NCBI GenBank assembly: GCA_965223845.1 | Contig: CBDCXR010000004.1 | Location: 7,584,001 to 7,648,000 of the forward strand | DNA from: Planctomycetota bacterium | Lineage (GTDB): Bacteria > Planctomycetota > UBA8108 > SXIK01 | Length of the DNA stretch: 64,000 nt | Direction of reading: 5' to 3' | In this document: positions 1-64,000 of the stretch, piece after piece | Numbering within the stretch: the stretch's first letter is position 1 | How the letters are laid out: every line of letters starts with the position of its first letter | Notes under the pieces: generated by a model | Database searches by the model: none | The model's input: only the letters and a program-made list of their open reading frames with translations | Told to the model about the DNA's origin: nothing | Translations under genes and position numbers: made by a program

Positions 1-2
1 AT

Positions 3-518
3 CCGGATCTGGGAGAGGAGCGCTACTTCGAGATCATTCAGAAGAAGACCGCCGTACTCTACGCGGTTTCCTGCCGCCTGGGCGGCGCGCTCGGCGGGCT
101 CCCCGACGCGACTTGCCGGGAGCTCGAACGCGTCGGGCTCGATCTCGGCATCGCGTTTCAGATCGTCGACGATTGCCTCGACTACGCCGGTCGTGAAGTG
201 GAGGCGGGAAAGAGCCTCGGCACGGATCTCCACCAGAACAAGATTACGCTTCCGCTGATCTATCTCCTCGACGGGCTTGCCGCGCCGCGGCGCGCTCGCC
301 TCAAGGAAGACCTCGAGCGTCCTCTGAATGCCGAGCGAGAGCAGGAGATCTGCCGGCTCGTGCACGAGCACGGCGCGCTCGCCGAGTCGCTCAGTCGCGC
401 GGACGCGTTCGTCGAGTCGGCGCGGACGCGGCTCGAACGTCTCACCGCCGATGCGCCCGCGGAGATTCGCGAGAGCTTCGAGCTTCTGAGTGACTACATC
501 CTGCGTCGCCAGCGCTGA
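3..518 (+). CDS. Polyprenyl diphosphate synthase family protein, 5'-truncated by the window edge
   Basis: The frame is open from base 3 and reads ...IIQKKTAVLY...LGIAFQIVDDCLDY...GKSLGTDL..KITLP, giving the KT motif and the second aspartate-rich DDxxD motif of trans-prenyltransferases. Confidence 0.9.
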   Translation, partial: PDLGEERYFEIIQKKTAVLYAVSCRLGGALGGLPDATCRELERVGLDLGIAFQIVDDCLDYAGREVEAGKSLGTDLHQNKITLPLIYLLDGLAAPRRARLKEDLERPLNAEREQEICRLVHEHGALAESLSRADAFVESARTRLERLTADAPAEIRESFELLSDYILRRQR

Positions 519-590
519 CCGCGCGGACGGACGCTGAGCTGTACTGGGCTGTACGAGAAAGAGTCGCGCGACCATAGGTCCAGCTAGCCG

Positions 591-1112
591 ATGAGCCCTG
601 CCGCGAATGAGCCCGAACCGTCCGGAGACGGTCTGACGCACGTCGATCGGACCGGCGACGCCCGCATGGTCGATGTCGGCGGGAAGCCGGTGACGCGGCG
701 GCGCGCGCGAGCCGAGGGATTCGTCGCGATGCGCGCGGAGACCCGGGAGCGGATCGAGAGGGGCGACGCGCCGAAGGGAGCCGTGCTCGCGACCGCGCGT
801 CTCGCGGGAATCCTCGCCGCGAAGCGCACGGCGGAGCTGATTCCGCTCTGCCATCCGCTGCCTCTCGACGCAATCCGGGTCGAGTTTCGCTGGTGCGAAG
901 GCGGTGCGCCCGGCGAGGCCGCGCTCCGCATCGAGGGCGAGGCGACGGTGACCGCACGGACGGGCGCCGAGATGGAAGCTCTCACCGCGGTGAGCGTCGC
1001 AGCGCTTACGGTGTACGACATGGCGAAGGCCATCGACCGCGGCATGCGCATCGAAGGCGTTCGGCTCCTCGAAAAGACCGGGGGGACGTCGGGCGACGTC
1101 CGCGCCGAATGA
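591..1112 (+). CDS. moaC: Cyclic pyranopterin monophosphate synthase MoaC
   Basis: Motifs [28 protein letters not shown] and YDMAKAID. Confidence 0.97.
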
Positions 1113-1280
1113 GTCCTCGTCTCGTTTTCGACCTCCTATCGGCGTGGATCGTGATCCCTGGGGGGCGCTGAGCGTCAACCCCCGTGCGGTCTATTCCTTC
1201 GCGTCCTGGATCGGTACGATTTGAGCCCTCGGAGCGACGCGTGCGGGCGTAGGTGCGCGGACGCCGGACAGGAGGGCGAC

Positions 1281-2168
1281 ATGGTCGACGTGAGCGAGGA
1301 AGCGCCGCGGCTCATCCGCGGATCGGACATCGCGGCGGAAATCCGTCAGCGAGTGCGCACCGACGTCGATCGCTTGCGCGTCAGCGGTTGCCAGCCGAAT
1401 CTCGTGGCGCTTCAGGTCGGGGACGATGCCGCGACGAAGGTCTACGTCCGCCGGCAGAAGACGCGCTTCCACGAGCTGGGGATTCAGTTCACCCATCTGT
1501 CGCTCGACGAATCGACTCCGCTCGACACGATCTACAGTCACCTCGACGCGCTCAGCGAGAATCCTACGGTGACGGGAATTCTCGCGACGATGCCGCTCCC
1601 GCCGGGAATTCCAGCTGACCTCGTCCAGGAGCGGATCGATCCGCGGAAAGACGTCGAGGGCGTCCACCCGGCGAATCTCGGTCGACTGATTCGAAACCGG
1701 CATGCGATCGGACCCTGCACCGCTCTCGCGGTGATGACCGCGATCGAGTCGACGGGGGTCGAGCTCGAAGGGAAGCACGTCGTCGTCGTCGGTCACAGCG
1801 ACATCGTCGGGAAGCCGGTCTCGCTCTGTCTTCTCCAGGAGATGGCGACGATCACGACGTGCCACGTCGCGACGCGAAACCTCGACGAGCACACGCGTGC
1901 GGCCGACATTCTCGTCGTCGCGGTGGGAAAGCCCGGGCTCATCACCGGCGACATGGTGCGGCCCGGAGCGATCGTCATCGACGTCGGCATCAATCACACC
2001 GATGGCGGAGGGATCGTCGGCGACGTCGACTTCGAGAGCGTGGCGCCCCGCGCTGATTGGATCACTCCGGTTCCGGGCGGGATCGGCCCGATCACCGTTG
2101 CGATGCTCGCTCGAAACACGCTCGCGTGCGCCGAGAAGCTCCTCGGCGGCGACGCGGGGGAGGCGTGA
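1281..2168 (+). CDS. folD: Bifunctional methylenetetrahydrofolate dehydrogenase/cyclohydrolase
   Basis: Motifs KDVEGVHP.N.G, PCT, VGHSDIVGKP, VIDVGIN, GDVDF and ITPVPGGIGP. ATG at 1281 follows a GGAGG RBS. Confidence 0.95.
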   Translation: MVDVSEEAPRLIRGSDIAAEIRQRVRTDVDRLRVSGCQPNLVALQVGDDAATKVYVRRQKTRFHELGIQFTHLSLDESTPLDTIYSHLDALSENPTVTGILATMPLPPGIPADLVQERIDPRKDVEGVHPANLGRLIRNRHAIGPCTALAVMTAIESTGVELEGKHVVVVGHSDIVGKPVSLCLLQEMATITTCHVATRNLDEHTRAADILVVAVGKPGLITGDMVRPGAIVIDVGINHTDGGGIVGDVDFESVAPRADWITPVPGGIGPITVAMLARNTLACAEKLLGGDAGEA

Positions 2169-4165
2169 GCGTGTCGCGCATCCGTGTTCTCCCGCCCGAA
2201 GTCGTCAATCGCATCGCCGCGGGCGAGGTCGTCGAGCGGCCGGCGAGCGTCGTCAAGGAGCTCGCGGAGAACGCGATCGATGCCCAAGCGACGGAGGTCA
2301 CCGTCGTCCTCGAGGATGGCGGGAAGAAACGGATCCTCGTTCGCGACAACGGCTGCGGGATGTCGCCGGAAGATCTCAAGCTCGCGTTCGAGAGCCACGC
2401 GACGAGCAAGCTCCGCGACGCGGACCTCGAGTCGAACCAGCTCGGATTCGCGTCCCTCGGGTTTCGCGGCGAAGCACTCCCGAGCATCGCGTCGGTCGCG
2501 ATGGTCGAGGCGGTCTCGCTCGTCTCCGGCGGCGAGCACGCCTACCGCTTCCGCCCGGGAAGCGGCGAGCCCGAGCCCTGCGCCGGCGAGAGCGGAACCG
2601 CGATCGAGATCGGGAACCTGTTTTACAACACGCCGGCGCGCCGGAAGTTCCTGCGGGCGGGATCGACGGAGCTCTCGCACGTCGTTCAGCTCGTCTCGAG
2701 GCTCGCGATGGGTTTCCCCGCCGTGCGCTTCCGGCTCTTCCACGGGAAGCGGTCTGTCCTCGACCTATCGCCGGCGGACTCGATCGGCGAGCGCCTCCGG
2801 CAGATCGTCCCGCGGACGATCTCCGATCACCTCGTGGAGGTGCGCGAGGGCGACGATCCCGAGCTGCCGTCGATCGCCGGTTTCGTGGGGAAGCCGCGCG
2901 TCCATCGCCGCGATACGAAGGAGCAGCACTTCTTCGTGAACGGCCGGTGGATCCGCGATCGTACGCTCACGCACGCGCTGAGGAGCGCGTTTCAGGGATT
3001 CCAAATCTCCGGGTATCAGCCGGTCGCGTACCTCTTTCTCGATTTTCCCCGCGGAGACGTCGACGCGAACGTCCACCCGACCAAGACCGAAGTGCGGTTT
3101 CGCGACCCTTCGTCGATCTATCGGCTGGTCCACCACGCGGTGCGTCGTGCGATCGAGTCGTCGGGCGACGCGCTCGACTCGCCGACCGGCGAGGACGGGG
3201 CGGCCGCCGGAGCGTCCGCTGTCGCCGGAGCGGGTGCGGAGGAGGCTCGATCGGAGCGAGAACGCGAGCCGACCTACACGATGCAGGATCTCTTCGCCGA
3301 AATCGCCGGATCCGGTCCGCGCTCGCGAGATAGCGCGACGGTCCGGGGATCGAGCGCGCCGCCGGCGTCCACGCGGAACGAAGGGGCGACCGAAGATTTC
3401 CCGCCGGCCGAGGGCGACGGCCCTTGGACGGCCGGCGCGCCGCCGGAGACGAGCACGAGCGCCTCGGCCGCGGCGGTCGGAGTTGGCGCGGCGGAGCGAT
3501 CGCCGGAGGGGAGCGCGCCCGACTCGCTCGAGGCCCTCGCCGACTCGAGGCGCGTTCTTCAGGTGCTCGACTCCTACCTCGTCGTCGAAGTCGCGGGCGG
3601 AGTCCTTTTTGTCGACCAGCACGCACTCCACGAAATCATCCTCTTCGAGGAGATCTACCGGCGGCTCCTCGATGGGATCGTCGAGAGTCAGAAGCTGCTC
3701 GTCCCGGAGGTGGTCCGGATCCCGGCGGAGTACGTTCCGCTCGTCGAGCGCGCTTCGGAGATCCTCGGACGCTTCGGGTTCGAGCTCGAGGCGTTCGGTC
3801 CCGACAGCGTCGCGTTTCACTCGCTCCCGGCGCTCTTCGACCGCGAGGCGGGCCGCACCGACACGACGACCCTCGCGCTCTCCGTGCTCGAAGAGGTGCA
3901 GCGCGGCGTCGTCGCGACGGCGGGCCATCGGAGCGCGCGCGGCCGGGACCTGCCCGCGAGTGTCGACGAGCAGCTCCGCGACATCGGCGCGACGATCGCG
4001 TGCAAGCGAGCGGTCAAGGCCGGGACGCGACTGGCCGACGAAGAAATACAGAGTCTCCTCGAGCGCGGGAGCCGCGCGTTCGATCCGCGACACTGCCCGC
4101 ACGGTCGGCCGACCGCGGTGTTCCATGCGCGGCGCGACATCGAGCGGCTCTTCGATCGCAAGTGA
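2165..4165 (+). CDS. mutL: DNA mismatch repair endonuclease MutL
   Basis: GHKL motifs NRIAAGEVVERPASVVKELAENAIDA, HATSK and GFRGEAL; DANVHPTKTEVRF; C-terminal endonuclease motifs DQHALHE, ACK and CPHGRP. The GTG start overlaps the folD stop (GTGA). Confidence 0.96.
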   Translation: MSVSRIRVLPPEVVNRIAAGEVVERPASVVKELAENAIDAQATEVTVVLEDGGKKRILVRDNGCGMSPEDLKLAFESHATSKLRDADLESNQLGFASLGFRGEALPSIASVAMVEAVSLVSGGEHAYRFRPGSGEPEPCAGESGTAIEIGNLFYNTPARRKFLRAGSTELSHVVQLVSRLAMGFPAVRFRLFHGKRSVLDLSPADSIGERLRQIVPRTISDHLVEVREGDDPELPSIAGFVGKPRVHRRDTKEQHFFVNGRWIRDRTLTHALRSAFQGFQISGYQPVAYLFLDFPRGDVDANVHPTKTEVRFRDPSSIYRLVHHAVRRAIESSGDALDSPTGEDGAAAGASAVAGAGAEEARSEREREPTYTMQDLFAEIAGSGPRSRDSATVRGSSAPPASTRNEGATEDFPPAEGDGPWTAGAPPETSTSASAAAVGVGAAERSPEGSAPDSLEALADSRRVLQVLDSYLVVEVAGGVLFVDQHALHEIILFEEIYRRLLDGIVESQKLLVPEVVRIPAEYVPLVERASEILGRFGFELEAFGPDSVAFHSLPALFDREAGRTDTTTLALSVLEEVQRGVVATAGHRSARGRDLPASVDEQLRDIGATIACKRAVKAGTRLADEEIQSLLERGSRAFDPRHCPHGRPTAVFHARRDIERLFDRK

Positions 4166-4194
4166 GCGAGACCCGGACGGTCGAAGACCGAGCG

Positions 4195-5517
4195 ATGACA
4201 GAGAACCGAGCTCCCCGTTACGAGTACCTCGAACTGCCGGGCGACCTCCACCTCGCGCTCCTGCCGACGCGAAAGTTGAAGACCGTGACCGTGGTCGTCT
4301 CGCTCGTCGCCGATCTCTCCGAGGAGACCGTGACGCAGCACGCTCTCCTTCCCATGGTCCTCCGGCGGGGGACGTCGAGCCGCCCCGACCTTCAGTCGAT
4401 TCAGCGGTTCCTCGATCACCTCTACGGCGCGTCGATTCACGCTTCGGTGTACAAGGTGGGGGAGTGGCACGTCCTCCAGTTCCAGCTCGACGTCGTCAAC
4501 GAGCGATACGTTCCGGGTTCGGAGGAGATCTTGCGCCCGGCGCTCGCGTTTCTGCGCGAGCTCATCGCCGATCCGCTCCAAGTGGCCGGCGGGTTTTCGC
4601 CCGAGTTTGTCGAACAGGAAAAAGCGCAGCTCGGTCTCGCGATCGAAAGCCTCGTCGACTCGAAGCCCGCCTACGCCGCTCAGCGCCTCGTCGAGGAGAT
4701 GTGCGCGGACGAACCGTACCGTATCTACGCGCAGGGTCGCGTGGCAGATCTCGCTCAGGTCGACCCGCACAACTTGCGCGAGCGCCATCGCCGCGCCCTG
4801 TCGACGTACCCCATCTACGCGTACGTCACGGGTGATCTCGACGCCTCGAGGACGCGGGACCTCGTCGCCGAATGGTTTGACGACGACGTCTTCCGCCGCT
4901 CGGAGGAAGCCGCGCTGAAGCCGGCGACGATGCCCACCGCACCGCGTCGCGTCCGGGAAGTGAACGAGACTCTCGAGGTGAATCAGGCGCGCCTCCATCT
5001 CGGATATCGTCACGGGGTGACGTATTCGGATCCCGACTGTATTCCGCTTCTCGTCGCGAACGGCGTGCTCGGAGCCTACTCCCACTCGAAGTTGTTTCAG
5101 AACGTTCGAGAGAAAGAGAGCCTTTGCTACTCGATTTCGTCCGCGGTCGATCGCGCGAAAGGGCTCATGTTTATCGCGAGCGGAATCTCCGCGGAAACGC
5201 GTGAACGTACGCGCCGCATCATCGAAGAACAGATCGACGAGCTTCGGGCCGGCGCCATCTCCGACGAGGAGCTGAGCGCGACCCGCGTCACGCTCCTCAA
5301 CAGCAACGAGATGCTCGAGGACGACCTCGTCGCGCTCGCGGCGCTCGACCTGAGGTGGCGCCTCCACGGGCGAGGGCTCGACCTCGACGAGATTCGCAAT
5401 GAAATCCGTCGCGTCGGGAAGGACGACATCGTCCGCGTTGCGGGCCGCCTCGAACTCGACACCGTGTATTCGCTCGCGAGCGAGTCGAACGCCCAACCCA
5501 AGGAATCGCCGCGATGA
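4195..5517 (+). CDS. M16 peptidase family inactive subunit (YmfF-like)
   Basis: LYGA, GVLGAYSHSKLFQNVREKESLCYSISS and ASGI resemble Bacillus YmfF-type M16 proteins; no HxxEH motif. An alternative GTG start at 4162 overlaps the mutL stop. Confidence 0.8.
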   Translation: MTENRAPRYEYLELPGDLHLALLPTRKLKTVTVVVSLVADLSEETVTQHALLPMVLRRGTSSRPDLQSIQRFLDHLYGASIHASVYKVGEWHVLQFQLDVVNERYVPGSEEILRPALAFLRELIADPLQVAGGFSPEFVEQEKAQLGLAIESLVDSKPAYAAQRLVEEMCADEPYRIYAQGRVADLAQVDPHNLRERHRRALSTYPIYAYVTGDLDASRTRDLVAEWFDDDVFRRSEEAALKPATMPTAPRRVREVNETLEVNQARLHLGYRHGVTYSDPDCIPLLVANGVLGAYSHSKLFQNVREKESLCYSISSAVDRAKGLMFIASGISAETRERTRRIIEEQIDELRAGAISDEELSATRVTLLNSNEMLEDDLVALAALDLRWRLHGRGLDLDEIRNEIRRVGKDDIVRVAGRLELDTVYSLASESNAQPKESPR

Positions 5518-6836
5518 GTGACCTCCCAGAGCCGAGCACGAGTCGAAACGTCGAGCTCGGAGAGGAGATCCAGAGCGTCGTCCTCCCGTCGGGTCTCCGA
5601 GTCCTCTTCTGCCGGAAGCCAGGCTTCAAGAAGCGCTACGCCTGCTACTCGACGTGCTACGGTTCGGTGGACAGTCGATTCGCGGTCGGCTCGCCGTCGC
5701 ACGGGGCCGAGACCGTCGTCGACGTTCCGGACGGCATCGCGCACTTCCTCGAGCACGTGCTCTTCGAGACGCCGGAAGGGAATGTCTCCGATCTCTTCGC
5801 GCAGAACGGTGCGTACAACAACGCCGCGACATCGTTTACGACGACGACGTATCTCTTCGCCTGCACGGAGCGCTTCTACGACAATCTCGAGCTCCTGCTC
5901 CGCTTCGTCGAGAATCCGGTCTTCGACCCCGAGAAGGTCGAGAAGGAGCGCGGAATCATCGCCGAGGAGATCCGGGGCTACGACGACAGCCCGGACTGGG
6001 TCGCCTACATGGGACTTCTCGAGCGACTCTTCGTCGCCCACCCCTTTCGAATCGACATCGCTGGTACTACGGAGAGCATTCAAGAGATCAGCTCGGCGCT
6101 GCTCCACCGTTGTTACGAATCCTTCTACCGGCCGGAGAACATGATCCTCTTCGTCGTCGGTGATCTCGATCCGGGCGAGCTCTTCTCGTTCGTCGCGGCG
6201 CATTCGCGCGCGGGAAATCGCGCGAGCGACCGTGGTTCGATCTCGCGCATTTATCCGGAGGAGCCCGGGGAGGTCGCCGGCAAGGAGACGCGCGTCGAAA
6301 TGTCGGTCGCGCTTCCGAAGCTTCTCGTCGGCTTCAAGGAGATCGACATGCCGGCGCGCGGCTCCGAGTTCGTCGAGGTCGAGCTCGCGACCTCACTCGC
6401 ACTCGACGCCTTCTTCGGGCGGAGCAGCGATCTCTACCGCCGCTACTACGAACGGCAGTGGATCCTCGACGACTTTGGTGCGAGCTACAGCCTGGGTGCG
6501 AACGTCGGCTTCGCGATGGTCGGCGGAGATACGCCGGAACCCGATCGGCTGCGGGACGCGATTCTCGATGCCGCCGCGAGCGCCGATGTGCGGATCGATC
6601 CGGACGACTTCGAGCGGGAGAAGCGCCGGTTCCTCGGCGGCTGGATCGCCTCGTTCAACTCGCTCGAAACGATCGCTAACCTCTTCAGTTATTACCGGCT
6701 CTACGATTTCGATCTCTTCGATTCGGTGGAGCTCATCGCTGGGCTCGACCGCGAGCGCGTCGAGGCTCGGTTGCGCGAGCTCCTTCGACCCGATCGCGCG
6801 TCCGTGTACGTGGTCGAGCCGTCGGCGGCGTCGTGA
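5514..6836 (+). CDS. M16 zinc peptidase (YmfH-like)
   Basis: VPDGIAHFLEHVLFE (HxxEH), NAATSF.TT.YLF, EKERGIIAEEI and YRPENM. ATGA-coupled to the upstream gene. Confidence 0.9.
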   Translation: MSDLPEPSTSRNVELGEEIQSVVLPSGLRVLFCRKPGFKKRYACYSTCYGSVDSRFAVGSPSHGAETVVDVPDGIAHFLEHVLFETPEGNVSDLFAQNGAYNNAATSFTTTTYLFACTERFYDNLELLLRFVENPVFDPEKVEKERGIIAEEIRGYDDSPDWVAYMGLLERLFVAHPFRIDIAGTTESIQEISSALLHRCYESFYRPENMILFVVGDLDPGELFSFVAAHSRAGNRASDRGSISRIYPEEPGEVAGKETRVEMSVALPKLLVGFKEIDMPARGSEFVEVELATSLALDAFFGRSSDLYRRYYERQWILDDFGASYSLGANVGFAMVGGDTPEPDRLRDAILDAAASADVRIDPDDFEREKRRFLGGWIASFNSLETIANLFSYYRLYDFDLFDSVELIAGLDRERVEARLRELLRPDRASVYVVEPSAAS

Positions 6837-6871
6837 GGCCGGCGTTTCGCCGCCACCGGATCCGCCCAAAC

Positions 6872-6900
6872 TTGTTGCGGCCTCCGAGGGGCCGTATCAT
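6872..6900 (+). promoter_or_regulatory. Putative sigma70 promoter for the MoxR/vWA operon, with a palindromic spacer
   Basis: TTGTTG (6872-6877), a 17-nt spacer CGGCCTCCGAGGGGCCG, then TATCAT (6895-6900), 66 nt upstream of ATG 6967. Confidence 0.45.
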
Positions 6901-6966
6901 ACTCCCCAATCGGGCGGCTTTTCGGGCGCCCGGCCCCTCGAGTTTCAGGTTCCGGAGCTAGACTGG

Positions 6967-8742
6967 ATGTCGGATTCAGGACCCCAGCCGGTGGCGCACC
7001 CGAAGTCTCCGGGCGACTTGGAGTCGCGTGCGCTCGAACGGTTCGTGAAGCGCGTTCGGCGGCGCCTCGTGGCAAATCGATTGCTCAGCCATCTCGCGAC
7101 GGCGGTTCTCGTCGGCGTCTCTCTGGTGGCGGCCTTCCTTCTCGTCGATCGACTTCTTCTTCCCGATTCATTTCGGCCGGCGTACGCCGGTTGGATCATC
7201 GGCGGAACTGCTCTCGTCGCTCTCATCTGGACCTTCGTTCGAAGGCCGGTGACGCTGTTTCACGCCGCAGTAGCGGCGGATCGAGAGCTCGACCTCCGCG
7301 AGCGCGTTTCGACCGCGCGGTCCGGACTGGGAGGCGTCGATCCGGAGTGGAGCACCCTCATCGTCCGTGACGCGGAGCAAAGCGTCGAGACCGTCCGCCT
7401 CGCGAACGCATTTCCGGTCATCGTCGAGAGACGCGCGGCGTGGATTCTCGTGCCGCTCTTCGTGTCGATCGGCGTCTTTCTCTGGGCTCCGAGTCTCGAT
7501 CCCTTCGGGATCAAGGCCGAGGAGGCGGAGGCCGCGACCGTGAAGAAACTCATGGACGAACGGAAGGAGAAGCTCGATTCGGAGCTGGAAGAGCTTCAGA
7601 AGAAGGCCGAAGAGGCCGAGTCGGAGGAAGCGCGGAAACTCCTCAAGCTCCTCGCCGAGGACATCGCGAAGAAGAAGGACCCGACGAATTCCGAAAAGCG
7701 CGGAGAGAATGCGGGAGATCAGAACCGCGCGAAGAACGATCCACACAAGAACGCGCTCCTCGAGATGGCGAAGCGCGAGTCGATGATCAAGAAGGGTCTC
7801 GATCGCGATCAGTTTCGCAAGCTGAAGAACGCGCTGAAGGATTTGAAGGGCCTCGATCTCCGGCGGGCGGAGAAGACCCGCGCGCTGCAGGCGGCGCTCA
7901 AGGACGGCGATCTCGCTGCGGCGAAGCGAGAGCTCGACCGGCTCACGAAGAAGATCGCCGAGCTCGCCAAGAAGCCCCAGTCGCAGCTCACGAAGGAGGA
8001 GAAGGAGCTTCTCAAGAAGCTCCAGGAGGAGCTCGCGCGACTCGCGAAGGATTCCGGGGCGCTCGCCCAGCTCGCACCCAATCTCGGGAACTTCGGCGAC
8101 ATGGGTTCGCAGGGACTCCAGCAGATGCTGCAGAACATGCAGCAACTCGGCATGGATCTCGATGCGTTGAAGCAGCTTCAGAACGACATGGATTTTCTGA
8201 AGCAAGCACTCGACATGGTGCAGTTGTCGAAGCAGGACCTCGCGAAGCTGAGTCAGCACAAGTGCCCGAACTGCGGCAAGAACCTCGGCAAGAAACCCGG
8301 TCAGCCCGGCGGGACATGACAGGGCTCGGGAAAGCCCGGTGGCACGTGAAGTGGCACGGGTCAGAGCGGCGGTCGCCTCTCACAGAGTCAGTCGGGGCAG
8401 CAGGGCGCGGGGCTCACCCGGAGCCAGGGAAATCAGTCGGGGCCGAACTACGGCCAGGCGTACGGAAACGGATCTAGCTTTCGCGACGAGAAGACGACGT
8501 ACAAGCGCGACAAGGTCCGTGCGACGCGGCTCGATCCGCGGGGCACGGTGATCGGGAAGCTGGACGTCGAGGGTGTGACGCAGCGGGGTGAGGCGGAGCT
8601 CGAAAAGGGACTGACCGTCGCCGACGTGGCGCAGGAACGAACGGAAGAGGTCGAGCGTGAACCGCTTCCGGTCGAGTTCCGCGATCACGTGCGAACGTAC
8701 TACCAGATGCTCGTCGGCGAAGGGTCGGGCGAGGGAAAGTGA
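6967..8742 (+). CDS. Membrane-anchored coiled-coil protein; probable read-through of two in-frame UGA codons (candidate selenoprotein, 591 aa). The conventional call would be 6967-8319 plus a fragment at 8548-8742
   Basis: N-terminal TM helices, AADRELDLRERVSTA, a long Lys/Glu/Gln coiled coil, then CPNC...PGGT[TGA 8317]QGSGKPGGT[TGA 8347]SGTG and 130 more sense codons in the same frame ending ...EPLPVEFRDHVRTYYQML...; GGAG RBS before 6967. Confidence 0.7.
8335..8380 (+). promoter_or_regulatory. Two candidate bacterial SECIS hairpins
   Basis: Hairpin 8335-8360 has a GUGAA loop 26 nt after UGA1. Hairpin 8363-8380 (AGA..GGC-GGUC-GCC-UCU) has a GGUC loop 21 nt after UGA2. Confidence 0.5.
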
Positions 8743-8924
8743 TCTCGAGTCCCGTCGCTCCGGAGGTGACGTGCCGTGTCTCGCGCCGTTCGTGTTGATC
8801 CCCCGCGCGGTCGCGGCCGAGTGGGGCGGATCTTGACGTCCCCGTCGCTTCCGGCGGAAGTTCGACGCCGATCCGGCCGCTCGAACGATGCGGCCGGACC
8901 GTCAGGGATGGCGGAGCGTTCACC

Positions 8925-10136
8925 GTGGTGATCGCGCGGGTCGTGTTCTGGGGGGCGGTGGGTCTCGCCGTCGTCGCGTGGTGGTGGGCGGCACCGCGAA
9001 AGGAAGGGCAGGGCGCGGTGGCCGCGCCGCTCATCGTCGGCTCCCATGGGACGCAGCCCGGAGAATTCTTCAAGCCGCGCGCCATCGCGCTCGACGCCGG
9101 AGGTCGGTTTTACGTCGTCGATCGATCGGGGCGCGTGCAGTATTTTTCGGCCGACGGGACGATCGAACGCACGTGGCACTTGCCGGACTACGAGAACGGG
9201 CAGCCGGTCGGGCTGACGGTCGAGTCCGAAGGATCGCTCCTCGTTTGCGACAGTCACTACAGCCGCGTTCTCCGCTACTCGCGCGGCGGCGAAGAGGAGC
9301 TCGCGAGATGGGGGCGATGGGGGACGGGGCCGGGCGAGTTGACGTGGGGGAGGGACGTCGTCGTCGACAGCGCGGGTTTGATTTACGTGGGTGACTACGG
9401 TGGCGGAAACGATCGCATCGTCAAGTTCGCGTCTGACGGGCGCTATCTCGCCAGCTGGGGTTCGGCCGGCGATGCGCCGGGCCAGTTTCAGCGCCCGCAG
9501 GGGATGTGCATCGAGCGCACACCCGACGCCGAGTATCTCCTCGTTGCGGACTGCTCAAATCACCGCGTGCAGAGATTCACGCTCGATGGCGAGCTCGTGC
9601 GCGTCATCGGCGCGATGGGGCGCGGACGAGGTGAGTTTCGCTACCCGATGGCAGTAGCGGTCGGACCCACGGGAGATCTCTTCGTGTGCGAATGGGGAAA
9701 CAATCGCATTCAACGCCTGTCGCCGGAGGGAGAGTGTGTCGGTTTTTGGGGCGGACCCGGGGAGGAGCCCGGCCGGTTGGCGACACCGTGGGATCTAGAG
9801 ATCGACGCGGGCGGCACGATGTATGTCGTCGACTACGGCAACCATCGGGTTCAGATCTTCGAGTGGAGCGATAGTGCGTCGGTCGAGTCAGGGCGACCGG
9901 CCGAGTCGCAGTGGACGCTTCCCGGCCTAGTCGATCGGGAGCCGCAGGGGGCGGTCGATCTTCAGTCCGCGGCGGCGATACTCTCGGGCGATCGGGAGGG
10001 TGTGGAGGCGGCGAACGACGCCGTCGAGGACGAAGACGTCGAGCCCGAGGCTCGAGTCCCGGAGCCGGTGACCCCGTCTCCCCCGGCGAGTGACGGCGCC
10101 CGTTCCCAGGTGCGTACTCTGGAGGCTGGACGATGA
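8925..10136 (+). CDS. NHL-repeat (6-bladed beta-propeller) protein with N-terminal membrane anchor
   Basis: Repeated G..PG.F..P..IA.D..G..YV.D..N.RIQ.F units (e.g. GDAPGQFQRPQGM, ADCSNHRVQRF, DYGNHRVQIF); hydrophobic N-terminus; acidic tail. Confidence 0.85.
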   Translation: MVIARVVFWGAVGLAVVAWWWAAPRKEGQGAVAAPLIVGSHGTQPGEFFKPRAIALDAGGRFYVVDRSGRVQYFSADGTIERTWHLPDYENGQPVGLTVESEGSLLVCDSHYSRVLRYSRGGEEELARWGRWGTGPGELTWGRDVVVDSAGLIYVGDYGGGNDRIVKFASDGRYLASWGSAGDAPGQFQRPQGMCIERTPDAEYLLVADCSNHRVQRFTLDGELVRVIGAMGRGRGEFRYPMAVAVGPTGDLFVCEWGNNRIQRLSPEGECVGFWGGPGEEPGRLATPWDLEIDAGGTMYVVDYGNHRVQIFEWSDSASVESGRPAESQWTLPGLVDREPQGAVDLQSAAAILSGDREGVEAANDAVEDEDVEPEARVPEPVTPSPPASDGARSQVRTLEAGR

Positions 10137-13100
10137 GTGGACTTCCGATCGCCTTTGGCTCGCCGTGGTGGTTGCTGCTCCTCCTCGGGATTCCGGTGAT
10201 CTTCGTCCTCACCCACCGCAGCCTCTCGGGGCTCCCGCGCGGTCGGAGGTACTTCGCGATTGGACTCCGAACGCTCGTCCTGCTCCTCGTGGTGAGCGCG
10301 CTCGCGGAGATGCGTTTCCTCAAGGACAACGACCGGCTCGCCGTAATCTTCGTCGCGGATCTCTCCGAGAGCATCCCGGCGGCGCAGCGCGAGGCGGAGC
10401 GGGCCTACATGGTCGCGAAGGCGCGCGAGCGCTCGCAGGCGGAGGATCTCGTCGGCGTGGTCACGTTCGGCAAGGTGCCGGGCATCGAGTGGTCACCGAA
10501 GGACGCTCCGCTTCAGCTCGAGAGCTTCACGACGATCATCGAGCCGCAGGCGACGGACATCGCCGCCGGGATCCGGCTCGCCGCGGCGGCGTTCCCGGAC
10601 GACTACGGCAAACGCATCGTCCTACTCACCGACGGCAATCAGAACCGCGGAGACGTGGTCGAGGAGATCTACAACGCGCGGGCGATGGGGATCACGGTCG
10701 ACGTCGTTCCCATCACCTACGCGTACGGAGCGGAGATCTCGGTCGACAAGATCCTCGTCGAGCCGGAGCAGCACGTCGGCGAGCCCTTCGACCTCCGTGT
10801 GGTCGTCGAGTCGACGAAGGAGACGCAGGCCGAGCTGCAGCTCTTTCAAAACGGCCAGATGGTTCCGCAGGAGAATCCGATCGTCGAACTCTCGCCGGGG
10901 AGAAATGTCTTCGACTTCACGGGTCGGCGTGTCGATTCCGTCGGGCCGGTGAACTTCGAGGCGCGTATCGATCCGGTCAACGCGGCCGACGACAACGTCT
11001 TTCAAAACAACGCGGCGGCCGGATTCACGTTCGTCGGCGGCGAGCCGAAAGTCCTCCTCTGCTCGAACGACGCCGACGGCGACGCGGGCCTCCTCCGCGC
11101 GCTGCGCGAGGAGAACATCACGGTGGACGTGGTGCCTCCGGTCGGCCTCCCGGGGGAGATTCAGGACTACCTCCAGTACGACGGGATCATCGTCTCGAAC
11201 GTCGCGGCGACTCGTCTCTCCGATGCGACCATGAAGATGTTCGAGTCCCTCGTGAAGACCGTCGGGCTCGGATTCGTGATGATCGGGGGCGACGAGAGCT
11301 TCGGGGCCGGCGCGTACAAGGGGACGCCGGTCGAACGGCTTCTCCCGGTCGAAATGGACGTGAAGAACAAGAAGATCATGCCGAACGGCGCGATCGCCTT
11401 CGTCGTTCATTCGTGCGAGCTCGGAAACGGAAACCTCTGGGCGCGGCGCGTGATTCAGCGCGGGATCCAGATCCTCTCGCCGCGTGACTTTGCGGGGGTC
11501 ATCTCCTACGAGGCCGGTACGGATCGTTGGCTCTTTCCGATGTGGAGCGTGGCGCGTCGGCGCGAGATGCTCTCGCTTCTCCGGGGTTTCAATCCGGGAG
11601 ACATGCCGTCGTTCCTCAACATCGTCGATATGGCCTATAAGGGCCTCCGGGCGACGACCGCATCGATTCGCCACATGGTGATCCTCACCGACGGCGATCC
11701 CACCCCGCCGACGACTCAGACCGTGTCTCAGATCCGAGCCGCGGGGATCACGATTTCGACGATCGTCTACGGCTCCCACGGAGTTTCACCGGTTGCGATG
11801 AAGCAGCTCGCGGCGCAGGGCGGCGGCAACTTCCACATGCTTCAGGGGCCGGATCAGCTTCCGGAGATCTTCATTCGCGAGACGACGACGATCACAAAAT
11901 CGCTGATCAACGAGGAGACGTTCACTCCGATCAAGCAGCACGGACATCCGATCCTCACCGGAGTCGGTGACGCGGGGATGCCCTCTCTCGACGGCTACGT
12001 CCTCACTTCGCCGAAGTCGCTCGCGACCGTCCCGATCGTCCACCCGCCCGTGCCGGAGGACCCCACTCTCGACCCGATCCTCGCAGCGTGGAACTACGGT
12101 CTCGGTAAGGCGGTGGCGTTCACTTCGGACAGCGGCCACCGCTGGGGCCAAGGCTGGGTGTCCTGGTCCCAGTACCGCCAGTTCTGGGGGCAGTGCGTGC
12201 GGTGGACGATGCGCTCGCGGAGCGACGATCGCTTTCGCGTAACCCGTTCGATCGCCGGGGCGACGGCGAAGCTGCACATCGACGCGCTCACTCCCGACGG
12301 AAGATTCATCAACGGACTCGACATCCAGGGTACGGTCGTTTCGCCCGACTACGAGTCCACGGGGATCACCGTCCGGCAGACCGCACCCGGCAGCTACGAA
12401 GCGTCCTTCCCGATCGCGAAGAAAGGTACCTATACCGTTACGCTCGCCTACGAGCGTGACGGAGTGCGGCAATCGTACGTCACCGGCGTGAGCGTCCCCT
12501 ATTCAGCCGAGTACCGGAAGCTGGCGACGAACCACGATCTGCTCACGAAGATCGCGGCGGCCGGCGAAGGCCGCTACATCGCCGACGTCGAAGGCGCTGA
12601 GTTTTTCAGTCGGGATTTTCCGAAGACGCGAGACGTACAAGACGTGTGGGACGCGCTCCTCATCTTCGCGGTGTGCTTCTTTTTCGTCGACGTATTCGTT
12701 CGGCGCGTCACGATCGACTATCGCCGCGCGATCGCTCGCGGCTGGGAGCGAGTTCTCGCGGTACTGATGTTCCGGCGACTAGAACCCGCTCCGACGGACG
12801 CTCGCCTCGCGACCCTCCTCGAGCGAAAGGCGAAGCTGCGCGAGGCGACGGAGAGCCGCTATCGAGCCGCGGAGGAGCGCGCGGCGCGCGGCGAGACGGT
12901 CGTTCGTCCCGCGAAGGACGGGACGACCGGGCCGCGAGTCGCTCGACCGGCGTCTCCCCCCGCCGGGGCGGATGACGCATCGAGCGAAGAAGCCGCCCGC
13001 GCGGCGGACGAAACGCTGGCCGCGTTCTCGGGGCGGCCGTCCTCGTCGGCGGGCAAGTCGGACGATGCCGCGAAGGCGGACGGGGCCAAACCCGAGGCGG

Positions 13101-13204
13101 AAGAGAAGAAACCTCCGGAGCCATCGGGCGGCGCGTACACCGCGCGACTGCTCGAGGCCAAGAAACGAGCGCTCAAGGACAAGGAAGACCAGGGAGACCG
13201 CTGA
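10133..13204 (+). CDS. Membrane protein with vWA, glutamine-amidotransferase-like and second vWA domains
   Basis: N-terminal TMs, MIDAS DLSES, RIVLLTDGNQN, GFVMIGGDESFGAGAYKGTPVERLLPV, HMVILTDG, WNYGLGKAVAFTSD, and a C-terminal TM with DVFVRR. Confidence 0.85.
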   Translation: MSGLPIAFGSPWWLLLLLGIPVIFVLTHRSLSGLPRGRRYFAIGLRTLVLLLVVSALAEMRFLKDNDRLAVIFVADLSESIPAAQREAERAYMVAKARERSQAEDLVGVVTFGKVPGIEWSPKDAPLQLESFTTIIEPQATDIAAGIRLAAAAFPDDYGKRIVLLTDGNQNRGDVVEEIYNARAMGITVDVVPITYAYGAEISVDKILVEPEQHVGEPFDLRVVVESTKETQAELQLFQNGQMVPQENPIVELSPGRNVFDFTGRRVDSVGPVNFEARIDPVNAADDNVFQNNAAAGFTFVGGEPKVLLCSNDADGDAGLLRALREENITVDVVPPVGLPGEIQDYLQYDGIIVSNVAATRLSDATMKMFESLVKTVGLGFVMIGGDESFGAGAYKGTPVERLLPVEMDVKNKKIMPNGAIAFVVHSCELGNGNLWARRVIQRGIQILSPRDFAGVISYEAGTDRWLFPMWSVARRREMLSLLRGFNPGDMPSFLNIVDMAYKGLRATTASIRHMVILTDGDPTPPTTQTVSQIRAAGITISTIVYGSHGVSPVAMKQLAAQGGGNFHMLQGPDQLPEIFIRETTTITKSLINEETFTPIKQHGHPILTGVGDAGMPSLDGYVLTSPKSLATVPIVHPPVPEDPTLDPILAAWNYGLGKAVAFTSDSGHRWGQGWVSWSQYRQFWGQCVRWTMRSRSDDRFRVTRSIAGATAKLHIDALTPDGRFINGLDIQGTVVSPDYESTGITVRQTAPGSYEASFPIAKKGTYTVTLAYERDGVRQSYVTGVSVPYSAEYRKLATNHDLLTKIAAAGEGRYIADVEGAEFFSRDFPKTRDVQDVWDALLIFAVCFFFVDVFVRRVTIDYRRAIARGWERVLAVLMFRRLEPAPTDARLATLLERKAKLREATESRYRAAEERAARGETVVRPAKDGTTGPRVARPASPPAGADDASSEEAARAADETLAAFSGRPSSSAGKSDDAAKADGAKPEAEEKKPPEPSGGAYTARLLEAKKRALKDKEDQGDR

Positions 13205-14209
13205 ATGAGCACCGTGAACACCGAGGAGATGGCGGCGAAAGCGGCCGAGTTCCGCGACAAGTTCAAATCCGTCCGGGACGAAGTCGCCAAGATGATCGTC
13301 GGCCAGACGGAGATCATCGACGACGTTCTCATCGCTCTCTTCGCGGGTGGCAATTGCCTGCTCGAAGGCGTGCCCGGCCTCGGAAAGACGCTGCTGGTTC
13401 GCACGCTGAGCGAGGTCCTCGATCTCTCGTTCTCCCGCATCCAATTCACGCCCGATCTCATGCCCGCGGACATCATCGGGACGACGATCGTGTCGGTTGA
13501 CGACGAAGGGCGGCGGAGCTTCCAGTTCCAGCGTGGTCCGATCTTCGGGCAGATCGTACTCGCCGACGAAGTGAACCGAGCGACGCCGAAGACGCAATCC
13601 GCGCTGCTCGAGGCGATGCAGGAAAAGAGCGTGACCGTCGGCGGTGAGAACCACGTCCTCCAGCAACCGTTCACCGTTCTTGCGACGCAAAACCCCCTCG
13701 AGATGGACGGGACGTATCCACTCCCCGAAGCGCAGCTCGATCGCTTCATGTTCAAGCTGCTCGTTCGGTATCCGTCGCGAGAGGATCTTTCGACGGTGCT
13801 CGATCGCACGGTCGATCCCTACGATGGCGCGCGGGAGCGCATCATGGACGGCCCCGAGATCGAGGAGTGGAAGACGCTCGTGCGGCAGGTCGTCGTCGCT
13901 CCGCACGTCAAGGACTACGCGGTCCGCCTCGTTCTCGCGACCCACCCGGGAAGCGACTACGCGACCGAGAAGGTCAACCAGTACGTGCGCTACGGCTCGA
14001 GTCCCCGCGGTGCGCAGGCTTTGCTGCTCTCGGCGAAGATCCACGCGCTGCTCGACGCCCGCTACAACTCGAGCTTTCAGGATGTGAAGCGATCAGCCCA
14101 TGCGGTCCTTCGCCATCGCATCCTGCTCAATTTTGAAGGCGAAGCGGAATCGGTCGACACCGACACGGTGATCGACGAAGTCATCGCGAAGGTCGCGGAC
14201 ACCGAGTAG
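13205..14209 (+). CDS. moxR: MoxR family AAA+ ATPase
   Basis: Motifs LEGVPGLGKT, RIQFTPDLMPADI, LADEVNRATPKTQSALLEAMQE, ATQNP.E..GTYPLPEAQLDRF and SPR. Confidence 0.95.
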   Translation: MSTVNTEEMAAKAAEFRDKFKSVRDEVAKMIVGQTEIIDDVLIALFAGGNCLLEGVPGLGKTLLVRTLSEVLDLSFSRIQFTPDLMPADIIGTTIVSVDDEGRRSFQFQRGPIFGQIVLADEVNRATPKTQSALLEAMQEKSVTVGGENHVLQQPFTVLATQNPLEMDGTYPLPEAQLDRFMFKLLVRYPSREDLSTVLDRTVDPYDGARERIMDGPEIEEWKTLVRQVVVAPHVKDYAVRLVLATHPGSDYATEKVNQYVRYGSSPRGAQALLLSAKIHALLDARYNSSFQDVKRSAHAVLRHRILLNFEGEAESVDTDTVIDEVIAKVADTE

Positions 14210-14213
14210 GCCC

Positions 14214-15113
14214 GTGAAGACCGAAAAGCGTCTCCTCGACGAGGATTTCATCGCGAAGATCGAGCAGCTCGAGCTCGTCTCCAAGCGCGTCGTCGCCGGC
14301 CTTCTGAAGGGCGACCGCTTGTCGAAGCGGCGCGGGTACTCGAATGAATTCGCCGACTTTCGCGCGTACGTTCCGGGAGATGATCTGCGTTACCTCGATT
14401 GGAACGTCTACAGTCGACTCGACCGGCTGTTCATTAAGATCTTTCTCGAGGAAGAGGATCTTCGCCTCAGCATCCTGATCGACCGAAGTCCGTCGATGGA
14501 CTACGGTGATCCGAACAAGTTTCTCTTCGCGAAGCAGCTCGCCGCCGCGCTCGGATACATCGGACTCGTCAACCAGGACCGCGTCCAGGTTGCGGGATTC
14601 GCTCAGACGCTCCAGCCGATCTTTGGCCCCTCGCGCGGGCGCCGCCAGGCGCGCCGACTCTTCGACGTGCTGCAGAATCTCGAGTGCGACGACGCGCCGG
14701 GAACGGATCTCTCGGTCGCGTGCCGCCGATTCGCGCAGTCGCTCCGCGGCGGCGGAATCGTCGTGCTCGTCTCCGACCTCTTGGACCGCCAGGGATTCGA
14801 GGGCGCGCTGCGCTACTTGCTCGCGGCGGGGCGCGCGAGCGAGATCCTCGTGTTCCACGTCCTCAGTCCGGAGGAACTCTCGCCTCAGCTCACGGGCGAC
14901 CTTCGACTCGTCGACGTCGAAGACGGTGCCGTCTCGGAGATCTCGATCAGCTCCCGTCTTCTCGATCGCTACCAGAAGACTCTCGCGACGTTTTGCGCGG
15001 AAGTGAGGGAGTATTGTTCTGCGCGGGGAATGCACTACGTGCCGACGTCGAGCGCGCAGCCGTTCTCGGATCTCGTCCTCGGCTACCTCAGGCGGCGGGG
15101 ACTCGTGCGATGA
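14214..15113 (+). CDS. DUF58 domain protein
   Basis: G.S.EFADFRAYVPGDDLRYLDWN, K.F.EE, LIDRSPSM and LVSD; directly follows moxR. Confidence 0.92.
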   Translation: MKTEKRLLDEDFIAKIEQLELVSKRVVAGLLKGDRLSKRRGYSNEFADFRAYVPGDDLRYLDWNVYSRLDRLFIKIFLEEEDLRLSILIDRSPSMDYGDPNKFLFAKQLAAALGYIGLVNQDRVQVAGFAQTLQPIFGPSRGRRQARRLFDVLQNLECDDAPGTDLSVACRRFAQSLRGGGIVVLVSDLLDRQGFEGALRYLLAAGRASEILVFHVLSPEELSPQLTGDLRLVDVEDGAVSEISISSRLLDRYQKTLATFCAEVREYCSARGMHYVPTSSAQPFSDLVLGYLRRRGLVR

Positions 15114-15202
15114 CGTGGACGCATCTCAGCTTGCGCCTCGATCGTGAACGGCGGATCCGCGCGCGCGAGCACGCACCTCGTTCGGAGTCGACTGAGCGAT
15201 GA
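15110..15202 (+). other. 30-codon mini-ORF (MTWTHLSL...) bracketed by a 14-bp imperfect direct repeat; may be non-functional
   Basis: ATGA overlap with both the DUF58 stop and the next start; GCGATGACGTGGAC (15107-15120) versus GCGATGACCTGGAC (15196-15209). Confidence 0.35.
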
Positions 15203-17142
15203 CCTGGACTCCGATCTACTGGCTTCTCCTCTTCCTTCCGGCGTTGATCGCGCTCTATTTCCTCAAGCTGAAGCGCGTAGAGGCCGTCGTCTCGAGCACG
15301 ATCCTCTGGCGGCGCTCGGTCGAGGATCTGCATGTGAACGCGCCGTTTCAGAAACTGAGGCGGAGCCTCCTCCTCCTTCTTCAGCTCCTCATTCTCGCCG
15401 CGTTGATCATCGCGCTCTGGCGGCCCCGTTCGGTCGGCGAGCTCGAAGCGGGGCGCAATATGCTGCTTCTCATCGACCGCTCGGCGAGCATGTCCGCTGA
15501 AGATGGCGACGGGACGAGGCTCGACGCGGCGAAGGCCCGCGCGCGCGAGTTGATCGAGGCGATGAAATCGGGGGACCGTGCCGCCGTCCTGACGTTCGCG
15601 GCGCGGACGCAAACGATCGAACCGATCACGAGCGATACCGGATCGCTTCTCCGTGCCGTCGAGTCGATCGAGGTGACGGCCGCACCCACGAATCTCGTCC
15701 AAGCATTGACGGTCGCCGGCGCGCTTGCCGACGCGCTTCCCGGAAGCGTCGTGCAGGTGCTCGGAGACGGCTGTTATGTCGATCCAGAGACGCTCCCCGA
15801 AGAGGTGAAGCGTCAGAACGTCCAGTTTCACAGTTCGGCGACGGCGATCGACAATGTCGCGATCGTCGACGCGGACGTCCGGCACACGTTCGAAACGCGC
15901 CAGAGAACCGAGGTTCTCGCCGTCGTCGAAAACGCGGGCGCGAGCGAGTGGAAGGGAACCGTCGGAATCTACTTCGAACCGGACGAATCGCCGGACGGGG
16001 ACGACGGGGGGCCGACGCTCCGCGACGCGGACGAGCTCACGATCCCACCGGGTCAATCGAGGCCGGCTCTCTTCGACGCGAGTGAGTACGGCGCCGGGAT
16101 GGCGAGGATCGAGATCGACGCCGGAGACGGGCTCGGCGTCGACGACCGCGCCTGGGTGAGGATCGACTTCCCCGACCCCGTGCGGGTCAAGTTCGTCGGG
16201 GTAGAGAACGAGTGGATCGAGCTCGTTCTCAAAGCGAGTCGGCGGGTTCGCTCCAGTCGGCTCACGCTCGCCGAATACGAGGACGCGGTGCGCGGAGTCG
16301 CGCGCGACGACGTGAGCGAGACTCTCGCCGCCGACGTGGTGATCTTCGATCGCGAAGCCCCGAGCGCGCTACCGGTGTTGCCGTCCCTCTTCATCGGGTG
16401 CGTCCCTCCGCTCCCGCTATTCGAGAAGCGAACCGCCGTCGAGTATCCGCAGATCATCGACAAGGACGGCAATCACCCCGTCAACCGCTTCCTCACGTAC
16501 ACTGATCTCTCGATCGAGAAGGCGTCGATCTTTCCCGAGTCGAACGAGCTCCGTCCGATCGTGCACTCGGACGAGGGGCCGCTCGTCGCGACGCTCCACC
16601 ATCGCGAACCGGGTGCATCGCCGGTTCCGTACCTGCTCGTCGGGTTCAACATCCTCGACTCGAACTGGCCGCTGGGGCACTACTCGTTCCCGATTTTCTT
16701 CGCGAACGCCGTCGAGTGGCTCCGCCGTGAGGAGGGAGGTGCGCAGAGCCGGTTTCGAACGGGCGAACCGCTCGTCTTCCGTCCTCCGCGCGGAGAGGAC
16801 GAAGCGGATTGGGCGGCCGCGCGCATTCAGACTCCGAGCGGGGCGACTCGCATCCCGACGCGCGATGAGGACGGCGCCATCGTCCTCGCGTCGACGAACG
16901 AGGTAGGGCTCTACAGCATCCTCGCGGGTGACGCGCGGAGAGCGCGGGTGGCCGTCGGACTCCTCAGCTCGGCGGAGTCCCGACTTTCCCCGCGGGAGAA
17001 GATCAACTTCGGCGCCTACGAGGTCACGGTCTCCACCGAAGCCGAACAGGGGACGACCCACTACTGGAAGTGGTTCGCCTTGGCTGCAGTTCTCGTTCTC
17101 TTCGGCGAATGGTACGTGTACAACCGGCGATTGGGGATGTGA
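15199..17142 (+). CDS. BatA-like N-terminal domain plus vWA membrane protein
   Basis: LYFLKLKR...VSSTILW...LLLLLQLL (BatA-like N-terminus), MIDAS DRSASM, GDG, and a C-terminal TM with EWYVYNRR. Confidence 0.88.
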   Translation: MTWTPIYWLLLFLPALIALYFLKLKRVEAVVSSTILWRRSVEDLHVNAPFQKLRRSLLLLLQLLILAALIIALWRPRSVGELEAGRNMLLLIDRSASMSAEDGDGTRLDAAKARARELIEAMKSGDRAAVLTFAARTQTIEPITSDTGSLLRAVESIEVTAAPTNLVQALTVAGALADALPGSVVQVLGDGCYVDPETLPEEVKRQNVQFHSSATAIDNVAIVDADVRHTFETRQRTEVLAVVENAGASEWKGTVGIYFEPDESPDGDDGGPTLRDADELTIPPGQSRPALFDASEYGAGMARIEIDAGDGLGVDDRAWVRIDFPDPVRVKFVGVENEWIELVLKASRRVRSSRLTLAEYEDAVRGVARDDVSETLAADVVIFDREAPSALPVLPSLFIGCVPPLPLFEKRTAVEYPQIIDKDGNHPVNRFLTYTDLSIEKASIFPESNELRPIVHSDEGPLVATLHHREPGASPVPYLLVGFNILDSNWPLGHYSFPIFFANAVEWLRREEGGAQSRFRTGEPLVFRPPRGEDEADWAAARIQTPSGATRIPTRDEDGAIVLASTNEVGLYSILAGDARRARVAVGLLSSAESRLSPREKINFGAYEVTVSTEAEQGTTHYWKWFALAAVLVLFGEWYVYNRRLGM

Positions 17143-17314
17143 GCGCCGCCGCTCGTCCGCTGAAATCCTGCTAACCCGGATTTCTCACCAGAATGGGTGA
17201 GCGCAGCGGCGAGCCGCCGTAGAATCGTAGCGATGCTCGGCGAACGCCATCGGCGACCAACCGGAAACGCTGAACTCATCCTCCGTTTCGCTCACGGAGC
17301 AACCGACTCGAACG

Positions 17315-17671
17315 ATGGATCCCTGCCCGCACTGCGGAGAACCGGTCGCTCCTCACGCTGAGGCTTGCCCTCACTGCGGGAGCGATTTCGAGACGGGGTG
17401 GAACCCCGATGCGGAGTACTACTCCGTCGAGCTCCCAGAGTTCGACGACGACGACGTGCTCGAGGTGGGTGAGTCGCGAAAGGAGCCCGCGCCCGTCAAT
17501 ATCGAACCGATCGTCGGGTCGGTCCTCGTCGCGGTCTCGGCGCTCGGCTTCGTCTTCATCACTCGGGCGGTGGAAAATCCGACGGGCATGCTCGCCGTCG
17601 TCCTCCTCTGCGCGAGCTATTTCGTCTACTCGACGCAGGTGCGCTCCCAGAGTCGCGAACGGTTTCGGTAG
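17315..17671 (+). CDS. Small zinc-ribbon membrane protein
   Basis: CPHCG...CPHCG, an acidic linker and two hydrophobic C-terminal helices; GGAG upstream. Confidence 0.75.
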   Translation: MDPCPHCGEPVAPHAEACPHCGSDFETGWNPDAEYYSVELPEFDDDDVLEVGESRKEPAPVNIEPIVGSVLVAVSALGFVFITRAVENPTGMLAVVLLCASYFVYSTQVRSQSRERFR

Positions 17672-17725
17672 ACAAAGCTCATCGACGGATCGCGCGGGAC
17701 CGGTTCCCGCCGCGGGGCGCGTGGA

Positions 17726-20185
17726 TCAGCCCGCCTGTGAGCTCTCCGGCTCGAGCGCGTTCAGCACGACAGCGTCGCCGTCGAGCGTCGCCTGGGCGAC
17801 TTGGCCCTCTTGGATCTGTCCGAGGATGATCATCTCGGAAAGCGGATCCTCCACCCAGTCTTCGAGAGCGCGCCGAATCCCGCGCGCCCCCGTGCGCTCA
17901 CTGTGTCCTTCGGAAATGATCTTCGCCTCGACGGCCTCGCTGATCTGTAGCTGGAGTCCGTGGCGGTCTAGGCGCTGCTGGACCTTCGCGAGCTCGAGCT
18001 TGAGGATCGCGCGGACTGCCTCGTCGTCGAGGTAGTCGAAGGTGACGATCGCATCGAGGCGGTTCAGGAACTCGGGGCGAAAGTGCTCGTCGAGCTCCTG
18101 CCGGATGAGGTTCAGCTGTTCGCGCCGCTCCGAATCGTCCTCGCTCTGGCGGAATCCGAGGCGCGACTGCGAGATCGACCGCGACGCGCCGAGGTTGGAC
18201 GTCATGATGAGAAGGGTGTTCTTGAAGTCGATCAGTCGACCGAAGCTGTCGGTGAGTCGGCCTTCTTCGAGGATCTGGAGGAGCATATTGGTGAGGTCGG
18301 GATGGGCCTTCTCGATCTCGTCGAGGAGGACGACCGAATAGGGTTTTCGCCGGATCTTTTCGGTGAGTTGGCCACCCTCCTCGTAGCCGACGTAGCCGGG
18401 CGGCGACCCGATGAGCCGAGAGATGCTGTGCTTCTCCATGTACTCCGACATGTCGAGCGTGATCAGGGCGTCTTCGCTCCCGAACAGGAACTGCGCGAGC
18501 GCCTTCGCCATCAGCGTCTTCCCGACGCCAGTCGGGCCGACGAAGATGAATGACCCGAGGGGGCGGTTGGGATCCTTGAGGCCCGCCCGCGAGCGACGCA
18601 CGGCGCGCGCGACCGATGTCACGGCGCGAGATTGACTCACGACCATCGTCGAGAGCTCGGCTTCCATCCGGACGAGCCGTTCGGTTTCCTCTTCCTTGAG
18701 ATTCGAGCTCGGGATCCCCGTCATGGCGGCGACCGTCTCGGCGACGTCGCTCGCGCCCACCTGGCCGTCGATCTCCTTGCTCGATCGTTTCCAGGTGAGG
18801 ACGATCTGATCCCGCTCCTCCTTCAGGCGCTCGACTCGGTCTCGGAGACGAGCCGCGACCTCGAAGTCCTGGCTGTGCACGGCGTGGTCCTTCTCCCGCT
18901 CGAGGCGGACGAGGTCGTTCTCGAGATTCGTGACATCCGGTGGCTTCGTCGTCCGGGCGAGTCGCTCGCGGGAGCAAGCTTCGTCGAGGACGTCGATCGC
19001 CTTGTCCGGGAGGAAGCGATCCGCGATGTAACGAGCGGAGAGCTCGACCGAGGCGGTGAGAGCATCGTCCGTAATGCGGACGCGGTGGTGGGCTTCGAAG
19101 CCGTCGCGGAGCCCCGTCAGGATCTCGACGGTTTCTTCCTTCGTCGGGGGATCGACGATCACCGTTTGGAAGCGGCGTTCCATCGCGCCGTCCTTTTCGA
19201 TGTGCGAACGGTACTCGTCGAGCGTCGTAGCACCGATGCACTGAATCTCACCGCGCGAGAGCGGCGGCTTCAGGATGTTCGAAGCGTCGAGTGAGCTCTC
19301 CGAGGCGCCGGCGCCCATGATCGTGTGGAGCTCGTCGATGAAGAGGATGATGTCCTGAGCCTCGACGACTTCCTTGATGATGCTTTTCAACCGCTTCTCG
19401 AACTCACCGCGGTACTTCGTTCCCGCAAGCACTGCCGCGAGATCCAAGCTGACGACGCGCTTCGTCGCGAGGACGTCGGGAACTTCCTTGTCCGCGATGC
19501 GCTGGGCGAGCCCCTCGACGATGGCGGTCTTGCCGACTCCGGGCTCACCGAGGACGACCGGGTTGTTCTTCGTCTTCCGACTGAGGATCTGAATGATCCG
19601 CTGCGTTTCCTTCGCGCGGCCGATGACGGGGCCGATCTTGTTCACCCCCGCCTGAGCGGTGAGATCGACGCTGAACGATTCGAGGACGGTGAGTTTTGGG
19701 TTCTGGGATTGCAAGAACTGGTACTTCTCTTCTTTGGAGGGTTCTTTGGGATCTCCGAGGATCGCAAAGATGCGTTCCTCGAGCGCTTCCGCCTGAATTC
19801 CTAGGCCGGAGAGAAGACGCGCGGCGCAGCCTTCGCCTTCCTTTACGAGGCCCATGAGAAGGTGCTCGGTCGTTATGAAGAAGTGCCCCCAGCGCACGGC
19901 CTCGTCGCTTGCGAGCTCGAGGCTACGCTTCGCGTGCGGAGAGAAGGGAATCGCCTTGAGCGCGACCGCCGGTGGTACGCCCGCGAGGGCTCGATCGACC
20001 TCTGCTCGCAGCGTGGACGGCTGGAGATCACACCGCCGGAGTGCCTGCAGCGAGACGCAATCGGTCTCGTGGAGCAAGCAGCTCAGAATGTGTTCCGTCC
20101 CGATAAAGTCGTGGCTGCGCTCTTTCGCTTCGTTTCCCGCGGCGAGCAGAACTTGTTCCGCTTTTTCGGTGAACTTGACGGCCAT
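17726..20185 (-). CDS. clpC: ATP-dependent Clp protease ATP-binding subunit (ClpC-type)
   Basis: Clp-N repeats (GTEHIL, TTEHLL), NBD1 [18 protein letters not shown]-like coil ([11 protein letters not shown]), NBD2 [17 protein letters not shown], and an LGF ClpP-binding loop. Confidence 0.93.
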
Positions 20186-20588
20186 GAAGGTCTCCGGAAG
20201 CGCCAGGTCGTACTCGGCCTGGAGCGACAGGTGGGATCGATGGATGGATCAGTCTCGCGCGGGCCCCGACGACTAAGTTCCGGTTCTCGTTGCGAAACGC
20301 CTGAGGGTGGACGGTGATCAAAACGCGCAGGTCGAAGGCGTGCGCTGCGTTGTTGTTCGAACTCGTGTTTCCGAGCGCGTAAGGCCTAGCCCTCGCAGAG
20401 ATTCGGCAACCGCACGAAGGCCGGCGCAACTCGCGTTACGCGCGGATCTCGGTCGCGTGGTCGCTCCCCTATCGTCGGTGTATTCTTGCGAGAACGTTCT
20501 CCTTCTCCGGGGCGAACGATTTATCAGCCTTCCTCATTGGGGTTGCTCCCGTGAACGGCACGTTCAGTGCCGAAAGATACAGAACGTG

Positions 20589-23500
20589 ATGGAAGAAACG
20601 CACCTCACCGAGAGTCGTCACTTGGCGAACCAAGCGCGTGTTCCGCAGCGAGAGTTCCGACTCCTCGTCGAAGGGATGCATCGCTGGCTCTCCGAGTTGG
20701 CCGGCGAGCGCTCCGAGCCTGCGCCGTGCGTCGGATTCGTACGCGGCGAAGCTGGGCGTGGAGGGCGTCAGGCCTTGCACGCTCTGCGCGGGATGTGTGA
20801 GCAGCTCGGAATGGAGGTGCTGCACGTCCGCGGACGCGACGGCTCCGGACCGTCCGCTTGGATCGGTTCGCTCGTCGATCAGTTGCTTCGCTCGGTACGA
20901 CTTCCGGGTGAAGAAGAGAACGCCGGTCCGAATTCGCGGATCGAAGTTGCGCCCGACATTCTAGCGGTGCTCGCGAGCGTCACTCCGGGCGCGGGGTCGA
21001 TCGATGGCGTCGCGCCGGCGCCCGATCTCGGACCCGCGGCGAACGTCCACCGCCTGGCGGACGCGGTGAGTCAAACCCTCCGCGCGATCGCGCGTTCGCG
21101 TCCTGTCCTCGCGGTGTTCGAGAGAATCGATCTCGCGGGCTCCATCGCCGCGGAGGTCGCGCAACATCTGGTGCGCGTTCTTACGAAGGCGAACTCCGCG
21201 CGGCCGGAGCGGGTCCTCGTCGTGGCGAGCGCCGCCGATGGCAACGATCCGTCGCTCAGCTCGCTCGTCGAGGTAGCGGACCGCACCGTCTTCGAGGTCG
21301 AGATGCGCGGGTGCTCGCGAGACGATCTTCAGGAGCTCGCTCGCGTGCTCGTCGGGGCGGAGCTTTCCGTCTCGGAGCGCGAGCGGGTTCTCCGCGCCAC
21401 TCGAGGTCGAATCCGCCACGTCACGTGGCTCCTTCGACTGGCGGGCGATTCGGCCGCGGGAGTCCGCGGGTGGGATCGCTGGCTCGGACTCTCGTTCAGT
21501 GCGCTCGTCCGCCTCCGCGCCGAGCGCCTCGGTGCGCTCGAGCGGGCGGTCGTGAACGCGCTCGCCGCGGCGGGTTGCGCTCTCCCCGAGGCTGCGATCA
21601 TCGATTCTTTGCGCGTGACCGCCGACTCCGCGGACGACGATGCGCCGGCGGCGGCAGCGATCCGGGCGGCGATTGCGGAAGCCCGGGAAGCGGGCTGGGT
21701 GAGCTCGTCTCCCGACGGTCGCGATTCGTCGGGGATCGCCTACTCGATCTGCGACGCTGAAGTCGCGGAGATCGTCCTCCGCGACCTCTCCTCGGCGGCT
21801 CGCTGCGAGGTGTTCGCGAGCCTCGTCGCCGCACTCGAACGAGCGAGCTCTGGCGACGAGCGCTGGCTTCCCCTTCTCTCGCGTCTCGCGATCGAAGACC
21901 TCGAACGCATCGACAACCCGGGAGTCATCACGCGCGGATTCGACTACCTCGAGCGTGTCGGATGTGCGGACGAAGTCCTCGAGCTCCTTCCGGCCGGAAT
22001 CGAGCTTCTCGCGGCGCGTGCGCCGGCGGACGCCGATCCTTGGCGCGCTCGCTACGCAGGGCTGCTCGAGCGCACGGGGAGGCTGCACGAGTCGCGCGAA
22101 GAGAGCGAGCGACTGACCGGTGAGGAAGTCGACCGCACGATCGCGGTCGAGGCCTGGCGACGGATCGGCGATATCGCGCGAGCGGAGGGTCAGACGGTAG
22201 ACGCGGTGAACTGCTACCGCCGGGGACTCGAGCGCCTCGACGAGGTCGATCGGGCCCTCCGCATTCACTTGCTGCGCCGGCTGGCCGAAGCCTGCGCAGC
22301 ACTGGGCGACCGCGACGCGGCACTGCGCGCTCTCGCGATCGCCACCGATGGGATCGGTGCCGCGGATCGGGAAGACGAGCTGCGCCTGACGCAGCTCACT
22401 CTCGAGCTCTCGCCGCCCGGAAAAAACGCGGGATCGATCCCCGCACGCACCACAACGTGGTCTCTCGGACTGCGGGATCTCTGCGCGGGGGTGAGGATCT
22501 GCCTGAAGATCGCGCGGCTCTGTCGCGAGCGGGCGGAGCTCGGTGCGGCCGAGGAGTGGCTCGACGCCGCCGACGAGATCGCGGCGGCCAGCGGCTCGCG
22601 AGAGCTCGTCGCCGAGGTGCTCTCCGTGCGGGGCGAGCTCGCCCTCGAGCGCGGCGAGTCCGAGCTCGCCCTCCGGCTTCTTCGCGCCGCACGAGAGACT
22701 CTCGAAGAGTTTGGCGCCGGAGCCGCGCTGCGGGAGCTCTACGGATCGATCCTCGAGGTAGAGCTCGCGAGCGGAACCTTCGACGCCGCCGGCCGGACTG
22801 CGCGTCGACTTGCGGAGTCCTGGGCCGAAGAGGCGCCGGCCGACGATCGACCGTTTCGTCTCCGTCCCGAGGGGCGCGAGCGACCGCAGCGGATCGCCGC
22901 CCTCGAGAAAACGGTCTACGGCGAGGCGCCGAGCAGCATCCACGACCATCTCGAGCTGCTCGTCGCGGCACTCGACTCGGGACAGCTCACCGAGGCGACC
23001 GAGCACGGCGGCGCGCTCGTTCGAAGCGCGCGCCGCGACGACGCGGACGAGTGCGCAGTCGTCACCATGGCCGGTGCCCTGCTCGCGCGGATCGAAGCCC
23101 TTCGCGGCGAATACGACGGAGCGCTTCGCTGGGTCGCCGAGGCACTCAAGGGGCAGCGCGGCGTGCCGGATCGCCGCGTGGTCCAGGCGGCGTTTTCCGT
23201 TGCCGGCCGCGTCTCTCTCGAGCGCGGTGAGCTCGCGCGCGCGTACCACTACTTCCTTCGCGAGCTGCGTCTCGCACGCGAGCTCGGATCCGCGGACCGC
23301 CTGGGCCTCGCGTACATCGATCTCGCCGACTTTCTCATCGAGGGCGGGGCTCTCGCTGCCGCGGAGGAGATCGCCCGCGGAGCGATTCAGCTAGCGGCTC
23401 TAGCCGGTGACTCTCGCGTCGAGCTCCCGGCGCGACGCATCCTCGCTCGCCGAGCCGCGCTCGCCGGAGAGACGGACGTCGCGCACGCCGAGCTCACTCG

Positions 23501-23978
23501 GGCCGAACGTCTCGTCGCCCGGCTCGAGCTTCCGGTCGACGCGTGCTTCCTTCGCCTCGAACGAGGTTGGCTGGAAGTGGGGCGCGGCGACTTCGAGCGC
23601 GCGCTCGTCGTCGCGCGGGAGGGAATCGAGATCGCGCGAAGTAAGGGACTCCACCCGCTACTCGACGATTTTCTCCACCTCCTCGGTGCGATCGAAGGAG
23701 CGCGCGGCAACGCACGCTCCAATTTTCTCCGCGCGCTCGAAGCGCTCGAACAGGCCGTCGCCGGCGCCGAGGCGCGCTGTCGCCCGCAGCGGAGCTGGGA
23801 GGCGCTCATCGCGATCGCCAAGGCCTACGCTGAGCGCGGGAAGCTCGAGCTGACGCGACAGTACGAAGCCCGTGCCCGCGAGGTCGAGTCGATCGCACTC
23901 CATCCGCTGCCGGCAGAACTCGCGAGTCTCTCGTGGCAGAGTCGCGTGCCGCTGCAAGCCTCGCCGGTCGCCGTGTAG
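20589..23978 (+). CDS. Large protein with a degenerate STAND/AAA_16-like NTPase domain and TPR-like helical repeats
   Basis: FVRGEAGRGGR at the Walker A position, RPVLAVFERIDLA at the Walker B position, ATRG at the GxP position, and Ala/Arg/Leu-rich TPR-like helices. The ATG 20589 start is inferred. Confidence 0.7.
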   Translation: MEETHLTESRHLANQARVPQREFRLLVEGMHRWLSELAGERSEPAPCVGFVRGEAGRGGRQALHALRGMCEQLGMEVLHVRGRDGSGPSAWIGSLVDQLLRSVRLPGEEENAGPNSRIEVAPDILAVLASVTPGAGSIDGVAPAPDLGPAANVHRLADAVSQTLRAIARSRPVLAVFERIDLAGSIAAEVAQHLVRVLTKANSARPERVLVVASAADGNDPSLSSLVEVADRTVFEVEMRGCSRDDLQELARVLVGAELSVSERERVLRATRGRIRHVTWLLRLAGDSAAGVRGWDRWLGLSFSALVRLRAERLGALERAVVNALAAAGCALPEAAIIDSLRVTADSADDDAPAAAAIRAAIAEAREAGWVSSSPDGRDSSGIAYSICDAEVAEIVLRDLSSAARCEVFASLVAALERASSGDERWLPLLSRLAIEDLERIDNPGVITRGFDYLERVGCADEVLELLPAGIELLAARAPADADPWRARYAGLLERTGRLHESREESERLTGEEVDRTIAVEAWRRIGDIARAEGQTVDAVNCYRRGLERLDEVDRALRIHLLRRLAEACAALGDRDAALRALAIATDGIGAADREDELRLTQLTLELSPPGKNAGSIPARTTTWSLGLRDLCAGVRICLKIARLCRERAELGAAEEWLDAADEIAAASGSRELVAEVLSVRGELALERGESELALRLLRAARETLEEFGAGAALRELYGSILEVELASGTFDAAGRTARRLAESWAEEAPADDRPFRLRPEGRERPQRIAALEKTVYGEAPSSIHDHLELLVAALDSGQLTEATEHGGALVRSARRDDADECAVVTMAGALLARIEALRGEYDGALRWVAEALKGQRGVPDRRVVQAAFSVAGRVSLERGELARAYHYFLRELRLARELGSADRLGLAYIDLADFLIEGGALAAAEEIARGAIQLAALAGDSRVELPARRILARRAALAGETDVAHAELTRAERLVARLELPVDACFLRLERGWLEVGRGDFERALVVAREGIEIARSKGLHPLLDDFLHLLGAIEGARGNARSNFLRALEALEQAVAGAEARCRPQRSWEALIAIAKAYAERGKLELTRQYEARAREVESIALHPLPAELASLSWQSRVPLQASPVAV

Positions 23979-23990
23979 CGGGCCGAACCT

Positions 23991-24083
23991 CGCCTTCTAC
24001 CGAGGCGCCTTGTACCGAGGCGCCTTGTACCGAGGCGCCTTGTACCGAGGCGCCTTGTACCGAGGCGCCTTGTACCGAGGCGC
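23991..24083. repeat. Tandem repeat, 15-bp unit CGCCTTGTACCGAGG x6 plus a partial copy
   Basis: Five exact copies span 24006-24080 and the first copy (23991-24005) has one substitution; there are no spacers. Confidence 0.97.
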
Positions 24084-24137
24084 AGTGAGGAGCGGGCGTT
24101 GAGAGGTGCGCCGTCCGTCATGGGAGCGGCCACCATC

Positions 24138-24173
24138 AAAAAAAGGACGTCTCAGAGGAGTTAAGACGCCCTT
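24138..24173 (-). terminator. Intrinsic terminator
   Basis: Minus-strand AAGGGCGUCU/AGACGUCCUU stem with one G-U pair that forms only on this strand, an 11-nt loop, and a run of seven U. Confidence 0.8.
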
Positions 24174-24235
24174 AGAAAAGAAGTGAAGAGAAACTTGAAG
24201 TCTCGTTTGGGGACCGGTCTCTCGACCGATCAGGT
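24138..24235 (-). ncRNA. Candidate small regulatory RNA (about 95-100 nt)
   Basis: Bounded by a TTGACA-N17-TATAGT promoter and an intrinsic terminator; contains a GAGA-tetraloop hairpin and a CU-rich linker; no ORF. Confidence 0.7.
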
Positions 24236-24239
24236 TCGT

Positions 24240-24268
24240 ACTATACTTGAGCGGCCAGAGGGTGTCAA
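24240..24268 (-). promoter_or_regulatory. Near-consensus sigma70 promoter
   Basis: Minus strand TTGACA (24268-24263), 17 nt, TATAGT (24245-24240). Confidence 0.8.
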
Positions 24269-24576
24269 CCCCTCGGGAAGACAATCTCGGCGAGAATCCA
24301 ACAGCTTTCTCTGATCTGTAACTCTTTTGTTTGCAGTGGTTTGTGGTCGCATTCAGGGCGGGCGTTCCACAAGGCTTCTCGCCAGCCGATTTCGTTGCCG
24401 GCGCGACGACAGGATTCGGCATCGGGACATCGGATTTCGCTGCGCCGAGCGGGTCGAATCCTCGCGAGGAGCGAGAACGACGCGACGACGTTAGGGAATC
24501 GATCGTCGCATTCGAGCGCGCGAACCGGGGATTCGACGAAGCCGGCCTAGATCGGAACGGGACTTGAAGCCGCCTC

Positions 24577-25245
24577 TCACGGGGCGCTGAGCGAGAAGAT
24601 GCGCCAACGATTCTCGACGAAGATGAGCTGATCGACCCCGATCTCGACGTACGCACCGTCGATCTCGACCGCCAGCGAGCTCTTCGTGAGGAGCGGGTAC
24701 GCGTCTCGAAACGCTCCCTGGGCGCCCGGCGCGGTGACGAGGTCGCCCGGTCGCCATTGCCACTCCGTCGCGGCGCCGTCCTTGACCGCGCCGATCAGCT
24801 GATCGACGATTTCGCGGTTCGCCGAGACGATCGCGGTGCCCATGATTTGAAGGTGGGACGGATTCAGGATGCGCCGCGAGAGCTCTTCGTCGACGAGGAG
24901 TTTCTTCGCCGCGTCGCTATCTCCCTTCTTCATCGCCGCGATGAACTCGTCGACCGTCTTTTTCGCCGCGGCGAGCGCCGTCGCGTCGGCGATCGTCGCC
25001 GCGGGCGGCGAGGTCTCCGCCGGGGTGAGGGCGCTCTCGATCGTCGCCGCCGCGTCGGGGGTCGCGCCGCTCGTCCCGGTGCCGGCGGGCTTGGGCGAGC
25101 TCGTGGCGTCGGCGGGTGTGGATGCGGTCGGGGGTTGCGCGCTGCCCGGCTCCGGATTGGACGGTGTGTTCGACTGCGGGGTGCAGCCGGCGAGAATCGC
25201 CGCGGCGGCGGCGATCGCAAGGCGGGTGGTGAGTCGTTCAGTCAT
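24577..25245 (-). CDS. Hypothetical lipoprotein
   Basis: MTERLTTRLAIAAAAAILAGC with lipobox LAGC, a Pro/Thr/Ala linker and a small globular C-terminal domain. Confidence 0.8.
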   Translation of the reverse strand: MTERLTTRLAIAAAAAILAGCTPQSNTPSNPEPGSAQPPTASTPADATSSPKPAGTGTSGATPDAAATIESALTPAETSPPAATIADATALAAAKKTVDEFIAAMKKGDSDAAKKLLVDEELSRRILNPSHLQIMGTAIVSANREIVDQLIGAVKDGAATEWQWRPGDLVTAPGAQGAFRDAYPLLTKSSLAVEIDGAYVEIGVDQLIFVENRWRIFSLSAP

Positions 25246-25489
25246 GCCGTTCGTGTCCGGGTTGGGAGTCCTGGTCGCGACGCCGAGGTCGGCGTGGGGC
25301 TTCGATCTTACGAGGTTCCGGTTCGCGCGGCGGATTCGTGATCCTTTCCGGCGCGCGAGCGCCGAATCTGGCTCTTGGGCCTGAGGTTCCGGGGAGCCGG
25401 ATCGGAGTTCTTCTTTTGTTCTGTTTCGAGTGATTGAGGACGCTTTGGATCGGGTAGACAGCGACCCAGTGCACCCCCAGAATGGAGTC

Positions 25490-25659
25490 AGAGGATGGAC
25501 GCGAGGCCGTTGCGGACCGCTCGAGCGAGCGGCCAGCCCGCTGTCCGGCTTCCTCGCAAGCGGCCTGCCAATTCGGGCATCGGCCGACACCGACGCGAAT
25601 CAGTAGCCCGCCCCGGGATTCCCCCATACTGGATTTCCCCCCTCCCGGGGCGGTTTTTT
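25490..25659 (+). ncRNA. Candidate structured small RNA (about 170 nt) between two minus-strand genes
   Basis: TAGACA-N17-CAGAAT (25455-25483) upstream, a three-way junction at 25504-25566, and an 11-bp perfect stem followed by T6 on the plus strand. Confidence 0.4.
25608..25659 (+). terminator. Terminator-like hairpin with U-tract on the plus strand
   Basis: CCGCCCCGGGA / TCCCGGGGCGG (25608-25618 / 25643-25653) with a 24-nt C-rich loop, then TTTTTT. Confidence 0.6.
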
Positions 25660-25706
25660 CTCTGGATCCGCCGGTCCCGTTCGCTGCGCCCGCATCAGAG
25701 CCCACA

Positions 25707-27629
25707 TCAGAGATCGAGGGATGCCTGCTTCGAGACGCTTCCCTCGCTCGTCGTCGCCGGGCGACCGACGGGGAGCAGACGGCCGCAGCTTCCGCAGCTC
25801 GTCTCGCTTTCCTCGCCGCGGTGGCCGCAGCCGCGGCAGTACCGGTTGCGCAGGGTCGACAACCGCTGTCGCGTGTTGCTCACGTACGCGGTGATTTCCG
25901 GGTCGTTTCCCGTGTACGCCTGGAGCATCGTCCACGCGTCGCTCTGGCTGGGGCTCGGAAGAAGCTCACTCTCGTGAAGAGACACGATGCGAGCGTGCGC
26001 GGCCAGGTGATCCGGTGCGCTCCTCGCGACGTAGGCGTAGCTGAGGTAAGCCGCCTCGAAGGATCCGAGGCTCTCCTGCACCATGCCGAGGCGCACGCGA
26101 ACGGCGTGGTCTCCCGGGCGGGTCTCGAGATGGAGCTGGTAGCTCTCGAGCGCCTTCCCGAACGTTTTCACCTTGTCGAGGCCCTTCGCTACCCGATCGG
26201 CCGGCGCATCGGGGCCGTTCGTCGACGTGCCATCGTCGGATTCGGTCTCGACCGCGTGGCGCAGCTTCCACAGCTCGACGACGTTGTCTCCGTAGAGGAC
26301 GATATTGCGAAAGTAGTTCGGCGGGCGCTTCTCGGGGAGGAGCGACGCCGCTACCTCGTCGAGGAGAAGCGACGATTCGCGTTCGAAGACGCGGTCGAGC
26401 TCCTCGTGGAGCTTGGCGCGAAAGAGGGTCAGGCCGCGCCCGTGATAGTCGCGTAGCCGACGGTCGACGTCGTCGCTTTGACGAGCCGGAAAAACGCGCT
26501 TCAGCTGATCGAGGAACGGCTTCGTTTCGCTCATCGCCGCCAGCTCGAGCGCGCTCTCGACGGCGGGAGTGACGTCGGTGTGGATGCGCGCTCGTGCGAG
26601 CGCGCAGGCGTAGTGGCCGAGCCGCCGCGTCGCATCGACGTCCGCATCGAGCAGCGGCGTCGCCATCGCGTCGACGCGCGTCCAGTACTCGCGATCCGCC
26701 CCTTCGAATTCGAGGAGCCGGCGAAAGAGCGGGACGAAGCGCGCACCGTGAGTGGGAGCGTAGACCTGAAGGACGCGCGCGAAGTCGGAATAGAGCGGAG
26801 TGAATGTTCGCGCGCGGTCGTGCTCGAGCGCGGCGAGGAGGTTGTCGAGAACCCGGCGGTGCGCACCGTGCTGAGTCTCGAGGGCGAGCGCCAAGTAGTA
26901 GTGACCGCGCGGATTCGGCCGGCCGGCGCGATCCGTCTCGACGGTAGAGCGCTCGAGAAGATCGATCGCCTGTCGGTTCTGGCCGCGCAGGTAGAGGCAG
27001 ATACCCTTCCCGAGCAGGCAGTCCGGATCGTTCGGGGCGAGATCGAGCCCGATCGAGAAATGATGCTGCGCGGCGCGTAAGTCTTCCGTGATTTCGGTGG
27101 GTTTCGCGTTTCCGCTGCGCTCGACGAGCGACGGCTGGAGGAGGAGCCAGCCGAGACGTCCGCGCGCGGTTCGTTGCTCGTCGTGCGGTGGCAGCTCGTG
27201 AGCGAGCGCGATCAGCTCGCGGTAGCACTCCTTCGCATCTTCCGGCCGACCGAGCACCTCGAACGCCGTGCCGCGCAGGAGGAGCGCGTGGCTGCGCGCA
27301 GCGGGCTCGAGTCTCGCCTCCGTCAGTGCCTCGTGGAGATCCGCGGTCGCGCGGTCGAGGTAGCGGCGCCTCGGCACGGCCTCCGATTCGGCCTGGCCCT
27401 GGCGGAGGAAACACTCGCCGCGGGCGACGAGCGCTTCGACGTAGACGTGCGGCCGCGCCGTATCGACCGCCGTGGTGAGCTGGTCGATCGCGGTGTCGAC
27501 TTCGCCGACCGAGATGCTCTCGAGTCCGAGCGTGTACGACGTCCGGCTCTCCTGTGGCACCGGACTCCGGCAACTGACGGCCGTCAGCCCGAAGACGAGT
27601 GCGCAGGACCATCGCAGCGTGTTCTTCAC
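25707..27629 (-). CDS. TPR-repeat lipoprotein with C-terminal zinc ribbon
   Basis: Signal peptide ending TAVSC, TPR-like repeats (ALVARGEC, LLGKGICLY, HYYLALAL), and a C-terminal CRGCG...CGSCG. Confidence 0.8.
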   Translation of the reverse strand: MKNTLRWSCALVFGLTAVSCRSPVPQESRTSYTLGLESISVGEVDTAIDQLTTAVDTARPHVYVEALVARGECFLRQGQAESEAVPRRRYLDRATADLHEALTEARLEPAARSHALLLRGTAFEVLGRPEDAKECYRELIALAHELPPHDEQRTARGRLGWLLLQPSLVERSGNAKPTEITEDLRAAQHHFSIGLDLAPNDPDCLLGKGICLYLRGQNRQAIDLLERSTVETDRAGRPNPRGHYYLALALETQHGAHRRVLDNLLAALEHDRARTFTPLYSDFARVLQVYAPTHGARFVPLFRRLLEFEGADREYWTRVDAMATPLLDADVDATRRLGHYACALARARIHTDVTPAVESALELAAMSETKPFLDQLKRVFPARQSDDVDRRLRDYHGRGLTLFRAKLHEELDRVFERESSLLLDEVAASLLPEKRPPNYFRNIVLYGDNVVELWKLRHAVETESDDGTSTNGPDAPADRVAKGLDKVKTFGKALESYQLHLETRPGDHAVRVRLGMVQESLGSFEAAYLSYAYVARSAPDHLAAHARIVSLHESELLPSPSQSDAWTMLQAYTGNDPEITAYVSNTRQRLSTLRNRYCRGCGHRGEESETSCGSCGRLLPVGRPATTSEGSVSKQASLDL

Positions 27630-28336
27630 GGCTCGAGTTCCGGAGAGAGGGAAAGGTGAAGTTGGATCGTGCGGCCGACGATCGTCTCGCCGCTTTCGTC
27701 CCCGGCGGACGTCGCCTCCACGTCGATCGCCGCGCTCATGGCGGCGCCGCGAAAGTCGCTGAGCGGCCGTTCCGTCACACGCTCGTCGCGAAAGAAGACG
27801 GCGAACGTGCGTGGCGGATCGCCGGGCAGGAGGCGGATGCTGCGGGGGAGAGCCTTCGCGAGGTAGTCTCGCGCCAGGTCGAAATTGTACCTCGCAGTAT
27901 GCCGGTAGAGGAGAACCGACGGGATGACGAGCGGGGCGAGGAGATACGCCGGAGTCTGGGACCGCTCGACGTCGGCGAGCACTCGGAGCGGCGCGACCGG
28001 CGAGAAGCGCTCGCCGTTCTCGAGGACGACCTCGAGGACTCGCCGCTCGAGCTCGAACGGCGCGAGGCTGCGGTTTTCGATCGCGAGGATGACCGGAAAG
28101 TAACCGTGGTTCCGCAGTTCCCCGCCGAAGTAGTGGGCGCTCGCGGCGGGTGAGGCGATCAGCTCCGCGGCGAGGACGATCCCTTCGCTCTCATGGCGGT
28201 TGTGGTGCGCATGAGCGGGCCGGTCGGGGAGGGAGAGGGCGTCGAAACTCGCACACCCGCAGGCGACCGCGCTCAGCGCGGCGACGCAGGCGGCGTTCGC
28301 GAGCTGCTTAGCTCGATTCTGAGTTGGGATGAGCAC
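27626..28336 (-). CDS. Hypothetical lipoprotein
   Basis: Signal peptide ending VACGC; 4-bp overlap with the downstream gene. Confidence 0.7.
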   Translation of the reverse strand: MLIPTQNRAKQLANAACVAALSAVACGCASFDALSLPDRPAHAHHNRHESEGIVLAAELIASPAASAHYFGGELRNHGYFPVILAIENRSLAPFELERRVLEVVLENGERFSPVAPLRVLADVERSQTPAYLLAPLVIPSVLLYRHTARYNFDLARDYLAKALPRSIRLLPGDPPRTFAVFFRDERVTERPLSDFRGAAMSAAIDVEATSAGDESGETIVGRTIQLHLSLSPELEP

Positions 28337-28795
28337 CGTACCGAGGCCGGGGTGGAAGCTGGAGGCTCGAGGCGCGGCGGGCGGTCGCCCCCGCTCCAGT
28401 GCGCGCGAGTCGCGCGCGACGACGCACTGTACCCGGATTGCTGCGGCGATGAAACGGTCCCCGATGGCGAGCCGTCGGAGATCCCGATGTCGGTTCTCCC
28501 GTCACTCGGATGTGGAGTGGAAAAGCGGGTGAGGTTCTCGTAAAGCTAATTAATGTTTAGAGTTGTGTCGGTTTCGCGCGGCGATTGAACCGGCCCGCGT
28601 GTTCCGATATCCTGTCGGGTCGGTAGCGGCGCCCACCCGTCGGTTCGGGGGCGACTCCCGCGTACGCAGGAATCGACGCGCGTTGAACAGCTCGGATGGA
28701 ACGAAACGGGCTGAACGACCTGGGGGATCCGGCGCTCGAGCCGGGCCGCGCGTCGGCGGACCGACCGATCGGGTGAATCGATAGTTGATGGATCG

Positions 28796-30829
28796 ATGCT
28801 AACGCTCGAAGTTCGCCGCCGCGACGAGGCGGGGAGCACTCTGTTTCAGAGTCGGAAGACGCCCGTCTTCGTCGGCCGAGATCGCGCGATGGATCTCGTC
28901 CTCGACGACCCGCTGATTTCGCGCCAGCACGCGGTGATCGTCGCTCGCGCCGGCCGCTTCGTCCTTCAGGACATCGGCGGACGGAATCCGATCCGCGTCA
29001 ACGAGGTCGAGCGCGTCAGTCACGCCCTCGAGCCGGGCGACGTCATCTCGATCGGCGACACCGACCTCGTCGTCGCCGCGACGGACGAGGACGCCGCGCG
29101 GGCCAGCGACTCGGTCGGGCCCACCGTCGTCGACGCGCGCGAAACGATCGCACGCTTTCGCCGGACGGGTACGCTCGACGGCCGAAACGCCGACGACACG
29201 GACGCGCCGGGGGGAGCCCGCCCCTCGCGGGCGGCCGGTCGCTCCGAGCGCGACCTTCGAAGCCTCCGCCAGTTCGGCGAGCTCATTCATAGCCTCGCGG
29301 ATCGGCAGCGGGTGCTCGAAGCGGCGCTCGACATCGTGTTCGAGCACCTGAGTGTCATCCGCTGCTTCGTGGGTGATTTCGTCGCGGGCGATCAACTCGT
29401 CATCCGCGCGGAGCGATCGCTCCAGCCGGATTCTGGATCTCGCCGGCGGGACTACAGCCAGACGATCGTCGAGCGCGTCCGCCGGGACGCCGTCTCGATC
29501 CTCTTCAATCCGAGCGCGGATTCGAGCGACGAGTCGCTCGGCGGGGAGGAGGCGCGCGGGCCGGACTCGGGGCGCGTCGAGCCGAAGGACACCGCATCGC
29601 GGGGCATCGAGTCGAAGAGCATCGTTCGGTTGAAGATCAATAGCGCGATGTGTCTCCCGCTATTCCGAGCCGACGACGTCACGGGCGTCCTCTATCTCGA
29701 TAGCCGCGAAGGGATGTCGAGCTTCGACCAGCAAGACCTTCACTTCGCGAGCGTGCTCTCGCACTTCATTTCGCTCGCGCTCGAGAAGGAAGAGCTCTAT
29801 GAGCGGATCCAGGCCGAAAACCTCGAGCTAAAGTCGATCCTCCACCAGAAGAACCGCATGATCGCCGTCGGGCCCTCGGCAAAGGAGGTCCTCCGGCGCA
29901 TCAAACGAGTGGCGCAGTTCGACACGACGGTCCTCGTCACCGGCGAGAGCGGCACGGGGAAAGAGCTCGTCGCGCGTGGCATTCACGATCGTTCTCCGCG
30001 GCGAGCGCATCCGTTCGTCGCGGTCAACTGCGCGGCGATTCCCGAGACGCTGCTCGAGAGCGAGCTCTTCGGCTACGCGCCGAAGTCCGGAATCAGCGGC
30101 AGCAATCCGCAGGGAAAACCCGGAAAGTTCGAGCTCGCGCACGGCGGGACGCTCTTCCTCGACGAGATCGGTGACATGACGCTCTCGACGCAGGCGAAGA
30201 TTCTCCGCGTGCTCGAGGATCGCGTCGTCGATCGACTCGGATCCGAGCAGGGAGTCGAAGTCGATCTCCGGATCGTAGCCGCGACGAACCGCCAGCTTCA
30301 AAAGGCCGTCGAGGAGGGACGATTCCGCGAGGATCTCTATTACCGACTCAAGGTCTTCGACGTTCACCTGCCGCCGCTTCGCGAGCGCCGGGACGACATC
30401 CTTCCCCTCTGTCAGCACTTTCTCAGCCTGCATCCGCCGGAAGGACGGCCGCCCGCCGAGCTGTCGCCGCGCGCCAAAGAGCTCGTCCTCGCTTACCCCT
30501 GGCCGGGAAATATCCGCGAGCTCAAGAACTGCATCGAGCAGGCGCTGCTCCTCTCGAACGGACGCACGATCTACCCGGAAAACCTGCCGAGCGATCTGCG
30601 TCGGGGCGATCATCCGCAGGAGTTCGCGAGTCTCGCCGAGCTCGAGGCTCAGTACATCGCGCAGGTGCTCCAGAGCGTCAATTGGAACAAGCGGCGCGCG
30701 GCCCAGGTTCTCGGAATCAACCGCTCCACGCTTTACGAGAAGATCAAAGTCTATGAGTTAACGCCCCCGGCGGCCGACGCGGGACTCGCGAGTGGCGCGG
30801 CGGGAAACGGCGCGGAAACTAGATCATGA
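28796..30829 (+). CDS. FHA-GAF-AAA+-Fis HTH enhancer-binding-protein-type regulator with a non-canonical L1 loop
   Basis: FHA (VGR...ISRQHA...N), GAF (SAMCLPL..GVLYLD), GESGTGKE, LFLDEIG, RFREDLYYRL, WPGNIREL, and HTH NKRRAAQVLGINRSTLYEK. Confidence 0.92.
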   Translation: MLTLEVRRRDEAGSTLFQSRKTPVFVGRDRAMDLVLDDPLISRQHAVIVARAGRFVLQDIGGRNPIRVNEVERVSHALEPGDVISIGDTDLVVAATDEDAARASDSVGPTVVDARETIARFRRTGTLDGRNADDTDAPGGARPSRAAGRSERDLRSLRQFGELIHSLADRQRVLEAALDIVFEHLSVIRCFVGDFVAGDQLVIRAERSLQPDSGSRRRDYSQTIVERVRRDAVSILFNPSADSSDESLGGEEARGPDSGRVEPKDTASRGIESKSIVRLKINSAMCLPLFRADDVTGVLYLDSREGMSSFDQQDLHFASVLSHFISLALEKEELYERIQAENLELKSILHQKNRMIAVGPSAKEVLRRIKRVAQFDTTVLVTGESGTGKELVARGIHDRSPRRAHPFVAVNCAAIPETLLESELFGYAPKSGISGSNPQGKPGKFELAHGGTLFLDEIGDMTLSTQAKILRVLEDRVVDRLGSEQGVEVDLRIVAATNRQLQKAVEEGRFREDLYYRLKVFDVHLPPLRERRDDILPLCQHFLSLHPPEGRPPAELSPRAKELVLAYPWPGNIRELKNCIEQALLLSNGRTIYPENLPSDLRRGDHPQEFASLAELEAQYIAQVLQSVNWNKRRAAQVLGINRSTLYEKIKVYELTPPAADAGLASGAAGNGAETRS

Positions 30830-31003
30830 TGGTGCGCCGCCCGAAGCGCGAACCGTGACGTTTTCGGAATGCGCGTTCCGTCGCTTCAGGCGCCGGCGCG
30901 CGCTCCAGAGCGCGGGGGAATTCGCCGATCTACGGGAAGTCGACTCGATCGACCGCGCACCGCGAACGAGACGCCAGTTGACTGGCAGCTTCGAGGACAA
31001 GAG

Positions 31004-31639
31004 ATGACCGACATGACACTGGATCTGGTGGAAAAGGGACTCGCCGAGCACGTCGACCGCACGGTGGAGATGCTCCAGCGCATCGACATGACGGCGATCC
31101 GCACGCTGATCGACAAGCTGCACGGAGCCTACGAAGAAGGTTCGCGGGTGTTCCTTTTCGGGAACGGCGGGAGCGCGGCGACGGCGTCTCACTTCGCCGA
31201 GGATCTCGCCAAGGGCATCCTCAAGGACATGGACGAGACCAAGCGACTCCGGGTCCTCAGCCTCACCGATTCCGTCCCGTTCATCTCCGCGCTGGGAAAC
31301 GACTGCGGGTTCGAGACGATCTTCCGCGAGCAGCTGATTACGAACGCCTCTCCGGGCGACCTCGCCATCGCGATCAGCGGATCGGGCAACAGCCCGAACG
31401 TCCTCAACGCGATGAAGTGGGCATCGGAGAACGGACTCTGGACGTGCGCGATGACGGGTTTCAACGGCGGTAAGCTGAAGCCGATGGTCGATACGTGCGT
31501 CCACGTTCCGATCCTCGACATGGAAGTCGCCGAGAATGCGCACATGATCGCTGTTCACCTCGTCGTGAGCGGACTGCGAAAGACGCTCGAGATCGCGCGT
31601 GAAAGCGAGACCGATTCGTCGCTCGGCGACGCGGGTTGA
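31004..31639 (+). CDS. gmhA: SIS-domain phosphoheptose isomerase (GmhA family)
   Basis: Motifs FGNGGSAATASH, ALGND.GF..IF..Q, ISGSGNSPNV, TGFNGG and E..H. Confidence 0.85.
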   Translation: MTDMTLDLVEKGLAEHVDRTVEMLQRIDMTAIRTLIDKLHGAYEEGSRVFLFGNGGSAATASHFAEDLAKGILKDMDETKRLRVLSLTDSVPFISALGNDCGFETIFREQLITNASPGDLAIAISGSGNSPNVLNAMKWASENGLWTCAMTGFNGGKLKPMVDTCVHVPILDMEVAENAHMIAVHLVVSGLRKTLEIARESETDSSLGDAG

Positions 31640-31836
31640 GGCCGAACGTCGCCGCGAGCGTTCGTCCTCGCCCGGGGCGTCGATCCCGGTGTCCGTAGAA
31701 TGACGAAGGTCTTCCGTCCCGCTCGGGTAGCACACCTTCAGTCGGTGCGGCGCCACCTCCTCGTTAGCAGCTTCCGACCCAAGGCGGCTCGCCGCTGCGC
31801 TGAGCGAGGCGGGTGAGCCGTCCGGGTTAGCCCGTC

Positions 31837-32958
31837 ATGTCTTCTCTCCTCCGGATGATCGACGCGAATCTGAATCGCCTCGCCGAGGCGCTTCGCGTCG
31901 TCGAAGACGTCGCGCGTTTCCATCTGGACTCCGCGCCTCGCGCCGCTGCGCTGAAGGAGCTCCGGCACGCGGCGTTTCGCGTGGTTTCCGAAGTCGGCGT
32001 CGATGTCGCCGCGCTGCCGCGATCGCGAAACATCCTGCTGGACGTGGGTCGCGAGAATCCGTCGCCCGCGGGTGCGGGCGAGCGAAGTCTCACCGCGCTC
32101 GATCTCGCTCAGCGCAACTTCGAGCGGGCGAAGGAGGCGCTCCGAGTCATCGAGGAGTGCGTGCGTTGTCTCCACCCCGGGGGCGAGCGCGCCGTCGAGG
32201 CGATTCGGTACGGCGTCTACGAGGAGGAGCGCCGGTGGAGCTTTCCGTTTCGCCGCGGCGGGGCGGCGGAGCTCCTCGACGCTGCGCGAGTCTATCTCGT
32301 AGCGATCCCCGAGATCTGCCGCGGCGACGTCGTCGAGACCGTGCGAGCGGCGCTCGACGGCGGCGTCGACATCGTCCAGCTCCGCACCAAGGGGGCGACG
32401 GATCATTCCGTCCTCGAGACCGCGCGCCGTCTACGCGAGCTCACCGAGGCGCGCGGAGCCCTCTTCATCGTGAACGATCGCCCTGACCTAGCGCGACTCT
32501 CGCGCGCCGACGGCGTGCACGTCGGACAGGACGACCTGGAGCCGCGTGACGCGCGGGAGATCGTCGGCCCGCAGTCGATCGTCGGTCGATCGACCCACGA
32601 CGAGACGCAGGCGGTCGACGCGGCCGGGGGCGAAGCCGACTACATCGGAGTCGGTCCGGTCTTTGCGACTTCGACGAAGTACGACCACGAGGACGTCCTC
32701 GGGCCCGATCGGGCCGCCGCGATTCTCTCCGCCCTCGAGATCCCCGCGTTCGCGATCGGTGGGCTCGACCTCGAGCGCGTGCGAGAGCTGCGCGACCGAG
32801 GTGTTCGGCGCGTCGCCGTCGCGAGCGCGATCCTCGCGAGCGCAGATCCGGCGCGCGCCGCCGCCGAGATCAAGGAAGCTCTCGCGGGCGACGCATCGAC
32901 GTCGACGACGGACTCCGCGTCCTCGTCCGAATCGAGCGAGGGCAGAGCGCCGGAGTAG
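31837..32958 (+). CDS. thiE: Thiamine-phosphate synthase with N-terminal ThiD2 domain
   Basis: ThiD2 motifs RMIDANLNRLAEALRVVED and RAKEALRVIEE; ThiE motifs QLRTK, IVNDRPD, DGVHVGQDD, GRSTH, GPVFATSTK and FAIGG. Confidence 0.93.
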   Translation: MSSLLRMIDANLNRLAEALRVVEDVARFHLDSAPRAAALKELRHAAFRVVSEVGVDVAALPRSRNILLDVGRENPSPAGAGERSLTALDLAQRNFERAKEALRVIEECVRCLHPGGERAVEAIRYGVYEEERRWSFPFRRGGAAELLDAARVYLVAIPEICRGDVVETVRAALDGGVDIVQLRTKGATDHSVLETARRLRELTEARGALFIVNDRPDLARLSRADGVHVGQDDLEPRDAREIVGPQSIVGRSTHDETQAVDAAGGEADYIGVGPVFATSTKYDHEDVLGPDRAAAILSALEIPAFAIGGLDLERVRELRDRGVRRVAVASAILASADPARAAAEIKEALAGDASTSTTDSASSSESSEGRAPE

Positions 32959-32994
32959 AAATCTCGCGAGCAGACCGGGATAATCCCCGCCATC

Positions 32995-33735
32995 ATGCAA
33001 GCGAGTTCGCCTCCTCTCCTCGACTCAGCGGAACCGGTCCCCTTTCGGCCGCGCTCGCGCGCCGTTGCCCTCCTTCTCGGGCTCGTCCCCGGTTGGGGGC
33101 ACGTCTACTGGGGGCGCGAGCGGCTCGGTCTCGCGATTTTCACCCTGTTCGCGCCGGCGCTGTTCGCGCTCATCCACGGCGTGCTCCTCTACGTCGGTCC
33201 GTACTCCGCGCTTTGGCGCGCCTCGGCGGTCACGGTTCTCGTGCTCGTGTTCGCGGTGTCCTACGTCGATCTCGTGATGAGAACGACGCGGGCGCGCGCC
33301 GAGCGCGAGAAAGACGAGTGGTGGAGCTCGATCCGGCGCGGCATGGTGTCCTTCGTGCGCGGCGATCTCGCCGGGGCGCGGAGCGAGTTTGGGCGCGCTC
33401 ACGACGTCGATCCATTCGATCCGGAGTCGCAGTTCCGCCTCGGCATCGTCTACGCTCGCGAGGGCGACCGCCGGCAGGCCGCGAGGTGGCTCCGCCGCGC
33501 CGAGCGGTATGACGTCGACGAAAAGTGGGCCTGGGAGATCGCGCGGGAGCGTCTCCGACTTTCGCACGCCGGGCGATCATCGTCGGCGTCGTCGGATGGG
33601 GCGCCCGAAGGCGGTGCCGATCACGACGCGGTCGGAGGGGACTCGTCGGTGCGGACCGAGTCCGAGCGCGCCGCGGACGAGAGTTCCGCTGGCCCTCGGG
33701 AACACGAAGTGGCGGAACGAGGCCGGGGAGGCTGA
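32995..33735 (+). CDS. Membrane protein with TPR motif
   Basis: LLGLVPGWGHVYWG motif, TM helices, then TPR-like DP...QFRLGIVY. Confidence 0.75.
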   Translation: MQASSPPLLDSAEPVPFRPRSRAVALLLGLVPGWGHVYWGRERLGLAIFTLFAPALFALIHGVLLYVGPYSALWRASAVTVLVLVFAVSYVDLVMRTTRARAEREKDEWWSSIRRGMVSFVRGDLAGARSEFGRAHDVDPFDPESQFRLGIVYAREGDRRQAARWLRRAERYDVDEKWAWEIARERLRLSHAGRSSSASSDGAPEGGADHDAVGGDSSVRTESERAADESSAGPREHEVAERGRGG

Positions 33736-33742
33736 GCCGAGC

Positions 33743-34903
33743 ATGGTGAGCTACAAGGACGCCGGGGTCGACATCGACGCCGGGGACGCGGCGGTCCGCC
33801 TGATGTCGGATCACGTGCGGAGCACGTACACGCCGCAGGTTCTCACTGGAAGCCACGGCGGCTTCGCCGGACTCTTTCAGCTCGACTACCCGCGCGGGCT
33901 CCTTCGGCGCAACTACCGCGATCCGGTGCTCGTCGCGTGCACGGACGGAGTCGGGACGAAGCTCGAGATCGCATTCCGCACGGGCCGTTCCGACACGGTC
34001 GGCATCGATCTCGTCGCCATGTCGGTGAACGATCTCGTCGTCCAGGGCGCGGAGCCGCTCTTCTTTCTTGACTACGTCGCCGTGGGAAAGCTCGACCCGA
34101 AGGTCGTTGCTCAGATCGTCGCGGGTATCTCGCGCGGGTGTCGCGAAGCCGGCTGCGCGCTTCTCGGCGGCGAGACGGCAGAGATGCCGGGCTTCTATCC
34201 CGCCGGAAGCTACGACCTCGCGGGGTTCGCCGTCGGCGTCGCGGAGAAGCGCCGCCTCGTTCTCGGCGACCGGGTGGCTCCCGGCGACCAGATCATCGGG
34301 CTCGCCTCGAGCGGATTTCATTCGAACGGGTACTCGCTCGTCCGTCGGGTCGTCGACGATGCCGGTCTCGAGCTGACTGGCGTTCCGGCGGGGCTCGACG
34401 TTCCGCTCGCCGACGCGCTCCTCGAACCGACGAAGATCTACGTGAAGCCGATCCTCCACATCCTCAACCGCTACCGGCGGAAGCGCGTCGTGCACGCGAT
34501 GGCGCACATCACGGGAGGGGGGCTACCGGGAAATCTGCCGCGGGTGCTCCCCAAAAACGTCGACGCGGCCGTGTGGACGAGTCGGTGGACGGTGCCGCCG
34601 GTGATCGAGCTGATCCAGGAACACGCCAAGATCTCCGATCAGGAGATGCGCCGAGTCTTCAATATGGGGATCGGCATGGCGATCGTCGTCTCGAGTCACT
34701 TCTGCGAGTCGATCCTGGCGCAGTTCGCGGCGCTGGGCGTCGATGCGGTGCACATCGGTGAGATCCGCGCCGGCAGCGGTCGGCTCCTCGTCGGCAAGGC
34801 GCCGCGAAAGAGGGCGAAGGCGCGATCGACTTCGACGCCGAAAACGAGGAAGAAGAAACCTCGCGCGTCGCTCAACGGCTCCCGTTCGGCCAAACGCCGC
34901 TGA
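33743..34903 (+). CDS. purM: Phosphoribosylformylglycinamidine cyclo-ligase
   Basis: SYKDAGVDIDAG, TDGVGTK, GIDLVAMSVND, GGETAEMPG, SSGFHSNGYSL, HITGGG and FNMGIG. ATG at 33743. Confidence 0.97.
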   Translation: MVSYKDAGVDIDAGDAAVRLMSDHVRSTYTPQVLTGSHGGFAGLFQLDYPRGLLRRNYRDPVLVACTDGVGTKLEIAFRTGRSDTVGIDLVAMSVNDLVVQGAEPLFFLDYVAVGKLDPKVVAQIVAGISRGCREAGCALLGGETAEMPGFYPAGSYDLAGFAVGVAEKRRLVLGDRVAPGDQIIGLASSGFHSNGYSLVRRVVDDAGLELTGVPAGLDVPLADALLEPTKIYVKPILHILNRYRRKRVVHAMAHITGGGLPGNLPRVLPKNVDAAVWTSRWTVPPVIELIQEHAKISDQEMRRVFNMGIGMAIVVSSHFCESILAQFAALGVDAVHIGEIRAGSGRLLVGKAPRKRAKARSTSTPKTRKKKPRASLNGSRSAKRR

Positions 34904-35756
34904 AGACTTCGGTCGCGGGTCCGGTCATCGCGACGCGTCCGGTAGTCCCCGCTCGATCTGCTTCCCAGTGGATGTCGAGCGCTCCCCCGCGCAGCTGCAC
35001 GCGCACCGCGCGCTCCGTCCAGCCGTTCAGCACGGCGGCCACGACCGCAGCGCAGGCGCCGCTTCCGCAGGCGAGTGTCTCGCCGCTTCCCCGTTCCCAC
35101 ACGCGGAACTCGAACTCGGTCGGAGAGCGTACGAAGATGAACTCGGCGTTCACCCGATCGGGAAACGCAGGGTGGTGCTCGAAGCGCGGACCCCACTCCT
35201 CGAGCGCGAACTCGTCGACGGGCGTTTCGAGGCGAATGACCACGTGCGGATTCCCCATCGAGAGCGCCGAGACGCGGAACGTGCGGCCATCGACGACGAG
35301 CGGGATATCGACGGCCCGCGCCGTCGGATCATCTCCGACGTGCATCGGCACTTCGCCGCGGGCGAGGCGAGGCGCGCCCATATCGACTTCGATGGAGTTC
35401 GCGCGGCCGCCCGAAGCGGTCGCGACCCGAACGTGCCGCGGACCCGAGTCGGTCTCGATGGCGAAGCTCTCGCCTCGGGTCCGCCCGCGGTCGTAGACGA
35501 ATTTCGCGACGCACCGGAGTCCGTTTCCGCACATCGCTCCGCGCGAGCCGTCGGCGTTGTACATCTCCATGCGGCAGACGGCGGCGGACGGAGCCTTCGG
35601 CGGGGCGATGAGGATGAGACCGTCCGCGCCGACGCCGAAGTGGCGCCGCGACACGGCGCGCGCGAGTGCCGCAGCGTCGTCCACTCGACTCGCGAAAACA
35701 TCGACGTATACGTAGTCGTTTCCGAGCCCCTCCATCTTCGTGAACGGGACGTCCAT
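34872..35756 (-). CDS. dapF: Diaminopimelate epimerase
   Basis: Motifs FTKMEGLGNDY, GVGADG, NADGS..AMCGNGLRC, MGNPH and RVWERGSGETLACGSGAC. Confidence 0.97.
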   Translation of the reverse strand: MDVPFTKMEGLGNDYVYVDVFASRVDDAAALARAVSRRHFGVGADGLILIAPPKAPSAAVCRMEMYNADGSRGAMCGNGLRCVAKFVYDRGRTRGESFAIETDSGPRHVRVATASGGRANSIEVDMGAPRLARGEVPMHVGDDPTARAVDIPLVVDGRTFRVSALSMGNPHVVIRLETPVDEFALEEWGPRFEHHPAFPDRVNAEFIFVRSPTEFEFRVWERGSGETLACGSGACAAVVAAVLNGWTERAVRVQLRGGALDIHWEADRAGTTGRVAMTGPATEVFSGVWPNGSR

Positions 35757-35985
35757 GCCCGGGATTGTAGGCGTCGTCGACGCGGACGGAAAGAGCTGGG
35801 GTGAGCGCGAAGATCGGGGCGATCCGCGCGGATTCCTCGCCGGGCGCGCGTGTCGGCGTCCGTCTACCTGGTGGGTTCCCGTGCCGTTCGAGCACCGGTG
35901 ATGACCACGTTCGGGGTTAAACTACAAGAAGAGCGCTCGGCAATCGCTCGAGACGGTGTTCGGTCGGCAGTAAGGAGGATTCCCC

Positions 35986-37101
35986 GTGATCCAGCGACTT
36001 TCCCTCGCCTTCTTCGGCGTGGTGTTCTCGCTCGTTTCGACCGAGCTCCACGCACAGGAGACCGAGCCCGCACCCGACGAGCCGAAAAGCGCGCAGGCTT
36101 CCGACGCGGACGACGAACCTTCGAAGCTCGAGATCGAAGGCGTCGAGCGACAGGAGCTGAAGCCCATCGTCGATCGCGGGCCCGACCCGCTGCCGGACGC
36201 GAAGCTGCCGGCGAAAACGCGCCCGGCGCCGGATCCCGCGCGCGATCAGTACGTCCGGGAGCCGGTCTACGTCCGCGTCGCCGAGGTGATCGTCGATTCG
36301 GCCGGCGAGCTGAAGATTCCCGACGTCCAAATCGTCGATCGCTATCTCCAGGAGTACCTTCGCCGGGCGGGATTCCCCATCGCAGCCACGGTTGCCGAAG
36401 CGAAGTACCGCATCGAAGGCGACCTCGAGGCGCAGTTCGACAAGGTGCTGCGGATTCAGGGACGTCCGGTCGCGTTCAAGGTGCGCGCGGAGTGCTCTCT
36501 CTTTCTGCTCGATGCCGACGGCAGTGAGCTCGAGGGGTTCGAGATCCCCGAGATCTTCCAAGAGAACGTCAAGAGCGAGAAGAGCGCCTTCGTTCAGGTG
36601 CGGCGACTCGCCGCGAAGACGTTCTGGGATCACCTCACGAAGGACGGCGACGTCCTCGGTGATCGCGAGGTGGAAGCCGTGATCCAGCGACTGAGTGCGG
36701 TGCCTCGCGAGGGAGACGCGTGGTCGACCGAGGACTGCGTGAAGACGCTCGTCGGGAGAGGGCTCGCCGTGGTGCCGGCGATGCTCGATGCCCTCACCGA
36801 CACGCGTCCCGTTCTCGTTCCCTCCTCGTACCGCGGACTCACGCCCGAGACCCGCCCGAAGCTCCGCATCTATCACGTCGCCGATCAGGTGCTCGAGGAG
36901 ATCTTTCAGAAGGTGAGTCGCATGAATCTCGACACCCCGCATCGCTGGCGCTTTCTGATCATGCGCGGGTGGGAGAACGAGTGGCGGCGGTTCTGCCCCC
37001 CGTTCCGGGACTCACCGAATCAAAAGCGGGATGCGAAGCCGGAGTCCGCCCAGCGGAGCTCGGCGGACTCGGCGGCGGCGAACGGGAACGCCCCGCGCTG
37101 A
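35986..37101 (+). CDS. Hypothetical secreted protein
   Basis: AAGGAGG RBS, signal peptide (...LHA-QE), long ORF with typical codon usage; no family recognised. Confidence 0.75.
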   Translation: MIQRLSLAFFGVVFSLVSTELHAQETEPAPDEPKSAQASDADDEPSKLEIEGVERQELKPIVDRGPDPLPDAKLPAKTRPAPDPARDQYVREPVYVRVAEVIVDSAGELKIPDVQIVDRYLQEYLRRAGFPIAATVAEAKYRIEGDLEAQFDKVLRIQGRPVAFKVRAECSLFLLDADGSELEGFEIPEIFQENVKSEKSAFVQVRRLAAKTFWDHLTKDGDVLGDREVEAVIQRLSAVPREGDAWSTEDCVKTLVGRGLAVVPAMLDALTDTRPVLVPSSYRGLTPETRPKLRIYHVADQVLEEIFQKVSRMNLDTPHRWRFLIMRGWENEWRRFCPPFRDSPNQKRDAKPESAQRSSADSAAANGNAPR

Positions 37102-37250
37102 ACTCGAGGCGATCGCGGTCCCGCGCGGCTCGAGTGCGACCGGGCCGACGCCCTAGCCTCGTCGATAAGTCCCAGTCGCGACAACGATTGCGCGATCCGG
37201 CGCCCGCGTGTTTCCGGCGGCGCGAGGGCTCTCGGCGTCTCCGGGGGTCG

Positions 37251-37279
37251 TTGAAGTACCCGCGGACTGAGGTTATACT
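37251..37279 (+). promoter_or_regulatory. Putative sigma70 promoter of the sulfur-carrier operon
   Basis: TTGAAG (37251-37256), 17 nt, TATACT (37274-37279). Confidence 0.55.
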
Positions 37280-37425
37280 CATGCGGTTACTGACTTTACC
37301 GCTCTTTCGCGGGCCTCGCCGGCGCCGGTTTACGCCGTCGGTCGGCGCGCCGCGTGGCGGCGAAATTGCGCCGCCGAGAGATTGTGTAAGCCCAACTACC
37401 GAAACCGATTGAGAGCAGGCCGTCC

Positions 37426-37707
37426 ATGGTCGTCGTGCGCATTCCGACTCCGCTCCGCCGTTTCACCGACGGACAGGCCGAGGTCCAGGCCGAAGGCGCC
37501 ACCGTGAAGGAGGTGTTCGATCACCTCGAGTCCGTCGGGCAGGGCATCCGCGAGAAGGTTTTCGACGACTCCGGGCAGATCCGCCGCTTCATCAACGTGT
37601 TCAAGAACGGCGACGACGTCCGCTACCTCGAGGGTCCGGACACGCCGGTCGCCGCCGGCGACGAGCTGAGCATCGTCCCCGCGATCGCGGGCGGTTTGGC
37701 GAGGTAG
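37426..37707 (+). CDS. Ubiquitin-like sulfur carrier (MoaD/ThiS/CysO family)
   Basis: VRIPTPLR, FINVFKNGDDVRYL.G.DT and GDELSIVPAIAGG followed by LAR. Confidence 0.93.
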   Translation: MVVVRIPTPLRRFTDGQAEVQAEGATVKEVFDHLESVGQGIREKVFDDSGQIRRFINVFKNGDDVRYLEGPDTPVAAGDELSIVPAIAGGLAR

Positions 37708-37712
37708 AAGAC

Positions 37713-38867
37713 GTGTCGAAAAAGGACCAGTGGCTGGGCGAGCTGCGCTCGGCGATTCCTCAGGCATCGCCGGAGGAAGTCCGCGAGTGGATCGACTCGG
37801 GAAACGCGCCCACGGTCGTCGACGTCCGTGAGGGCGACGAGTACCGCCAGGGGCATCTCCGCGGGGCGATTCACCTCCCGCGCGGTTTCCTTGAGCTTCA
37901 GGCCGAGGCGAAGCTGAACGGCGCGAACGGCAAGGTCGTGGCCTACTGCGCCGGCGGCGTTCGATCGCTCTTTGCGGCGGACACGCTGCGAAAGATGGGG
38001 TTCGACGACGTCGTTTCGATGACCGGTGGCTTCACGCGATGGAAGCAGAATGGCCATCCGTACGACGTGCCTGAGATCCTCACCGAGCGCGAGCGCGAGC
38101 GCTACCAGCGTCACCTCACCATCGACGAGGTCGGCGAGGAGGGGCAGATCAAGCTCAAGCAGGCCAAGGTCCTCTGCGTCGGCGCCGGCGGCCTCGGCTC
38201 GCCCGCAGCCTACTACCTGGCGGCGGCCGGGATCGGAACGCTCGGCATCGTCGACTACGATGTCGTCGATCGGTCGAACCTCCAGCGTCAGATCGTTCAC
38301 AGCGACGCGCGGGTCGGAGAGCTGAAGACCGAATCGGCGCGCCAGACGCTCGAGAGCCTGAATCCCGACATTCAGGTCGTCACGTACGAGGAGCGGGTTT
38401 CGAGCGAGAACGTCGACCGACTCTTCGAGGGTTACGACGTGATCCTCGATGGCTGCGACAATTTCCCGACGCGGTACCTCGTCAACGACGCCTGCGTGAA
38501 ACACGGCATTCCGAACGTTCACGGTAGCATCTACCGCTTCGAGGGCCAGGCGACGGTGTTTTGGCCGGGCAAGGGTCCTTGCTACCGGTGCCTTTACCCC
38601 GAGCCGCCCCCGCCGGAGATGGCGCCGTCTTGCGCCGAGGCGGGTGTGCTCGGAGTGCTTCCCGGAGTGATTGGCGTGCTCGAGGCGATCGAGGCGATCA
38701 AGATCATCCTCGGCAAGGGCGACCTTCTCGTCGGGCGACTCCTTATGTACGACGCGCTCGAGGTGAGCTTTCGCGAGCTCAAGGTGCGGCGTGATCCCGA
38801 GTGCCCGTACTGCAGCAAGGACGAGTTTCCGGGCTACGTCGATTACGCGCACTTCTGCGGCGTCTGA
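37713..38867 (+). CDS. moeB: Rhodanese-MoeB/ThiF fusion (MoeZ-like sulfur-carrier adenylyltransferase/sulfurtransferase)
   Basis: N-terminal rhodanese (DVRE..EY..GH, YCAGGVRS); RYQRH, GAGGLG, SNLQRQ, DNFPTR, CYRC, SCAEAG and CPYC. Confidence 0.92.
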   Translation: MSKKDQWLGELRSAIPQASPEEVREWIDSGNAPTVVDVREGDEYRQGHLRGAIHLPRGFLELQAEAKLNGANGKVVAYCAGGVRSLFAADTLRKMGFDDVVSMTGGFTRWKQNGHPYDVPEILTERERERYQRHLTIDEVGEEGQIKLKQAKVLCVGAGGLGSPAAYYLAAAGIGTLGIVDYDVVDRSNLQRQIVHSDARVGELKTESARQTLESLNPDIQVVTYEERVSSENVDRLFEGYDVILDGCDNFPTRYLVNDACVKHGIPNVHGSIYRFEGQATVFWPGKGPCYRCLYPEPPPPEMAPSCAEAGVLGVLPGVIGVLEAIEAIKIILGKGDLLVGRLLMYDALEVSFRELKVRRDPECPYCSKDEFPGYVDYAHFCGV

Positions 38868-38882
38868 GGATCCAATTGGCTC

Positions 38883-39839
38883 ATGCGCTCCAGCCTTCCG
38901 ACAACGCTGCCCGAGGAGTTTCTTCCGCATCTCGATAGCTGCCCAGTGCTCGGGGCGATCGGGAACACGCCACTCGTGCGGGTGGATCTTCCCGAGCTCG
39001 CGAAGCCAGGCGTCGAGGTGTACGCGAAGCTCGAGTACTTCAATCCGGGTGGATCGATCAAGGATCGTCCGGTGCTCTGGATGCTCCTCGGCGCCATCGC
39101 CGATGGCCGTCTGCGGCCGGGGATGACGGTGCTGGATTCGTCCTCGGGGAACGCCGGGATCGCCTACGCGATGATCGGTGGTGCGCTCGGGTACGACGTG
39201 CGCCTCGTGATCCCGGGGAACGCTTCGGCCGAACGGAAGAAACGGCTCGTCGCACACCGCGCCGATCTCTTCTTCACCGATCCGGTCGAGGGGTACGATG
39301 AGGCGCTGCGCGAAGTGCGGCGACAGGCCGAGGCCTCGCCGGAGCGATACTTCTTTTCGGATCAGTACGCGAACGATTCGAATTGGCGGTCCCACTACGA
39401 GATGACGGCACAGGAGATTCTCGATCAGACCGGGCGCCGGGTGACGCACTTCGTCGCCGGGGTCGGCACTGGGGGGACGCTCACCGGCGTCGGTCGCCGG
39501 CTCAAGGAAGAGATTCCAGGTGTGGAGATCACGTGTGTCCTTCCGGACGAGTTTCCGGGGATCGAGGGGCTGAAGCCGCTCGGGAATCCCGAGGACATCG
39601 TGCCCGACATTCTCGACGAGTCGGTCATCGACGAGCGCGTGAACGTCACGATCGACGACGCGTACGCGTATTGTCAGCAACTCGCGGGGAAGGGGTTTTT
39701 TGTCGGGCAGTCGTCTGGGGCTTATACCAAAGGAGTGGAATCGGTGGTGTCGCGCATCGACGAGGGCGTGGTCGTGACCGTTTTCAGCGACCTCGGCGAG
39801 CGCTACTTCAGCACGGGGCTGTGGGGACACGACACGTAG
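38883..39839 (+). CDS. cysM: PLP-dependent cysteine synthase (CysM-like)
   Basis: IGNTPLV, KLEYFNPGGSIKDR (PLP Lys), SSGNAG, GVGTGGT, IEGL and D.GERYFS. Confidence 0.88.
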   Translation: MRSSLPTTLPEEFLPHLDSCPVLGAIGNTPLVRVDLPELAKPGVEVYAKLEYFNPGGSIKDRPVLWMLLGAIADGRLRPGMTVLDSSSGNAGIAYAMIGGALGYDVRLVIPGNASAERKKRLVAHRADLFFTDPVEGYDEALREVRRQAEASPERYFFSDQYANDSNWRSHYEMTAQEILDQTGRRVTHFVAGVGTGGTLTGVGRRLKEEIPGVEITCVLPDEFPGIEGLKPLGNPEDIVPDILDESVIDERVNVTIDDAYAYCQQLAGKGFFVGQSSGAYTKGVESVVSRIDEGVVVTVFSDLGERYFSTGLWGHDT

Positions 39840-40064
39840 CAAAGCTCGGCGCGGAGCGAAGAGGGGCGTTCGGCTCTCGCGTGGCGCGCGTCGTCCGGCT
39901 TGCGTCGTCTCGATCCCGGCGGAATCGGCTCCCGAGGAGCATCGGGATTCGGGGCGTCCGATCGGATGAGCGGCGCGCGGATCGTCGCCGCGTCTATCGT
40001 CTACCGGTGGAATCCGGTGCGATCGAGCTTTCTCACCTCGAGTGAAGAGACGGAAGGCGAGCTC

Positions 40065-42332
40065 ATGGTCAACCCGATCGACGCGGTGGGCGGTCGAAAA
40101 GCAAAACGGGCCTCGGGCGCCGACGGCAGCGCGACGTTGTCGAGCGCGCGGGGGGGAGAGGGCGTGGCGCCGGCGAGCGCGATCGACGCGAGTTTTCGGC
40201 CGAGCGAAGCTACGCTCGTCGATCTCTACCGCGTGGTCCTCCTGTCGCGGACGCTCGACGACGCCGAGGTGCGACTCCGGCGGCAGGGAAAAGCGTTCTT
40301 TCAGATCTCGAGCGCCGGGCACGAAGTGATCCAGGCGGTCGCGGCGAGCGTTTTCCGCGCCGGATCGGATTGGTTCTACCTCTACTATCGCGATCGGTGT
40401 TTGAGCCTCGGTCTCGGCATGGAGCCGCTCGACTTGGTGCGGCAGGCACTCGCGAAGAGGACCGACCTCATGAGCGGCGGACGGGAGATGCCGTGTCACT
40501 TCGGCATCCCGTCACTGCGCATCATCAATCAATCGAGCGCGACCGGCAGTCAGTTCCTCCACGCGGTCGGCACCGCAGAGGGGATCTGGCTCGCCCGCCA
40601 GGGAGGGGTCTCGCCCGGACCGCTCCCCGAAAAGTTCCTCCGCGGACGAGCGCGCACGGGAGAGGCTCAGACTCTCGTGGATCCATGTCGCGTCGAGGAG
40701 GACGAAATCGTTCTCACGACAGGCGGCGACGGGGCGACGAGCGAGGGCGAATTCTACGAAGCCATCTCGGCGGCGTGTCTCCGTCGGCTTCCCGTGCTCT
40801 TCCTCATTCAGGACAACGCCTACGCGATCAGTGTTCCCGTCGAGTACCAAACGCCGGGGGGGAGCATCTCGCGCCTGTTCAAGGAGTACCCTGGTCTCCA
40901 CGTCCAGGAGGTCGACGGACTCGACCCGGTGGCGAGCTACACCGTGCTCTCGCACGCGGCGCAGTACGTTCGAGACGGCCGGGGACCTGCGCTCGTCCAC
41001 GCGCACGTCAGCCGGCTCGTGCCGCATTCCGACGCGGACGACGACAAGCTCTACCGTCCCGACGTCGAGCGCGATCTCATCCGCCGTCGCGACCCGTTGC
41101 CGCGCTTTGCATCGCTCCTCGTGGAACGCGGCATCCTTTCGCGCGGCGAGATCGCCGAGCTCGAGAAGAAGACCGAAGCCGAGGTCGCCGCGGCGGTCGA
41201 AATCGCTCTCGGCGAGGACGACCCCGAGCCGACGCCCGAGGAGGTGACTCGATTCCTGTTCGAGTCCAATCCGGTCGTCGAGGAAGAGACTCCTCCCGCG
41301 ACGGTCGGTGACGAGCTCACGCTGCTCGATGCGATCCGGCGGACGCTCCGGACGGAGATGGAGCAGGATCCGCGGATCCTCGTCTTCGGCGAGGACGTCG
41401 CCGACCTCTCGCGCGCTCACCTCCTCGAGCAACTCCCCGGAAAGGGTGGAGTGTTCCGCGTCACGCACGGACTCCAGCGCGAATTCGGGCACGAGCGGGT
41501 GTTCAACACCCCGATCGCGGAAGCGGCCATCATCGGGCGCGCACTCGGGCTCGCCGTGCGCGGCTTCTTGCCCGTGCCGGAGATTCAGTTCTTCGACTAT
41601 ATCTGGCCCGCGATGCACCAGATTCGCAACGAGCTCACCGTGCTCCGGTGGCGGTCGTACGACAACTTCGCCGCTCCGGTCGTCATCCGCGCCCCGATCG
41701 GTGGATATCTGCGCGGCGGGGCGATCTACCACAGCCAGTCCGCCGAGACGATGTTTTGCGCCTGTCCCGGGCTGCGCGTCGTCATGCCGTCGAACGCGCG
41801 CGACGCCGTGGGGCTTCTCCGCACGTCGCTCCGCTCGGGCGATCCCGTTCTTTTCCTCGAGCACAAGCACCTCTACCGCCAGCCGTACGCCAAGTCGATC
41901 GATCCCGGCCCGGATTACGTCATCCCGTTCGGCTGCGCGCGCGTCGCTCGCGAAGGGTCGGATGTGAGCGTCGTGACCTATGGAGCGCTCGTCGAAAAGA
42001 GCCTCAGTGCCGCGCGGCGACTCGCGGATGAAGGCATCGAGGTCGAGGTGATCGATCTCCGCTCGCTCCAGCCTTACGACTTCGCGGCGATTCGCGCTTC
42101 GGTCGAGAAGACCAACCGGGTGGTGGTCGCGGGCGAAGAGCCGAGGACCCACGGCTTCGCCGCCGAAGTGGCTGCGCGCATCGCGGATGAGCTGTTCGAG
42201 CACCTCGACGCCCCGGTGCGCCGAGTCGGCGCGCTCGATGCTCCGGTACCGTACTCGCCCGTGCTCGAGCACTGCATGCTTCCGAGCGAGGAGGATCTCC
42301 TCCGCGAGGTTCGCAGCGTGCGCGCGTTCTGA
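40065..42332 (+). CDS. 2-oxoacid dehydrogenase E1, fused alpha/beta subunits
   Basis: Alpha motifs GHE, YYRD, TPP-binding GDGATSEG...QDN and PHS; beta motifs GEDV, GGVF, FNTPIAE, EIQFFDY, HSQS and EVIDLRSL. The start is uncertain. Confidence 0.92.
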
Positions 42333-43353
42333 TTCGCTTGGATCCCTCGTTCACCCTCGTTCTGGGATCGGCGTTTCGAGTCCCGTCCGCCGCAGATGAG
42401 TCTTCGGTGGGCGCAGTAGTCGCGGACTGCGAGCGACGGATGTCACGAAAGTGTCACGAGGGAAGTCCGTCGCCGGCGTGATGCGAACACCGTTTCGTGC
42501 GCCGGTGGCGCTTGCCTGCCGCCGCGCGCGTGTTCGCCTCGGATTCGTGTCGCCGAGTTTCCGGTGAATCGCACACGGTGTTGCACGGTCATACATCGTG
42601 TGCCCGCGAAGCCCCGATGCGGAGGAGTTGCCGGTGCGAGTCGGCCTGCGCGCGCCGTTCGATCTCGACTTTGATCGAGGACGTAAGTCTCTCAATGGCA
42701 CGTGCTTGCGCGGGGCTCGAGCGTTCGCGATTCGCGTGACGTTCGAGCGATTTCAGAATTCGACGGAAAAAATACTGCAACGGGTACGGTCTTTGCGCGT
42801 CAAAGGAGATGAGAGAAGGGCTGAGAACGGACATCTCGGAGGAGGAAACGATGCGCGATCGATGTCGATCGACTTTCGCGGTTGCCGAGCGTGGTGAGAC
42901 GCTCGAATCGTTCGGCGCGCGAGACGGAGTTCGTGATCGTTCCGTGACGGGAAGTCTGTTCACTCGAGTGTGCGGAATCGGTGGCCTGATCGAGACAAGG
43001 ACCGGCCGCCGACGACCGCTGCATATGGAAACGATCGCGGAGTGGTTCGTGAACGACCAGCGACAAATCGCGAGCTCGATTCGGACAAATGTACTGTCGG
43101 ATCGGGCGGCACCGGACGTTCGAGCTTGTGCGCAAGCTGCGCGCACGTCGAGGTGTCGCGGCGATGAGCGCAATCTCGTTCGTTCGCACCGCGAATCTTT
43201 CGGAGGCGGTTCACGAATCGGTCGCGGTCGGGGTACTCCCCCGGTGCGGGAACGATTCGATCTCGCGACTCGTTCTGTAGATCAGAACGTCGAACGTGGG
43301 GTGGGCCGTCGAACCACACCGACTCAAGTGCCCTCTCGATAAAGGCGACGACC

Positions 43354-44580
43354 ATGACGACCTCAACGAAAACAAAACCTTCGAATCCGAAAGTGCCTCG
43401 GACCGAATCTGGAAGTCGCGCTCTCTCCCTGACCGATCTCGAAATCCCCGTTCGACCTCTCCTCACGCGCGACCAAGAAATCAACAGCGGGACGAGGGTG
43501 CGCTCGGCGCTTCGTCGTCTCGCGGAGCTTCTTCCTCGGCACCCCGTCGGCTATCGGCGCTTCCTCGGCCGAATGCAGGAAGTCTCCGAGGGCGGAACGC
43601 TCATGTTCACCTGGCTGTCGCTCCGCGAACGGATCCAGGCGGACTACGCAAAGGCTCTACGCGCTCTCTCTCGCGCGGAGTCTCTCGTCGAATCCGATCA
43701 CCGGAAGGCGCTCGCTGCGTACGAACGTGGCGTGAAGGTCTTGCGCACGTATCCTCTCGACCCCGAGACGCTCTATCAGTGGAGCCGCCAGGTGAGCGGA
43801 GGCAAGCAGGACCTCGGGCCTCTCGGTGCCTCGCCGCGGCTCCAGAAGATCGCACGCGTTCTCAAGAGGGTCGTCGACGTGGTCGAGCGCGAGCGCGAGG
43901 AGATGGTCCTCCCGAATTTCCGTCTCGTCCTCAAGGAGGTCTTTCGCTACCACCCGACGGGGATGCGGCGGAGCGATCTCTTTCAAGAGGGCCTCGTCGG
44001 TCTCCAAAAGGCGGTCTTCCGCTACGACGCGAGGCGCGGGATCCGCTTCTCAACCTACGCGACGTATTGGATCCGCCAGGCGATTCGGAAGGCGCTCATC
44101 GACAAGTCTCGCATGATCCGGGTTCCGCAGGCGATCCAGGAAGAGCTTCGCAAAGAAACGCCGTCCCTCAAGCACGGTGAGGCCGACCGCGTGAAGCGGA
44201 TCCTTTCCGATACGGTCCTTTTTTCCGCCGGTGAATCGAGCGAGGCGGACGACCGCTTCTCGTTCGACGTCCGCGACGAAGCGCCGCCGGCAGGGTTCGT
44301 GCGCTCGCTCCACACCGGCCGCATTCCGCGCGCGGTGGGCGAGGCACTCGAGACGCTTCCCAATCGCGAGCGCGACGTGATCCAGCGGCGGTTCGGCCTT
44401 CTCGGAGATCGTCCTCAGACTCTCGAAGAAATCGGCAATCACCTGCAGCTTTCGCGCGAGCGCATTCGCCAAATCGAGCGCGAGGCGCTCGAGCGGATGC
44501 GGCGGGTCAATCAGCTTCTGGAAGTCTACGAAGACCTCGACGTGGTCGAGGGCGCTTCGAACGTTCTCACCCGAAACTGA
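43354..44580 (+). CDS. Sigma70-family (group 2-like) RNA polymerase sigma factor
   Basis: Region 1.2 PLLTRDQE; region 2 NFRLV..DLFQEG..GL..AV..YD..RG.RFSTYATYWIRQAI; region 4 TLEEIG..L.LSRERIRQIE. Confidence 0.92.
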   Translation: MTTSTKTKPSNPKVPRTESGSRALSLTDLEIPVRPLLTRDQEINSGTRVRSALRRLAELLPRHPVGYRRFLGRMQEVSEGGTLMFTWLSLRERIQADYAKALRALSRAESLVESDHRKALAAYERGVKVLRTYPLDPETLYQWSRQVSGGKQDLGPLGASPRLQKIARVLKRVVDVVEREREEMVLPNFRLVLKEVFRYHPTGMRRSDLFQEGLVGLQKAVFRYDARRGIRFSTYATYWIRQAIRKALIDKSRMIRVPQAIQEELRKETPSLKHGEADRVKRILSDTVLFSAGESSEADDRFSFDVRDEAPPAGFVRSLHTGRIPRAVGEALETLPNRERDVIQRRFGLLGDRPQTLEEIGNHLQLSRERIRQIEREALERMRRVNQLLEVYEDLDVVEGASNVLTRN

Positions 44581-44658
44581 GGTTTCGTCCTTCGGCGACT
44601 TTCCACGACCAAGGAATCCCCAAACCCGACCCAATCCGAAACCCTCCCCATCTCTCTG

Positions 44659-44713
44659 GAAGCGGCGTCGAGTTCCCCCTGGACCCGGGAACCGGCGCCG
44701 CTTCTTCTTTTTT
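44659..44713 (+). terminator. Intrinsic terminator after the sigma factor gene
   Basis: GAAGCGGCGTCG/CGGCGCCGCTTC outer stem plus GTTCCC/GGGAAC inner stem, followed by TTCTTTTTT. Confidence 0.75.
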
Positions 44714-44950
44714 GCGAAGGCTCGATCGATCGGTAGCGCGGGGTCGACATCTCGCGTGTCTTGATGACGCGTTCCCGCGGCGATGAGTCGGGCTCCCGTT
44801 CCCGCGGAGCGAGAGATACCGGTGGTCCCGTGACTCGTCCGTATCGCTCTCGAGCGAGGTCGTGATAGGGTTCGTTCGGCCTAGGCGATCCAAGGCGCCC
44901 TGGCGGAGCGATCTCGGGCGAGATCCCCGCGCTGAACCGGAGAGAAGGCG

Positions 44951-46318
44951 ATGGTTGTCGTGTATACCGCGAGCTGGGTTCTCCCCGTTTCGTCGCCGCC
45001 CATCGCGGACGGTGCCGTCGTCGTTGACGGCGGGACGATCGTTCGTGTCGGTCGGGCGGCGGACGTTCTCGCTGACGGCGACAACGCAGCGGATTCGCAC
45101 GTCGAACTGCCCGACTGCGCCCTCCTCCCCGGATTCGTCAACGTCCACACCCATGTCGAGCTAACGCTTCTCCGCGGGCTCTGTGAGGAGTCGGACTTCT
45201 TCCCGTGGATCCGGCGTCTCACCCGCATCAAATACGAATGCGCGAGCGAAGCGAGCTTCGCGATCGGAGCCCGTTGGGGCATTGTCGAGGCGCTTCGAGG
45301 AGGGACGACGACCATCGGTGACGCGTCGGACCGCGGTGTCGTCCTAGATGCGATGATCGAGACGGGACTCCGAGGGATCGCCTACGCCGAGCTCTTCGGG
45401 CCCGATCCGCGGGACGCGGCGGACCGAATCGGCGCGTATCGCGGCGAGCTCGAGCATAGCTGCGCGCGCGCCACGGAGCGCGTTCGCCCCGGCGTGTCGC
45501 CGCATGCGCCGTACACGGTCTCCGGCGCGCTGTTCATTCGTGCCGTCGAACTCGCGCGGGAGCTCGGTCTGCCACTCTCGATCCACGCTGCGGAGTCGGT
45601 GGCCGAGACGGACTTCGTCGTCCGGGGAGTCGGCCCGTTTGCCGATCTCCTCGCGGGGCGGGGGATCGCCGTCACGCCGCGAGACGTGTCTCCCGTCCGT
45701 TATCTGCACGATCTCGGAGTCCTTCGCGCGAAGCCGCTCCTCGTCCACGGGATCCGCACGGACTCGGACGACTGGGAGCTCATCGGCGAGAGCGGCGCGC
45801 GGCTCGCTCACTGCCCGCGGTCGAACGCGAAGCTCGGTCACGGGATCGCACCTCTCTCGGAGTGGGCAACGCGCGGGATTCCGCTCGGGCTCGGAACGGA
45901 CAGCGTCGTGAGCAACAACGCGTGCGACATGCTGAGCGAGGCGCGGACGATGTGCCTTCAGCAGCGCGCGCGAACAGACCGGCCTGGTCCGCCGCCGACC
46001 GCGCGGGACGCGCTCCGCATCGCCACTTTGGGCGGGGCGGAGGCGCTCGGCATGTCCAGCGAGATCGGGAGTCTCGAGGTCGGGAAGAAGGCGGACCTCA
46101 TCGCGGTCGATCTGTCCGCGCCCGCGATCCGCCCGGTCCACGATGTCGAGACTGCGATCGTGTTCGGCGCGTCCGGTCGAGATGTTCGCCTCGCGGTGGT
46201 CGACGGTCGCGCTCTCCTTCGCGACGGCCGAGTCGAGACCGTCGACGAAGAGGCCCTCCGGATCGAGGTGGACGAGCACGCACGGGCCCTTCGCGCCGCT
46301 GCGGCTGAGCTCGCTTGA
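44951..46318 (+). CDS. Amidohydrolase (MTA/SAH deaminase-like)
   Basis: Motifs LPGFVNVHTH, GTTT, PHAPY, HAAES, HCPRSNAKL, LGTDS and GSLEVGKKAD. Confidence 0.88.
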   Translation: MVVVYTASWVLPVSSPPIADGAVVVDGGTIVRVGRAADVLADGDNAADSHVELPDCALLPGFVNVHTHVELTLLRGLCEESDFFPWIRRLTRIKYECASEASFAIGARWGIVEALRGGTTTIGDASDRGVVLDAMIETGLRGIAYAELFGPDPRDAADRIGAYRGELEHSCARATERVRPGVSPHAPYTVSGALFIRAVELARELGLPLSIHAAESVAETDFVVRGVGPFADLLAGRGIAVTPRDVSPVRYLHDLGVLRAKPLLVHGIRTDSDDWELIGESGARLAHCPRSNAKLGHGIAPLSEWATRGIPLGLGTDSVVSNNACDMLSEARTMCLQQRARTDRPGPPPTARDALRIATLGGAEALGMSSEIGSLEVGKKADLIAVDLSAPAIRPVHDVETAIVFGASGRDVRLAVVDGRALLRDGRVETVDEEALRIEVDEHARALRAAAAELA

Positions 46319-46350
46319 AGGTCGGCTGCGCGAACGAGCGCGGATCGACC

Positions 46351-46782
46351 TCAGCCGGCGAGTCCCGCCCCTTCCCGAGATCTCGCATCCACTCCGCCGC
46401 TCGGCTCGAACGCGATCGGTGCCTTAGGCGGAAAATCGATCGACGCGGGGTCCCAGGGTGGACCGTCCTTGAGCACGCTCGTCGCGGTCCAGAACATCGG
46501 CGCGTCGCGGAGCTTTCCCCCGCGCTCCTGGATGCGCTCGACCGCGAAGCGGTACATGCACTTCGCCTTCTCTTTTTGCGAAAGCGTCGCCCATCCCCCG
46601 CGCGCGGCGAGATCGCGACTCAGGCGGACCTCGGTCCAAAACGCGTGATCCTGTCCGACCGGGAGCCCCGCGCTCCGATGGCTCTCCGGCGTGAGGCTGA
46701 AGAGAAAAAGCGCGACGACGTCACTGTCCTTATCCGGACGGATGAAGCGGTGCCGATGGTACTCGAGGATCTGATTGGACAC
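46351..46782 (-). CDS. Hypothetical protein
   Basis: GGAGGT RBS before the GTG start; globular composition; fills the gap downstream of the PLP enzyme gene. Confidence 0.7.
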   Translation of the reverse strand: MSNQILEYHRHRFIRPDKDSDVVALFLFSLTPESHRSAGLPVGQDHAFWTEVRLSRDLAARGGWATLSQKEKAKCMYRFAVERIQERGGKLRDAPMFWTATSVLKDGPPWDPASIDFPPKAPIAFEPSGGVDARSREGAGLAG

Positions 46783-46960
46783 CGGCGGCGACCTCCGTGA
46801 GATGCGGGCGTGGTTCGAAGAAGCGGGATTCTAACCCGGAGCTCTCGCCGGATTCCACTGCCGTTGGGAGACGCGAATCGAGCATCGGATGCGCCGCCGC
46901 TCCCCCCCGTTTCCGTCCGTGACCTGGATCTGAGACCCGAGATCCGCGACGGCTGCCCGG

Positions 46961-48334
46961 CTAGATCCCGAGCGCGCTCGCGCGCTCGCGCTGCCACGTC
47001 TCGACGTCTTCGGCGCTGACGTGTTCCCAATTCCAAAGCGCCCAGTTGATGCAGGCGATGAGATCCTCCGCCGACTCGAGCCCGATGCCCAGTCGAACGA
47101 GTCGATCCCATCCGCACCTCTCGAGCTCGTCCGTCGGGGCGAAGTACTCCGACACGGTGCGGTGGTGGTTGAGCTTCGTCGCGAGCCCGTCGAAGCTGAG
47201 CGCGTACCGCGGGAGGACGGTCGTCGCGAGGACGTCGGCGAAGTGGCGGGTGTCTTCTTCGTTCGCTCCACCGACGCGGAAGGAGAGGAGCGCGCCCGGA
47301 TGCGTGTACTGGGCGTCGATGATCGCGCGATCGGGATGCGAAGGGACACTCGGGTGGAACACCTCCTTTACGAGGGGGTGGCCGCCGAGAAACGCAGCGA
47401 CCGCACTCGCCGTGCGCGAGCGAGAGACGAAGCGAGATTCGGCGTGCTCGAGGCCGCTGAGGAGAGCCTCCGACCGTCGCCAATCGAGCATGCCGCCGCG
47501 GGTCGCCTGAAGGTCCATGGCCTCGTTGAGCAGATCGATGCGGTTCGACGCGATGTAGCCCCACATGTCGCGGTCCTGGCCGCCGAGGGCTTTCGTTCCG
47601 CTCGCGACGACGACATCGATTCCCTCGCGATCGAGGAGCGGTTTCTTGAGCGACCACGGCGTTGCGATCGTGTCGTCGACGACCATCCGGAGTCGCGGCG
47701 CGCGGTCTGCGCGCCACCGAACGACGAGATCGCTCAAGCGATCGAGATCCAGCGCCCGACCGAGGGGATTCGTGAACGTCTCGGCGAAAACGAGCGTCGT
47801 TTCCGGCTGGATCGCAGCCTCGAGCGAATCGAGATCGCCGTCGTCGAAGACGTCGAATCGTGCGCCGATGCGACCCGCGGTCCACTCGAAGTGTTTTTTC
47901 GTCTTGTTGTAGACCTGCCGGGCGATCACTCCGTGGGCGCCCGGCGTGAAGAGCGTGTCGATGACGAGCGCACAGGCCTGCATGCCGCAGTCGGTGAGGA
48001 TCGCGCCCGCGGCGTGCTCGAGCTCGCGCACGGCGCGAATGAGCTCGCGTGTCGCGGCGACGCCGTAGCGCCCGTAGACTTGGGGCAGCTCCGACCAGCA
48101 CTCCTCGCCCATGAACATCGCGGCGGCCTTGCTCTCCTGCCAGTCGATCATGCGTTTCGAGCCGAGGAGGTCGACCTGCACCGTGGGACCCGAGGGGTGG
48201 AGGTACGGGACGCGGTGCTTTCGGATCGAGGCGTCGATCGACTCGTGGAGTTCCCGCGTGAGGGGGGACATGTCGGCGATGGCGGGGCGCTCGGCCGGGC
48301 AGCGGGAAGGGTCGAGATAGTCCTGGATGCCCAT
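46961..48334 (-). CDS. PLP-dependent Cys/Met metabolism (transsulfuration) family enzyme, divergent
   Basis: Motifs YGRYG, CGMQA, AETFTNP, VVDDTIATP, SGTKALGG (PLP Lys), V.HP and LVRLGIGLES.EDLI. Confidence 0.85.
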   Translation of the reverse strand: MGIQDYLDPSRCPAERPAIADMSPLTRELHESIDASIRKHRVPYLHPSGPTVQVDLLGSKRMIDWQESKAAAMFMGEECWSELPQVYGRYGVAATRELIRAVRELEHAAGAILTDCGMQACALVIDTLFTPGAHGVIARQVYNKTKKHFEWTAGRIGARFDVFDDGDLDSLEAAIQPETTLVFAETFTNPLGRALDLDRLSDLVVRWRADRAPRLRMVVDDTIATPWSLKKPLLDREGIDVVVASGTKALGGQDRDMWGYIASNRIDLLNEAMDLQATRGGMLDWRRSEALLSGLEHAESRFVSRSRTASAVAAFLGGHPLVKEVFHPSVPSHPDRAIIDAQYTHPGALLSFRVGGANEEDTRHFADVLATTVLPRYALSFDGLATKLNHHRTVSEYFAPTDELERCGWDRLVRLGIGLESAEDLIACINWALWNWEHVSAEDVETWQRERASALGI

Positions 48335-48678
48335 GGTGTTCTCGCGGGAACCGTGCTGAGAGGAACGGGGCGGTTACAAAAGGGGCCACATAATAACCGG
48401 TCGCCGGAGAACTCGGACGGGGGAATCGCGCGGGGCATTCGATCTCTTCCGCGGACGCGTTGGAAGCCACAGATTCTGCGGCATCGCGTCGATTTCATCT
48501 GAATGCAGAGCCTGCGAGAGACGAGATCCGGATCGGGACTTTTGCGCGGCGGGGCTGGCGAGTATGTTCGTCCGGACGACGCCTCGCCCGCGTTCGCCGC
48601 CGACGGCTAGGGACCGCTCAGCCACGTCCGCCGCGCGTCCGTTCGAAGCGCCCTCAAACCGACACCGATACCGAAACG

Positions 48679-51600
48679 ATGACTGAACTAGCGAAGACCT
48701 ACGAACCGACCGCCGTCGAGGCCGAGATCCTCGACCGCTGGGCCGAGACATCGGCGTTCGACGCCGATCCGAACGCCGCCGGCGATCCGTTCTGCATCGT
48801 GATTCCGCCGCCGAATGTGACCGCCGCGCTCCACATGGGCCACGCGCTCAACAATACGCTCCAGGACGTCCTCGTCCGCTGGCGTCGCATGGAAGGACGG
48901 AACACCCTCTGGATGCCGGGCACGGACCATGCGGGAATCGCGACGCAAACCGTTGTCGAGAAGCGGGTTCTTCAGGAGGAGGGGCGACGGCGCACCGATT
49001 TCACTCGAGAAGCGTTCGTCGCGAAGATTCAGACCTGGAAGGACGAGTACGAGGCGACGATCACCGAACAGCTCCGGCGCATGGGCTGTTCGTGCGATTG
49101 GCGACGCCAGCGATTCACGATGGACCCCGTCTGCGTCGCTGCCGTGCGCGAGGCGTTCTACCGCCTCTTTCGCGACGGCCTCATCTATCGGGGGAAGCGG
49201 CTCGTCCACTGGGATCCCGTCACGATGACGGCGCTCGCCGACGACGAGGTCGAGATGGAGGAGATCGACGGCTCGTTTTGGTACCTCCGCTACCCTCTCG
49301 AGACGCCGGTCGAGCACGCCGGCGAGACGATCGACTCGGTTGTCGTCGCGACGACGCGTCCGGAGACGATGCTCGGTGATACCGCCGTCGCGGTGAACCC
49401 GCGCGATCCGCGGGCGGCTGCGCTTCGCGGAGCTCGCGTGCGATTGCCGATCGTCGGGCGACTGATTCCCATCGTCGAGGACGAGTACGTCGTTCTTCCC
49501 GACCCCGAGAGCACGGACGAAAAGGCTCGGTTTTCCTCCGGCTTCCTCAAAGTGACTCCCGCCCACGATCCGAACGACTGGGAGATCGGGCAGCGATTCG
49601 ACCTCCCCGTGATCAACGTGATGGCGGAGGACGCATCGATCAGCCGCGATCACGGCTGGCCGGAGGAGGAGTTCGACTCCGGTCGAGCCGCGGACGCCGA
49701 AGCGCTTCTAGGCCTCAGTCGGGAGGACGCGCGCGCCAAAATCGTCGAGTGGTTCGAGCGTGAGGGCCTCCTCGTCGAGGTGAAACCCTACCGCCATTCG
49801 GTGGGGCACAGCTATCGCTCGCACGTGCCGGTCGAGCCGTACCTGAGCGACCAGTGGTACGTGAAGGTGACCGACGAGCGCCTCGCCGGCGCCGCGCTTC
49901 GGGCGATCGCGGAGGACCAGCGCGCGCCGAGTGACGGATGTACCTGGAAGGACGGCTCGAGCTTCGCGTCCGCAGGCGACGCATGGGAGGGCGGCCTGCG
50001 TTTCCACCCGGCCCGCTACGGCAAGGTGTTTCAGGCTTGGCACGAGAATCTCCGCGACTGGTGCATCAGCCGCCAGCTCTGGTGGGGACATCGCATCCCG
50101 GTCTGGAGCGCTCCGGCGGAAACCGAGTTCGACGGCTCACCGTTCGGCGATCGACTCGCTGAGCAGTTGATCGGCGACTCGCGCTACATCTGCGTGCGGA
50201 GTGCGGACGACGCGGCTGCGATCGAGGCCGTCGAGTCGGCCGGTTATTGTCGAGACGAGGATGTCCTCGACACCTGGTTCAGCTCCGGTCTCTGGCCGAC
50301 GAGCACGATGGGCTGGCCGAACCCAGAAGCGTTCCCGAGCGAATTCCCCGAGGGCGCGCGTTTGCTCGAACGCTGGAATCCGGGGAGCGTCCTCTGCACC
50401 GCGCGCGAGATCATCACGCTCTGGGTGTCGCGCATGGTGATGTTCAACATCTACTTTCGCGACTGCCTTCCGTTCTCGGACGTGTTCATCCACGCCATGA
50501 TCCAGGACGGGGAAGGGCAGAAGATGTCGAAGAGCCTCGGCAACGGCGTCGATCCGCTCGACATCATCCACAGCCACGGAGCGGACGCGATGCGGTTCAC
50601 GCTCGCGTCGATGAGCACCGACACGCAAGACGTGCGCATGCCCGTCGACACGGTGTGTCCCCACAGCGGCGAGACGTTCAAACCGAAGATGATGACGAAC
50701 AAGGCGGGGTACCGCGTCGCCGCGCCCGTGCAGGATTCCCCGGGGAAGAAGGGGAAGAAGATGGTCACGTCCTACGGCATCGCCTCCGGCGAAGCGCAGG
50801 CGAGCGACGATCTTCCTCTCGCGCGCAACACGAGTTCGAAATTCGATTTTGGTCGCAACTTCGCGAACAAGATTTGGAACGCGGTTCGCTTCGCGCTCGG
50901 AAACCTCGAGTCGAGCGGCGCGTCGTCCGCCAACGCTGCGACGGACGAGCTCGGACTCGCGGATCGGTGGATTCTGTCGCGACTCGCCGCGGTGATCGAT
51001 GACGCGAGCGGCGCGCTCGGTCGCTACGAGTTCAGTTCGTACGCGCAGCATCTCTACGACTTCGCGTGGCGCGATTTTTGTGACTGGTACATCGAAGCGG
51101 TGAAGCCGACCGTCCGAGAGAACGCGACGCAGCGGAACGTGCTCGCCGTTTCGATCGACGCTCTGCTTCGACTGCTCCATCCGGTGATGCCCTTCATCAC
51201 GGAGCGCCTCTTTGAGCGCTTGAATGGAGTCGTGCCGGAGCGCGGGGTCGCGGGATTGGAGCTCCATTCGAGCGAAGATCTCGTGCGCGCGCGCTGGCCC
51301 GTCGCTGCGGCGGCGCTGCGAAGGGAATCCGACGAGACCGAATTCTCCGCGGTTCGCGACTACGTGACCGCGCTCCGAGAAGTGCGGACGACGCACAAAG
51401 TGCCGCCACGCGAGGCCGTACGGTTTTCCGCGCGCGCTCCCGCCGCCGCCCGCGATCTCCTCGAGAATCATCGCGCTCTCGTTCAGACCCTCGCTGGCGC
51501 GACGGTCTCCGCCATCGGTCCGGACGTCGAGCGACCGGCGAACTCCGCGGCGACGACCGTCGGCGAAGTCGAGCTCTACGTCCACGATCTCGTGGACGCC

Positions 51601-51801
51601 GAAGCCGAGAAGGAGCGACTCGAGCGACGCCTCGCCGACTTGCGGAAGAGCGTTTCGACGCTCGGCGGACGTCTCGCCAATCGGAGCTACGTCGAGAAGG
51701 CGCCTCCTCACCTCGTCGAGCAATCGAAAGAGCAACTCGAGGACGCGAAGAAGGAAGCCGCGCTCGTCGAGCAGCAGCTTGCCGCGATCGGCTCGGAATG
51801 A
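48679..51801 (+). CDS. valS: Valine--tRNA ligase
   Basis: PPPNVT..LHMGH, GTDHAGIATQ, ATTRPETMLGD, DWCISRQLWWGH, DVLDTWFSS, KMSKS and a C-terminal coiled coil. Confidence 0.97.
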   Translation: MTELAKTYEPTAVEAEILDRWAETSAFDADPNAAGDPFCIVIPPPNVTAALHMGHALNNTLQDVLVRWRRMEGRNTLWMPGTDHAGIATQTVVEKRVLQEEGRRRTDFTREAFVAKIQTWKDEYEATITEQLRRMGCSCDWRRQRFTMDPVCVAAVREAFYRLFRDGLIYRGKRLVHWDPVTMTALADDEVEMEEIDGSFWYLRYPLETPVEHAGETIDSVVVATTRPETMLGDTAVAVNPRDPRAAALRGARVRLPIVGRLIPIVEDEYVVLPDPESTDEKARFSSGFLKVTPAHDPNDWEIGQRFDLPVINVMAEDASISRDHGWPEEEFDSGRAADAEALLGLSREDARAKIVEWFEREGLLVEVKPYRHSVGHSYRSHVPVEPYLSDQWYVKVTDERLAGAALRAIAEDQRAPSDGCTWKDGSSFASAGDAWEGGLRFHPARYGKVFQAWHENLRDWCISRQLWWGHRIPVWSAPAETEFDGSPFGDRLAEQLIGDSRYICVRSADDAAAIEAVESAGYCRDEDVLDTWFSSGLWPTSTMGWPNPEAFPSEFPEGARLLERWNPGSVLCTAREIITLWVSRMVMFNIYFRDCLPFSDVFIHAMIQDGEGQKMSKSLGNGVDPLDIIHSHGADAMRFTLASMSTDTQDVRMPVDTVCPHSGETFKPKMMTNKAGYRVAAPVQDSPGKKGKKMVTSYGIASGEAQASDDLPLARNTSSKFDFGRNFANKIWNAVRFALGNLESSGASSANAATDELGLADRWILSRLAAVIDDASGALGRYEFSSYAQHLYDFAWRDFCDWYIEAVKPTVRENATQRNVLAVSIDALLRLLHPVMPFITERLFERLNGVVPERGVAGLELHSSEDLVRARWPVAAAALRRESDETEFSAVRDYVTALREVRTTHKVPPREAVRFSARAPAAARDLLENHRALVQTLAGATVSAIGPDVERPANSAATTVGEVELYVHDLVDAEAEKERLERRLADLRKSVSTLGGRLANRSYVEKAPPHLVEQSKEQLEDAKKEAALVEQQLAAIGSE

Positions 51802-51902
51802 CGAGAGAAGGACTCGTCTCGATCGTGCTCGGGCAGGGCCGGCGTTCCCCGCGCCGCGGGGAGCGGTAGCTCCCGCCTCGCGTTTGTGTGAGAATCGCGA
51901 AC

Positions 51903-53570
51903 ATGAGTTCTCGTTCCCGAAGATTCCCTCTCGCGCTCGGAGGAGCTGCGGCCGCGCTTCTTTCCGCCGTCGCGTTTGCTGACCCGACGCCGCAGCGCCC
52001 GGACATCTCCGTGCGGAAAATTGCGGAGTCCGGAGTCGACCGGTCGCCGGTGCGACTCATTCGCGATCCGCTCAGTGGCGATGTCTTCGCGGTCTACCAG
52101 GCGAGCGGCGTCGTCGCTCGCGTCGAGACCGATCGCGATCCCGTCGTGGTCACGAACGTCTACACGCGGGATGACACCGGCGCGGCCGATCCGCAAGGCG
52201 CTGCATTCGGTCCGGACGGGACGCTCTACATCGTGACGAACGCGCGGGTGTCGCGCACCGTCGTCTCGACGATTCGCCGCGGCGTAGCTCTGAGTCCGGA
52301 TTCCGACGAGCGCGAGTGGTCGACACTCGCCGAAACGGTGAGCTATCCGCGAAGCCGGTACTTCGGCCATCTCTTCAATGGAATCGTCGTGAGCCCGGGC
52401 GGCGAATTTGTCTTCGTGAACAGTGGCTCGCGCACCGATCACGGCGAGGTTCAAGACGCGTTCGGCGACGCACCGGGCCTGAGGGAGATTCCACTCACGT
52501 CGGCGATCTTTCGCCTGCCGGCAGACGGGGAGAACATCGTCCTCGAGAACGATGCGGAGGCGCTCGAGCCGTACCACTACGCCGACGGGCTGCGAAACAG
52601 CTTCGATCTCGCTTTCGACGCGGCGGGACGACTCTTCGCGACGGAGAACTCGTCCGATCGCGACGATCCCGAGGAGCTCAACTGGATTCGACCGGGCCGG
52701 CACTACGGCTTTCCCTGGCGCCTCGGCGGGAACGACAATCCGGCGACGAGCCCCGATTACGATCAGGACGCCGACCCGTTCCTACAGGACGGCTCCTTCG
52801 CAAAGAGCGTCGGTCTCTACGCGCCCGACGCGAGCTTTCCGCCTCCTCCGCCGGGGATTGAGTTCACCGAAGCGATCGCGAACGACGGACCTGATGCCGA
52901 TGTTCTACGCGACGTCGACACCGGTGTCGTTCGGGACGGAACCGATCGGGATGCGGGCGTCGGAACGTTCACTGCGCACCGATCGCCGCTCGGACTCGTG
53001 TTCGATCGCGATAGAGCGCTCGGCGGAGACCTCACCGGCGACGGGCTTTGCCTCTCGTGGACGGGCGGAAGCGACAGCCTCCTCACGGTCATGGGCGACC
53101 CCGGAGAGGATCTTCTTCACCTGGAGATCCGCGAAGAAGGCGGCGCATTGCGCCTTCACGCGACCGCGATCGTCACCGGCTTCGACAACCCGGTCGATGC
53201 GGTACTGGTCGGGAATCGACTCCTCGTCCTCGAGACGTCGGGAGCCGGCGCGATCTGGGAGGTCGAGCTCCCGGCGAGCACGCGAGCCCGCTTTCGCCGC
53301 GGCTACGTCAACGCCGACGAGGCGCTCGACATCTCGGATGGAGTCAAGGTCCTCTTCTATCTCTTCTCGGACGGCGAGGTCACGTGCCTCGATGCCGCGG
53401 ACGTGAACGACGACGGATCGGTCAACATCGCGGATGCCGTGTTCCTCTTCGCGCATCTTTTCGAGCTCGGTCCGGCGCCGGCCTCTCCACACGCGGCGTG
53501 TGGCGTCGATCCCAGCGGCGACGCCGGTGAAGACCTCGGCTGCGAGAGCTTCGATCGCTGTGAGGGCTAG
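51903..53570 (+). CDS. Secreted glucose/sorbosone dehydrogenase-like beta-propeller protein with C-terminal dockerin-like domain
   Basis: Signal peptide (AFA-DP), GLRNSFDLAFD, EELNWI..G.HYGFP and H.SPLG; tail FRRGYVNADEALDISD...CLDAADVNDDGSVNIAD. Confidence 0.82.
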   Translation: MSSRSRRFPLALGGAAAALLSAVAFADPTPQRPDISVRKIAESGVDRSPVRLIRDPLSGDVFAVYQASGVVARVETDRDPVVVTNVYTRDDTGAADPQGAAFGPDGTLYIVTNARVSRTVVSTIRRGVALSPDSDEREWSTLAETVSYPRSRYFGHLFNGIVVSPGGEFVFVNSGSRTDHGEVQDAFGDAPGLREIPLTSAIFRLPADGENIVLENDAEALEPYHYADGLRNSFDLAFDAAGRLFATENSSDRDDPEELNWIRPGRHYGFPWRLGGNDNPATSPDYDQDADPFLQDGSFAKSVGLYAPDASFPPPPPGIEFTEAIANDGPDADVLRDVDTGVVRDGTDRDAGVGTFTAHRSPLGLVFDRDRALGGDLTGDGLCLSWTGGSDSLLTVMGDPGEDLLHLEIREEGGALRLHATAIVTGFDNPVDAVLVGNRLLVLETSGAGAIWEVELPASTRARFRRGYVNADEALDISDGVKVLFYLFSDGEVTCLDAADVNDDGSVNIADAVFLFAHLFELGPAPASPHAACGVDPSGDAGEDLGCESFDRCEG

Positions 53571-53619
53571 GCCGGCGGAGCGAGCCCGGATCCGCTCGCT
53601 CTCGCGTTCGCGCGCGCTC

Positions 53620-54072
53620 TTGGCTTCGTTCTCGACCGCGGTCGTCCTTCAGCTCGCGGCGTGCTCGACTCCCCCGACGATCGCGCGGGAAGCGGGGCCG
53701 GGCGGTGCGATCATTCGCGCAGGCCCGTTTTCCCTCGCCTGGCTGCGCGAGCTCACCTTTGAAGCGACGGTCGTCGAGAATCCGGACGGAAGCGATATCC
53801 CGCCGGACGTCGTCTATGCCCACATCACCGGACGCGAGTTCGACGAGCTCCGTCTCGATCTCGACGGCGATCTCGTCACGTTTCATCGGCCGCTCTTTCA
53901 GGCGAACGTCGTACGGCTGCGCGGAGAGGAGTTCGCTCGCATCGCGGGAGCGGCGATGATCCGGGGAAGCTTCGATCGCGGCTGGGGTGAGTTCACAATC
54001 GGGGTGCGCGATCATGATCTCCTTCGGGAGTACGCTCGGCGCATCGGTCTCGCCGAGCCGCGGACGCCCTAG
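53620..54072 (+). CDS. Hypothetical lipoprotein
   Basis: A possible TTG start gives ...VVLQLAAC (lipobox-like); the ORF fills the gap before the convergent thrC. Confidence 0.5.
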   Translation: MASFSTAVVLQLAACSTPPTIAREAGPGGAIIRAGPFSLAWLRELTFEATVVENPDGSDIPPDVVYAHITGREFDELRLDLDGDLVTFHRPLFQANVVRLRGEEFARIAGAAMIRGSFDRGWGEFTIGVRDHDLLREYARRIGLAEPRTP

Positions 54073-54092
54073 CTCGCCGTTCGGGTCGCGCG

Positions 54093-55286
54093 TCAGGCGA
54101 CGCCGGGGAACGCCTCCGCATATTTGAGCCCGGTCCCCGTATTGAAGAGGACGACCGCCTCGTCGCGCCGGATGGTTTCGTCGCCGAGGAGGCGCCGGAG
54201 CGCCGCGACGAGTGCGCCGCCCTCGGGCGCGGCGAACAGGCCTTCGGCGCCGGCGAGCTCGAGGGTCGCGGCGATGAGATCGTCGTCGCCGACGGAAACC
54301 GCCGCACCGCCGGACGCGCGGATCGTCCGGAGCATCCATCGGTCACCGATCGGAGTCGGGACGCGCAGACCCGACGCGACCGTACGCGGCGCCGTGGGAG
54401 GGACGAGATCGTCGCTCCCCGCAGCGAACGCATCGGCGATCGGGGCACAGTCCTCCGCCTGCACGGCGTAGTAGCGTGGATCGGGCGTCTCCGGCGGGAT
54501 CCACCCGAGCGCGCGCAGCTCGGCGAAGGCTTTCGCCATGCCGACGAGTCCGGTTCCGCCGCCGGTCGGATAGAGAACCGCGCCGGGGAGCCGCCAGCCG
54601 AGCGATTCGGCGAGCTCGTAGCCCATCGTCTTTTTTCCTTCGACGCGGTAGGGCTCCTTGAGGGTCGAGACGTCGAACCAACCCTCGTCCTCGCTGCGCT
54701 CGGCCAGCCACTTGCCGCAATCGGCGATCGTCCCTTCGACGAGTTCGACGCGCGCGCCACAGGCGGCGGCTTCGAGCCGGTTCGCGCTCGGGACGTCGGT
54801 CGGCATCGCGATGACAACCGGAAGTCCGGCCCGCGCGCCGTACGCGGCGAGCGCACCGCCCGCGTTGCCGGCGCTCGGAGCGCAGAGCGCCCGCGCGCCG
54901 AGTGAGCGCGCCATCGAGACGGCGACGGTCATTCCGCGCGCCTTGAACGACCCCGTCGGGTTTTGCCCCTCGTCCTTGATCAAGAGTCGGTCGAGGCCGA
55001 CCGCCGCCGCGATGCGCGGCGCGTCGAGGAGCGGCGTGTCGCCCTCGCCGAGGGTCACCGGTGATTCGTGAGCCGCGAGCGGAAGAAGCTCGCGCCAGCG
55101 CCAGAGCCCGGGCGACGACATGTGACCTCGTCGCGCGGAGATCTCCTCGCGTGAAACGGACGATCCGGCCCGCTTGAGGTCGTAACGGACGACGAGTGGA
55201 CGCCCGCAATCGAGACAAGTCCGGCGGAGTCGATCCGCCGCGACGCGGGTCGAGCACTCGGTGCAGGAAAGATTGCTCACGAACAT
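54093..55286 (-). CDS. thrC: Threonine synthase
   Basis: LWRWRELLP, TLGEGDTPL, KDEGQNPTGSFKARG, SAGNAG, EGKKTMGYE, PTGGG and NTGTGLKY; N-terminal CxxC..CxxC. Confidence 0.9.
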   Translation of the reverse strand: MFVSNLSCTECSTRVAADRLRRTCLDCGRPLVVRYDLKRAGSSVSREEISARRGHMSSPGLWRWRELLPLAAHESPVTLGEGDTPLLDAPRIAAAVGLDRLLIKDEGQNPTGSFKARGMTVAVSMARSLGARALCAPSAGNAGGALAAYGARAGLPVVIAMPTDVPSANRLEAAACGARVELVEGTIADCGKWLAERSEDEGWFDVSTLKEPYRVEGKKTMGYELAESLGWRLPGAVLYPTGGGTGLVGMAKAFAELRALGWIPPETPDPRYYAVQAEDCAPIADAFAAGSDDLVPPTAPRTVASGLRVPTPIGDRWMLRTIRASGGAAVSVGDDDLIAATLELAGAEGLFAAPEGGALVAALRRLLGDETIRRDEAVVLFNTGTGLKYAEAFPGVA

Positions 55287-55433
55287 CGAACGTGGATTCC
55301 AGGGGGTGATCGAAAGGCCGTGAGCTTACTCGATTCCGGTGCATCGGACGAGTGGGCGAATCCGACCTCCCGCGTGCTTCCCGATCACACCGTCGCTATG
55401 ATGCAGAGCGTCCCACGATCGAGAGAGAGCCAG

Positions 55434-57257
55434 ATGAACTCAAGCACTCGCGCAGGTTTCGTTTCCGTCGTGTTCTCCTCGTGGCTCGCGGCTCTGTTGC
55501 CCGCGCCACCGACGATCGTCGCCGAAGACGGCCCGACCGCGCTCGGCGCCACCGTGCCCAGCTTCGCGATCAAGGACATTCGATTCGTCGCGAAGTCGCA
55601 GCGCGACTTCGGCGAGGCGCCGGTAGTGGTCTACGTTTTCATCGATACTCGCTGCCCCGTCGCTCTCAAGTATCTCCCGAAGATCGAAGCGCTGTGGCGA
55701 GAGTATCTCGATCGCGGAGTCGTGTTCGCGGGCGTGAACGCGAGCGAGCGCGACGGGATGGTCGAGGTCGCAGCACAGGCTCTCGAGTACGGGCTCACGT
55801 TTCCCGTCCACAAAGACTTCGATCAATCCGCACGACGGGCCCTCGGAGTCCAGCGGACACCGGAGGTGGCCGTCGTCGATCGAAACGGGAAGCTTCGCTA
55901 CCGCGGCGCCGTCGATGAGCAGTTCAACACGGCCGGTAGTCGTCCTCGCGCCGGCCGCGAGTATCTCCGCGAAGCGATCGACGCGCTGCTCGCGACGAAG
56001 GCGCCGGCGGTCGAGGAGACGCGCGCCGACGGCTGTCTCATCACTCGCGCGCGTTCGGCGGCTCGACCCGGAATCACGTACGCAAGGCACGTCGCTCCGA
56101 TTCTCCAGAAGAACTGCCAGAGCTGTCACCGGCCGGGCCGGGCCGCTCCGTTTTCGCTTCTCGATTACGACGACGCGGCGGCGGTCGCGGACATGATCGC
56201 CGAGGTCGTCGCCGAGGGGAGAATGCCGCCTCGCTTCGCGGATCGGCGCTACGGCGAGTTCGTCGGTCACGAGCGGCTCTCGCGGCGGGACGTCAGCGTG
56301 ATTCGAGCGTGGGCGATCGCCGGCGCTCCGCTCGGTGACGAGAAGGACCTTCCCCCGCCGATCGATTGGCCGAAGAGCGAGTGGGGAATCGATGCGCCGG
56401 ATCTCGTCCTCGAGATCACCGAGGAGTTCGGCGTCCCGGCGACCGGCTACGTCGACTACCACTACGGAAAGCTGCGGAAGGTCGGCGAGACGGTTGAGTA
56501 CCGCGTGCCTCACGATACCTGGGTGAACCAGATCGAAGTCCTGCCGGGGAATCGCCGCGTCGTCCATCACGCGAATCTTCTCCTCGCGCATCCGAAGCTC
56601 GCGGGGGGACGCGAGATCCTCGTCACGGGCTACGTTCCCGGAGGAGACGTGACGCGTTACGGAGAACGCCAGGGGATCCGTCTCCCCGCGGGTGCCACAC
56701 TTCGTCTCCAGCTTCACTACACGACGACGGGCAAGAAAGAGCGCGATCGCACTCGGGTCGGCATCGTCTTCAGCAAGGAACCGGTCGATCGTCAGGTGCG
56801 AACTCTCCATCTCATCAACTCCGAGTTCGAGATCCCTCCCCGCGTGACCGCGCACGAGGTCCGCTGCCGCGGGACGATCGATCGTCCGATCATCGGCAAG
56901 GCTCTCTTCGTCCACATGCATCTCCGCGGCCGCGACATGACGTTCGTCGCGACGTATCCGGACGGCCGGACGGAGACGCTCCTCAGCGTTCCGAACTACA
57001 ATTTCGACTGGCAGATGGCGTACCGCTGGGCGGACGACGCAAAGCGCTTTCCCGCCGGCACGCGATTCGAGACGATCTCGCACTACGACAACTCGAGGTT
57101 CAACCCGTTCAATCCCGACCCGACGCAGACGGTTCGCGAAGGACGGCAGAGTTACCACGAGATGAACTACGGGTTCCTCTTCTACGTCGACGCGGCGGAA
57201 AAACTGGACATCCGCGTCGACCCGAAGTCTGGGCGTCCGCTCGCAGCGGGGGATTGA
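55434..57257 (+). CDS. Secreted redoxin, cytochrome c and copper type II monooxygenase-like fusion protein
   Basis: Signal-like N-terminus; redoxin (CPVA, TPEV, YRGAVD, GC); heme motif CQSCH; PHM-like VVHH, LHY, HMH and EM. Confidence 0.85.
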   Translation: MNSSTRAGFVSVVFSSWLAALLPAPPTIVAEDGPTALGATVPSFAIKDIRFVAKSQRDFGEAPVVVYVFIDTRCPVALKYLPKIEALWREYLDRGVVFAGVNASERDGMVEVAAQALEYGLTFPVHKDFDQSARRALGVQRTPEVAVVDRNGKLRYRGAVDEQFNTAGSRPRAGREYLREAIDALLATKAPAVEETRADGCLITRARSAARPGITYARHVAPILQKNCQSCHRPGRAAPFSLLDYDDAAAVADMIAEVVAEGRMPPRFADRRYGEFVGHERLSRRDVSVIRAWAIAGAPLGDEKDLPPPIDWPKSEWGIDAPDLVLEITEEFGVPATGYVDYHYGKLRKVGETVEYRVPHDTWVNQIEVLPGNRRVVHHANLLLAHPKLAGGREILVTGYVPGGDVTRYGERQGIRLPAGATLRLQLHYTTTGKKERDRTRVGIVFSKEPVDRQVRTLHLINSEFEIPPRVTAHEVRCRGTIDRPIIGKALFVHMHLRGRDMTFVATYPDGRTETLLSVPNYNFDWQMAYRWADDAKRFPAGTRFETISHYDNSRFNPFNPDPTQTVREGRQSYHEMNYGFLFYVDAAEKLDIRVDPKSGRPLAAGD

Positions 57258-57399
57258 CCCCCGCCGCTGACTCGGCTCCCGCTTCGCCGTTGCCCGCCGG
57301 CGGCAACAATCCTCGCCCTCAGCGCGATTCCACTCTCGATCTTCGCGCGGGATTCCGTACCATCTCCCCCTTCATTCCTCTCTGAGACGTTTTCGATTC

Positions 57400-59112
57400 A
57401 TGCAGCCCACGACTCGAGCCGAGCTCGACCGCGCCCTCGGCGTGCTCGCGAAGAACAAAGAACACTGGACGCGATTGAGCGTCTCCGACCGCGTGGGCAT
57501 TCTGCAGCGCATTCGGGAGCGGACGACCGAGTTCGCCGAGGACTGGGTGCGCACGGCCTGCGAGCTGAAGGGGATCGCGCCCGGCGGCTCGACGAGCGGA
57601 GAGGAGTGGATCGGCGGTCCGGCGATGGTGATCCGAAACGCTCGGCTCCTCGAGAAGTCGCTCCGGGAGATCGGCGAACGAGGTCGACCGCATCTCGCGC
57701 GCGGAGCCGTGCGGTCGCGGCCGAGCGGCCAGGTGGTGGCGCGAGTCTTTCCGCACGAGCCGCTCGATCGCGTCGTCTACGCCGGCTTCAGCGCGGATGT
57801 GTGGATGGAGTCTTCACTCGAGGAAAGCGCCCTCGGCGACCGAGTCGCGGCGACCTACCGCGAGACTTCCGGCGGCGGACGCATCTCCCTCGTCCTCGGC
57901 GCCGGGAACGTCTCCTGCATCGGCCCGATGGACGTCCTCTACAAGCTCTTCGTCGAGAACGAAGTCTGCATCCTCAAGATGCATCCCGTGAACGAGTCGA
58001 TCGGACCGTGGATTGAAGAGAGTCTCTCGCCCCTCGTCAATGAGGGGTACCTCCGGGTCGTCTACGGTGGGAAAGAAGTGGGCGAGTACCTCGTCGACCA
58101 CTCCGCCGTCGACGCGATCCACATCACCGGTTCGGCGGAGGTTCACGATTCGATCGTTTGGGGGGCACCGGGAGGCGAGCAGGAGGCGGCAAAGATCGTC
58201 GGGAAACCGCTCCGGCGGAAGGAAGTGACGAGCGAGCTCGGGTGTGTGACGCCGGTCATCGTGACGCCGGGTCGCTGGACCGAGAAGCAGATCTCGTTCC
58301 AGGCCGAGAACGTCGCGTCGATGCTCGCGAACAATGTGTCCTTCAATTGCAACGCGGCGAAAGTGCTGATTACGAGCTCGAAGTGGCCGCTGCGGCGCCG
58401 ATTTCTTCAGCGGCTCGAGAACGTGCTCGCGACGCGACCGACTCGACTCGCGTACTATCCCGGGGCCGAGGCGAAGTACGAGCGCTTCATCGATCGCTAC
58501 CCGCGCGCGCATCAGCTCGGGAGTCGGGAGGACGGACGTCTTCCCTGGGCACTGATCGCCGATCTCTCGCCGCGCGATGGAGATGATCTCGCGTACCGCG
58601 TCGAGGCGTGGTCGCCGATCCTCGTCGAGACTCCGCTCCCCGAGGCGGATGTCGACGATTTCCTCACCGCTGCGGTCGAGCTCGCGAACGATCGACTCTA
58701 CGGAACTCTCAGCGCCTCGCTCATCGTCGACCCCTCCACGCGAAAGCGTCGCGCGGTGTCGATCGACCGCGCGATCGAGAGGCTCCGTTACGGGAGCGTC
58801 GTCGTCAATCACTGGGGCGGACTCGCCTTCGGCCTCACCGTTACGCCTTGGGGCGCGTTCCCGGGACACTCGCTCGACGAGATCGGAAGCGGACGCGGCA
58901 TCGTTCATAATACGGCGCTCTTCGATTGCCCGGAGAAGGCGGTGATCGAAGGGCCGTTCGTCGTCAAGCCGAAGCCCGCGTGGTTCGTGACGCATCAGAA
59001 CGCGGCGGCCGTCGGTCGGCGTCTCGTCGATTTCGAGGCGCGGCCATCGGCGCGAACGCTCTCGCGTCTCACGCGAGCGAGTCTCGGATCTCGACCTCAA
59101 GTCGTCCGTTAG
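57400..59112 (+). CDS. Aldehyde dehydrogenase family protein
   Basis: LGAGN, LKMHP, HITGS, SELG (catalytic Glu) and FNC (catalytic Cys). Confidence 0.85.
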   Translation: MQPTTRAELDRALGVLAKNKEHWTRLSVSDRVGILQRIRERTTEFAEDWVRTACELKGIAPGGSTSGEEWIGGPAMVIRNARLLEKSLREIGERGRPHLARGAVRSRPSGQVVARVFPHEPLDRVVYAGFSADVWMESSLEESALGDRVAATYRETSGGGRISLVLGAGNVSCIGPMDVLYKLFVENEVCILKMHPVNESIGPWIEESLSPLVNEGYLRVVYGGKEVGEYLVDHSAVDAIHITGSAEVHDSIVWGAPGGEQEAAKIVGKPLRRKEVTSELGCVTPVIVTPGRWTEKQISFQAENVASMLANNVSFNCNAAKVLITSSKWPLRRRFLQRLENVLATRPTRLAYYPGAEAKYERFIDRYPRAHQLGSREDGRLPWALIADLSPRDGDDLAYRVEAWSPILVETPLPEADVDDFLTAAVELANDRLYGTLSASLIVDPSTRKRRAVSIDRAIERLRYGSVVVNHWGGLAFGLTVTPWGAFPGHSLDEIGSGRGIVHNTALFDCPEKAVIEGPFVVKPKPAWFVTHQNAAAVGRRLVDFEARPSARTLSRLTRASLGSRPQVVR

Positions 59113-59216
59113 CACGCGAGTTTTCCCCGTCGAGAGATCGCTCCGAGGAAGCGACGGAAGACGAAGACTTGAGCGTCGCGTGCCCTCGGGGTGAGTGAAC
59201 GCTTCGACGGAGGCCG

Positions 59217-60584
59217 TCACGAGGGCGCGGAGGTCTCCGAATGCGTCTCGGGGTCGCTTTCGAGCGCGTTTGCCGCGCGTACGATGAGCTCGCGTACGGA
59301 TATTCCGTTCAGTGCTTCGATCGCGGACGGATGGGCGAATACTCGCACGCGCTTTACGTAGTCGTCGAACTGTTCGCGTGCGAGCGCTCGAACGACCGGC
59401 GACACGTCCTCGAAGCGCCGGTAAACGCCCGTCTTCTCGAAGAAAATGTCGATGTTGAACTCGACCTCCTTCGCAACGGGAGGCGCGTCGAAGAGGATCG
59501 CGTCGGCCGCGATGTCCTCGCCCGCTGCGGCCGACGCCAGCGCCGCAAACTCCTCGGAGAGGCGAACGAGCCAGGGATACGGGCGCCGGGCGACCCGTTC
59601 GTAGAGATCGCGCTCCTCGAAGTAGCTGTATTGGGCGAGACGTTTGTAGAGGATTCGCCGCGGACCGAAGAGGCCCCCGACGAGGCCGACGCACGGGCTC
59701 CCTTCGGCGGCGTGCTCGAGCGCGCGCGCCATGCCGTCGTCGCTGAGCTGAAAGAGCGACGGCAAGTCGAGCGACGGGAGAAGTCGGTAGAACGCGCGCT
59801 GAAGCATCGCCGTGCCCGCGCGGACGCAGTGGTGCCAGTAGACTTCGCTGAACATCACGTAGCGGGCGAAGACGAGCAGCTCGGCCGCGGTTTTTCCCTT
59901 CTCGCTGAGCGCGAGGCCGTCGCCGTCGCGATTGAGGCGGAGGCTCTTGATCAGTCGCTCGACATCGAAATTCCGGCCGTACGGAACTCCCGCGTGGAGA
60001 CTGTCGCGCATCAAATAGTCGAGCTTGTCGACGTCGACCGGACCGGAAAGGAGACTCGAAAGCAACCGCTCGGAAGGCGTGGTGCCGGTCTCGCCGAGTA
60101 GGCGAAGAATCTCATCCGAGGAGAAGCCCCAGTCGTTTTCGAGGAGCGTTGCCACTTCGGGCGACTGCAGGTGCGTCCGGCAGAACTCTTCGTGTCGCGG
60201 AATGTCCGGAAGCGCGAGGTCCTCGATCGGATGGCAGTACGGCCAATGCCCGAGGTCGTGGAGCAAGGTGGTCACGAGGAACTGCTCGACCTCCGGTGGC
60301 GATACGATCGCGCGGAAACGCTCGTCCTCGCTCAGTTGATCGACGACGAGGAGTCCCATGCGGTAGACGCCGAGAGAGTGCTCGAAGCGGGAGTGAGTCG
60401 CGCCGGGGTAGACGAGTGGAACCAGCCCGAGCTGCTTCACCGAGCTGAGACGGCGAAAGGCCGTGGTGTCGATGAGGCGACGCACGCGCGACGTCAGAGG
60501 GACATCGACCTCCGGAGGGATGCGCACCGTACCGCCGGGCGCTCGCAGAGCTTCGAGCTCTGGGAGCGCGCGAATCTCGTTCAC
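59217..60584 (-). CDS. HD-domain phosphohydrolase (dNTP triphosphohydrolase / YwfO-like)
   Basis: FRRL..VKQLG..VYPGATHSRFEHSLG, LLHDLGHWPYCH and DVDKLDYL.RD. GTG 60584 follows a GGAGG RBS. Confidence 0.9.
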   Translation of the reverse strand: MNEIRALPELEALRAPGGTVRIPPEVDVPLTSRVRRLIDTTAFRRLSSVKQLGLVPLVYPGATHSRFEHSLGVYRMGLLVVDQLSEDERFRAIVSPPEVEQFLVTTLLHDLGHWPYCHPIEDLALPDIPRHEEFCRTHLQSPEVATLLENDWGFSSDEILRLLGETGTTPSERLLSSLLSGPVDVDKLDYLMRDSLHAGVPYGRNFDVERLIKSLRLNRDGDGLALSEKGKTAAELLVFARYVMFSEVYWHHCVRAGTAMLQRAFYRLLPSLDLPSLFQLSDDGMARALEHAAEGSPCVGLVGGLFGPRRILYKRLAQYSYFEERDLYERVARRPYPWLVRLSEEFAALASAAAGEDIAADAILFDAPPVAKEVEFNIDIFFEKTGVYRRFEDVSPVVRALAREQFDDYVKRVRVFAHPSAIEALNGISVRELIVRAANALESDPETHSETSAPS

Positions 60585-60613
60585 CGATCCTCCTTCGCTC
60601 GCCGAGCGATCAC

Positions 60614-63600
60614 CTACCTTGCGTCGCTCGGTGAAGCCGCGTGCGGAGTCCACACGTCGAAGAGGTCGAAGCGTGCGTTGATCTCCTTCGCATCCGTTAC
60701 CGCATTCTTCGCGATGAGCCCGATCTGTCGGGGAGGAGAGTCCCACGCGATCTCGGCGATGAAGCGGAAGGTCTCGCCGTCGTCGCTCGCAAGAAACGAG
60801 TAGAGATTTCCGCGGCGCCGCAGCCGCAGCCACACGGTGCGCGCGTCGATCGCCGGCGAACGCTTGTGCGCGACGCGACCGTTCTCTCGGAGGAGCACGA
60901 AACGGCGCGCCTCATCGGAGAACTCAAAGGAAGCCTTGAGAAAGTCGTCCGGACCGGCGAATGCGACGATCGCCGCTTGTTGATACGATTCGGACGGGCG
61001 GAAGCCGACGACGCGCGTGGTGATCTGATACTCGTCCTCGCTCGGCGCATCGACGAGGAAGAGATTGTGAAATCCGTTCCTCGTCCCGACGATCGCTCCG
61101 CGCTGCGTTCGAATCGTCAGCGCACCCTTGAGATCCGTGAGCGAGTGGTGACTTTCGTCTTCTGCGACGATGGTCCACTCGTCCGCGAGATCGCCGTTGA
61201 AATCATCGTGGAAGAGGGTTCGCCCCGGTCGGCTGCGAAGGAATCCCGCCCGCCCCGTCGCCTCGAGCGGAGCCCGGAGGCGAGGCAGCTTTCCGGCCTG
61301 GTGAAAGCTGTTCAGCTCGGCCGCGGCGCGGCGGTAGACTTCGTCTTCGATCCAGAACGGATCGAGGCGCCCTTCGACACTCAGCTCGCGGTAGTCCGCG
61401 CCGCGCGCGCCGCTCGAGAGGGTCACCGACCCGAGATGGATCCCTTCGCTCACCACATCCGCTGCGCTCGGGAGCGAGTACTTGGTGCGGCCGAAGCGCC
61501 ACAGAAACACATCCGGGCTGGTCGCGATCTCGTAGCTGAAGACGGCCGGCCGAGCCCGAACGGGCCGCATCCCCCAGAGACACTTCGACTGGACGAAGTT
61601 CTGCGCGCGAAAGTCGCGTGCCGCTCGCCAGACGACGTTTCCCGGGAGGACGATCTCGTCCCCGTTCTCGGTGTAGATGTACGGAATGCCGTTTACGCTG
61701 GAGCCGGTTTCGTTGTAGTAGCCGAACACGAACGCGAAGACTTCGCTCCCGGGGCCGTACGGACTGTAGCGAGACGGCGATCGTCGATCCGGAAAGCGCT
61801 CTCCGACGCGAGTCCAAAACGTCGCACCGAGATTCGCCTTCAAATCTTTCGGTCCGCGCACCTGGGCGGCGATTCGCAGCTGATCGCGGAAAGGGTTTCC
61901 GGCGAGGTACCGCACCGATCCTCGAATCCGCATCGCGCCGCGACCCGGAGACGTGCGGGAGTCGACGTTCGGATCGACGGGAAAGAAGTCGGCGAGCTGC
62001 GCCTCGTCGCGAAAGTCGTAGCGCACGCGAAGGATGCCGTCCGACGGATCGTAGCGAACCCGATTCGCCGGGGCGGCGAACCAGCCCTCCGGTGCGTCGA
62101 GACGGAGCAGGCGAGCGCGGCAGTCGATCCAGGCGGCGCGCAGGTCGGCGAGGAGCTCGCGCTCTCCCGAGAGGTATTGGCTGTCGAGCAACATCCGCCG
62201 AAGCGCTTCGAGCTCGCGCGTACACGAGGCGCGATCACTCGCGTTCGGGTCGAGCAGACTGATCCGCTCGAGGACCGGCTCGAGACGCGTCTCGAGATCG
62301 ACGCGAAGCATTCGCGCGAGCTCCTTCGCTCGCTCCTCGCGCCGCTCTCCGTTCGCTTCGTTCCCGACGAGGTGCGGCCATGCGCGGGCGGGACCTCCGG
62401 CGTGGAGGAGGAAAAGGCCTAGCGCCTCGCTCTTCGTCGCACCGCTCGAGCTCGCGGCGCCGCCGCTCGCGAGGAGTTGCTCGAGCGTTTCGTCGTCGAG
62501 CGCGGCGAGCTCGATCTCTTCCGTTTCGCCGCGCGGAGCGACGAGCTTTACGCTGAGGCCCGAGACCTCGCCCACCTGCCGTTTGACACGATCGCCGGAC
62601 TTCTTGTCGACGACGAGCTCGCCCGCCTTCTTGACGCCCGCTTGGAGTGCGTCGAGCACCGACCGAAACGCGCGGAGCTCGAGCGCCGTCCTCCGCGCCG
62701 TCGCGAGGATCGGCGCCGGAGGATCTTTCCCGATCAGCGCTTCGAGGGCGGACTCCGCCGGCTCGAACTCGAGCGATCGATAGGACGAACGGACGAGCGC
62801 GATGGCCGCTTCGAGCTCCGTCTCGAAACCCGTATGCGCCGCCTGCGCCGCCTCGATCGCGTCCGCTCTCGCTGTCAGCTCGGCGTCGTACTCGGCGGGG
62901 AGGCGCTCGCGCAGCTTTGCGATCTCCGCGAGGACGACGTCGAGCTCGCCGTTCTTTTCGAGCGTGGCGAGCCGCGCGGTGGCGTCGGCGAGAGTTTGAC
63001 GCGCCTCCTCGCGAATTGCGACTCGGGCTTTCCCGAGCTCGCGCTCGAGCTCGGGATGCTGTTTCGCGAAGGACTCGAGCGCCGCCCATGCGTCGCGGAG
63101 CTTACCCTCCTCTCGTTGCCGGCGAATCGTCCCGGTGAGGAGACTGCGCAGCGCGCGTTGACCGTCGAGCCTCGCGGTGAGCTTCGACCGCACGGTCTCG
63201 GCCTCTTTTCGCCACTTCTCGTCCGGGTACTCCTTCGCGAATTCTTCGAGCTGGGCGAGGAGTTGTCGCTCGTCGCGCGATCCGAGTTCGAGCTCTCTCT
63301 CTATGCGCGCGAGGGTTGTTGCCGCGGCCCGCTCTCGAATTTGCTCCGGCGTCGGAGCGGGCTCCGTGCTCGCGGGGGGGCTCGTCGTCGCATCCGCGGT
63401 CGCCGCCGCGTCTCCACGGGATGGAGTGCTGCCGGCCGGGTCGCCGGAGTCGTCGGGCGCAGGCTTCGTCGTCGCGGAATCATCCGCCGTCGTCGATCCG
63501 GCGTCACCCGGACTCACCGGCGGTGCCGGTGAGTCATCGCCTCCGGCGAGTGCGATCACGAGCGCGATGACGGCGACGAGAGCCGCCGCTCCCGACGCCC

Positions 63601-64000
63601 ACATCCAGCGGCGGCCGAGCGAACGCGATCTCGCTGCGACCGGCGCGGCCACGCCGACTCCGAGCACGGGCTGTAGCGCGTCGAGAAGCTCGTCCGCGGA
63701 CTGAAAGCGGTCGTCGGGTTCGCGCGCCATGAGTCGGTTGATCGCCGAGGTAAGGACTGGCGGCGCGTCGGCGGCGTGCGTGTCCAAGGGTGCCGGATCT
63801 TCCTGCACCTTCTTGAGAAGGACTTCCGCTGGAGTTTCGCCGGTGAACGGGCTGACGCCCGCGAGCGCGCGGTACATCGTCGCGCCCAGCGCGTAGAGGT
63901 CGGCGCGATGGTCGAGCGGCTTACCGAGCGCCTGCTCGGGCGCCATGTAGATCGGCGTTCCGAGCACCTTGCCGCCCTGGTAGAGAGTCCGCGAGCGGCG
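60614..64000 (-). CDS. Membrane Ser/Thr protein kinase, 5'-truncated; long C-terminal region ending in a ConA-like beta-sandwich domain
   Basis: GTPIYMAPEQ, ADLYALG and P.DRFQSA kinase subdomains; a TM helix; C-terminal DDF.G.L...W, YQQAAI, WLRLRRRG and ASDDG..F. Confidence 0.9.
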   Translation of the reverse strand, partial: RRSRTLYQGGKVLGTPIYMAPEQALGKPLDHRADLYALGATMYRALAGVSPFTGETPAEVLLKKVQEDPAPLDTHAADAPPVLTSAINRLMAREPDDRFQSADELLDALQPVLGVGVAAPVAARSRSLGRRWMWASGAAALVAVIALVIALAGGDDSPAPPVSPGDAGSTTADDSATTKPAPDDSGDPAGSTPSRGDAAATADATTSPPASTEPAPTPEQIRERAAATTLARIERELELGSRDERQLLAQLEEFAKEYPDEKWRKEAETVRSKLTARLDGQRALRSLLTGTIRRQREEGKLRDAWAALESFAKQHPELERELGKARVAIREEARQTLADATARLATLEKNGELDVVLAEIAKLRERLPAEYDAELTARADAIEAAQAAHTGFETELEAAIALVRSSYRSLEFEPAESALEALIGKDPPAPILATARRTALELRAFRSVLDALQAGVKKAGELVVDKKSGDRVKRQVGEVSGLSVKLVAPRGETEEIELAALDDETLEQLLASGGAASSSGATKSEALGLFLLHAGGPARAWPHLVGNEANGERREERAKELARMLRVDLETRLEPVLERISLLDPNASDRASCTRELEALRRMLLDSQYLSGERELLADLRAAWIDCRARLLRLDAPEGWFAAPANRVRYDPSDGILRVRYDFRDEAQLADFFPVDPNVDSRTSPGRGAMRIRGSVRYLAGNPFRDQLRIAAQVRGPKDLKANLGATFWTRVGERFPDRRSPSRYSPYGPGSEVFAFVFGYYNETGSSVNGIPYIYTENGDEIVLPGNVVWRAARDFRAQNFVQSKCLWGMRPVRARPAVFSYEIATSPDVFLWRFGRTKYSLPSAADVVSEGIHLGSVTLSSGARGADYRELSVEGRLDPFWIEDEVYRRAAAELNSFHQAGKLPRLRAPLEATGRAGFLRSRPGRTLFHDDFNGDLADEWTIVAEDESHHSLTDLKGALTIRTQRGAIVGTRNGFHNLFLVDAPSEDEYQITTRVVGFRPSESYQQAAIVAFAGPDDFLKASFEFSDEARRFVLLRENGRVAHKRSPAIDARTVWLRLRRRGNLYSFLASDDGETFRFIAEIAWDSPPRQIGLIAKNAVTDAKEINARFDLFDVWTPHAASPSDAR

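What the first reader, a model, noticed from the sequence alone, without database searches (positions are those of the whole stretch)
6967..8742. Candidate new selenoprotein: two in-frame UGA codons at Cys-like positions in the lead gene of a MoxR/vWA operon
Seen: the ORF from 6967 'stops' at TGA 8317-8319, but the same frame reads HKCPNCGKNLGKKPGQPGGT-TGA-QGSGKPGGT-TGA(8347)-SGTGQSGG... and continues 130 more sense codons to 8742. It ends EPLPVEFRDHVRTYYQML, which from my recollection resembles the P.EYR..V..YF tail of coiled-coil proteins in such operons. Both stops are TGA and both sit in the same PGGT-X-x-G-x-G context. Established: T-C-x-G-x-G is the second half of DnaJ-type CxxCxGxG metal-binding repeats, and UGA at Cys-equivalent positions is the hallmark of selenocysteine. 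TGA is an ordinary stop in this genome (folD, mutL, valS), so this is not a global reassignment. Inference: a 591-aa protein with C433-x2-C436...U451...U461 forming a Cys2/Sec2 metal or redox site. I know of no selenoprotein family like this, but could not search. No sel genes are in the window.
Basis: partly seen in the sequence, partly recalled or inferred. Interest (0 to 1): 0.92.

Follow-up and report, generated by a model that had tools for sequence, protein, structure and literature searches.

The report
New two-selenocysteine membrane protein family
This gene almost certainly encodes a real, previously uncatalogued selenoprotein: its two in-frame UGA "stops" are read as selenocysteine, a feature conserved in many Planctomycetota genomes and cut short in public protein databases.

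Summary

- **The gene.** Gene 6967-8742 (+) has in-frame TGAs at 8317 and 8347 and stays open to TGA 8740.
- **Conservation of the TGAs.** In 20 of 21 relatives' genomes holding a homologue, 1-2 TGAs lie at the same motif (CxxC…GGT-U-xG…GGT-U-xG). Cys replaces them in some copies, and one copy is all-Cys.
- **Translation past the stops.** The 130 codons downstream align in every homologue and evolve under purifying selection.
- **SECIS signals.** Each Sec-UGA is followed by a hairpin. The one after the last UGA has a conserved GGUC-type loop and covarying stems: 8/8 pairs with double changes, 0/500 shuffles reach the score. A model built from it finds held-out Sec-UGAs (12 of 13 hits).
- **Sec machinery.** The genome has tRNA-Sec, SelA, SelB, SelD and an FdhA-type selenoprotein with the same kind of SECIS. 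Across 301 Planctomycetota genomes, all 39 with TGA forms have SelA; 34 of 80 with stop-free forms lack it.
- **Prior knowledge.** No Pfam or NCBIfam model matches, and no entry of a 2026 catalogue of 119 selenoprotein families resembles it.
- **Databases.** Public copies are truncated at "…GGT".
- **Function.** This part is inferred, not shown: a Cys2/Sec2 metal or redox knuckle on a membrane-anchored helical protein of a conserved MoxR/vWA cluster.

The parts
6967..8742 (+). Complete selenoprotein gene: 591 codons including two Sec-UGAs, plus the terminating TGA at 8740-8742
   Evidence: Homologues align over residues ~5-591.
6954..6957 (+). GGAG, a possible ribosome-binding site 9 nt before ATG 6967
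   Evidence: Read. Not tested.
7024..7491 (+). N-terminal membrane domain (residues ~20-175). It has three hydrophobic helices (~38-60, 73-91, 157-175) and a K/R-rich segment before the first.
   Evidence: Hydropathy scan. AlphaFold2 pLDDT ~90 over this part. The topology is inferred.
7510..8253 (+). Long helical, K/E/L/A-rich (coiled-coil-like) region, residues ~182-429
   Evidence: AlphaFold2 secondary structure. Composition. Only sub-threshold coiled-coil-type family hits.
8263..8274 (+). C433-P-N-C436, the CxxC half of the Cys/Sec site
   Evidence: C433 and C436 are nearly invariant in A1 and invariant in A2.
8317..8319 (+). First Sec codon (U451), context PGGT-U-QGSG
   Evidence: TGA in all 9 order-level two-Sec homologues. 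Cys at the first ligand site in six class-level copies and in G005.
8334..8361 (+). Hairpin 1, the candidate SECIS for the first UGA. It has 10 bp with one bulge and one G.G mismatch, at -14.7 kcal/mol. Its apical loop G-UGA-A (8346-8350) contains the second Sec codon. The stem starts 14 nt after UGA1 and the loop 26 nt after.
   Evidence: Equivalent hairpins are enriched around downstream UGAs of two-Sec homologues: mean z -1.71 and 13 of 26 in the lowest 5% of their own gene, against z -0.27 and 2 of 49 around first or only UGAs.
8347..8349 (+). Second Sec codon (U461), context PGGT-U-SGTG
   Evidence: Best hit of covariance model R1 in the window starts here (8347-8401, 37.6 bits, E 6.7e-7). 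The window's sequence was among those used to build the model.
8364..8381 (+). Hairpin 2, the SECIS for the second UGA: GAG-C-GGC / GGUC loop (8371-8374) / GCC-U-CUC, at -7.1 kcal/mol. The stem starts 14 nt after UGA2 and the loop 21 nt after.
   Evidence: Covariation of the homologous stem in 17 sequences.
8275..8478 (+). Gly/Gln/Ser-rich low-complexity linker holding both Sec sites (residues ~437-504)
   Evidence: Composition. pLDDT below 50 over 446-549.
8479..8739 (+). Conserved C-terminal module (residues ~505-591): G.(I/V)VG…G..P.GEA, then two helices ending …E.(L/I)P.E(Y/F)R..V..Y(F/Y)..L
   Evidence: Alignment. Helices 551-564 and 569-586, pLDDT 67-77. Purifying selection downstream of the UGAs.
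8925..10136 (+). NHL-repeat beta-propeller gene, the conserved downstream neighbour
   Evidence: Pfam NHL 1.4e-29. Adjacent downstream in all 11 order- and class-level loci examined (L084-L094); 14 of 21 loci have it downstream on the same strand.
10133..13204 (+). 1023-aa vWA + GATase1-like protein
   Evidence: Pfam VWA_2, VWA_3, GATase1_like. Downstream on the same strand in 17 of 21 loci.
13205..17142 (+). MoxR AAA+ ATPase (13205-14209), DUF58 (14214-15113), BatA-N/vWA protein (15199-17142)
   Evidence: Pfam AAA_3 8.9e-62, DUF58 2.6e-36, BatA + VWA_2. MoxR lies in the same stretch in 12 of 21 loci.

Best explanation
Gene 6967-8742 encodes a genuine selenoprotein of a family that is widespread in Planctomycetota and absent from current catalogues.

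The product has 591 residues: an N-terminal three-helix membrane anchor, a ~250-residue helical stalk, a Cys/Sec knuckle (C433-x2-C436 … U451 … U461) inside a Gly-rich linker, and a conserved C-terminal module.

Decoding (inferred from signals that are shown): SelB with Sec-tRNA(Sec) is recruited in turn by two in-ORF SECIS hairpins.
- Hairpin 1 (8334-8361) serves UGA 8317 and carries the second Sec codon in its apical loop.
- Once the ribosome has passed and melted hairpin 1, hairpin 2 (8364-8381, GGUC loop) serves UGA 8347.
- UGA 8740 terminates.

Function (inferred): the four Cys/Sec ligands replace the back-to-back CxxCxGxG-CxxCxGxG knuckle of Cys-only relatives. They form a metal-binding (zinc-knuckle-like) or redox-active site at the junction of the stalk and the C-terminal module. 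The protein works with the neighbouring NHL, vWA/GATase1-like, MoxR, DUF58 and BatA-like proteins.

Shown: conservation, Sec/Cys exchange, selection, SECIS covariation, co-occurrence with the Sec machinery, gene order. Not shown: selenium in the protein, the metal, the topology, the partners.
For: 1. Conserved TGA. 20 of 21 homologue-bearing genomes among 41 relatives have 1-2 in-frame TGAs, with matches running to the C-terminus at 25-42% identity. In 301 phylum genomes, 39 of the genomes with listed matches have TGA forms. The forms I extracted come from 20 GTDB families.
2. Same motif and Sec/Cys exchange. In the class-level family f6 the first site is U in L024, L025, L026, L028, L044 and L045, and C in L027, L029, L030, L031, L032 and L046. 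In L023 and L033 the second ligand is C. L022 is all-Cys. No Trp appears at these columns.
3. Translation downstream. Close pairs show mostly third-position change. Synonymous:non-synonymous ratios are 21:7 and 23:8 downstream, against 87:24 and 75:24 upstream. There is no separate ORF of 80 aa or more in this frame after 8349.
4. SECIS. The hairpin after the last UGA has 86.8% of cells paired, against 36-45% when the 3' partner is slid. 8 of 8 pairs have changes on both sides. The covariation score is 0.726 against 0.10-0.19, and 0 of 500 shuffles reach it. Model R1 gave 13 hits at E<=1 in 150 kb of 44 held-out loci, and 12 of them start at a Sec-UGA. 56 of 75 Sec-UGAs meet the published bSECIS constraints (quoted from PMC13188914, section 5), against 11.8% of 24,155 other codons. 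Loops starting GGU occur at 28 of 75 sites, against 0.49% of background.
5. Machinery. tRNA-Sec with anticodon tca, SelA, SelB and SelD are present. An FdhA-type gene has …CSRA-U-HAPT… followed by a GGUCGCC-GGUCU-GGCGGCC hairpin.
6. Co-occurrence. All 39 genomes with TGA forms have SelA; of the 80 with only stop-free forms, 46 have it and 34 do not. Fisher p = 1.3e-7, uncorrected for relatedness.
7. Gene order is conserved.
8. Cys-only relatives most often have 4 Cys in this linker (38 of 121). One touches the DnaJ CXXCXGXG model.
Against: - No direct evidence of selenium, of the full-length protein or of its mRNA. No RNA run was listed.
- The window's own hairpins are among the weaker ones. 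Both fail my strict reading of the published constraints, which requires a contiguous upper stem of at least 4 bp. Hairpin 2 is -7.1 kcal/mol, against the -7.5 threshold.
- 19 of 75 Sec-UGAs fail that test.
- By folding energy alone the region is unremarkable: z -0.11, and the window after the last UGA has mean z -0.84, with 8 of 49 in the lowest 5%.
- R1 includes coding flanks, and several held-out loci are close kin of the training rows.
- Two successive UGAs should lower the yield of full-length protein.
- The Sec-bearing segment is predicted disordered (pLDDT below 50). 8 of 121 full-length relatives have no Cys there at all, so the site is not essential to the family's fold.
- The role of Bat/MoxR clusters is itself unclear. 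Deleting all bat genes in Leptospira biflexa gave no oxidative-stress phenotype (PMC3557215, abstract).
- The SelA cross-tabulation was made by hand from 150 of 320 listed matches and ignores phylogeny. One genome scored stop-free (G288) in fact has two TGAs between its aligned stretches. One genome without a SelA match (G218, 83% complete) has tRNA-Sec and SelB.
Confidence: 0.9

Rival explanations
1. Dual output. Termination at the first UGA is the main outcome, so the working protein is mostly the 450-aa anchor plus stalk. Sec read-through gives a minor, selenium-dependent full-length form, or the reverse depending on selenium supply.
For: Two UGAs 30 nt apart should compound inefficiency (established knowledge of bacterial Sec decoding; recalled). 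The window's hairpin 2 is weak, at -7.1 kcal/mol. The truncated product would still hold the confidently modelled membrane domain and stalk.
Against: The downstream 130 codons are under selection as strong as upstream. They are fused in one frame in every Cys form, so the full-length product matters. This reading also accepts that Sec is inserted, so it refines the main explanation and does not replace it.
Confidence: 0.15
2. The UGAs are read through by something other than Sec-tRNA, for example near-cognate Trp, Cys or Gly insertion, or a local recoding signal. The protein would then be full-length but without selenium.
For: The sites lie in a Gly-rich stretch. TGA differs by one base from TGG and TGY. 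No selenium data exist.
Against: Homologues have Cys, never Trp, at these columns. The hairpins have the GGUC-type loop, spacing and covariation of bacterial SECIS elements, and they resemble the hairpin of the genome's own FdhA-type gene. Every genome with a TGA form has SelA.
Confidence: 0.03
3. The gene ends at TGA 8317, as annotated in databases, and what follows is untranslated or a separate gene.
For: All 13 database homologues of 437-478 aa found by the word-index search cover only 68-75% of the query. 35 of 44 short database relatives end exactly at …GGT. Gene callers make that call.
Against: Those ends are what a gene caller produces at any TGA. The downstream frame is conserved at 25-42% identity and under purifying selection. 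It has no start codon giving an ORF of 80 aa or more. It is continuous with the upstream part in Cys forms.
Confidence: 0.02
4. Sequencing or assembly error, or a decaying pseudogene.
For: The record is a metagenome-type assembly (4 contigs, 91.7% complete).
Against: The same TGAs lie at the same motif in dozens of independently assembled genomes. There are only TGAs and no frameshifts. Contigs of four runs are identical over 8200-8500, though they may be the source. Selection is intact.
Confidence: 0.01

Closest known systems
[quoted passage not shown]
   Same: Sec takes the place of Cys ligands in short Cys-rich, likely metal-binding motifs. There is more than one Sec per protein. All are known only from comparative genomics.
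   Different: No sequence relationship: no NCBIfam selenoprotein model is hit by any of the sequences scanned. Here the Sec residues are 7-15 residues apart, each in G-G-T-U-x-G, with its own hairpin. They sit on a ~590-aa membrane-anchored helical protein, not a small soluble one.
DnaJ/Hsp40 cysteine-rich domain (Pfam PF00684, CxxCxGxG repeats binding zinc)
   Same: Cys-only relatives have CxxCxGxG-CxxCxGxG at this place. The Sec forms keep 'U-x-G-x-G'. One distant member scores 27.8 bits, E 3e-6.
   Different: That hit is below Pfam's cut-off of 32.7 bits. The window's protein has no hit. There is one four-ligand site, not two. There is no J domain and no chaperone context.
Bat (Bacteroides aerotolerance)-type MoxR-DUF58-vWA gene clusters
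   Same: The gene lies in a conserved cluster with MoxR (AAA_3), DUF58 and BatA-N/vWA proteins.
   Different: The protein matches no Bat family. The cluster here also holds an NHL propeller and a vWA/GATase1-like giant. No selenoprotein has been linked to such clusters in the papers I could search.
Classical bacterial SECIS, as in the FdhA-type selenoprotein gene of this same genome
   Same: A hairpin in the ORF with its stem starting 13-14 nt after the UGA and a loop GGUC(U). It fits the published consensus: G in the first two loop positions and 16-37 nt from the UGA to the loop (PMC13188914, section 5).
   Different: Here there are two such elements back to back, with the second Sec codon inside the apical loop of the first. 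I found no description of this (no paper in the library holds the phrase 'tandem SECIS').
DUF4175 (Pfam PF13779), long low-complexity membrane proteins
   Same: Similar overall build, as I recall it. One member (L022) gives a weak hit of 16.5 bits, E 0.002.
   Different: That hit is below the cut-off of 27.3 bits, and only 1 of 23 family members touches the model. Membership is not supported.

Membership tests
Bacterial selenoprotein (UGA decoded as Sec through SelB and an in-ORF SECIS) | In-frame UGA conserved among orthologues | tested here: met
   20 of 21 homologue-bearing relatives. 39 genomes among the listed matches of 301 phylum genomes. Positions checked in 49 genes with 75 UGAs.
Bacterial selenoprotein (UGA decoded as Sec through SelB and an in-ORF SECIS) | Homologues with Cys aligned to the UGA | tested here: met
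   Cys at site 1 in L027, L029, L030, L031, L032 and L046. Cys at the second ligand in L023 and L033. All-Cys L022, nested within the two-Sec clade.
Bacterial selenoprotein (UGA decoded as Sec through SelB and an in-ORF SECIS) | Protein conservation and coding selection continue downstream of the UGA in the same frame | tested here: met
   Alignment to the C-terminus. Synonymous:non-synonymous 21:7 and 23:8 downstream.
Bacterial selenoprotein (UGA decoded as Sec through SelB and an in-ORF SECIS) | SECIS hairpin: 3-9 nt loop with G in its first two positions, stem of at least 4 bp, 16-37 nt from UGA to loop, MFE <= -7.5 kcal/mol (PMC13188914, Fig. 2 legend) | tested here: met
   Met for the family: 56 of 75 sites against 11.8% of background, with covariation at 8 of 8 pairs. 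For the window's own two sites the result is only near-met. Loop and spacing fit (GUGAA at 26 nt; GGUC at 21 nt), but the stems are interrupted and hairpin 2 is -7.1 kcal/mol.
Bacterial selenoprotein (UGA decoded as Sec through SelB and an in-ORF SECIS) | Genome encodes tRNA-Sec, SelA, SelB and SelD | tested here: met
   All 39 genomes with TGA forms have SelA.
Bacterial selenoprotein (UGA decoded as Sec through SelB and an in-ORF SECIS) | Selenium shown in the protein | not testable with these tools
   Needs 75Se labelling or mass spectrometry.
Any selenoprotein family with an NCBIfam model, or listed in the 2026 catalogue of 119 families | Match to the family model, or a fitting description in the catalogue | tested here: not met
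   No selenoprotein model among the hits of 10 sequences at E<=1. Table 1 of PMC13188914, read in full, has no similar entry.
DnaJ cysteine-rich zinc-finger domain (PF00684) | Score above Pfam's gathering threshold (32.7 bits) | tested here: not met
   No hit for the window's protein. The best family member, L063, scores 27.8 bits.
Bat/MoxR (AAA_3)-DUF58-vWA cluster component | Conserved adjacency to MoxR, DUF58 and vWA genes | tested here: met
   vWA/GATase1-like gene downstream on the same strand in 17 of 21 loci. MoxR in the stretch in 12 of 21.
Bat/MoxR (AAA_3)-DUF58-vWA cluster component | Homology to a named Bat protein (BatA-E) | tested here: not met
   No Pfam family at E<=0.01 other than a sub-threshold coiled-coil-type hit.
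DUF4175 (PF13779) | Score above the gathering threshold (27.3 bits) | tested here: not met
   1 of 23 members, at 16.5 bits.

The most novel reading that the evidence does not exclude
This is a new architecture for decoding several closely spaced Sec codons in bacteria: a relay of in-ORF SECIS hairpins in which the next Sec codon sits in the apical loop of the previous element. It serves a non-enzymatic, membrane-anchored scaffold protein. Its Cys2/Sec2 (up to three-Sec) knuckle makes assembly or activity of a Bat-like MoxR/vWA machine depend on selenium supply or redox state. When selenium is short, termination at the first UGA would give a 450-aa stalk without its C-terminal module.
Probability: 0.25. 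Interest if true: 0.88.

Novelty: new member of a known kind. Interest (0 to 1): 0.76.

Why it matters
- **A new family.** It adds a large family to the bacterial selenoproteome: 11,319 representative clusters at E<=1e-3 belong to the wider protein family, and Sec forms occur in at least 20 GTDB families of Planctomycetota. SelA is very common in that phylum (227 of 301 genomes).
- **A systematic annotation error.** 35 of 44 short database relatives end exactly at '…GGT', just before the first UGA.
- **An unusual kind of selenoprotein.** Most known selenoproteins are soluble oxidoreductases. This one is a membrane-anchored helical protein with Sec in a Gly-rich knuckle.
- **A handle on MoxR/vWA clusters.** It offers the first chemical clue (a Se/S metal or redox centre) to the unresolved function of Bat-type MoxR/vWA clusters.
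- **A natural system for Sec decoding.** Two or three UGAs 21-45 nt apart, each with its own hairpin, can be used to study how SelB and the ribosome hand over between adjacent SECIS elements. That is also of use for making multi-Sec proteins.

Tried and rejected
- **Whole-region RNA fold of 8300-8440.** No better than shuffles. Energy alone does not detect these hairpins in GC-rich coding DNA.
- **RNAalifold on the first 34-sequence alignment.** It gave no structure because of mis-registered rows and a clade with a 5-nt loop. I replaced it with a gap-free 17-sequence subset.
- **Rfam at gathering threshold.** Nothing in the window.
- **Promoter and terminator scan of 6700-9100.** Nothing found, so transcription-unit boundaries remain unknown.
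- **Foldseek of the full-length model against PDB.** No match below E 0.7.
- **AlphaFold2 of the C-terminal 175 residues of the all-Cys homologue.** It gave only a helix, a low-confidence knuckle, a disordered linker and a helical hairpin. There was no globular fold to compare, so I ran no further fold search.
- **Pfam on the alignment members.** No shared family.
- **RNA evidence.** No RNA holder was listed for the stretch, so expression could not be examined.
- **Suspected counterexample G218.** It has split matches and no SelA. It turned out to be a Cys form with a frame change inside a long (QGQ)n repeat and no in-frame TGA. The genome has tRNA-Sec and SelB.
- **Second R1 hit in the window.** The hit at 5351-5405 (E 0.18) starts at a TGA that is out of frame with the M16 peptidase gene there. 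I treat it as chance.
- **Literature.** Searches found no description of this family, of a selenoprotein in a MoxR/vWA cluster, or of 'tandem SECIS' in bacteria. The candidate list of PMC4807772 (Planctomycetes P1/P2) is in its S9 Table, and the BSepDB family list is in a supplementary table. I could not open either, so a prior listing there cannot be excluded.
Full report
**Observation.** The sequence is as described. From ATG 6967 the frame reads 450 sense codons, TGA (8317-8319), nine codons, TGA (8347-8349), then 130 sense codons to TGA 8740-8742. Read through, the product is 591 aa, with C433-P-N-C436, U451 and U461, each Sec in PGGT-U-xGxG, and a tail EPLPVEFRDHVRTYYQML. A GGAG lies 9 nt before the ATG. 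An open frame behind a stop means little in DNA this GC-rich: one search lists many long overlapping ORFs. So the case rests on comparison with other genomes.

**Sec machinery.** The window's genome (7.93 Mb, 4 contigs, 91.7% complete) holds the following:
- a tRNA-Sec (68.1 bits on Rfam RF01852, above the 47-bit cut-off), with anticodon tca by ARAGORN;
- SelA (453 bits);
- a SelB with the wing_3 domain (69 bits, 684-aa frame);
- SelD (308 bits);
- a formate-dehydrogenase-type gene with one in-frame TGA in …CSRA-U-HAPT…, the classical UHxP context. A GGUCGCC-GGUCU-GGCGGCC hairpin follows it 13 nt downstream.

The organism therefore uses selenocysteine.

**Homologues.** A six-frame search of 41 genomes (the window's own and 40 relatives) found the gene in 21.
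- In 20 of these the match contains in-frame TGAs: two in 13 genomes and one in 7. None contains TAA or TAG. Every match runs on to about residue 582-591 at 25-42% identity.
- Translated with TGA as U, the order-level copies read CP(N/D/E)CG…PGGT-U-xG…GG(T/L)-U-xG.
- In the class-level family f6, six copies read CPDCL(A/N/K)GT-U-…GG(T/A)-U-(Q/E)(G/A) and six read CPDCLAG(K/T)-C-…SGGT-U-SG. The first Sec site is therefore Cys in half of them.
- Two f4 copies have U followed by Cys.
- The copy of G005 (L022) has no TGA and reads CKSCGKAGQCNSQGKCGSCSG.
- The 120-140 residues after the last TGA align throughout: G.(I/V)VG…G..P.GEA…E.(I/L)P.E(Y/L)(R/K)..V..YF..L.
- In close pairs the differences after the TGAs fall mainly on third codon positions. 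Synonymous:non-synonymous ratios are 21:7 and 23:8 downstream, against 87:24 and 75:24 upstream.
- No ORF of 80 aa or more starts in this frame after 8349.

Conserved TGA, Sec/Cys pairs and selection beyond the stop are the accepted comparative hallmarks of a selenoprotein gene.

**Wider distribution.** The record of the same-family relative G003 is titled 'MAG: Planctomycetota bacterium'.
- A profile of 23 family members found the family in 170 of 301 genomes sampled from the phylum.
- Among the 150 listed matches (of 320), 39 genomes have one to three in-frame TGAs and 80 have only stop-free copies.
- I extracted 40 further copies, biased towards TGA forms. In 29 of them the TGAs again lie in the Gly/Cys-rich segment between the helical region and the C-terminal module. 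Examples are GGSGGT-U-SGGGSCG, FCQNCGLTGGT-U-KSGG…GT-U-GGG and CPS-U-GEKKDGPSG-U-KGKSGEG-U-PGG.
- Altogether I hold 49 genes with 75 internal TGAs, from 20 GTDB families.
- A quick maximum-likelihood tree of 61 copies needs at least 15 changes in the number of Sec. It places the all-Cys G005 copy inside the two-Sec clade (SH-aLRT 95). It is a quick search, midpoint-rooted, on a biased sample.

**Co-occurrence with SelA.** The same 301 genomes were searched for SelA, and 227 score above the cut-off.
- By hand, all 39 genomes with TGA forms have SelA. Of the 80 with only stop-free forms, 46 have it and 34 do not. Fisher p = 1.3e-7, not corrected for relatedness.
- Correction 1: G288, counted as stop-free, has two TGAs between its aligned stretches, and it has SelA.
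- Correction 2: G218, without a SelA match, has tRNA-Sec and SelB. Its copy is a Cys form with a frame change in a (QGQ)n repeat.
- I found no TGA form in a genome lacking the machinery.

**SECIS after the last UGA.** Every copy has a hairpin starting about 11-21 nt downstream of the last UGA. Its loop is GGUC, GGUU, AGUU or GGUCU, and its stem differs between lineages: GCUCC/GGAGC, GGCCGC/GCGGCC, GUGAACGA/UCGUUCAC, GGGCAA/UUGUCC, GGCUGC/GCAGCC, CGUGC/GCACG.
- On a gap-free alignment of 17 sequences, an 8-bp stem has 86.8% of cells paired, against 36-45% when the 3' partner is slid. All 8 pairs have changes on both sides. The covariation score is 0.726, against 0.10-0.19, and 0 of 500 shuffles reach it.
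- A covariance model built from this alignment (R1) was run on 44 loci not used to build it (150 kb, both strands). It gave 13 hits at E<=1. Twelve begin exactly at a Sec-UGA. One, at E 0.17, lies elsewhere in a Cys-form locus. There were no hits at the homologous place of the 11 other Cys-only loci.
- In the window the only strong hit is 8347-8401 (37.6 bits, E 6.7e-7). The window's sequence was among those used to build the model. The model includes coding flanks, and some test loci are close kin of training rows, so this test is not fully independent.
- Applying the published bSECIS constraints (PMC13188914, section 5, read) mechanically, 56 of 75 Sec-UGAs pass, against 11.8% of 24,155 other in-frame codons of the same genes. 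Loops beginning GGU occur at 28 of 75 sites, against 0.49% of background.

**SECIS after the first UGA.** In two-Sec forms, a 43-nt window centred on the downstream UGA folds unusually well: mean z -1.71, with 13 of 26 in the lowest 5% of their own gene. Windows centred on a first or only UGA do not: z -0.27, with 2 of 49.
- By my reading of the minimum-free-energy folds, in 17 of 26 intervals the downstream UGA lies in the apical loop of a 7-10 bp hairpin. L044 and L045 differ by a compensating pair.

**The window's own hairpins.**
- Hairpin 1 is 8334-8361 (-14.7 kcal/mol), with loop G-UGA-A at 8346-8350.
- Hairpin 2 is 8364-8381 (-7.1 kcal/mol), with loop GGUC.
- Each stem starts 14 nt after its UGA.
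- Both have interrupted stems and fail my strict version of the constraints, so they are among the weaker members.
- By folding energy alone, the region after the last UGA is not striking in the family either: mean z -0.84.

**The protein.**
- Hydropathy gives three membrane helices (~38-60, 73-91, 157-175), preceded by a segment with seven K/R.
- AlphaFold2 with the 23-row alignment models residues 20-175 at pLDDT ~90 and helices up to residue 429. It leaves 446-549 below 50 and places two helices at 551-586.
- No PDB fold match was found.
- Positive-inside reasoning puts the stalk, the Sec site and the C-terminal module outside the cytoplasmic membrane. This is an inference.
- No Pfam or NCBIfam family covers the protein.
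- The wider family is large: 11,319 representative clusters at E<=1e-3 and 2,335 at E<=1e-30.
- Of 121 full-length database relatives, none has a GGT-C-x-G pattern that would suggest an already annotated Sec record. The commonest state of the linker is four Cys (38 of 121), often as CxxCxGxG-CxxCxGxG. Eight have no Cys.
- One distant member matches the DnaJ CXXCXGXG model below threshold (27.8 bits, against the 32.7 cut-off).
- I therefore read the site as a four-ligand knuckle of the zinc-finger kind in which two ligands have become Sec. It could equally be a redox centre. Nothing here decides between the two.

**Database state.** All 13 close database homologues found by the word-index search are 437-478 aa long and cover 68-75% of the query. 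Among the 165 database proteins I hold, 44 have 490 aa or fewer. Of these, 35 end exactly in GGT, 8 more end in or just before the Cys/Gly motif, and one reaches the true tail. Gene callers stop at the first Sec codon.

**Context.** tblastn of the window's neighbours against 21 loci of about ±9 kb gave the following:
- The order selenoprotein, NHL propeller, vWA/GATase1-like (1023 aa), MoxR, DUF58, BatA-N/vWA is kept on one strand in all six order-level relatives, one of them cut by its contig end.
- The first three genes are kept in five class-level relatives.
- The vWA/GATase1-like gene lies downstream on the same strand in 17 of 21 loci, and MoxR lies in the stretch in 12 of 21, including one Cys form.
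- MutL and two M16 peptidase genes upstream are shared only at the order level.
- Co-transcription was not tested.
- The role of Bat-type clusters is unsettled. Deleting all bat genes in Leptospira biflexa gave no oxidative-stress phenotype (PMC3557215, abstract).

**Prior knowledge.**
- I read Table 1 of a 2026 review that lists 119 prokaryotic selenoprotein families and subfamilies (PMC13188914, section 7, parts 1-2). Nothing in it resembles this protein.
- The 'hypothetical protein' families of deep-Sep (PMC12013277, passages) come from Desulfobacterota, and their NCBIfam models are not hit.
- BSepDB (PMC13326102, passages) was compiled from known families.
- A paper on Planctomycetes genomes found selenoproteins by homology to known ones. 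Its list is in a supplement I could not open (PMC4807772, passages).
- Searches found no link between selenoproteins and MoxR/vWA clusters and no bacterial 'tandem SECIS'.

**Verdict.** The two TGAs are selenocysteine codons with high probability (about 0.9), in a family not in the catalogues I could read. The decoding signals and their relay arrangement are shown by comparison. Selenium in the protein, the nature of the Cys2/Sec2 site, the topology and the tie to the MoxR/vWA proteins are inferences to be tested. As a kind of thing it is a new member of a known kind, a selenoprotein family. Three traits are unusual: a non-enzyme membrane scaffold, up to three Sec residues, and a second Sec codon inside the loop of the first SECIS.

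Noticed in passing
G000:C4:5317241-5318161 (outside the window; locus L010): The SelD match (308 bits) lies in an open frame of 809 aa, far longer than a usual SelD. It may be a fusion protein.
   Followed up: no
G000:C4:4984214-4984963 (outside the window; locus L105): A formate-dehydrogenase-type gene with one in-frame TGA in …CSRA-U-HAPT…, followed by a GGUCU-loop hairpin. It is a second selenoprotein gene of this genome, probably also cut short by gene callers.
   Followed up: partly
window 10133-13204: A 1023-aa protein combining two vWA domains, a GATase1-like (PF07090) domain and a filamin-like repeat. It is conserved next to the NHL gene across the phylum. Its function is unknown.
   Followed up: partly
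L113 (G218:C5:143200-146300): The family copy of G218 has a very long (QGQQGQ)n tract in the linker and changes frame within it. This is either an assembly slip in a simple repeat or a real frameshift. G048 and G183 (L056, L059) have similar QG repeats and no Cys at all.
   Followed up: partly
L053 (G260:C17, around 33839-35392): A family copy with three in-frame TGAs (CPS-U-GEKKDGPSG-U-KGKSGEG-U-PGG), the most seen. Here a Sec also replaces the second Cys of the CxxC.
   Followed up: partly
window 34025-34297: A weak SelD/AIR-synthase-like match (24 bits, E 5.7e-5) in a 540-aa frame. It is probably another PurM-superfamily enzyme, not SelD.
   Followed up: no
window 3424-6836: Two adjacent M16-family peptidase genes directly upstream. 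They are shared with the selenoprotein gene only in order-level relatives. The first one overlaps the end of mutL in the longest-ORF reading, so its true start is later.
   Followed up: no

Follow-up and report, generated by a model that had tools for sequence, protein, structure and literature searches.

The window analysed here, a stretch of 64,000 nucleotides from a Planctomycetota bacterium, carries on its minus strand what is, judged by comparison with relatives, a real, independent and conserved RNA gene of a previously undescribed family, 'type A', in an uncultured class of the Planctomycetota. Type A is a new small RNA (sRNA) family of a known general kind, and an unusually conserved one. 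The reading we prefer, with a probability of roughly 0.5, is that its RNA pairs in trans with purine-rich, Shine-Dalgarno (SD)-like mRNA leaders in an Hfq-independent manner. An RNA of about 95 nt would be transcribed from its own strong sigma-70-type promoter, would end at an intrinsic terminator and would act in trans without Hfq. The putative pairing parts are a pyrimidine-rich stretch, which resembles the anti-SD tail of 16S rRNA with two C-to-U changes, and a CUCCUC loop. Their pairing with purine-rich, SD-like mRNA leaders would alter translation or stability. A specific mRNA leader that might be such a partner belongs to an exonuclease gene located on C3, a phage contig from the same assembly.

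The predicted gene and its setting in the window

Like trans-encoded sRNAs in general, the gene has its own promoter and an intrinsic terminator and lies between protein genes. Its parts and its two neighbours are the following (positions in the window).

24263..24268, minus strand: -35 hexamer TTGACA (sequence and consensus scan)
24240..24245, minus strand: -10 hexamer TATAGT, separated from the -35 by a 17-nt spacer (sequence and consensus scan)
24138..24236, minus strand: predicted sRNA of about 95-99 nt, with an inferred start and the U run as its end
24212..24231, minus strand: 5' hairpin 1, GAUCGGUC[GAGA]GACCGGUC, 8 bp with a GAGA loop (fold; specific to the own genome)
24190..24204, minus strand: 5' hairpin 2, GAGACU[UCA]AGUUUC, 6 bp including one G-U pair (fold; specific to the own genome)
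24174..24189, minus strand: 16-nt unpaired stretch UCUUCACUUCUUUUCU (minimum-energy fold)
24174..24193, minus strand: conserved pyrimidine-rich single strand UUUCUCUUCACUUCUUUUCU, the candidate seed (alignments A1 and A2; unpaired probability)
24143..24173, minus strand: terminator hairpin, 12 bp, with an anti-SD-like CUCCUC in its loop (fold and scan)
24155..24161, minus strand: terminator loop ACUCCUC (fold)
24138..24142, minus strand: U tail that follows the stem, part of a U run spanning 24138..24144 (sequence and scan)
24138..24193, minus strand: 56-nt 3' module, the defining element of the family (24 genomes, identity 94-100%)
20307..23978, plus strand: 1223-aa TPR/MalT-like gene, convergent with the sRNA (syntenic neighbour)
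24577..25245, minus strand: lipoprotein gene of no known family (syntenic neighbour)

A start of the sRNA near 24236..24231 is inferred from the position of the -10 hexamer only, and the 3' end is taken as the U run that ends at 24138. The promoter agrees with the consensus at 11 of 12 positions in the scan. Within the 10 kb around the sRNA the same scan finds two promoter-like sites against 0.5 expected, and the pattern TTGAC[AT]-N17-TATA[AGT]T occurs a single time in the whole 7.9-Mb genome, at the sRNA. The gene itself is present in one copy in its own genome.

The minus-strand promoter, the three hairpins, the CU-rich single strand and the terminator with a CUCCUC loop, all listed in the preliminary description of this DNA, were found again by sequence, fold and scan. 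The hairpins can be followed beyond the window only in part, as the first two are specific to the own genome, show no conservation in relatives and are not family features. Folding is strand-specific, as had been proposed: the minus strand reaches -33.4 kcal/mol (z = -3.19), a value equalled by none of 200 shuffles, versus -26.7 kcal/mol (z = -0.45), equalled by 60 of 200 shuffles, for the plus strand, and the G-U pair holds on the minus strand only. The described AT-richness was likewise observed, with a GC content of 0.47-0.52 at the sRNA region versus 0.65-0.75 in the surroundings. The statement that the region has no open reading frame needs qualification. Mechanical calling gives ORFs of 43, 40 and 219 aa that overlap it, but their frames are unconserved among relatives; the 219-aa frame, the only one tested, has no Pfam match.

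A search of the 64-kb window with Rfam 15, whose families include CcsR1, RsaE and Yfr1, gave no match at gathering level. With E up to 10, nine matches were obtained in 23800..24600, all on a tandem repeat (23971..24097) and none on 24138..24268, in agreement with the earlier view that the RNA belongs to an unrecognised family. The repeat, which has a 15-bp unit (CGCCTTGTACCGAGG; 6.2 copies, 98% matches; 23991-24083 of the window), sits between the stop codon of the TPR gene and the sRNA terminator and draws spurious weak miRNA and CcsR1 matches from Rfam. The RNA chaperones Hfq, ProQ and CsrA (PF17209, PF04352 and PF02599) were searched for in the own genome (91.7% complete) without a match and were detected in the control genomes.

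Distribution, structure and inheritance of the family

Although the gene had been called an orphan, it has many homologues. In BLAST comparisons the 3' part (55-63 nt) is 94-100% identical in 24 of 61 related genomes including the own, and the 5' part is unmatched. A covariance model from relatives, suggested earlier as a check, was built from alignment A1 of the module; with this model, R1, 24 of 59 genomes from the uncultured Planctomycetota class contain a match of 88-98 bits. Listed by family, R1 finds the module in three of four genomes of f1 (own included), in 14/14 of f2, 3/3 of f3 and 4/4 of f5, and in 0/5 of f4, 0/1 of f7 and, at the level of 88-98 bits, 0/28 of f6. The f1 genome that does not have it (G002) is 80% complete. 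BLAST matches to the CU-rich part in f6 were set aside as chance, lying by eye within apparently conserved coding sequence. An exact 21-mer scan of one genome per species (185,579 species) returned 25 stretches, 23 of them titled Planctomycetota, Planctomycetes or Planctomycetia and two titled 'uncultured bacterium'. Metagenomes yielded 42 stretches by a motif-and-gap pattern, 36 of which, each on its own contig, were kept as members; the pattern matches L096, L100, L106, L109, L118 and L129 have neither stem nor terminator and were dropped before alignment A2. Three blocks of the module are prescribed by that pattern; free evidence from these 36 is therefore limited to stem and flanks.

The loci share a sharp boundary, with the sequence from UUUCUCUUCAC to the U tail near-invariant and the sequence upstream of it unrelated between families. 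The candidate seed is invariant in alignments A1 and A2. In the sRNA-bearing order RpoN is 53-65% identical to the own protein, and the neighbouring lipoprotein, in the same genomes, 24-36%; set against these values, the 94-100% identity of the module amounts to a conservation comparable to that of rRNA. At the module edge a T run differs by one nucleotide among relatives (T3/T4), a polymorphism by which any shared reading frame is broken. The alignments show that strong constraint at the sequence level is confined to the 3' module, the 5' domain varying freely in both length and sequence. Two further host copies were noted. A second module copy on contig 463 of G014 (L044 / L174:49-122) has compensatory stem changes, scores 74 bits and lies in an ordinary host context, and a degenerate copy on contig 137 of G009 (L045) has kept the seed and is without a terminator.

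Pair counting was done on alignment A2, which holds 61 sequences, 44 of them distinct. The 12-bp terminator helix is paired in 99.8% of 528 cells, with two two-sided pair changes (U-A to A-U and U-A to C-G) and six one-sided changes. These values were reached by at most 2 of 500 shuffles, and slid registers are only 33-73% paired. The G-U pair shifts its position in some members and stays paired on this strand only. A promoter with at least 10 of 12 consensus positions precedes the module in 50 of 54 distinct loci, 32-178 nt upstream, with a 17-nt spacer in 44 of the 50. When the start was set 7 nt after the -10 hexamer, 45 distinct predicted RNAs of 52-227 nt resulted. The mean probability of the seed being unpaired reaches 0.7 or more in 33 of these 45 (it is incalculable for two that start inside the module), and the CUCCUC loop is unpaired with a probability of at least 0.84 in all 45. 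The two pairing parts named in the preliminary description, the CU-rich stretch and the CUCCUC loop, are accordingly those which the family conserves and which are predicted to be unpaired. A word resembling TGTGGAA(W)T, often beside an A tract, precedes the -35 by 15-29 nt in 42 of 54 loci (for instance L010, L014, L097 and L123), in a count that allows one mismatch and for which we roughly estimate a chance rate of about 5% per locus. By the same criterion it is missing from the window's own copy. Its role may be that of an UP element or of a site bound by a regulator.

A TPR/MalT-like gene flanks the module in 9 of 24 loci and the lipoprotein gene in 19 of 24, and TPR genes also adjoin it in the metagenome loci L102 and L130. 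Within family f1, the window included, the sRNA is flipped relative to its flanking genes. This pattern of synteny points to vertical inheritance of an independent gene. The protein encoded by 24577-25245 has a signal peptide, a lipobox Cys and a conserved C-terminal domain of about 130 aa, and no Pfam match. With the window's protein as query it was found in 17 other genomes, all of them sRNA-bearing and each time on the contig of the sRNA; weak matches in two other genomes, broken by stop codons, were disregarded. Taken together, the comparison supports a conserved, independent non-coding gene on the minus strand, equipped with its own strong promoter and an intrinsic terminator.

Model R1 also gives weak matches, of 32-36 bits, to a second module, in which CUUGCUUCAUUUCUU is followed by a terminator starting (A/G)AGGGCG ('type B').

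G000:C4:2181895, plus strand: own type B (L176:740-955 = G000:C4:2181740-2181955; others are L088, L089, L090 and L177-L206)

With one mismatch allowed, its 15-mer is present in 53 of the 59 class genomes, and a reversed control is rare. A sigma-54-type promoter, TTGGCAC-N5-TGCT, stands about 120 nt upstream of type B in 24 of the 32 loci examined, a count from which one coding-like match was dropped and which includes two loci with only about 215 nt of upstream sequence. The type B loci have no Rfam match. In the own genome the type B 5' domain is rich in GGAG and GAGGG words and includes GAGGAGUGAAGGG, which is complementary to the type A seed. Type A is thus taken to be the younger, sigma-70-driven branch of a larger set of undescribed RNAs that have CUUCAYUUCUU and the stem base in common.

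Candidate pairing partners, likeness to the 16S rRNA 3' end and phage copies

Words of the sRNA stretch occur as a small share in six RNA runs, four of which were examined by assembled contigs. One contig per run (four RNA libraries; 151-286 nt) covers 24132/24138..24193/24200 and diverges from the window on both sides, overrunning the terminator by 19-90 nt and reaching 21-139 nt further upstream, at a depth of 2-4, in libraries of a type that can hold DNA. The rest of the sRNA stretch has no cover in these four libraries. The contigs show that the module is present in the libraries, without fixing a transcript or its ends.

SD motifs (GGAG/AGGAG) are enriched at -8..-13 in the own genome, the gene starts used here and in the target counts having come from a crude home-made caller. 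The preliminary description had pointed to pairing with ribosome-binding sites, an idea to which genome-wide prediction lends no statistical weight, the predicted start-region pairings being no commoner than those of decoys. Sites complementary to the seed are fewer genome-wide than for a reversed decoy, duplexes of -18 kcal/mol or better in start regions number 126 versus 127-261 for six decoys, and the best duplex energies genome-wide are -29.7 and -28.7, against -32.8 reached by a decoy. Nor does the seed pair with rRNA or the rRNA operon transcript any better than shuffled seeds do. Several individual candidates were rejected. The rpoN leader is alike in genomes with and without the sRNA; the TopoIII-RecQ gene is found within the class only in the own genome and in f5; and the start region of the neighbouring lipoprotein gene gives a mean z of -0.49, with 1 of 12 at p <=0.05, and is not complementary to the seed. 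A location of the top matches on mobile elements was also discarded, the TopoIII-RecQ and DUF2582 genes having ordinary neighbours. The best-energy seed match is the start region of a 1400-aa fusion of Toprim/topoisomerase, DEAD/RecQ helicase and HRDC domains (L212:8069-12271, that is G000:C4:5077069-5081271, minus strand).

Among the results of a complementarity scan was, unexpectedly, the antisense of the 16S rRNA 3' end. The own 16S rRNA ends in ...GGAUCACCUCCUUUCU and continues with AAGGGAUGACUUAG, and the sRNA has UCUUCACUUCUUUUCU followed by AAGGGCGUCUUAAC. Seed plus stem base, UCACUUCUUUUCUAAGGG, compared with the 16S/spacer junction, UCACCUCCUUUCUAAGGG, is identical at 16 of 18 positions, from UCAC to GGG. 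Both differences are C-to-U changes inside CCUCC, which leave pairing with GGAGG possible through G-U pairs, and CUUA follows 3 nt further on in the sRNA and 4 nt further on in the 16S spacer. On both strands of the genome the 16S 3' end is the only same-sense match to the seed 18-mer at 15 or more of 18 positions, and 19 sites reach 14. When the whole 63-nt module is scored by local alignment of the BLAST type, other chance matches of 13-17 nt score equally; the weight of the likeness is its location, not its score. The junction UUUCU|AAGGGAU(U/A)ACUU is conserved in 17 of 20 other class genomes with an assembled 16S end, the own form being AAGGGAUGACUU. The bases after the 16S 3' end, AAGGGAU(U/A)ACUU(A/G)GAC, are in themselves conserved in 17/20 (L214-L233; own G000:C4:2875330-2875367), which suggests a conserved processing site. 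The positions in common include UCAC..UUUCUAAGGG. The sRNA differs from the 16S end in its changed CCUCC core and in coming from a gene apart, present once in the genome and equipped with a promoter and terminator of its own. The likeness may have arisen by descent, mimicry or convergence.

The combination of CU-rich stretch, (A/G)CUCCUCUG hairpin and T run has one other occurrence in the assembly, on contig C3. This contig of 42 kb and 63% GC encodes terminase, portal, protease, major head protein, tape measure, integrase, exonuclease and Holliday-junction resolvase, a gene content that indicates a temperate siphovirus-like genome. Two phage contigs, the second from IMG/VR, constitute the phage evidence, and C3 is tied to the host by binning alone.

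L092:4383-4448 (C3 = L091, L092, L093): divergent copy of the sRNA module
L095:9963-10035, minus strand: module on the IMG/VR phage contig, 82.6 bits with R1, near-identical with one loop change

The C3 module keeps the CU-rich stretch and the GCUCCUCUG loop; it reads GUUUCUCUUCUUUUCU, followed by a 10-bp stem of wholly different sequence, the loop UCCUCUG and U6, and its R1 score is 22.4 bits (E = 0.01 over 52 kb). This copy forms the end of a small ORF, 48 nt ahead of the exonuclease start. Folded as one read-through transcript, its CU stretch lies on the SD sequence and AUG of the exonuclease (z = -3.68). In the exonuclease leader the loop-out CCCUUAGGGGGAAGUGAAC is antisense-like to the host seed, with shared UUCACUUC and UAAGGG, and the pairing energy between leader and seed is no better than that of the best decoy matches. 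On the IMG/VR contig, which is related to C3 and shares its head-gene order (PHROGs), the module is followed directly by a small tail-like gene and the genes for the small and large terminase subunits; a weak promoter-like TTGCGT-N17-TACTTT precedes it. GenBank phages, searched for the module, gave no match, and no relative of the C3 exonuclease was found in IMG/VR.

Some of these observations could be accommodated without a trans-acting RNA, the module being instead a cis element (terminator, 3' UTR or leader) or part of a small peptide gene on either strand. The mechanically called ORFs that overlap the sRNA would fit such a reading, as would the C3 module, which closes a small ORF at its 3' end and has a further gene downstream of it. 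But the gene keeps its own promoter in 50 of 54 loci and turns round in f1 with its neighbours in place, and the plus strand folds no better than shuffles. Coding on either strand was rejected because the frames, like the 5' domain, are unconserved among relatives, the T3/T4 polymorphism falling inside the module edge, and a role as leader of a downstream gene was rejected because a convergent gene follows the terminator in most loci. We hold this reading to be highly improbable. The preferred reading, an sRNA that pairs in trans, leaves one feature in excess, as the invariance of 56 nt, stem included, exceeds the needs of a pairing seed alone; this keeps alive both a 16S-related and a phage-related explanation. 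According to the former, which we consider unlikely, the RNA mimics the junction of 16S 3' end and spacer. Instead of regulating specific mRNAs by antisense pairing, it would be a decoy, a competitor or a substrate for the factors that recognise this junction, with 3'-end maturation nucleases, assembly factors and ribosomal protein S1 as candidates. A match of 16/18 that is unique in the genome, the similar spacing of CUUA in sRNA and spacer, a junction conserved in the own genome as well as in 17/20 others and the strongest consensus promoter of the genome are all consistent with it, and a module that is invariant throughout is more easily explained by a conserved protein or ribosomal partner than by a multitude of mRNA targets. 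Against this, the two changes hit precisely the CCUCC core, the similarity is modest by local-alignment score, special complementarity to the rRNA operon transcript was not seen, and the sRNA family is missing in three of the seven class families despite the same 16S tail.

The phage-related explanation, in our estimate a doubtful one, invokes traffic between phage and host: either the host RNA is read or copied by phages for timing their own genes or tampering with host regulation, or the module is an attachment site homogenised by integration. Integration into RNA genes, as at tRNA and tmRNA att sites, produces sharp boundaries between an identical 3' and an unrelated 5' part, and the type A loci have just such a boundary. 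Moreover, the temperate C3 of the same assembly carries its divergent module before an exonuclease whose leader is antisense-like to the seed, and the IMG/VR contig has a near-identical module upstream of packaging genes. In the host loci, however, the two flanking genes stay the same and enclose no prophage, and the second copies and variants that were checked sit among ordinary host genes; as candidate attB sites, the G014 second copy, the G009 degenerate copy and the variants L120, L134, L130 and L102 were dismissed, no integrase being near them. Of the two phage contigs, one shares the whole module, and the C3 copy differs throughout the stem, so that it offers no att identity block. The evidence also comprises these two contigs only, with the negative searches of GenBank phages and of IMG/VR exonuclease relatives and a C3-host link by binning. 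A more elaborate proposal, speculative and of low probability, is that the RNA copies the pre-16S 3' end (anti-SD tail, UUUCU|AAGGG junction and CUUA) and thereby competes with, or reports on, 16S maturation and SD recognition; cleavage at the junction might then free a 16S-like tail, and the phage versions would tap this control.

Relation to known sRNAs and implications

By analogy, sRNAs with an anti-SD motif are the closest known systems to the presumed working principle of type A. CcsR1-4 (RF02791) and the NfeR1 family, both of Alphaproteobacteria, are likewise short sRNAs with their own promoter and terminator, and in loops and single strands they expose pyrimidine-rich anti-SD-like motifs that are thought to pair with the ribosome-binding sites of several mRNAs. 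For CcsR1 the Rfam description of RF02791 gives a 'conserved CCUCCUCCC motif'. The type A motif differs from this repeated CCUCCUCCC in being U-rich (CUUCACUUCUUUUCU) with a single CUCCUC; the phylum differs as well, and the match of RF02791 falls only on the neighbouring tandem repeat, at 19 bits versus a gathering score of 65.3. Neither the CcsR nor the NfeR1 family is known to us to have an invariance over 56 nt, a resemblance to the 16S tail or copies on phages. The parts of the literature reached by our search contained no sRNA that mimics the 16S tail and no Planctomycetota sRNA of such a kind.

Small RNAs whose hairpins contain or flank an ultra-conserved, unpaired C/U-rich motif are exemplified by Yfr1 of cyanobacteria and RsaE/RoxS of Firmicutes, which are Hfq-independent or belong to Hfq-poor lineages and target ribosome-binding regions. 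The Yfr1 motif, ACUCCUCACAC, shares ACUCCUC with the type A loop. Type A is distinct from both in lineage and in its conserved part, a 3' module that includes the terminator, and the sRNA has no Rfam match with E up to 10. Phages and prophages also encode sRNAs and anti-sRNAs, such as DicF and AgvB. The type A case is similar in that phage genomes carry copies or variants of a host-related regulatory RNA module, and dissimilar in that the host gene is ancient and syntenic and only two phage contigs carry the module.

Almost nothing is known about RNA regulators of Planctomycetota, and the lineage concerned is uncultured. The type A sRNA, defined purely by comparison, is an unusually clear case, with a unique near-consensus promoter, rRNA-like conservation of its module, a class-wide sigma-54 sibling and phage copies. 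Should the likeness to the 16S tail be functional, it would amount to a novel means of influencing translation initiation or ribosome maturation. The type A sRNA is an entry point to post-transcriptional control, and perhaps to an interplay of phage and host RNA, in a phylum that lacks the usual chaperones.
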